From assembly GCF_021903335.1 (NCBI RefSeq), contig NZ_CP074364.1: a stretch of 32,000 bases of DNA; one strand, 5' to 3'. Position numbers and translations under genes: made by a program. The DNA comes from Xanthomonas cerealis pv. cerealis. Its GTDB lineage: Bacteria; Pseudomonadota; Gammaproteobacteria; Xanthomonadales; Xanthomonadaceae. Within the stretch, counting starts at the first letter, position 1; every line of letters begins with the position of its first letter. This document shows, one piece after another, positions 1 to 32,000 of this stretch. Below the pieces are notes generated by a model, which saw only the letters and a program-made list of their open reading frames with translations, ran no database searches and was not told the origin of the DNA.

Positions 1-9900: not shown

Positions 9901-10270
9901 TGAGGAAGCCGGAATCCATGTGCTTGAACACACGCTGCCGCAGGCCCTTGAACGCCTTCGCCGCCCGCGCGCCCAGCGTGGAGCGGCGCAGCGCGCCCAG
10001 CGCGGCGAAGCCGGCATGCAACCCCAGCGTCATCCACGACACGGTCAGTGGCCCGCCGACTTGCACGTTGGTCGGGATGGCCACATTGATGCCGGTCGGC
10101 AGCAACAGCGAACGCAGCGGCTTCTTGGGCTTCTTGAACCGGAACGGCGGGATCAGCCCGGCGAGATTGCAGTCCAACACCGGCACCGCCAGCCGCGAGA
10201 ACGGGTCGCCGTCGGCCGACACCGTCTTGCTGCCCATGAAGATCTCTTCGCCATCGAACTGCGGCCCCAT
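6995..10270 (-). pseudogene. Rhs core pseudogene (copy 4): N-terminally deleted, internal TGA, no C-terminal toxin
   Basis: ORFs 7181..10270 plus 6995..7180 are collinear with residues ~74-1150 of the intact Rhs genes (offset 7927 nt from copy 2). The PVWVGNVA Trp codon of the intact copies (cca at 15108-15110) reads tca here (TGA, 7181-7183). Rhs homology stops near 7050, right after ...YPGTFVPLALIEKE, so there is no C-terminal core, DPxGL motif or toxin. Confidence 0.85.
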
Positions 10271-10357
10271 CGGCAGGCTCAGCTGCGGCGGAGCCGGTAA
10301 GGGCGGACGGCGGCGGCTCGGTCCAGGCGGGGATCTCGTTGTCCAGCGGATGGCGGA
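7050..10357 (-). repeat. Direct repeat unit R3 (~3.3 kb), a degenerate third copy of R1/R2
   Basis: The offset is 7927 nt from R2 (7704..7898 = 15631..15825, and 9324..9542 = 17251..17469). It has scattered substitutions and lacks 421 bp and 21 bp relative to R2. Confidence 0.85.
10291..10357 (-). pseudogene. Remnant of the 3' tail of the 541-aa vgrG-adjacent gene, fused to Rhs copy 4 by a deletion
   Basis: The sequence gagccggtaagggcggacgg...cggctcggtccaggcggggatctcgttgtccagcggatggcgga matches 24640-24756 and 18639-18726, minus a 21-nt internal deletion. It ends at the same novel junction ggcgga|agccttatatcc seen at 18726. Confidence 0.7.
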
Positions 10358-10420
10358 AGCCTTATATCCAAGGCAATAAGTCGCACGCAGTAATTGGATA
10401 CCAAGTGCCTCCTCTCAGCA

Positions 10421-10879
10421 TCAGCGACCACCGCCCTGCTCGCTAGCAAACTTCTCCCAGAGTAAGTCTGATATATATTCAGCAAACTGGGGCATCGATG
10501 ATGCGGAAGGCGGAGCATTTTCTTCTGTATATGATGCAGAGTCGCCATTCACCCTTAAAAAACTTCGACTACCCCGAAGTCCTTTGTAAAAGAGCAAATT
10601 ATCAATATCTTTAGCCACAAAATCAGGCTCCCGCCTTATTACAGGCCACTCGCCCGACTCGATAGCCAAAGTAACAATATTATGAACAGGAAGTATACGC
10701 CCGGATTCAACTATGTCGTCCGTATATGTGAAATCGCCTTTGAAATTATTAAAAAACTCTGCCAATCTCCACTTTCCATCCATGTAAATTATTTTACCAA
10801 ACCCGTAACCGCGGCCGCGAAGAGGGATAGCAAAGACATCCCCGACTGACAGCAACGACTTGCCTCGCTTAATAACCAT
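10421..10879 (-). CDS. Putative immunity protein for the orphan GIY-YIG-like Rhs toxin (Imm26-like by eye)
   Basis: Low-GC ORF directly downstream of the orphan toxin. The ATG at 10879 has AGGTGG 6-7 nt upstream; the track start at 10888 is GTG. The N-terminus, MVIKRGKSLLSVGDVFAIPLRGRGYGFGKIIY, resembles the xGDvfxiPLxdGxyGyg pattern of some polymorphic-toxin immunity families. The family call is weak. Confidence 0.6.
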   Translation of the reverse strand: MVIKRGKSLLSVGDVFAIPLRGRGYGFGKIIYMDGKWRLAEFFNNFKGDFTYTDDIVESGRILPVHNIVTLAIESGEWPVIRREPDFVAKDIDNLLFYKGLRGSRSFLRVNGDSASYTEENAPPSASSMPQFAEYISDLLWEKFASEQGGGR

Positions 10880-10984
10880 CAAACCCACCTATGTTCTGCA
10901 AACGGAGGGAGGACTGCTCATCGCATCATAATGTTTCTTGTATGCTATACCTCTCTCATCTTGTCTATTTACATCAAAGCCCAC

Positions 10985-12601
10985 CTACATATTACCTTCA
11001 CACCCAGGCCCTAAAGGCTTTCCGCGCTGAGAAGTCCGGAGCGCAGTCTCATTATATTTTTCAATATAAAAATGCTCCTTGCCTCTAGCCTCCGCATAAG
11101 TCCGTGCAGAATTCAACTCAATACTTTCAAGCTCGCCGTGAAGTCTACGACTTTCTTGATGTTCGTTCATGCGATCCCAGAACCTAGAGTCCTCGGTCAA
11201 CCCAACGTATTTAACGTCACCACTTTTTTTATCAACCAATGCATAAATTGTGTATCCCTTGCCATCTGCCCCAGTGTACTCAAGGTCAATTAAGCCAAGC
11301 GGATCAACCCAAGAAGTGGAACTGGGCGCATACTTATAAAAGTCGATTCCCGCAACAAGCCCCAACGGATCCCTGCTTACATATTGCCCGGCGATTGTAT
11401 CAAAATATCTATACCGGTTATAATTAAGGCCACTCTCGCCATCGAAATACTGCCCCTGATAACGAATATTGTTCTCTACTTCAGCGACAGATGACGAATA
11501 AGCACGCCCCCAAGCGCTATAGTTAACGGACCAAACAGTCTCTCCTGCACTATTTGTCATCCGCGTAGGACATCCATTGGGATCGACCTGATAGTGATAG
11601 CTCACCGATCGCCATCCCCCTGATTCAGCCGACCTGGAAAAGCTGAATTGCAGTTCTTCTTTTGCTCTATCCGCTGCGGCGAGCGCATTAACTTCCGGCG
11701 CATCTGCCGCCGATGTATTGACGGCGACATAACGGCTACCCGCCACCTGAGTCTTGCTGGAAGCGGACGGTTCGCCCCATGCACCCAAGGCGACCAAGTT
11801 CGACGGCTTTTGCTCGCCCTCTGCCGATGCCTCATCGGATTTCGCCACACCAGTTGGCGGATCGAGCAAGGCTCCCGCAATCACAGGTGCTTTAGTTCCC
11901 GCCCCCTGCCCCAGCGCCAGGTCTCCGCCCAGCGTGCCCAGCCCACCACCACCAGGCGGCTTGCCGGACTTGATGGCTGTCCGCGTCACCATCGTCGCAT
12001 GCTTTGCAGCGCCGTCGGCCGGTGCCAGTTTGGGTGCGGACGACGCCAGCACGCCCAGCGGCGCGGATGGCGTTCGCTGCGGCGGGGACATGTCTGCGGG
12101 CGCGGATGGCTTTGGAGCCTGGGTGGAATCCGAGCCGCGACTGTCCGTCAACGCATGCTTAGCCACAGCCGGCGCATCGGGTTGCGATATCTGCGAGATC
12201 GAACTTGTAGCGAGCTGCGCCAACTCGAGCGGCGCAGCACACTGCTCCTTCTCGATCAACGCCAGCGGCACGAAGCTGCCTGGGTAGTACACGTACTCCC
12301 GCGTGCGCTCATGTAGGCGCTTGAGCTTGTCCTGGCGCTTGCGTACGTTGCCGCGCGCGTCGTAGGCGAATTCGGTGCGCAGGCCTTCGGCGTCGGTGAC
12401 CGCCACGGTGCGGCCGACCGCGTCGTATTCGAACACGGTGACGCCGTCCAGCGCGTCGATCTCGCACAGCGGCAGGCGGTGCTCGTCGAACTTGACCAGC
12501 GATACGTGGCCGAGCGAGTCGGTCACCTGGGTCTCGCGCAGCAGGTCGTCGTAGGCGAAACGGTAGTCGTACAGGCCGCCGTCGCCCCAGGCGTGCACCA
12601 C
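10985..12601 (-). CDS. Orphan Rhs fragment: short piece of Rhs core, internal deletion, low-complexity linker, C-terminal Rhs core and GIY-YIG-like nuclease toxin
   Basis: It starts in the middle of the Rhs core (RVVHAWGDGGLYDYRFAYD; DNA homology runs up to ~12630). At 12346/12347, FAYDARGN is joined directly to VRKRQDKLKRLHERTREYVYYPGSFVPLALIEKE, so about 640 core codons are missing. Next come YHYQVDPNGCPTRM...YNRYRYFD...WVDPLGL and a 101-aa tail. There is no canonical start or RBS, only an in-frame GTG. Confidence 0.8.
   Translation of the reverse strand: MVHAWGDGGLYDYRFAYDDLLRETQVTDSLGHVSLVKFDEHRLPLCEIDALDGVTVFEYDAVGRTVAVTDAEGLRTEFAYDARGNVRKRQDKLKRLHERTREYVYYPGSFVPLALIEKEQCAAPLELAQLATSSISQISQPDAPAVAKHALTDSRGSDSTQAPKPSAPADMSPPQRTPSAPLGVLASSAPKLAPADGAAKHATMVTRTAIKSGKPPGGGGLGTLGGDLALGQGAGTKAPVIAGALLDPPTGVAKSDEASAEGEQKPSNLVALGAWGEPSASSKTQVAGSRYVAVNTSAADAPEVNALAAADRAKEELQFSFSRSAESGGWRSVSYHYQVDPNGCPTRMTNSAGETVWSVNYSAWGRAYSSSVAEVENNIRYQGQYFDGESGLNYNRYRYFDTIAGQYVSRDPLGLVAGIDFYKYAPSSTSWVDPLGLIDLEYTGADGKGYTIYALVDKKSGDVKYVGLTEDSRFWDRMNEHQESRRLHGELESIELNSARTYAEARGKEHFYIEKYNETALRTSQRGKPLGPGCEGNM
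10988..11290 (-). other. GIY-YIG-like nuclease toxin domain of the orphan Rhs-CT
   Basis: The sequence after DPLGL is IDLEYTGADGKGYTIYALVDKKSGDVKYVGLTEDSRFWDRMNEHQESRRLHG...ARGKEHFYIEKYN. TIY and YVG are 11 residues apart, followed by Arg, His, then Glu and Asn. This is the GIY-YIG order of conserved residues. GC is low. Confidence 0.6.
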
Positions 12602-12733
12602 CCGCCAATGCGCGTCGTAGGCGCCTTCTCTCCAAGGGGGACTACAGCAGATCTCACTACTTGGCTTCTGAAAGAACTTTCAGCAACATCGATAAATTTC
12701 ATCATTCATTACTTTATCGCCAGACATTGACTA

Positions 12734-13282
12734 TCAATCAGGCTTTTCTGCCGCTTCTTCTAGCCATCTAATCAAAGCACTGTTAGCCGAGCCATTTAGC
12801 CTTAGGGCTCTCTCAGTATTCGAATAAGTCGGAGGAATCAATTCGACATTAATCAGAACGCTTCTTCTAGGTTGATTCTTTGAAAAAATACCCTCTGAGT
12901 CAAGCATACTCATCGCACGCTCCATCGCTATTATTCTTGAATCAAGCTCAATCAGCCAACCCTCGGAATCAAGACTTTCTATTCCCGGCCTAGCTCCAAA
13001 AACCGCCTGGAGACCGGCAAAGGCATCGCCAGCGTAGTCGATGTAAGGCGAATCGGCATAAGACCACCTGACATACTCGAAATACTCCTCAGACTCCTGG
13101 CCTTTTTGTTTTTCCCTAGCCAACGCTTGCTCAGACCATGCAGAAAGGAAAGGAGGATGACCTTCTTCAGTAGTTACCAATACGCAATAATAAAAATTTT
13201 CATCATGCTTTTCTTCGAATAGTGTAGAGAATGCCTGCTTGGAGCAAGCATATATCTCACACACCAGATCATCATCGAACAT
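12734..13282 (-). CDS. Putative second immunity/accessory protein of the rhs2 cassette (DUF4303-like by eye)
   Basis: 182-aa low-GC ORF lying 16 nt downstream of the first immunity gene. The pattern ...AFSTLFEEKHDENFYYCVLVTTEEGHPPFLSAWSEQAL...YVRWSYADSPYIDY resembles DUF4303 proteins, which are often found next to polymorphic toxins. Confidence 0.55.
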   Translation of the reverse strand: MFDDDLVCEIYACSKQAFSTLFEEKHDENFYYCVLVTTEEGHPPFLSAWSEQALAREKQKGQESEEYFEYVRWSYADSPYIDYAGDAFAGLQAVFGARPGIESLDSEGWLIELDSRIIAMERAMSMLDSEGIFSKNQPRRSVLINVELIPPTYSNTERALRLNGSANSALIRWLEEAAEKPD

Positions 13283-13298
13283 TTAGTTTATTGCAACA

Positions 13299-13667
13299 TC
13301 AAGCAGAAAAACCAAAAACACCGACAAGCGTCAAGCCGTTGTACTTGGAACCGACAGTGACTGAACCGTCAAAATCGATCATACTGAAACAATGGCTGGC
13401 CTGGGTAATCCCAAAAGCACTACAAGCACTCAGAAGCTCATCTTCGAACTGGTCGGAATACGGCACCTCAATTATGACATCTTCAACAGACGTGGGGCCA
13501 CCCGCGTTATAAGCCGAGAACTTATCGAAATCGAACCACTCTTTTTGGGTGTCCTTGCAAAACCCACACTCGGCTCCGTATTTTTCAACATCGAAATATT
13601 TCTCCCATTCCCTATCGTTTCCAGGGTAGACGCCAAGCCACACATGGATACTTTTATCGTTTTTCAT
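13299..13667 (-). CDS. Putative immunity protein of rhs2 (Imm22-like by eye)
   Basis: 122-aa low-GC ORF whose ATG lies 3 nt after the rhs2 stop. MKNDKSIHVWLGVYPGNDREWEKYFDVEKYG...WFDFDKF matches the hvWlGxf...eeYf...yDxDf pattern I associate with Imm22-type immunity proteins. Confidence 0.6.
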   Translation of the reverse strand: MKNDKSIHVWLGVYPGNDREWEKYFDVEKYGAECGFCKDTQKEWFDFDKFSAYNAGGPTSVEDVIIEVPYSDQFEDELLSACSAFGITQASHCFSMIDFDGSVTVGSKYNGLTLVGVFGFSA

Positions 13668-13670
13668 TGA

Positions 13671-16600
13671 TCACCTGCACTTGAGTTTTCTAGCCATAGA
13701 CCCACCATTTCTCACATGCTGCCGCATGAACTTCTTTATAATCCTTACTGCGCCTAATTTTGTATTAGCCCTTCCCAGTCGATTAGACAGATCAATATGC
13801 GCATGGGAACTTGCCCGCGCAGATTGACCGGCGGGCAAAGGCTTACCCGTTGAGTGAGGCCCACTTAGTGTCGCCCCCGGCCTCCTAGGATCAGCAACAT
13901 TTTCAAACCAAACGTCATCTACGGGAGAGGAAAGTTTCATAAGTTCTTCATAGCTGAAACCGAGGGACTTCGCCTTCGCAGCCATGGATACTGGAAACCA
14001 CTCGTGTCGGCCGCCAGAACCTCGCAAAGCCGATTGGACCTGATCCCTAGTTTTGGGATCGGCCATTGCATCAACTATGTCTTGCTCGTTTGCCGCGTTA
14101 AACCAATCGCCAAACCCTTGGCCTGCATTACCCCACGGCGTCGAAATCCACCCCAATGGATCTGCCCACTGAAGCGAGTTGTAGGCATACTGGTAAAGAT
14201 TAAGACCTCCAAGCAGGCCAATCGGATCAGCCCCAATATACTGCCCCAGACGGGCGTCATAGTACCTATATCTATTGTAGTTCAGGCCAGTCTCTTCATC
14301 AAAAATTTGGCCCTGATATCGCAAGCAAGTATCAATCAAATTTATGTGCTGAACTAGCACTCCGCCCCAGGCAGCATAACTGACCGCCCAGAGTATTTCG
14401 CCCTTAGCACTTGTAACTCTGGTTGGGCACCCATTTAGATCAACATGATAGTGATAAACGACTGAGCGCGACTCAAGAATGTCCTCCTGATTCGGAAGAT
14501 GTGAATTAGTTCCTTCACTCTCGTCCAACCCTGTCGATTGAGACGAGGCAGGGCTGAACATGCTTTTCGTTGTCTCAGCTAGATGAGTATCCCTGCGATC
14601 AATGCTAGAGCTCCACAATTGCATTCCCATGCGCATGGGTGACGACGATTGCTTGAGCAAAGCGTCAGCCTGTCGCTTACTGGTCACAGGGACTTGCGTC
14701 GCCTCCGAAAACTCTAAACCTTCTACGGCGTTCTCTTCAACAGCCCGTACAGATAGAGGTATTGCATCGCCGGTAGTGCCTCCGAGTGCTGTACCTCCAA
14801 GCACGCCGAAGCTGTTTGCTGAAATCTGTCGCGCACCTACTGACGCTGCGAATTTCGCTGCTCCGTCAGGCCTTCCCGCGTTAGCGATTTTACCGGGCGA
14901 GGTTGATACAGCCTTGCTGGCCGAGTGTGTACCCGCTCTCTCGCCGTCTGCAGTGTTCGCCTTTGATGCCGTCCGCGGTTCTTTTTCCACCAGCGCAAGC
15001 GGTACGAACGTGTCCGGGTAATAAACATACTCGCGCGTACGCTCATGCAGCTTGGCAAGCTTCTCCTTACGGCGCTTGGCCTCGATCAGGTTCGCGACAT
15101 TGCCCACCCACACCGGCGCCGCGTCCGGTTCGTCGTGGGCCTGCTTCACTTCGCCCAGCAGCGCGTCCCCGTCCCAGTAGAACCAGGTGGTGTGGGTCGG
15201 GTTGCGCTTGAACACGCGCCGGCCCAGCGGGTCGTAGCCGTAGTGGGTGGTTTGGCCGGCCTTGCGGCTTTCGGCCAGGCGGTGGTTGGCGTCCCAGAGC
15301 AGTTCCAGGTCGTCCGGTTCCGGGCCGTTCGGGCTGCCCTTGCGGACCAGGTCGCCGGCGCGGTCGAACACGTAGTGCACGCCGTCGTAGCTGCCTTCGC
15401 GGGTCCACTGCACCTGCTGCTCGTCGTCGCCGCCGGCCACCTTGCGCAGCTGCACCTGCTGCACGCGCGTGGCCAGGCGGTCGCCGGCCGGATCGTTGAA
15501 GAAGCGCTCGATGCGGCCCTTCGGGTCGGTGTGCTGCAGCAGCCGGCCCAGCACGTCGTAGCGGTATTCGTCCACGCCCTGCGCGCTGTCGCGGCGGTGG
15601 GTCAGGTTGCCGGCGCGGTCGTAGTCGTAGGTGGTCTCGAACAGCGGCGCGGCATCGCGCAACACGGTCTGCGCGGTCAGCAGGCTGCGCCCGTCGTACT
15701 GGAACTGGCGCTGCACCTGCGCGCTGAGCTGTTCGCGGGTGGTGCGGCCCAGCGCGTCGCGCTCGATGGCGATGGGCGCATCGTCGTTGATCGCCACCTC
15801 GACCACCTGGTCGCGCAGGTCGTAGCCGAACGCGATCCGGTTGCCGGCGGAGGTCTCGCGCAGCACGCGGTTGCCCACTTCGTCATAGCCGTAGCCGACG
15901 CGGAAGCCGTCCTGCACTTCCTCCAGCACCTGCCCCAGCGCGTCGAACCTGCGCGTGGCGGTGCGATGCCGGTTGCGCAGTTCCACCAGCTGCCCGCGCG
16001 CGTCGTAGGCGAACTGCTCCTGCACCTGCTGGCCCGGCGTGCGTATGTCCGGCAAGGTCTTCCTGACGATGCGCCCGAGCGGGTCGGTGGCGAAGGCAAT
16101 GCGCTGGCCCATCGGGTCGATCGTCGCGGTCAGCCGCCCGCAGGCGTCGTACTGGTAGTGCCGCGACTGGCCCCAGTAGTCGGTCTCCTCGACGATGCGG
16201 CCCAGCGGATCGCGGCGCAGCCGGTAGGCCTCGCCGCGCTGGTTGATCACCGCCACCAGCTGTTCTTCGCTGTCGTAGCGGTATTCCACCGTGTGCCCGT
16301 CCGGCTGCACGCGCTTGCCGATCTGGCCGATGCCCACGTAGTGCAGCCGCGTCTGCGCCCCGGCTTCGTCCACGTAGCGCACCAGCTGGTCCTCGGCGTC
16401 GTAATCGCACTGCACCTGCCCGCCGTCGGCCGAGCGGATGCGCAGCAGCCGGCCCTTGGCGTCGTAGTCGTAGTGCGTGGCCTGGCCCAGCGGATCGACC
16501 TGCTTGTGCAGCCGCCCCAGCGCGTCGTGCGCGTAGCGGCTCTCGTGGCCCAGCGCGTCGCGCAGCCAGGCCAGCAGGCCGTAGCGGTCGTAGCCCAGCT

Positions 16601-22500: not shown

Positions 22501-24462
22501 GTGCGTGGCCTGGCCCAGCGGATCGACCTGCTTGTGCAGCCGCCCCAGCGCGTCGTGCGCGTAGCGGCTCTCGTGGCCCAGCGCGTCGCGCAGCCAGGCC
22601 AGCAGGCCGTAGCGGTCGTAGCCCAGCTTGGTCTGCGCGCCGCGCGGGTTGCGCTGCGCCACCAGCAGGCCGTGCGCATCGTAGTCATAGTGCGTGGTGG
22701 CGCCCAGCGGATCGGTCTGCGTCTGCAGCAGCCCGCGCGCGTCGTGCGCCTGGTGCCAGGCGTGGCCGCCCGGGTCGGTGACCGACAGCAGCCGGTCGTC
22801 CTCGTCGTAGACCTGGTGCAGCGTGCTGCCGTCGGGGCGGCGCAGGCGCAACAGGTTGCCGCGCGCGTCGTAGGCGAACGCGGTGCGCAGGCCTTCGGCG
22901 TCGGTGACCGCCGCGGTGCGGCCGACCGCGTCGTACTCGAACACGGTGACCCCGTCCAACGCATCGATCTCGCACAGCGGCAGGCGGTGCTCGTCGAACT
23001 TGACCAGCGATACGTGGCCGAGCGAGTCGGTCACCTGGGTCTCGCGCAGCAGGGCGTCGTAGGCGAAACGGTAGTCGTACAGGCCGCCGTCGCCCCAGGC
23101 GTGCACCACCCGCCACTGCGCGTCGTAGGCGTAGTGGAACGACAGGCCGACGCGGTCGGTATGCCGGACTATGCGGTGCTGGCGATACTCAAACGTGCGC
23201 GGCACGCCCAGCGCGTCCTCGGCGGCGACCAGGTCGCCTTCCACATAGCGATAGGCCACCAGCGGATGGGTCAGGCCGGTGGCCGGATCGTGCAGTTGCA
23301 GGCGGTCGATGCGGCCGTGCCGCGACTGCACCTCGATGAAGCGGCCCTGCAGCCCGCCCACGCCGCGTTCGACGATGCGCACCAGGTGGCCGTCGCCGCG
23401 CTCGAAGCGCCAATGGTTGCCGCAGGCGTCCTCGACCTGCGCGATCGGCAAGGTTTGCGCGCGCGGCAGCACGCCGACACCGGCCGCCGGCGCATAGGCG
23501 AAGCGGTAGCGTAGGTCGGACTTGGTCCGCACCAGCAGGTCGGTGCCTTCGCGCAGCAGCCGCGCGCCGTCGACGAACTCGACGACCGGGACGCCGTCGG
23601 CGTCCGGCAGCTGCGGGAACACGGCCACGCTGTGGCCGTCGTGGAACAGCACCACGCCGTCGGCGTCGATCTCCAGGCGGATGTCGGCCGGCGTCTGCCA
23701 GCCGTGGCCGCAGGCGCCGGCCTCCTCGCCGCGCCCGGAACCGTAGCCGCGCGACCAGGCCAGCGGCAGCCGCCCGGGGATCGCGAAGTCCTCGTGTTGC
23801 ACCGACACGCTGCCGTCGCGGATGTCCACCGGCTCGGCGCGCAGCACCTTGCACTTGAGGAAGCCGGAATCCATGTGCTTGAACACACGCTGCCGCAGGC
23901 CCTTGAACGCCTTCGCCGCCCGCGCGCCCAGCGTGGAGCGGCGCAGCGCGCCCAGCGCGGCGAAGCCGGCATGCAACCCCAGCGTCATCCACGACACGGT
24001 CAGTGGCCCGCCGACTTGCACGTTGCTCGGGATGGCCACATTGATGCCGGTCGGCAGCAACAGCGAACGCAGCGGCTTCTTGGGCTTCTTGAACCGGAAC
24101 GGCGGGATCAGCCCGGCGAGATTGCAGTCCAACACCGGCACCGCCAGCCGCGAGAACGGGTCGCCGTCGGCCGACACCGTCTTGCTGCCCATGAAGATCT
24201 CTTCGCCGTCGTACTGCGGCCCCATCGGCAGGGTCAGCTGCGGCGCCCACGCGCCCAGCGGAATATGGATGTCCAGCCCGCCGGTGCCGGCGGTGGCGCG
24301 CTTGACCCCGTTGACGGTGACCGTGGCGCCGAGGAACGGCAGGTAGTCGAACGGATCCAGCACGATGCCGATATGCGGCGTCGGCAGCGGACACGGCGGC
24401 AGCTGATACATGTGGATGTCGATGCCCAGCTGCGGGTCGAAATGCTTGGCGGCAGTGCTCAT
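19597..24462 (-). CDS. Intact Rhs-family T6SS effector (rhs1, 1621 aa) with the same N-terminal ~1110 aa as rhs2 but a different linker, C-terminal core and 159-aa toxin
   Basis: AAGGAG lies upstream of the ATG at 24462. Translation matches rhs2 for ~990 aa, and all overlapping six-frame ORFs are identical at an offset of 6028 nt. It ends ...YHYHVDPNGCPTRV...YNRYRYYD...WMDPLGL plus a low-GC tail. Confidence 0.95.
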   Translation of the reverse strand: MSTAAKHFDPQLGIDIHMYQLPPCPLPTPHIGIVLDPFDYLPFLGATVTVNGVKRATAGTGGLDIHIPLGAWAPQLTLPMGPQYDGEEIFMGSKTVSADGDPFSRLAVPVLDCNLAGLIPPFRFKKPKKPLRSLLLPTGINVAIPSNVQVGGPLTVSWMTLGLHAGFAALGALRRSTLGARAAKAFKGLRQRVFKHMDSGFLKCKVLRAEPVDIRDGSVSVQHEDFAIPGRLPLAWSRGYGSGRGEEAGACGHGWQTPADIRLEIDADGVVLFHDGHSVAVFPQLPDADGVPVVEFVDGARLLREGTDLLVRTKSDLRYRFAYAPAAGVGVLPRAQTLPIAQVEDACGNHWRFERGDGHLVRIVERGVGGLQGRFIEVQSRHGRIDRLQLHDPATGLTHPLVAYRYVEGDLVAAEDALGVPRTFEYRQHRIVRHTDRVGLSFHYAYDAQWRVVHAWGDGGLYDYRFAYDALLRETQVTDSLGHVSLVKFDEHRLPLCEIDALDGVTVFEYDAVGRTAAVTDAEGLRTAFAYDARGNLLRLRRPDGSTLHQVYDEDDRLLSVTDPGGHAWHQAHDARGLLQTQTDPLGATTHYDYDAHGLLVAQRNPRGAQTKLGYDRYGLLAWLRDALGHESRYAHDALGRLHKQVDPLGQATHYDYDAKGRLLRIRSADGGQVQCDYDAEDQLVRYVDEAGAQTRLHYVGIGQIGKRVQPDGHTVEYRYDSEEQLVAVINQRGEAYRLRRDPLGRIVEETDYWGQSRHYQYDACGRLTATIDPMGQRIAFATDPLGRIVRKTLPDIRTPGQQVQEQFAYDARGQLVELRNRHRTATRRFDALGQVLEEVQDGFRVGYGYDEVGNRVLRETSAGNRIAFGYDLRDQVVEVAINDDAPIAIERDALGRTTREQLSAQVQRQFQYDGRSLLTAQTVLRDAAPLFETTYDYDRAGNLTHRRDSAQGVDEYRYDVLGRLLQHTDPKGRIERFFNDPAGDRLATRIHQVQMRKVAGGDDEQQVQWTREGSYDGVHYVFDRAGDLVRKGSPNGPEPDDLELLWDANHRLAESRKAGQTTHYGYDPLGRRVFKRNPTHTTWFYWDGDALLGEVKQAHDEPDAAPVWVGNVADLIGVKRRKEKLAKLHERTREYVYYPGSFVPLALIEKEQGPALHEAPQPATTTSIAQISRSDAPPVALTDSRGSDSTQPPTPSAPADMSPPQRTPSAPLGVLASSAPKLAPADGAAKPAMMAAPAAIKSGKQPGGGGLGTLGGDLALGQGAGIKMPAIGGALVDPPADVAKSDEASTDGEQKPSNLVALDMRLMGDPIVSNRMPDPISATSSSTADASVEMMTASRERELLPTGLVEGAATWRSAIYHYHVDPNGCPTRVTCGDGEVVWSANYSGWGRASESSSKINSFLRYQGQYYDQETCLHYNRYRYYDSTAGCFLSIDPLGFLAGDNLYNFGKNTIGWMDPLGLTVEKLTGDVLWDRIAREVDAAASFAEKALDRGITRGTQWGKIYQEILAGNERYANIPVQMARGNAIQQMADVVLSKNHYMQHEAQVQSNRGHMDGLKNARGNTVRPDYQARLKDGRVGIIDITTSGQRSKISKYGSVHATNAIHGARNASGGEPARGSC
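19600..20076 (-). other. rhs1 C-terminal toxin domain, unclassified
   Basis: The 159 aa after DPLGL are TVEKLTGDVLWDRIAREVD...GTQWGKIYQEILAGNERY...ARGNAIQQMADVVL...GNTVRPDYQARLKDGRVGIIDITTSGQRSK... The RPD...(h)IDIT stretch only weakly recalls a PD-(D/E)xK core. I recognise no family. Confidence 0.5.
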
Positions 24463-24756
24463 CGCTACGCTCCTTCGTCGCTACAGCGCACGGGCCAGCG
24501 CGCGCAGGAGCGCGCGCACGTCGTCGCGATGCTCCACGCCCAGCCACAGCCGCCGCGCCCATGCCGATCAGCACGAACAGCGGCCAGCACGGCCAGTTTG
24601 CGCGCGCTCATGCGGTGGCCTCGGTCAGTCCGGAACGCCCCGGCGCCTGCGCGTCGCACGCGGCGGCGGAACCGGTCAGGGCGGACGGATCGGGCAGCGG
24701 CTGCGTCGCCGGCGGCTCGGTCCAGGCGGGGATCTCGTTGTCCAGCGGATGGCGGA
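21131..24756 (-). repeat. Direct repeat unit R1 (~3.6 kb): tail of the 541-aa gene, small ORF and the 5' ~3.3 kb of rhs1
   Basis: Collinear with 15103..18726 at an offset of 6028 nt (6030 beyond the two indels). Every overlapping ORF-track translation is identical (for example 21659..21853 = 15631..15825, and 23271..23972 = 17243..17944). Confidence 0.9.
24465..24611 (-). pseudogene. Frameshifted counterpart of the 42-aa small ORF, upstream of rhs1
   Basis: The ATG at 24611 overlaps (ATGA) the stop of the 541-aa gene. Compared with 18453..18581 there are two single-nt insertions about 27 nt apart. From that ATG the reading becomes MSARKLAVLAAVRADRHGRGG..., which is not hydrophobic. The TM and C-terminal segments sit in the other two frames. 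Confidence 0.35.
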
Positions 24757-26233
24757 TGTCCGGCAGCCCGTTCCAGGTCGGATGCAGGAAGTCGCGCCCC
24801 ACCGCCACCACCTTGCGGAAGAACGCGTCGCCGCCCTGGATCAGGCGTTCGCGCTCCTGCGCGACGCGATGGAAGGCCTGTTCGAAACCGGCATGCAGCG
24901 CGGCCTCGATGCGATCCAGTTGCGCGCTGTCCGGGCGCGGCCCGAGCTGCGCGGCCTGTGCCTCGGCCTGCGCGTGCAGCGCGGCCACCGCTTGTAGATA
25001 CGACGCGGCGCACTGCTCGAGCTTCTGCGCGCGTGGCCTGTCCTGCAGCAGCAGCAGATCCTGCAGCGTTTGCGGCAAGGTGGTGGTGCGGCGGTCCGCG
25101 GGCGGCAACGGCTTGGCCGCACGGATCGCCTCCAACCCATGCGCGCGCGCGGCCTCGCGTTGGCCGTCCTGGGCCAGGCAGAACGCGGCCATGCGATAGC
25201 CTTCGATCACGAACATCGGGTTGGGGATCTCGGCGGCGGCCTTGGCCGCGGCGACGTAGGTTTCGGCGGCACGGCCGGGCTGGCCGGCGACGAACCAGGT
25301 GCCGGCCTCGCCGTACCAGCTCTGCATCACCAGGTCGCGCGCGGCCGGGTGCTGCATGGCCAGGGCCTGCAGGCCGCACTCGCGCGCCTGCCGATAGCTG
25401 GCGATGGCCTGCGGATACTGCTTTTCCTTCAGCCAGCCGCCGGCCAGCATCATGTTCAGCACCACCTGCTGGTCGGGCCAAGCGTGCCGCTGGGCCAGCG
25501 CCAATGGCCGCTCGACGCGCTGCGCCAGTTGCGTCGCGCTGCCGCGCTCCAGCACCGTCATCAGGTCGCTGAGCATCTGCCGGTAGGCCACCGCAGGCCC
25601 CGCGCCGCCCGACTGCGCCGCGGTTTCGCGCGCGATGTCGAACATGTCCAGCGGCGGCTCGATGCGCCGCGCGATCGCCGCGTGCCGCTCCAGCAGCGGC
25701 TGCCAGCGCGGATCCTCGTGGGTGTCGACCAGCACCAGGCGGAGCGCCGGCGACGGCGCCGCCGCCAGCGCCGCGTCCATCCAGCGCGCGAATGCATCGC
25801 CAGAGGTGGTCCGCTCCGGTTCCAACACCACCGCCAGATAGCGCAGATGCACCTGGTGGTAGGCGGCGAAGGAATCCAGTACCTCGACCACGCCCAGCGC
25901 GCTGTCCGGGTGCGAGGGTCCCGGGCCGGGCCAGCCCAGTTCCACGCCCTGCTCGCGCAGCGCGCTCTGGCTGCCCAGGTAGCTGGCGTGCAGCGCCTGC
26001 TTCAGCGCGCGGCTGTAGCCGAAGCCCGTGTCGAACGGCGTATCCAGGCGCAGGAAGTAATCCGGCGCGTTCCAGTCGCCGGGATGTTTCTGCGCCTCGA
26101 AGAAGGCGGCCAGCAGGCGCGCGGCGTTGGCCGGCACACGCCATACCAACAGGCGCAGCGCCGGGTCCTCGCTGGCCTGCATCCACGCATCGCCAAGCAG
26201 CTCGATACGTCGTTCGACCGGATTCTTGCTCAC
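24608..26233 (-). CDS. Unclassified 541-aa protein with a TPR-like helical region; positional candidate for a VgrG-Rhs adaptor/chaperone
   Basis: The GTG at 26233 has GGGAGGG ~10 nt upstream and lies 22 nt after the vgrG stop. GC3 is high. The central region looks like helical repeats (QYPQAIASYRQARECGLQALA...GRAAETYVAAAKAAAEI...GYRMAAFCLAQDGQREAARAHGLEAIRAA). I saw no DUF4123, DUF2169 or DUF1795 signature. Confidence 0.75.
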   Translation of the reverse strand: MSKNPVERRIELLGDAWMQASEDPALRLLVWRVPANAARLLAAFFEAQKHPGDWNAPDYFLRLDTPFDTGFGYSRALKQALHASYLGSQSALREQGVELGWPGPGPSHPDSALGVVEVLDSFAAYHQVHLRYLAVVLEPERTTSGDAFARWMDAALAAAPSPALRLVLVDTHEDPRWQPLLERHAAIARRIEPPLDMFDIARETAAQSGGAGPAVAYRQMLSDLMTVLERGSATQLAQRVERPLALAQRHAWPDQQVVLNMMLAGGWLKEKQYPQAIASYRQARECGLQALAMQHPAARDLVMQSWYGEAGTWFVAGQPGRAAETYVAAAKAAAEIPNPMFVIEGYRMAAFCLAQDGQREAARAHGLEAIRAAKPLPPADRRTTTLPQTLQDLLLLQDRPRAQKLEQCAASYLQAVAALHAQAEAQAAQLGPRPDSAQLDRIEAALHAGFEQAFHRVAQERERLIQGGDAFFRKVVAVGRDFLHPTWNGLPDIRHPLDNEIPAWTEPPATQPLPDPSALTGSAAACDAQAPGRSGLTEATA

Positions 26234-26255
26234 GCTTCGGATGCCCTCCCAGGCT

Positions 26256-28499
26256 TCAGCAGTTCAGCTTGATTTCCGAGCCGTTGACCGACACCCCGGA
26301 GCCGTCGATGACGATCACCGAACCGCCGGCGGAAATAGTGATCTTCTCGCCGAGGATCTCGATCGCCGCGCCGCCCACCGTCGCGGTGAGGTTGCTGCCC
26401 GAGGCCAGGGTCATGTTGCCGTTGGACATCAACATGTGGGTGCCGGTGATGCTCTGCTCCATGTCGCCTTGGACGCTGACCGTGCGTGCGCCGACGTTGG
26501 CGTCCTCCACGGCGCCCTGCACGCTGCGTTTGTCCAGGCCGGTGATGCTGACCTCGCGCCCGGCGCTCAGCTGCTCGGTGACCTTGCCGATCACCTGGCG
26601 CAGCGAGGTCTGGGTGACGGTCTCCTTCCACGCGCCGGTGCGCTGGCTGGTGTAGTTGCCGGTCAGGGTGGTGGCGAAATTGCCGGTGATGGTTTCGGTG
26701 TAGCCGGCCGCGGCGATGGTCTTGGTCTCGCCGGCCTGGTAGGTTTCGGTGACCGCGCCGGTGACGCTGGTGCTGCGCGTGCCGGTGACGCCCAGCGTGT
26801 CGTTGCCGGTCACGGTGATGCCGCGGTTGGCGCCGACGCTGATGCTCTGGTTGGACCCCACGTCCATGCGGTGGTCGACCGCCACGCTGGTGCTCTTGTT
26901 GTTCTTCACCGTCGCGTTCTGGTCGTTGAGCACGGTGGTCACCATGTCGCGCTGCGCGCGCATGTTCAACAGCTCGCCGCCGGCGGTGTCGTGCATGGTC
27001 ATTTCGTTGTAGCCGCCGCCTTTGACCGTCTTGGACTTCAGGCCGCTGACCTCCATGCCGAACGGCGGCATGTTGTCTTCGTTGAACACGCGGCCGGTGA
27101 TGATCGGCCGGTCCGGATCGCCATCGAGGAAATCCACCACCACCTCCTGGCCCACACGCGGCGGCGACACGCCGCCCATATCGGCGCCGGCCCACGGACT
27201 GGCGCTACGGATCCAGCACGAGCTGTTCTCGCGAAACTGGCCCTTGCGGTCCCAGTGGAACTGCACCTTCACTCGCCCGTAGCGGTCGGCGTACAACTCC
27301 TCGCCCGGCGGCCCGACCACGGTGGCGGTCTGCGGGCCGGGCATGCGCTGCTGCGGCGTGTCGCGCAGCGGCCGGTACGGGATCTTGCGCCGCAGCGCGG
27401 TGGCGCTGCAACGATAGGTCGGCGCTTCGGCCTGGCTGTAGTCGCTGGAGAAGTTGTTGCGGCCTTCGCGATGCAGCTGCACGACGAAGAACTGTCGGTC
27501 GTCCTCGCTGCGGCCGATGAAATCCGGATGCCGTTCAAGGGTGAAACACCCCCCGGCCTGCAGCTCGGTACTGTTGCCGGCGCCTTCGAACAATTTGGTG
27601 GGCCACGCCGCTTCCTCGCTACGGATCGCCGCCAATGCCTCGCCGACGCGGCTGTCGGCGAAACGCGCCGCGCCGTCGTAGTGGTAGCGCTCCAGTTCGG
27701 GGAGCGCGCCGACCGGGATCGACCGCGCCGTGCTGGCCGACAGCGCAGTACGCGGCTGCTTGAAATCGAAGCTACTCACCGCATGCGCGGTGGGGCCGAC
27801 CCGGCGCCGCGCCGACCAACTGTGCAAGCCGGGCGTCCGCAGCACGCCCTGGTCGGACACGAACGCCACAGGCGCCGGCTCGCCCAGTGCCGTGGAGGCG
27901 GTGGAATCGTCGGCCAGCACCATCGTGTGCGCGCCCTCGGCGTGCACGAACGTGTAGTAGATGCCGGCGTCCTCCAGCAGGCGCGAGACGAAGGTGAAAT
28001 CCGATTCGTTGTACTGCACGCAGTACGGCAGCTTGGGGAAGTTGCCGGCATTCAACTCGTACTTGTAATCGGCCAGTTGGGGGTATTCGCCGAACACCTG
28101 CTCGACGATCTCCAGCACGCTCAGATCCTGGAAGATGCGGCAATTGCTGGTGTACTGCAAAAACGCGAACCACGGGGCGACCTCGGCGCGATACGCGGCC
28201 AATTCGCTTTCGGCGCCGATCAGCGCGAACTCCTTGACGTAACCGTGCACGACACGGTCGTCGAACTCGTCGCCCAGGCTGAGCTGGATCGGCTGGCCGA
28301 CCAGTTGCTTCAATTCCAGGCGCCGCTGCGCGGACAGCAGGTCGACGGCGAACGCATAGGGCGCCGATACCGTTTCCGTGCCTTCGAAGCATTTGACGAT
28401 GAAGGTGTCAGGATCCAGCGCTGTGGTAACCCGGATCAGGCGCCGATCCTGGTTCAGACGTAGCGCGGCAACTCCACTGGATATCATTTCGGCGTGCAC
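26256..28499 (-). CDS. vgrG: T6SS spike protein VgrG/TssI (747 aa, no C-terminal effector extension)
   Basis: The GTG at 28499 has AGGAG 5-6 nt upstream. The N-terminus is typical of VgrG: RLIRVTTALDPDTFIVKCFEGTETVSAPYAFAVDLLS, then CRIFQDLSVLEIVEQVF, YCVQYNESDFTFVSRLLEDAGIYYTF and FHWDRKG. A repetitive beta-helix tail ends ...GSGVSVNGSEIKLNC. Confidence 0.95.
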   Translation of the reverse strand: MHAEMISSGVAALRLNQDRRLIRVTTALDPDTFIVKCFEGTETVSAPYAFAVDLLSAQRRLELKQLVGQPIQLSLGDEFDDRVVHGYVKEFALIGAESELAAYRAEVAPWFAFLQYTSNCRIFQDLSVLEIVEQVFGEYPQLADYKYELNAGNFPKLPYCVQYNESDFTFVSRLLEDAGIYYTFVHAEGAHTMVLADDSTASTALGEPAPVAFVSDQGVLRTPGLHSWSARRRVGPTAHAVSSFDFKQPRTALSASTARSIPVGALPELERYHYDGAARFADSRVGEALAAIRSEEAAWPTKLFEGAGNSTELQAGGCFTLERHPDFIGRSEDDRQFFVVQLHREGRNNFSSDYSQAEAPTYRCSATALRRKIPYRPLRDTPQQRMPGPQTATVVGPPGEELYADRYGRVKVQFHWDRKGQFRENSSCWIRSASPWAGADMGGVSPPRVGQEVVVDFLDGDPDRPIITGRVFNEDNMPPFGMEVSGLKSKTVKGGGYNEMTMHDTAGGELLNMRAQRDMVTTVLNDQNATVKNNKSTSVAVDHRMDVGSNQSISVGANRGITVTGNDTLGVTGTRSTSVTGAVTETYQAGETKTIAAAGYTETITGNFATTLTGNYTSQRTGAWKETVTQTSLRQVIGKVTEQLSAGREVSITGLDKRSVQGAVEDANVGARTVSVQGDMEQSITGTHMLMSNGNMTLASGSNLTATVGGAAIEILGEKITISAGGSVIVIDGSGVSVNGSEIKLNC

Positions 28500-29095
28500 G
28501 CATCTCTCCTGATCCGTTCTCCATCGCGAACTTAGCCAATACGGCGCCGCTCGCCAATCTCCATAACTCTCGCTTCACTGACTTGCTGGCTCGTCGAGCG
28601 CCGCAACAGGCTGGCAACGAGCGCCTCGCTGCGAAATGCGAGCGACGGCGGGCCGCGCGACCAACACCCGGACTTTGCCTGATCGCGCATGCAGGCGCCA
28701 GCATTTTTGCCGGAAGAACGCCCGCGGGGCCTCAAAAATGAAAGCATTAAGAGTTGTGCAAGCTATTTAACGACACGTCTACGCATCTGTGCAGCGGATG
28801 CGCTAAAGAAAGTGATTGGCCCCGGTGACGCAGAAGATCAACGGGATGCCCTGGCGGTGCGTGATGGTGACATTCCCTATAGCCACCAATCCGGTCATCC
28901 GCATGTTCCTACTGCGTCATCTGTGTACGGCGGCTTCCATGGTTTTGTTAGCCACTACTTATGGCTCGATGCTGCTGGTCATCCTGACCTAACCCCAGCA
29001 ACGATCGGGAACCGGCACCGTCCATCTTCTTTGGCCTCAATCTGGGCCTCAAAAACGCTGGCTTTCGGTAGATGTCCGTGGCGTTTGCTGGAATG

Positions 29096-29121
29096 AAAAA
29101 AGGAGCCGAAGCTCCTGTTTT
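29096..29121 (-). terminator. Rho-independent (bidirectional-looking) terminator downstream of tRNA-Gly
   Basis: The plus strand reads aaaaaa GGAGC cgaa GCTCC tgtttt. On the minus strand a GC-rich 5-bp stem with a TTCG loop is followed by TTTTTT. Confidence 0.6.
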
Positions 29122-29163
29122 CAACGAATCACAAACGCAAGTGGAAGTCTGTAGATCAAAATA

Positions 29164-29239
<76 letters not shown>

Positions 29240-29275
29240 TTGAGGCCGCGAATTCTACCGGGAACCGGCAGGCTG

Positions 29276-29911
29276 TCAACCATTGCCTTCGATTTTCTTC
29301 GCATTCTTGTCCGCCACCGCGGCGCGCTCGTCGGCGCGCAGGCTCGGCCAGGCCGCATGCAGGTACTGGATGCCGGACAGCAGGGTCAGGATCGAGGCGA
29401 TCGCCAGCGTCCAGTCGCCGATGTGGAAGATGAACAGGCCCATCCACACGCTCTCCGGCGGCGAACCGTCGGGCATCACCGAGTACAGCAGGCACAGCAG
29501 CGCGACCATCTGTGCGGTGGTCTTGACCTTGCCGATCATCGCCACCCGCACCTTGGCGCGCTGGCCGATCTCGGCCATCCACTCGCGCAGCGCCGACACC
29601 GCGATCTCGCGGCCGACGATCACCGCCGCCCAGAACGCCATCCACGGCGTCGGGTGGCCCTGCACGATCAGGAACAGCGCCACCGCGACCATCAGCTTGT
29701 CGGCCACCGGGTCCAGGAACGCGCCGAACGCCGAATATTGGTGGTAGCGCCGCGCGACCCAGCCGTCAAGCCAGTCGGTGAACGCGGCCAGGCCGAAGAT
29801 CGTCGCCGAGGCGAAATTCGTCCACTTGTACGGGAGGTAGAACACCAGCACCAACACCGGAATCATCACGATGCGCAGCAGCGTCAGCCAGGTGGGGATG
29901 GTCAACTTCAT
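29276..29911 (-). CDS. pgsA: CDP-diacylglycerol--glycerol-3-phosphate 3-phosphatidyltransferase
   Basis: 211-aa polytopic membrane protein with the CDP-alcohol phosphatidyltransferase motif DWLDGWVARRYHQYSAFGAFLDPVADK. It sits in the uvrC-pgsA-tRNA-Gly order, the same as in E. coli. Confidence 0.9.
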   Translation of the reverse strand: MKLTIPTWLTLLRIVMIPVLVLVFYLPYKWTNFASATIFGLAAFTDWLDGWVARRYHQYSAFGAFLDPVADKLMVAVALFLIVQGHPTPWMAFWAAVIVGREIAVSALREWMAEIGQRAKVRVAMIGKVKTTAQMVALLCLLYSVMPDGSPPESVWMGLFIFHIGDWTLAIASILTLLSGIQYLHAAWPSLRADERAAVADKNAKKIEGNG

Positions 29912-29920
29912 TGCACTGCT

Positions 29921-32000: not shown

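Follow-up and report, generated by a model that had tools for sequence, protein, structure and literature searches.

Organization of the locus

The window, the whole 32,000-nucleotide stretch that was analysed, comes from Xanthomonas translucens pv. cerealis. In it, tandem rhs units follow vgrG in a T6SS auxiliary cluster. The full-length rhs2 is followed by its immunity gene, a DUF4303 gene and then, on the same strand, an orphan module (Table 1). An orphan is expected in this place, behind a full-length rhs and the matching immunity gene. The tail of the orphan is unrelated to CT1 and CT2, the tips of rhs1 and rhs2, and is followed by its own Imm26 gene. The inter-unit segment at the end of the module is repeated upstream of rhs2, where 18677-18907 is 91% identical to it. 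Within this segment, 10308-10357 is 98% identical to 24707-24756, the 3′ end of a 541-aa gene. A preliminary description, made from the sequence alone, had read the region as an orphan Rhs-CT module whose core has an internal deletion. This assignment is supported by BLAST, domain matches and translation.

Table 1. Features of the orphan module and its neighbours (window coordinates).
Feature	Coordinates	Strand	Description
rhs2	13671-18434	-	full-length rhs, same strand as the orphan
Imm22/DUF4284 gene	13299-13667		immunity gene of the rhs2 unit, between rhs2 and DUF4303
DUF4303 gene	12734-13282		follows Imm22/DUF4284, precedes the orphan module
Orphan ORF	10985-12601	-	538 aa; first possible start GTG (V453 of the intact genes)
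Retained rhs core fragment	12347-12623	-	277 nt; codons ~445-536 of intact rhs1/rhs2
Deletion junction	12346/12347	-	FAYDARGN/VRKRQDKL; core codon 536 joined to codon 1119 (BLAST boundaries, alignments)
C-terminal core	11306-12346	-	native-GC part with low-complexity Ala/Pro/Gly loop, then RHS-associated core
DPLGL autoproteolysis/demarcation motif	11291-11305	-	from translation; divides Rhs shell from toxin tip
Predicted GIY-YIG (Tox-URI1-type) nuclease toxin, truncated	10988-11290	-	101 aa; GYTIY...YVG...R...EH...ARGKE...GN
Premature in-frame TAG	10985-10987	-	Gln in the closest relatives; presumed CAG-to-TAG change
Post-stop C-terminal extension	10892-10984	-	31 codons, same frame, VGFDVNRQDERGIAYKKHYDAMSSPPSVCRT
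Original toxin stop TAG	10889-10891	-	abuts the Imm26 start
Imm26 gene	10421-10888	-	GTG 10888 or ATG 10879; 152-155 aa; apparently intact
Inter-unit segment	10308-10540	-	last ~120 nt of Imm26, spacer and 50-nt copy of the 3′ end of the 541-aa gene

Core fragment and internal deletion

The rhs core homology of the orphan starts at 12623 (AYDA, about codon 445) and stops at 12347. In BLAST, this fragment is 96.8% identical over its 277 nt to rhs1 (22855-23131), rhs2 (16827-17103) and rhs3 (8900-9176). Residues 59-88 of the orphan ORF match Pfam RHS_repeat. BLAST boundaries and alignments place the junction between FAYDARGN and VRKRQDKL exactly where the preliminary description had put it. The skip of about 640 codons given there is too long, as the missing part corresponds to intact codons 537-1118, or 1755 nt (about 582-585 codons). 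No microhomology was seen at the junction when the alignment was inspected. The orphan frame is open over 538 codons across the junction, and the deletion is therefore in frame.

Past the junction, orphan positions 11785-12337 align at 87% identity with 20553-21099 in the C-terminal core of rhs1, and this shared part of about 550 nt includes a 61-nt perfectly identical stretch. A further 109 nt (12238-12346) are 90% identical to the rhs3 pseudogene (7045-7153). The match to rhs2 is much weaker and covers just the first ~165-185 nt at about 82% identity. The earlier suggestion of homology to the intact genes on both sides of the deletion thus holds on the 5′ side for rhs1, rhs2 and rhs3, and on the 3′ side for rhs1 and the rhs3 pseudogene.

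The C-terminal core, the DPLGL motif and the 101-aa tail are all present, as had been described. The core is complete by its matches to Pfam RHS (PF03527, residues 335-367) and TIGR03696 Rhs_assc_core (residues 361-437). Both aspartyl-protease DPxGL elements (DPLGLVAG...WV) occur in the RHS-associated core, and WVDPLGL occupies ORF residues 431-437. The GC content changes from about 0.66 to about 0.45 across 11450-11750.

The GIY-YIG tail

With the orphan tail alone as query, a first scan of Pfam (E up to 10), NCBIfam, PDB sequences and a word-indexed protein search gave no match. Against the Pfam GIY-YIG model (PF01541), the tail scores 18.2 bits (E 0.0031), which is below the 22.6-bit gathering threshold. 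The only PDB profile matches are GIY-YIG proteins and are weak (E 0.35). A single-sequence AlphaFold model of the tail is poor (pLDDT 47). The weakness of these sequence matches would be expected if the tail were not a nuclease toxin and the resemblance to GIY-YIG were due to chance.

At the level of the family, the matches are stronger. The family was recovered only by an exhaustive HMMER scan, which returned 18 relatives among 1.8 billion representatives. Pfam GIY-YIG matches 15 of these 18, with a best E of 3.4e-7, and the 101-aa tail spans profile positions 2-74 of 78. Pfam contains no Tox-URI1 model, and Tox-URI2 (PF15653) is absent from the Pfam families reported for the 18 members. The tail contains GYTIY-x9-KYVG, in which none of Y17, Y29 and G31 varies among the 62 relatives. 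R41 and H45 (61/62 each), R70-G71-x-E73 (62/62) and N101 (59/61) are likewise conserved, and all are present in the orphan tail. These invariant residues are exactly the GIY-YIG/Tox-URI1 signature of Y, YxG, R, [RK]xxE and N.

The AlphaFold model built with an alignment has a pLDDT of 91.6 and a predicted beta-beta-alpha-beta-alpha-alpha order, in which strands at residues 15-22 and 28-35 form the GIY/YIG beta-hairpin. In the PDB, the 15 best fold matches to this model are without exception GIY-YIG nucleases (UvrC-N, I-TevI, PD-T4-3 and T4 EndoII; probability 0.84-1.0). An Imm26 gene follows almost every relative. Together with the family-level matches, this makes a chance resemblance exceedingly improbable. 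The earlier guess of a GIY-YIG domain is borne out by the family-level Pfam matches, the predicted structure and its fold matches, and the placement of the orphan toxin in the GIY-YIG superfamily is supported.

The matched domain forms the extreme C-terminus in 16 of the 18 relatives and lies about 33-85 residues from the end in the other two. In the longer relatives, it is carried by an Rhs-type protein behind a DPxGL-like motif, with one exception on a different carrier. A second protein search with the C-core and tail found no intact close allele and otherwise only matches to the C-core. The JGI metagenome protein P0002, on a 907-bp contig, is 61% identical to the C-core and tail and 71% identical in the tail.

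Premature stop and the Imm26 gene

The orphan tail ends at a TAG codon where the closest relatives have Gln. The Rhodanobacter relative reads ...EGNRQAGFD... and is colinear with ...EGNM*VGFD... in the orphan. Past this stop, the frame continues for 31 codons that can still be aligned to the relatives. Over 30 aa they share 60% identity with the homologue from Rhodanobacter glycinis (E 5e-10 within the family set), and the conserved R110, R114 and Y122 are kept. The 31 residues cut off by the TAG occur in nearly all of about 60 relatives. The distance from toxin stop to immunity start is -15 to +46 nt in the relatives, versus 96-105 nt in the orphan with its premature stop. The native domain after DPxGL measures about 120-140 aa versus 101 aa in the orphan, which is not full length. 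The module with the same TAG is found in two other assemblies.

The tail had been singled out as an unusually short GIY-YIG domain that deserved testing as such. This view does not stand, because the shortness is due to the in-frame TAG. Three further positions, conserved in 89-98% of the 62 relatives, are changed in the orphan (G49R, Q74H and T84A). Of these, Q74H adjoins the catalytic Glu, and the position is Gln in 61 of the 62 relatives. Every catalytic residue (Y17, Y29, G31, R41, H45, E73 and N101) is kept. Since the 101-aa domain also covers nearly the whole profile, residual nuclease activity of the truncated domain is possible.

The immunity-like gene next to the toxin, noted earlier, proves to be of the cognate type. 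It matches Pfam Imm26 (PF15428) with 42 bits against a 23.3-bit cut-off (E 1.3e-10) and is 52% identical, colinear to the end, to the gene downstream of the Rhodanobacter toxin. Imm26 lies directly downstream of the toxin in 33 of 34 relatives' loci from many phyla. Two further X. translucens assemblies encode an identical Imm26 protein. The intactness of the gene suggests that it may be under selection.

Expression of the module

The orphan ORF has no ATG start, and its earliest candidate start is an internal GTG at 12601. No PAAR/DUF6531 or other N-terminal region was matched in the orphan by Pfam. The earlier statement that the module lacks a PAAR-like N-domain and a start codon is upheld on these grounds. 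In the 110-bp gap that precedes the orphan, the promoter scan found nothing promoter-like. The whole region has three promoter-like sites versus 3.3 expected from shuffles. Promoter and terminator counts equal the shuffle counts and are therefore uninformative. Read-through transcription from the rhs2 operon or internal initiation at the GTG may express the orphan.

The open frame of 538 codons through an in-frame junction is what would be seen if the module made an independently expressed product from the GTG or another start, with a role of its own, such as that of an intracellular nuclease or T6SS cargo fragment. A priori, one junction in three would keep the frame. The missing ATG, the lack of a promoter-like site in the upstream gap and the missing PAAR/DUF6531 region argue against such a product. 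Of the shell that precedes the C-core, roughly 1100 residues long, only about 90 residues remain, and so no closed Rhs cage can form. An independent 538-aa product is very improbable.

Recombination with the other rhs genes

The preliminary description proposed that the orphan is a probably silent reservoir toxin which recombination can move into an expressed rhs. In this reading, the silent module would be fully competent and could equip an expressed Rhs with an active GIY-YIG toxin. Recombination of an orphan onto an expressed Rhs has reportedly occurred in evolved Salmonella (Koskiniemi et al. 2014). Two routes would be available here, either between the C-core of rhs1 (or an rhs3-type gene) and that of the orphan, or between the core fragment and any core. 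The homology on both sides of the junction (277 nt at 96.8% to all cores, about 550 nt at 87% to rhs1) would serve these routes. The cleavage motif, the Rhs-associated core, the catalytic residues and the Imm26 gene are also retained. The toxin that would be moved, however, is altered. Given the TAG, which drops 31 residues kept in nearly all relatives, and the three conserved-site changes, including Q74H beside the catalytic Glu, a recombinant would carry a truncated, possibly defective toxin. From the map, a simple crossover with rhs1 would also delete about 8.8 kb, including rhsI1, rhs2 and rhsI2. A ready reservoir toxin is thus not supported, and a functional reservoir is considered unlikely.

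A single recombinant-like protein was found in the databases. This protein (P0001, 472 aa) is 100% identical to rhs1 over its first 134 residues and 100% identical to the orphan from residue ~104. It begins right after a 10-N gap in scaffold MADM01000135.1, and the switch sits inside a 61-110-nt stretch common to rhs1 and the orphan. In the same assembly, an orphan-type left flank ends just before the shared stretch, and a CT1 right flank begins just past it, behind another N gap. The rhs1 C-core-CT1 contig of strain CFBP2541 is 100% identical to the window. From these assembly features, the apparent rhs1::orphan chimera is most likely an assembly artefact, and P0001 is a poor witness for the reservoir. 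It is quite improbable that the MADM01000135.1 junction is real, that the 101-aa domain is an active minimal GIY-YIG nuclease and that natural rhs1::orphan recombinants deploy it. If this were the case, it would be a natural, non-laboratory activation of an orphan toxin in a plant pathogen.

The chromosome CM003052.1 seems to lack rhs1. This is a repeat collapse, because the rhs1 tip is on an unplaced contig of the same assembly.

Origin of the module

A 3′ remnant of Imm26 lies downstream of rhsI1 at 18788-18907, from which it follows that GIY-YIG/Imm26 was probably the ancestral tip of the tandem rhs array in X. translucens pv. cerealis. The rhs1 C-core is orphan-like up to ~20553. The rhs3 pseudogene has the orphan-type allele attached to a core without the deletion. 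Both observations also speak for the ancestral tip. The change to this allele in rhs3 falls just where the deletion in the orphan ends, and this coincidence could mean that a cassette was inserted and that there was no deletion. Displacement followed by internal deletion is a reconstruction of the order of events.

In an intact effector, the C-terminal toxin sits within the Rhs shell, and the aspartyl-protease motif makes its cut at DPLGL. For delivery by the T6SS, the PAAR-like N-terminus attaches to VgrG. In the recipient, the GIY-YIG (Tox-URI1-type) domain cleaves DNA by a one-metal mechanism, and in the producer the toxin is neutralised by Imm26.

The module is most probably a displaced orphan tip, a decaying relic with retained immunity, and not a ready toxin reservoir (probability about 0.75). 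The orphan lacks the N-terminal 444 codons and shell codons 537-1118. Its toxin part would be a silent, decaying relic of the probable ancestral GIY-YIG/Imm26 tip, displaced when the present rhs2 tip (CT2, Imm22 and DUF4303) was acquired. The intact Imm26 may persist as an orphan immunity against relatives that still fire the GIY-YIG toxin. The toxin half contains the disabling changes and the immunity half is full length without visible defect. This pattern fits the idea that orphan modules may end as immunity stores instead of toxin reservoirs.

The array contains several stages of tip turnover. Two active genes have imported tips of low GC, and a third gene is a gutted pseudogene. There are also a displaced, probably ancestral tip and a stray immunity-gene remnant. 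The locus is mostly a worked example and leaves the current understanding of Rhs systems unchanged.

Relation to known systems

The module resembles the orphan rhs-CT/rhsI modules (Jackson et al. 2009; Poole et al. 2011; Koskiniemi et al. 2014), which are likewise downstream of a full-length rhs/rhsI pair. Like them, it keeps the 3′ end of the core with DPxGL and has a distinct toxin tip of low GC next to its own immunity gene, and it lacks an N-terminal region and a start codon. Unlike them, it contains an extra mid-core fragment (codons 445-536, 92 codons) by way of the 1755-nt internal deletion, its toxin has a premature stop, and its tip is apparently the ancestral one of the array and not a recent import. 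Orphan rhs-CT modules have been catalogued in Xanthomonas (bioRxiv 10.1101/2025.05.08.652813). By the length classes of that survey, a 538-aa product falls under "pseudogene" and not "orphan".

Tox-URI1 has been described on RHS carriers with T6SS, with the signature Y, YxG, R, [RK]xxE, N and with Imm26 as one of four listed immunity families (Zhang et al. 2012; PMC3482391). The orphan tail shares with it this signature, the C-terminal place on an RHS carrier, the T6SS context and Imm26. The toxin/immunity pair belongs to this Tox-URI1 and Imm26 pairing, known since 2012, and is real but ordinary. Novelty of the module is not supported, because RHS-borne URI/GIY-YIG toxins paired with Imm26 had already been listed in 2012 (PMC3482391), and PAAR-Rhs-GIY-YIG effectors are known from Salmonella and Stenotrophomonas. 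The subfamily adds to Tox-URI1 a conserved C-terminal extension, GN[RK]xNS[FY]D..RTD.R...F...Y, frequently with a terminal Cys. The premature TAG removes this extension from the orphan toxin. About 60 members of this compact GIY-YIG toxin subfamily, with the extension and near-obligate Imm26, were found, and it could be given a profile model.

The predicted fold and catalytic order of the tail are the same as in the UvrC N-terminal domain, the I-TevI catalytic domain, T4 EndoII and PD-T4-3. TM-scores against these canonical GIY-YIG nucleases are 0.45-0.58 over 75-100 columns, with 16-24% sequence identity. Unlike the canonical nucleases, the tail has no DNA-binding or accessory domains and would be used as a secreted toxin tip.

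PAAR-RhsA-GIY-YIG effectors occur in Salmonella SPI-6, and GIY-YIG Rhs-CTs occur in Stenotrophomonas (PMC11669294; bioRxiv 10.64898/2026.07.13.738213). These resemble the orphan in architecture, as T6SS Rhs proteins of Gammaproteobacteria that bear a GIY-YIG nuclease as their tip. They are full length and presumably active, whereas the orphan is truncated. In the Stenotrophomonas study, the partner of the GIY-YIG tips appears to be a different immunity family from Imm26.

Organization of the rhs array

The window consists overall of high-GC DNA, and its rhs array was mapped from a self-BLAST of the window together with translations. After the 541-aa gene, the order on the minus strand is the tandem rhs array, a Peptidase_M15_4 gene, a PAAR gene and further T6SS-associated cluster genes. 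The rhs cores are 97-99% identical to one another and have ~70% GC, against ~45% GC for every toxin tip and immunity gene of the array. DNA nearly identical to the window is present in GCA_000807145.1, an assembly of Xanthomonas translucens pv. cerealis CFBP2541 (PMC6090828). In this strain, an IcmF/TssM-family gene lies directly past the point matching the window end.

Features of the rhs locus and their positions in the window
Feature	Coordinates	Strand	Remark
uvrC	29921-31984	minus	
pgsA	29276-29911	minus	
tRNA-Gly	29164-29239	minus	
VgrG gene	26256-28499	minus	
541-aa gene	24608-26233	minus	between vgrG and rhs1
rhs1	19597-24462	minus	1621 aa
rhsI1, pentapeptide-repeat immunity gene	18938-19603	minus	after rhs1
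rhs2	13671-18434	minus	1587 aa
Imm22/DUF4284 gene	13299-13667	minus	after rhs2
DUF4303 gene	12734-13282	minus	after Imm22/DUF4284 gene
Orphan ORF	10985-12601	minus	Imm26 gene next
Imm26 gene	10421-10888	minus	Imm26 match, E 1.3e-10; downstream of orphan ORF
rhs3 pseudogene	7047-10290	minus	homology ends at 7045

The 541-aa gene has no Pfam match and occupies the position where Rhs adaptor or chaperone genes are usually found. A second copy of its final ~150 nt lies upstream of rhs2, and 50 nt of the gene recur upstream of rhs3. In the rhs3 pseudogene, ~461 bp at the 5' end (the first ~72 codons and the upstream region) are replaced by 17 bp, and a TGG-to-TGA change at the W1109 position (7181-7183) creates a nonsense codon. 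From 7153 downward, rhs3 carries the orphan-type allele of the C-terminal core (C-core), joined in frame to undeleted core (NLIEVRKRQDKLKRL). All rhs homology stops at 7045, so rhs3 is left without a C-core, tip or immunity gene.

Anatomy of the orphan module

The core homology of the orphan at 12623-12347 (codons ~445-536) shows 96.8% identity to each of the three cores. The deletion junction is exactly at 12346/12347, and the missing segment, put at about 640 codons in the preliminary description, comprises codons 537-1118 (1755 nt, about 582-585 codons). The C-core is 87% identical to that of rhs1 over about 550 nt and 90% identical to the start of the rhs3 C-core over 109 nt. No part of the Rhs-associated core domain is missing; it shows the pattern DPLGL-x17-VDPLGL, and a tail of 101 aa follows DPLGL. 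The orphan ORF contains no ATG and no PAAR/DUF6531 region, and no promoter-like site is seen in the 110-bp gap upstream of it. In these respects, the preliminary description of an orphan Rhs-CT module with an internally deleted core and no PAAR-like N-domain or obvious start is accurate.

The tail and its immunity partner

Single-sequence searches with the orphan tail alone are blank. Scanning 1.8 billion representatives exhaustively with HMMER recovers 18 related proteins. The matched domain forms the extreme C-terminus of 16 of them and is about 33-85 residues from the end in the other two. The longer relatives have an Rhs-type carrier with the domain behind a DPxGL-like motif, apart from one with a different carrier. 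In the alignment of the 18 relatives, G, Y, Y-x-G, R, Y and R-G-x-E are invariant and H, R, A, I and N are near-invariant. The invariant positions correspond to the signature of Tox-URI1, a GIY-YIG-fold polymorphic toxin domain: Y, YxG, R, [RK]xxE, N (Zhang et al. 2012, PMC3482391). Pfam GIY-YIG is matched by 15 of the 18 (best E 3.4e-7) and by the orphan tail itself at E 0.0031, under the curated threshold. A profile search of PDB sequences gives just two matches, both weak (E 0.35) and both to GIY-YIG proteins. The AlphaFold model built with the alignment has a pLDDT of 91.6 and the element order beta-beta-alpha-beta-alpha-alpha. Its top 15 PDB fold matches, with probabilities of 0.84-1.00 and TM-scores of about 0.45-0.58, are all GIY-YIG nucleases (PD-T4-3, the UvrC N-terminal domain, I-TevI and T4 EndoII). 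Together, the Pfam matches of the relatives, the Tox-URI1 signature, the confident model and the GIY-YIG-only top fold matches make membership of the tail in the GIY-YIG/URI superfamily well supported at the family level.

When one genome per species is scanned, 50 loci encode relatives of the toxin. These are distributed across several classes of Proteobacteria, Bacteroidetes and Actinobacteria, with single MAGs assigned to Planctomycetota and Acidobacteriota. The next downstream gene is Imm26 in 33 of the 34 relatives scanned for it. Among the immunity partners named for Tox-URI1, with RHS carriers and T6SS, is Imm26 (Zhang et al. 2012, PMC3482391), and the toxin/Imm26 pairing, judged from sequence, is real and already known. 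Both the GIY-YIG call for the tail and the immunity-like gene proposed beside it are borne out.

Truncation of the toxin

The orphan ORF ends in ...PLGPGCEGNM-TAG, and the frame goes on as VGFDVNRQDERGIAYKKHYDAMSSPPSVCRT-TAG, abutting the GTG of Imm26. The closest relative (Rhodanobacter glycinis, 72% identical) ends in ...EGNRQAGFDIARTDTRGKAFRKHYDAMTPESAGCRI, with its stop right at its immunity start. The post-stop segment of the orphan is 60% identical to this relative (E 5e-10 within the family set) and retains the conserved R, R and Y. In relatives, 120-140 aa follow DPxGL, and the distance from toxin stop to immunity start is -15 to +46 nt, versus 96-105 nt in the orphan. The homology in the same frame after the stop, the longer domains of the relatives and the enlarged gap indicate that the short domain is the product of a nonsense mutation, probably CAG to TAG. 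The premature stop is also present in both other assemblies with the module.

The catalytic residues are all kept. Three changes, G49R, Q74H and T84A, affect positions conserved in 89-98% of 62 relatives, and Q74H adjoins the catalytic Glu. Shortened toxin copies (domain 65-101 aa), each still followed by a full-length Imm26 gene, also occur in Citrobacter werkmanii, Proteus alimentorum and Gilliamella sp. (loci L016, L040 and L052). These shortenings are independent of that in the orphan and suggest recurrent toxin decay with immunity kept. The orphan, GIY-YIG and immunity parts of the earlier interpretation stand. Its unusually short domain is accounted for by the premature TAG, and its ready reservoir is not supported for a toxin that is truncated and changed at three conserved positions.

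History of the module

The segment at 10308-10540 takes in the final ~120 nt of Imm26, followed by a short spacer and 50 nt that duplicate the end of the 541-aa gene. It recurs with 91% identity at 18677-18907, downstream of rhsI1 and upstream of rhs2. The Imm26 3'-end remnant within this copy (about 120 nt, 18788-18907) is 91% identical to 10421-10540. The rhs1 C-core is orphan-like to ~20553 and then diverges into the present tip. We infer that a GIY-YIG/Imm26 module formerly ended the rhs1 unit too, since the remnant after rhsI1 implies that this tip was replaced by the present one. In the simplest reading, an rhs-GIY-YIG-Imm26 unit would have been duplicated in tandem, and copies 1 and 2 would later have acquired new tips of low GC. 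The old tip of unit 2 would have been displaced downstream along with a long core remnant, which would afterwards have lost the 1755 nt.

The orphan deletion endpoint (12346/12347) and the rhs3 allele switch (7153/7154) coincide within 1-2 nt (GAG|GTACGCAAG versus AAC|GTACGCAAG). The shared position could be where a cassette ends or where gene conversion stopped; chance is a further candidate.

Apparent recombinants

The best database match, the 472-aa protein P0001, is 100% identical to rhs1 at its N-terminus and 100% identical to the orphan in the remainder. It has the form of the rhs1::orphan recombinant envisaged earlier and is most likely an assembly chimera. P0001 begins after a 10-N gap in a short-read scaffold (MADM01000135.1), its switch is inside a 61-110-nt stretch common to rhs1 and the orphan, and complementary flanks in the same assembly end and begin at that stretch. 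Its entry in a large protein collection would derive from this chimera. Public short-read assemblies are mis-joined at the rhs repeats in MADM01000135.1 (L001, 3050-3700), MADM01000072.1 (L053) and CM003052.1 (L002). In one case an N gap precedes a probable rhs1/orphan chimera; elsewhere the rhs1 core is collapsed, and the rhs1 tip is stranded on an unplaced contig. Repeat collapse makes rhs1 appear to be missing from the CFBP2541 chromosome; one GCA_000807145.1 contig is 100% identical to 18332-21272.

Comparison with known Rhs effectors

In Rhs effectors, the shell encloses the toxin tip, aspartyl autoproteolysis cuts the protein at DPLGL and VgrG/PAAR mediates T6SS delivery. The one-metal active site of a GIY-YIG toxin cleaves DNA, and Imm26 blocks it in the producer. 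The orphan copy has no N-terminus, most of its shell is missing, it has no start codon and its toxin is truncated. The toxin part is probably silent and decaying, and Imm26, which is full-length, may have been kept to provide orphan immunity. On this reading, the module clearly illustrates a toxin that decays while its immunity gene is kept, and it is a record of tip turnover within one rhs array. The truncated domain may still have some activity, and recombination could reactivate it.

Rhs loci are well known for their orphan tips. In Xanthomonas, 119 are catalogued in a preprint (bioRxiv 10.1101/2025.05.08.652813). URI/GIY-YIG tips paired with Imm26 have been known since 2012 (PMC3482391), and Salmonella and Stenotrophomonas are reported to have GIY-YIG Rhs effectors (PMC11669294; bioRxiv 10.64898/2026.07.13.738213). 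The module is of a known type, an orphan Rhs tip with an already described GIY-YIG/Imm26 pairing.

Other tips of the array

Neither the rhs1 tip (19597-20090, ~160 aa) nor the rhs2 tip has a Pfam match. The rhs1 tip contains the pattern PDY...IIDITT...QRSK, which we take, by eye, to resemble a PD-(D/E)xK nuclease. Its pentapeptide-repeat partner may be of the kind that can act as a DNA mimic. Proteins identical to this immunity protein are present in three JGI metagenomes and one SRA run. The DUF4303 gene has no toxin of its own and is probably an extra or orphan immunity gene. In a Stenotrophomonas preprint, DUF4303 appears to be linked with the nuclease tip of an Rhs protein; judging from the order of the list, this tip would be AHH (bioRxiv 10.64898/2026.07.13.738213).

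What the first reader, a model, noticed from the sequence alone, without database searches (positions are those of the whole stretch)
24608..26233. Unclassified 541-aa TPR-like gene between vgrG and rhs: candidate new adaptor/chaperone class
Genes in the vgrG-X-effector position usually encode adaptors or chaperones (DUF4123/Tap, DUF2169, DUF1795/Eag). This one is tightly packed in that slot: it starts 22 nt after vgrG and overlaps the next ORF by ATGA. I could not find the signatures of those families. It has an N-terminal globular part and TPR-like helical repeats. The last ~49 codons of the gene belong to the duplicated unit that precedes every Rhs copy, which ties its evolutionary history to the effector.
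Basis: inference. Interest (0 to 1): 0.65.

Follow-up and report, generated by a model that had tools for sequence, protein, structure and literature searches.

The report
New helper-protein family for Rhs toxins
The 541-residue gene between the spike gene (vgrG) and an Rhs toxin gene is real and belongs to a widespread, unnamed protein family that always travels with this spike–toxin pair, so it is most likely a new kind of loading helper for type VI secretion toxins, although nobody has tested this.

Summary
On the minus strand, 24608-26233 encodes a 541-aa protein (here called X). It starts 22 nt after vgrG and overlaps a small downstream ORF by ATGA. The window is a Xanthomonas translucens vgrG island next to tRNA-Gly.

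X matches no Pfam, NCBIfam or PADLOC family. That includes the known T6SS adaptor families DUF4123, DUF2169, DUF1795 and DUF2875.

AlphaFold2 (pLDDT 90) gives four parts:
- an N-terminal alpha/beta domain that most resembles AAA+/STAND NTPase cores but has no Walker A motif
- about five TPR pairs
- a helical hairpin
- a conserved tail

Comparative genomics is the main evidence:
- Of 64 X loci with enough flank, 64 have an Rhs downstream and 63 have a vgrG upstream. They span Proteobacteria, Nitrospirales, Planctomycetota, Fibrobacterota and Myxococcota.
- In the reverse test, 78 of 80 loci fetched through the Rhs N-terminal PAAR-like domain carry X just upstream.
- X follows that N-terminal domain and not the toxin. 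In 35 of 38 near-identical X pairs the toxin tips are unrelated.

The best reading is a dedicated cytoplasmic chaperone/adaptor for a PAAR-like Rhs clade, working like DUF2169 with PIPY domains. The Stenotrophomonas rhizophila gene in this position has been called "Tap6" from position alone. Function remains untested.

The parts
26256..28499 (-). vgrG spike gene (747 aa) without DUF2345; first gene of the module
   Evidence: Pfam Phage_GPD 2e-85, Gp5_trimer_C and Phage_base_V. A vgrG lies upstream of X in 63 of 64 loci with enough flank.
26234..26255 (-). 22-nt vgrG-X spacer with a GGGAGGG ribosome-binding-like stretch
   Evidence: Read. The vgrG-X gap is 1-30 nt in most related loci.
24608..26233 (-). 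X: the 541-aa gene under study (GTG start, TGA stop); putative Rhs/PAAR-like-specific accessory protein
25613..26233 (-). X residues 1-207: alpha/beta domain with five strands. The fold is nearest to AAA+/STAND NTPase cores, with no Walker A or B motif. Conserved Trp, Arg and Phe residues include W17, W31, R32, F44, D58, F60, W101, P139, W151 and R165.
   Evidence: AF2 pLDDT 89.5. Foldseek hits to ORC/Cdc6, MalT 8bob, Avs4 8dgf and paby2304 at E 3e-4 to 4e-3, TM 0.4-0.53. No P-loop anywhere in the family.
25043..25597 (-). X residues 213-397: about ten helices forming about five TPR-like pairs, with the family's most conserved motifs (QxWFGEAG, IEGxRMAxxC). R347 is invariant.
   Evidence: AF2. 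Foldseek hits to Rap, KLC and LGN TPR proteins. TPR_12 matches 37 of 54 relatives and TPR_MalT matches 17 of 54. Conservation.
24788..25039 (-). X residues 399-482: long antiparallel helical hairpin plus one helix. Absent from the short (~425 aa) family members.
   Evidence: AF2. Profile coverage of the short forms.
24611..24787 (-). X residues 483-541: mostly disordered tail with conserved motifs (WNGLPxxxHPLD, LPDP). The last ~48 codons lie inside the duplicated unit.
   Evidence: AF2 pLDDT 26-88. Alignment. Repeats.
24465..24611 (-). Small ORF, copy 1 (48 codons), overlapping the X stop by ATGA. Here it carries two 1-nt insertions relative to copy 2 and to orthologues, so it has lost the membrane helix and is probably a pseudogene or a sequence error.
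   Evidence: Hydropathy 0.22 against 2.45 for copy 2.
19597..24462 (-). Rhs1 (1621 aa): PAAR-like N-terminal domain, DUF6531, RHS repeats, RHS core and a toxin tip
   Evidence: Pfam. PDB Rhs cages.
23998..24462 (-). Rhs1 residues 1-155 (RhsN): divergent PAAR-like domain and the presumed partner of X. It has a prePAAR-like AAKxxDPxxGxDxH start and a Pro-rich PPxPxPTPH stretch. Residues 155-173 form a weakly hydrophobic helix that straddles the end of this part.
   Evidence: Alignment A5. The only PDB sequence matches are the PAAR proteins 4JIV and 4JIW (E 0.004 and 0.03). No Pfam hit. No transmembrane segment.
18938..19603 (-). Pentapeptide-repeat protein overlapping the Rhs1 stop; candidate Rhs1 immunity protein
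   Evidence: Pfam Pentapeptide 4e-12. Position.
18578..18726 (-). Remnant of the X 3' end (copy 2) in front of Rhs2
   Evidence: 97% identity to 24580-24756. Alignment. 21-mer match.
18453..18581 (-). Small ORF, copy 2, intact: MSSRKLAVLAAFVLIGMVAAAWLGVEHRDDVRAFLRALARAL (42 aa, one membrane helix)
   Evidence: Orthologues at the same position in Xanthomonadales, Mixta and Kalamiella.
13671..18434 (-). Rhs2 (1587 aa): tandem copy with the same N-terminus and core but a different toxin tip. It is followed by Imm22 (13299-13667) and DUF4303 (12734-13282).
10290..10357 (-). Third remnant of the X 3' end. A deletion joins it to about residue 79 of a truncated Rhs (7181-10270).

Best explanation
X is a soluble cytoplasmic accessory protein (chaperone/adaptor) dedicated to one clade of T6SS Rhs effectors. 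That clade is defined by a divergent PAAR-like N-terminal domain (RhsN). vgrG, X and rhs are co-transcribed as one module.

Inferred mechanism:
- X binds the N-terminal ~200 residues of Rhs: the PAAR-like cone with its proline-rich, hydrophobic surface and the following amphipathic helix.
- Binding uses the TPR groove (invariant R347, E344, Y326, Y280) and/or the Trp-rich, nucleotide-blind AAA+/STAND-like domain.
- X keeps this region soluble and competent until it caps the VgrG tip. X then stays behind in the producer cell.

This is the job DUF2169/TvpA does for PIPY (DUF4150) domains and Eag does for prePAAR/TMD effectors, done here by an unrelated fold.

Shown: the gene is real, it belongs to no known adaptor family, its fold is predicted with confidence, and it is strictly linked in both directions to vgrG and RhsN regardless of the toxin.

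Inferred: physical binding, which surface binds, non-secretion, and requirement for delivery.
For: 1. Position and packing. There are 22 nt between the vgrG stop and the X start. The X stop overlaps the next ORF by ATGA. In lineages without the small ORF it overlaps rhs itself (ATGA) or sits 13 nt from it.

2. Forward coupling. Among 67 genome loci found with X, 64 of 64 with downstream sequence carry an Rhs with a homologous N-terminus (38-92% identity). A vgrG lies on the same strand upstream in 63 of 64. These span alpha-, beta-, gamma- and delta-Proteobacteria, Nitrospirales, Planctomycetota, Fibrobacterota and Archangium.

3. Reverse coupling. Among 80 metagenome loci fetched only by RhsN motifs, 78 have X immediately upstream. 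One exception has only 415 nt of flank. The other is a second tandem rhs behind another rhs.

4. X follows the delivery end and not the toxin. In 35 of 38 locus pairs with X at least 85% identical, the Rhs C-terminal 130 aa are under 30% identical, while RhsN stays 83-100% identical. The window itself has one X for two rhs copies with different toxin tips and immunity genes.

5. A natural in-frame fusion of X, a linker, RhsN and Rhs (P0193, 1812 aa, on 3 contigs) points to a physical association.

6. X has no signal peptide or membrane segment. TPR arrays are protein- and peptide-binding scaffolds (established knowledge).

7. RhsN is PAAR-like but degenerate. Its only PDB sequence matches are 4JIV and 4JIW. 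It has no Pfam PAAR or DUF4150 hit and an invariant Pro-rich stretch. Non-canonical PAAR-like domains with exposed hydrophobic Pro motifs are known to need a cognate chaperone encoded between vgrG and the effector (PMC11883445, PMC13373197).

8. The S. rhizophila gene in the same slot, 'Tap6' (59.5 kDa), is expressed with VgrG6 and the Rhs effector (PMC13340143, Table 1). tap6 is conserved while the Rhs toxin tip varies across 14 families (bioRxiv 10.64898/2026.07.13.738213).
Against: - No experiment or complex prediction shows that X binds Rhs or VgrG. Structure-prediction jobs were exhausted, so no multimer was modelled.
- Synteny proves functional linkage but does not identify the mechanism.
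- The similarity of the N-domain to AAA+/STAND cores is weak (TM 0.4-0.53, E about 1e-3 to 1e-4), so its evolutionary origin is uncertain.
- Tandem rhs copies (Rhs2 here, and locus L150) lack their own X. Either one X serves several Rhs proteins or the extra copies are not delivered.
- The single fusion protein could come from a frameshift or an assembly error.
- It was not verified that the published accession of Tap6 (WP_181406191.1) is this family. S. rhizophila 540-aa homologues do exist, and the mass and gene order match.
Confidence: 0.62

Rival explanations
1. X is a Tap-like tether. It bridges VgrG and the Rhs cage, as DUF4123 Tap proteins do, with one lobe on VgrG and one on the effector body. 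It does not chaperone the PAAR-like tip.
For: X sits in the same gene slot as Tap proteins. It has two modules (alpha/beta domain plus TPR) that could each bind a partner. Long, medium and short X forms go with VgrGs of different lengths (about 747-764, 650-700 and about 700 aa). The S. rhizophila authors label the gene in this slot 'adaptor' (PMC13340143).
Against: [quoted passage not shown] Here the effector carries its own PAAR-like domain, which should dock on the VgrG tip directly. There is no DUF4123 match in X or in 54 relatives. X identity tracks RhsN closely.
Confidence: 0.2
2. X is exported with the spike as a co-effector or structural passenger, for example a sheath around the Rhs N-terminus that is shot out with it. 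On this reading it is not a helper that stays in the cell.
For: TPR proteins near vgrG have been flagged as possible effectors by predictors (Table 1 of PMC6653060). Binary effector/co-effector modules exist (PMC8728615). A covalent X-Rhs fusion exists.
Against: X has no catalytic or toxin motif and no cognate immunity gene. It is conserved at 46-99% identity while real toxin tips turn over. Known chaperones (Eag, DUF2169, DUF4123) are not secreted (PMC8728615, PMC11883445).
Confidence: 0.1
3. X is a STAND-type regulatory switch. It senses a ligand through its TPR arm and controls expression, activation or self-cleavage of the Rhs toxin, and does not load it.
For: X has the domain order of MalT/Avs-type STAND proteins (NTPase-like core, then TPR sensor). 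Foldseek hits include MalT 8bob and Avs4 8dgf. TPR_MalT matches 17 of 54 relatives.
Against: No Walker A or B motif occurs in any family member. X has no DNA-binding or other output domain. The tight translational coupling to vgrG and rhs, and the strict link to one PAAR-like domain type, fit a stoichiometric partner better than a regulator.
Confidence: 0.06
4. X is an immunity protein or antitoxin for the Rhs toxin, or an unrelated housekeeping TPR protein that lies here by chance.
For: TPR and repeat proteins sometimes act as immunity proteins (Zhang et al. 2012, PMC3482391). Database names such as 'PilF' or 'YbgF family' are attached to a few homologues.
Against: X lies upstream of the toxin and is conserved while toxin tips and downstream immunity genes change. 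The coupling to vgrG and RhsN spans several phyla. No housekeeping family matches.
Confidence: 0.02

Closest known systems
DUF2169 / TvpA chaperones of PIPY (DUF4150) 'PAAR-like' domains (Sachar et al. 2025, PMC11883445; Monlezun et al. 2026, PMC13373197)
   Same: The gene sits between vgrG and an effector whose N-terminus is a non-canonical PAAR-like domain. It co-occurs strictly with VgrG plus that domain. The partner domain has a conserved proline-rich hydrophobic motif. The proposed role is to keep the spike-tip domain soluble and loadable.
   Different: X and 54 relatives show no DUF2169 sequence match. The predicted fold is an AAA+/STAND-like alpha/beta domain plus TPR, whereas DUF2169 is described as a novel fold. 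No DUF2169 structure appeared among the top Foldseek PDB hits. The partner is not recognised by the DUF4150 model and appears to keep His/Cys residues of a PAAR-type zinc site (inference).
Eag (DUF1795) chaperones of prePAAR/TMD effectors (Ahmad et al. 2020, PMC7773334)
   Same: A chaperone is encoded directly upstream of PAAR-Rhs effectors and stabilises the effector N-terminus. RhsN begins with a prePAAR-like AAKxxD...DxH stretch.
   Different: X has no DUF1795 match. The strict AARxxDxxxH motif is absent, and the Rhs N-terminus has no predicted transmembrane segment (maximum hydropathy 1.25). Eag proteins are small beta-sheet dimers, while X is a 541-aa alpha/beta plus TPR protein.
Tap/Tec adaptors (DUF4123), including the split TecT/co-TecT pair (Colautti et al. 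2024, PMC11582642)
   Same: They occupy the same slot after vgrG, have a two-module architecture and are effector-specific. The gene order 'large protein, then small protein, then effector' recalls TecT/co-TecT.
   Different: X has no DUF4123 match. DUF4123 adaptors serve effectors without PAAR-like domains and bind a VgrG C-terminal helix-turn-helix. The small ORF here is a 42-aa membrane peptide and not a DUF4123 C-lobe.
Stenotrophomonas rhizophila 'Tap6' of the vgrG6 operon (PMC13340143; bioRxiv 10.64898/2026.07.13.738213)
   Same: It is almost certainly the orthologue. It is a hypothetical protein of 59.5 kDa lying between a ~748-aa VgrG and a PAAR-Rhs gene, followed by a small conserved 'gene 310'. 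S. rhizophila 540-aa homologues of X, about 63% identical, exist. It was detected in the proteome.
   Different: It was named an adaptor from position only. No domain analysis, interaction test or mutant has been reported, and it has not been recognised as a distinct, phylum-spanning family. The exact accession was not retrieved here.
STAND NTPases with TPR sensor arms (MalT, Avs) and AAA+ initiators (ORC/Cdc6)
   Same: The domain order matches (alpha/beta NTPase-like core, then helical/TPR array). These are the best Foldseek matches for the N-domain. MalT-like TPR Pfam hits occur in relatives.
   Different: X has no Walker A or B motif, no winged-helix or output domain, low TM-scores and no sequence similarity. 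At most it is a degenerate, nucleotide-blind derivative.
Class II type III secretion chaperones (LcrH/SycD/IpgC family; own knowledge)
   Same: These are TPR chaperones that hold hydrophobic parts of secreted proteins in the bacterial cytoplasm. The only NCBIfam line for X is LcrH_SycD.
   Different: That hit is insignificant (E=0.2, 11 bits against a cut-off of 105). The comparison is an analogy only.

Membership tests
DUF4123 (Tap/Tec adaptors) | Match to the Pfam DUF4123 model | tested here: not met
   No hit for X at E<=10. DUF4123 is not among the 25 listed Pfam families (every family hit by more than one relative, plus nine of the single-member hits) for 54 diverse relatives at E<=1.
DUF4123 (Tap/Tec adaptors) | Cognate VgrG has a C-terminal helix-turn-helix, and the effector lacks a PAAR or PAAR-like domain (PMC11582642, PMC11883445) | tested here: not met
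   The effector carries a PAAR-like N-terminal domain. The fold of the VgrG C-terminus was not modelled.
DUF2169 (TvpA chaperones) | Match to the Pfam DUF2169 model | tested here: not met
   no hit.
DUF2169 (TvpA chaperones) | Strict co-occurrence with VgrG and a DUF4150/PIPY domain | tested here: not met
   Co-occurrence with VgrG and a PAAR-like domain is strict. However, that domain does not match DUF4150. The pattern is analogous, not identical.
DUF1795 (Eag chaperones) | Match to the Pfam DUF1795 model | tested here: not met
   no hit.
DUF1795 (Eag chaperones) | Partner effector has the AARxxDxxxH prePAAR motif and N-terminal transmembrane domains (PMC7773334) | tested here: not met
   The strict motif is absent (AAKHFDPQLG...). 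Maximum 19-residue hydropathy is 1.25 in the first 250 aa of Rhs1.
DUF2875 (Tla3-type adaptors) | Match to the Pfam DUF2875 model | tested here: not met
   no hit.
TPR superfamily | Tandem helix-turn-helix pairs that match TPR profiles or folds | tested here: met
   AF2 shows ten helices in residues 213-397. Foldseek matches Rap, KLC and LGN TPR domains at E down to 3e-5. TPR_12 matches 37 of 54 relatives, best E 3e-11. X itself scores only E=8.
STAND / AAA+ P-loop NTPases | Three-layer alpha/beta core resembling the NTPase domain | tested here: inconclusive
   The best Foldseek hits are ORC/Cdc6, MalT, Avs4 and paby2304, but with TM 0.4-0.53 and E 3e-4 to 4e-3.
STAND / AAA+ P-loop NTPases | Walker A (GxxxxGK[ST]) after strand 1 and an acidic Walker B | tested here: not met
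The site reads hhhW[RQCL]-xxx-[DN]. The Walker-B-like strand reads hhVLxP with no conserved acidic residue.
T6SS effector-loading accessory proteins (functional class) | Required for stability, loading or secretion of a cognate effector, and binds it physically | not testable with these tools
   Only genomic linkage and one natural fusion are available. No interaction or genetic data exist.

The most novel reading that the evidence does not exclude
X is a domesticated, nucleotide-blind STAND-type module that acts as a checkpoint as well as a chaperone. Binding of the Rhs PAAR-like tip in the TPR arm would switch X, through conformation or oligomerisation. Only correctly folded, toxin-loaded Rhs would then be handed to the VgrG tip. 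In Xanthomonadales the 42-aa membrane peptide would position this hand-over at the inner-membrane T6SS baseplate. This would be a fifth, structurally unrelated T6SS loading-factor class, and the first derived from an immune/regulatory-type ATPase scaffold.
Probability: 0.1. Interest if true: 0.8.

Novelty: new variant of a known kind. Interest (0 to 1): 0.55.

Why it matters
How T6SS spikes recognise very different toxins is explained today by a handful of helper families: Eag/DUF1795, Tap/DUF4123, DUF2169/Tvp and DUF2875. This gene would define another such family.

- It has a different architecture, a pseudo-NTPase domain followed by TPR repeats.
- It is large: at least 378 clusters at 50% identity with E<=1e-30.
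- It reaches beyond Proteobacteria into Planctomycetota, Fibrobacterota, Nitrospirales and Myxococcota.

Because it is tied one-to-one to a distinct PAAR-like domain, it has practical uses:
- It is a marker for finding Rhs effectors and their toxin tips in genomes where Pfam sees no PAAR domain.
- It is a testable handle on why some PAAR-like tips cannot load without help.

It is relevant to plant-associated Xanthomonas, Stenotrophomonas, Lysobacter and Collimonas, where this Rhs module diversifies quickly.

Tried and rejected
1. TecT/co-TecT. The order 'large gene, small gene, PAAR-effector' recalled the P. aeruginosa TecT/co-TecT system. This was rejected because those proteins are a split DUF4123 (PMC11582642) and X has no DUF4123 signal.

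2. A. citrulli RhsB. It was cited next to the Stenotrophomonas module, but it uses an Eag chaperone and is not the same system.

3. Literature hits for 'TPR' in T6SS papers were false leads. Examples are the trimethoprim-resistance marker Tp^R in PMC6612558, the FAN1 TPR domain in PMC9635880, and generic mentions.

4. The Foldseek search with the whole model returned only generic TPR proteins. The N-domain had to be modelled alone.

5. The search for related loci with the very diverse alignment A3 failed because no stretch was conserved enough. The closer alignment A1 was used instead.

6. Sequence searches of PDB with X and with its profile gave only designed or consensus TPR proteins at E>=0.03.

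7. PADLOC gave nothing, so a defence-system STAND protein is not supported.

8. The upstream genes of the one locus without vgrG (L069, Archangium) gave no Pfam hits.

9. The 3' duplication as a sign of co-evolution with the effector was rejected. It is a duplication boundary shared by copies 2 and 3, which also share the same low-GC junction.
Full report
**1. What is in the sequence**

The window is a Xanthomonas translucens vgrG island. The best database match to the target protein is 99% identical and named 'hypothetical protein [Xanthomonas translucens]'. Everything relevant lies on the minus strand, in this order:

- uvrC (29921-31984) and pgsA (29276-29911)
- tRNA-Gly (29164-29239)
- vgrG (26256-28499, 747 aa)
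- the target ORF X (24608-26233, 541 aa, GTG start)
- a 48-codon ORF (24465-24611)
- Rhs1 (19597-24462)
- a pentapeptide-repeat gene (18938-19603)
- Rhs2 (13671-18434), followed by Imm22 and DUF4303 genes
- an orphan Rhs C-terminal piece (10985-12601) with an Imm26 gene
- a truncated Rhs (7181-10270)

X starts 22 nt after the vgrG stop, behind a GGGAGGG stretch. In this 70% GC DNA long spurious ORFs are common, and a 573-aa ORF overlaps X in another frame. X is nevertheless genuine. It has 78 full-length homologues at E<=1e-118, with 38 invariant columns among 50 aligned sequences.

**2. It belongs to no described family**

- Pfam at E<=10 gives only TPR_2 at E=8.
- NCBIfam gives only LcrH_SycD at E=0.2.
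- PADLOC gives nothing.
- PDB sequence searches give only designed TPR proteins at E>=0.03.
- Scanning 54 diverse relatives against Pfam gives TPR families (TPR_12 in 37 of 54, TPR_MalT in 17 of 54). DUF4123, DUF2169, DUF1795 and DUF2875 do not appear.
- Public names are 'hypothetical protein' or 'tetratricopeptide repeat protein', plus stray 'PilF' or 'YbgF' labels.

**3. Predicted structure**

AlphaFold2 with a 50-sequence alignment gives pLDDT 90 and pTM 0.79. The model has four parts:

- an alpha/beta domain (residues 1-207, five strands)
- ten helices forming about five TPR-like pairs (213-397)
- a long helical hairpin (399-482)
- a mostly disordered tail that carries conserved WNGLPxxxHPLD and LPDP motifs

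The whole model matches only TPR proteins such as Rap, kinesin light chain and LGN. The N-domain was modelled alone (pLDDT 89.5). It matches AAA+/STAND NTPase cores: ORC/Cdc6, the archaeal Walker-type ATPase paby2304, MalT (8bob) and Avs4 (8dgf). These matches are modest, with E 3e-4 to 4e-3 and TM 0.4-0.53.

No family member has a Walker A motif at the expected position. The site reads hhhW[RQCL]xxx[DN]. The Walker-B-like strand (hhVLxP) has no conserved acidic residue. X therefore looks like a nucleotide-blind STAND-like core fused to a TPR arm. The resemblance is suggestive and not proven homology. X has no membrane segment.

**4. Family size and forms**

A profile search of 1.84 billion representative proteins finds 994 clusters at E<=1e-3, 715 at E<=1e-10 and 378 at E<=1e-30. 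The weakest hits may be generic TPR proteins. Three length classes exist:

| Form | Length | Where found |
|---|---|---|
| Long | about 540 aa | Xanthomonadales, Collimonas, Erwiniaceae |
| Medium | about 505 aa | other Proteobacteria, Nitrospirales |
| Short | about 425 aa | Planctomycetota, Fibrobacterota, Archangium |

The short form lacks the hairpin and the tail.

**5. Gene neighbourhood, the decisive computational test**

Forward direction. Sixty-seven genome loci were fetched with X.
- Every one of the 64 with downstream sequence has an Rhs whose first ~200 residues are homologous to those of Rhs1 (38-92% identity).
- A vgrG lies upstream on the same strand in 63 of 64, usually 1-30 nt away.

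Reverse direction. Eighty metagenome loci were fetched using only motifs of that Rhs N-terminal domain (RhsN).
- X lies directly upstream in 78 of them.
- One exception has only 415 nt of flank. The other is a second rhs behind another rhs.

X follows RhsN and not the toxin. Among 38 locus pairs with X at least 85% identical, 35 have unrelated Rhs C-terminal ends (under 30% identity), while RhsN stays 83-100% identical. This rules out an immunity role and points to the delivery end of the effector.

One protein, P0193 (1812 aa, on three contigs), is an in-frame fusion of a short-form X, a Gly/Ala linker, RhsN and Rhs.

**6. The partner domain**

RhsN is highly conserved, with 37 invariant columns among 13 sequences spanning several phyla. 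Its features are:

- a start of AAKHxDPxLGxDxH
- a proline-rich PPxPxPxPLPTPH stretch
- two 'GSxTVxxDGxPxS'-type repeats
- a weakly hydrophobic helix

No Pfam model recognises it. Its profile matches only the two PAAR-repeat crystal structures 4JIV and 4JIW, at E 0.004 and 0.03, aligning its FMGSxTVxADGDPFSR repeat to the PAAR repeat. It is therefore a divergent PAAR-like domain.

It does not meet the strict prePAAR definition (AARxxDxxxH) and has no predicted transmembrane segment (PMC7773334). This fits the absence of an Eag gene.

**7. Comparison with what is known**

The closest precedent is DUF2169/TvpA. This chaperone strictly co-occurs with VgrG and non-canonical PAAR-like PIPY (DUF4150) domains. 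It binds their exposed proline-containing hydrophobic patch and keeps the tip loadable (PMC11883445, PMC13373197). X occupies the same slot and shows the same kind of coupling, but it differs in sequence and predicted fold. Its partner is a different PAAR-like subtype.

Tap/DUF4123 adaptors serve effectors without PAAR-like domains (PMC11582642). Eag proteins serve prePAAR/TMD effectors (PMC7773334).

[quoted passage not shown] Tap6 is listed there as a 59.5-kDa hypothetical protein, 'V6 adaptor', and was detected in the cell proteome. The adaptor role is proposed from position and has not been tested (PMC13340143; bioRxiv 10.64898/2026.07.13.738213). S. rhizophila 540-aa homologues of X exist. 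The positional idea has thus been voiced, but the family, its architecture and its breadth have not been described in the literature I could search.

**8. The duplicated 3' end**

The last ~48 codons of X, the small ORF and the whole rhs gene form a unit present three times. A boundary 21-mer sits at 24736-24756, 18706-18726 and 10337-10357, with 0 expected by chance. Copies 2 and 3 share the same low-GC left junction. Copy 3 has an internal deletion that joins the X remnant to about residue 79 of Rhs.

This is the footprint of serial tandem duplication or insertion of rhs modules, with the end point falling inside X. It is not independent evidence about what X does.

**9. The small ORF**

A 41-44-aa (mostly 42-aa; one 50-aa variant, plus a second 50-aa call that probably reflects an upstream start codon) single-pass membrane peptide overlaps the X stop by ATGA. 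One truncated 34-aa copy lies in a fragmented locus. Its consensus is M..K..h(TM)..W.G.EYRDEV.AFLRAL.RAL. It is present in Xanthomonas, Stenotrophomonas, Lysobacter, Rhodanobacter, Fulvimonas, Vulcaniibacterium, Mixta and Kalamiella. It is absent from Collimonas, Luteimonas and all medium- and short-form lineages. It probably corresponds to the conserved 'gene 310' of S. rhizophila.

In this window the copy after X has two 1-nt insertions and has lost the membrane helix. The copy in front of Rhs2 (18453-18581) is intact.

**10. Verdict**

The reading as a candidate new adaptor/chaperone class is supported as far as computation can take it.

I commit to this explanation: X is a cytoplasmic chaperone/adaptor for the PAAR-like N-terminus of this Rhs clade, working like DUF2169 or Eag but with a pseudo-STAND plus TPR architecture (confidence about 0.6). 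A Tap-like VgrG-Rhs tether is the main rival.

It is a new family within a known functional kind, and is moderately interesting to T6SS specialists. Binding, requirement for delivery and non-secretion remain to be shown.

Noticed in passing
window 18453-18581 (-) and 24465-24611 (-): A conserved 42-aa single-pass membrane peptide gene overlaps the stop of X by ATGA in Xanthomonadales, Mixta and Kalamiella. It is probably 'gene 310' of S. rhizophila. In this window the copy after X carries two frameshifting 1-nt insertions, while the copy before Rhs2 is intact. Its function is unknown.
   Followed up: partly
window 7181-24756 (-): A tandem rhs array built from a repeated unit (X 3' remnant, small ORF, rhs, immunity genes). 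Rhs1 and Rhs2 share nearly identical N-termini and cores but have different toxin tips. Copies 2 and 3 share the same low-GC left junction (GGTATC.AATTACTGC.TGCG.CTTATTG.CTTGGATATAAGGCT). The third Rhs (7181-10270) lacks about the first 79 residues of the PAAR-like domain.
   Followed up: partly
window 10001-15000 and 19001-21000: GC content drops from about 0.70 to 0.47-0.58 over the toxin-tip and immunity segments (Imm26, DUF4303, Imm22, pentapeptide-repeat gene). This fits horizontally acquired toxin/immunity cassettes. X itself has native-like GC (0.70-0.73).
   Followed up: no
window 29164-29239 (-), 29276-29911 (-), 29921-31984 (-): The vgrG island begins right after tRNA-Gly(GCC), next to pgsA and uvrC. 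This is a typical tRNA-adjacent island site, and the cluster is an orphan vgrG cluster lying outside the main T6SS locus.
   Followed up: partly
window 5159-6091 (-): A 310-aa ORF downstream of the rhs array has a Peptidase_M15_4 (D-Ala-D-Ala carboxypeptidase-like) domain (E=6e-15). It could be another cell-wall-targeting effector or an unrelated gene. The neighbouring ORFs gave no Pfam hits.
   Followed up: no
P0193 (metagenome protein, 1812 aa): An in-frame natural fusion of a short-form X homologue, a Gly/Ala-rich linker and a complete PAAR-like Rhs that keeps the Rhs start Met. It was seen on 3 contigs. It is either a real fusion or a lost stop codon or frameshift.
   Followed up: partly
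L079:3061-4853: A decayed locus in which VgrG residues 1-342 are joined directly to X residues 281-539 by a deletion, upstream of an intact Rhs.
   Followed up: no
L008 (JAHREJ010000013.1, labelled Bacillus subtilis SK7B5): A contig deposited as Bacillus subtilis carries a Stenotrophomonas-like vgrG-X-small ORF-rhs module (VgrG 74% identical, X 63% identical to the window). It is almost certainly contamination of that assembly.
   Followed up: no
L068 and L070 (Planctomycetota): About 1.1-1.3 kb of extra sequence, presumably one more gene, lies between vgrG and the short-form X, unlike the 1-30 nt gap seen elsewhere.
   Followed up: no
window 23998-24462 (-) and alignment A5: The Rhs N-terminal domain is a distinct PAAR-like subtype that neither the PAAR nor the DUF4150 Pfam model detects. 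It starts with a prePAAR-like AAKxxDPxxGxDxH motif, has an invariant Pro-rich stretch and keeps invariant H17, H66 and C113, which may form a zinc site. It would deserve a family definition of its own.
   Followed up: partly
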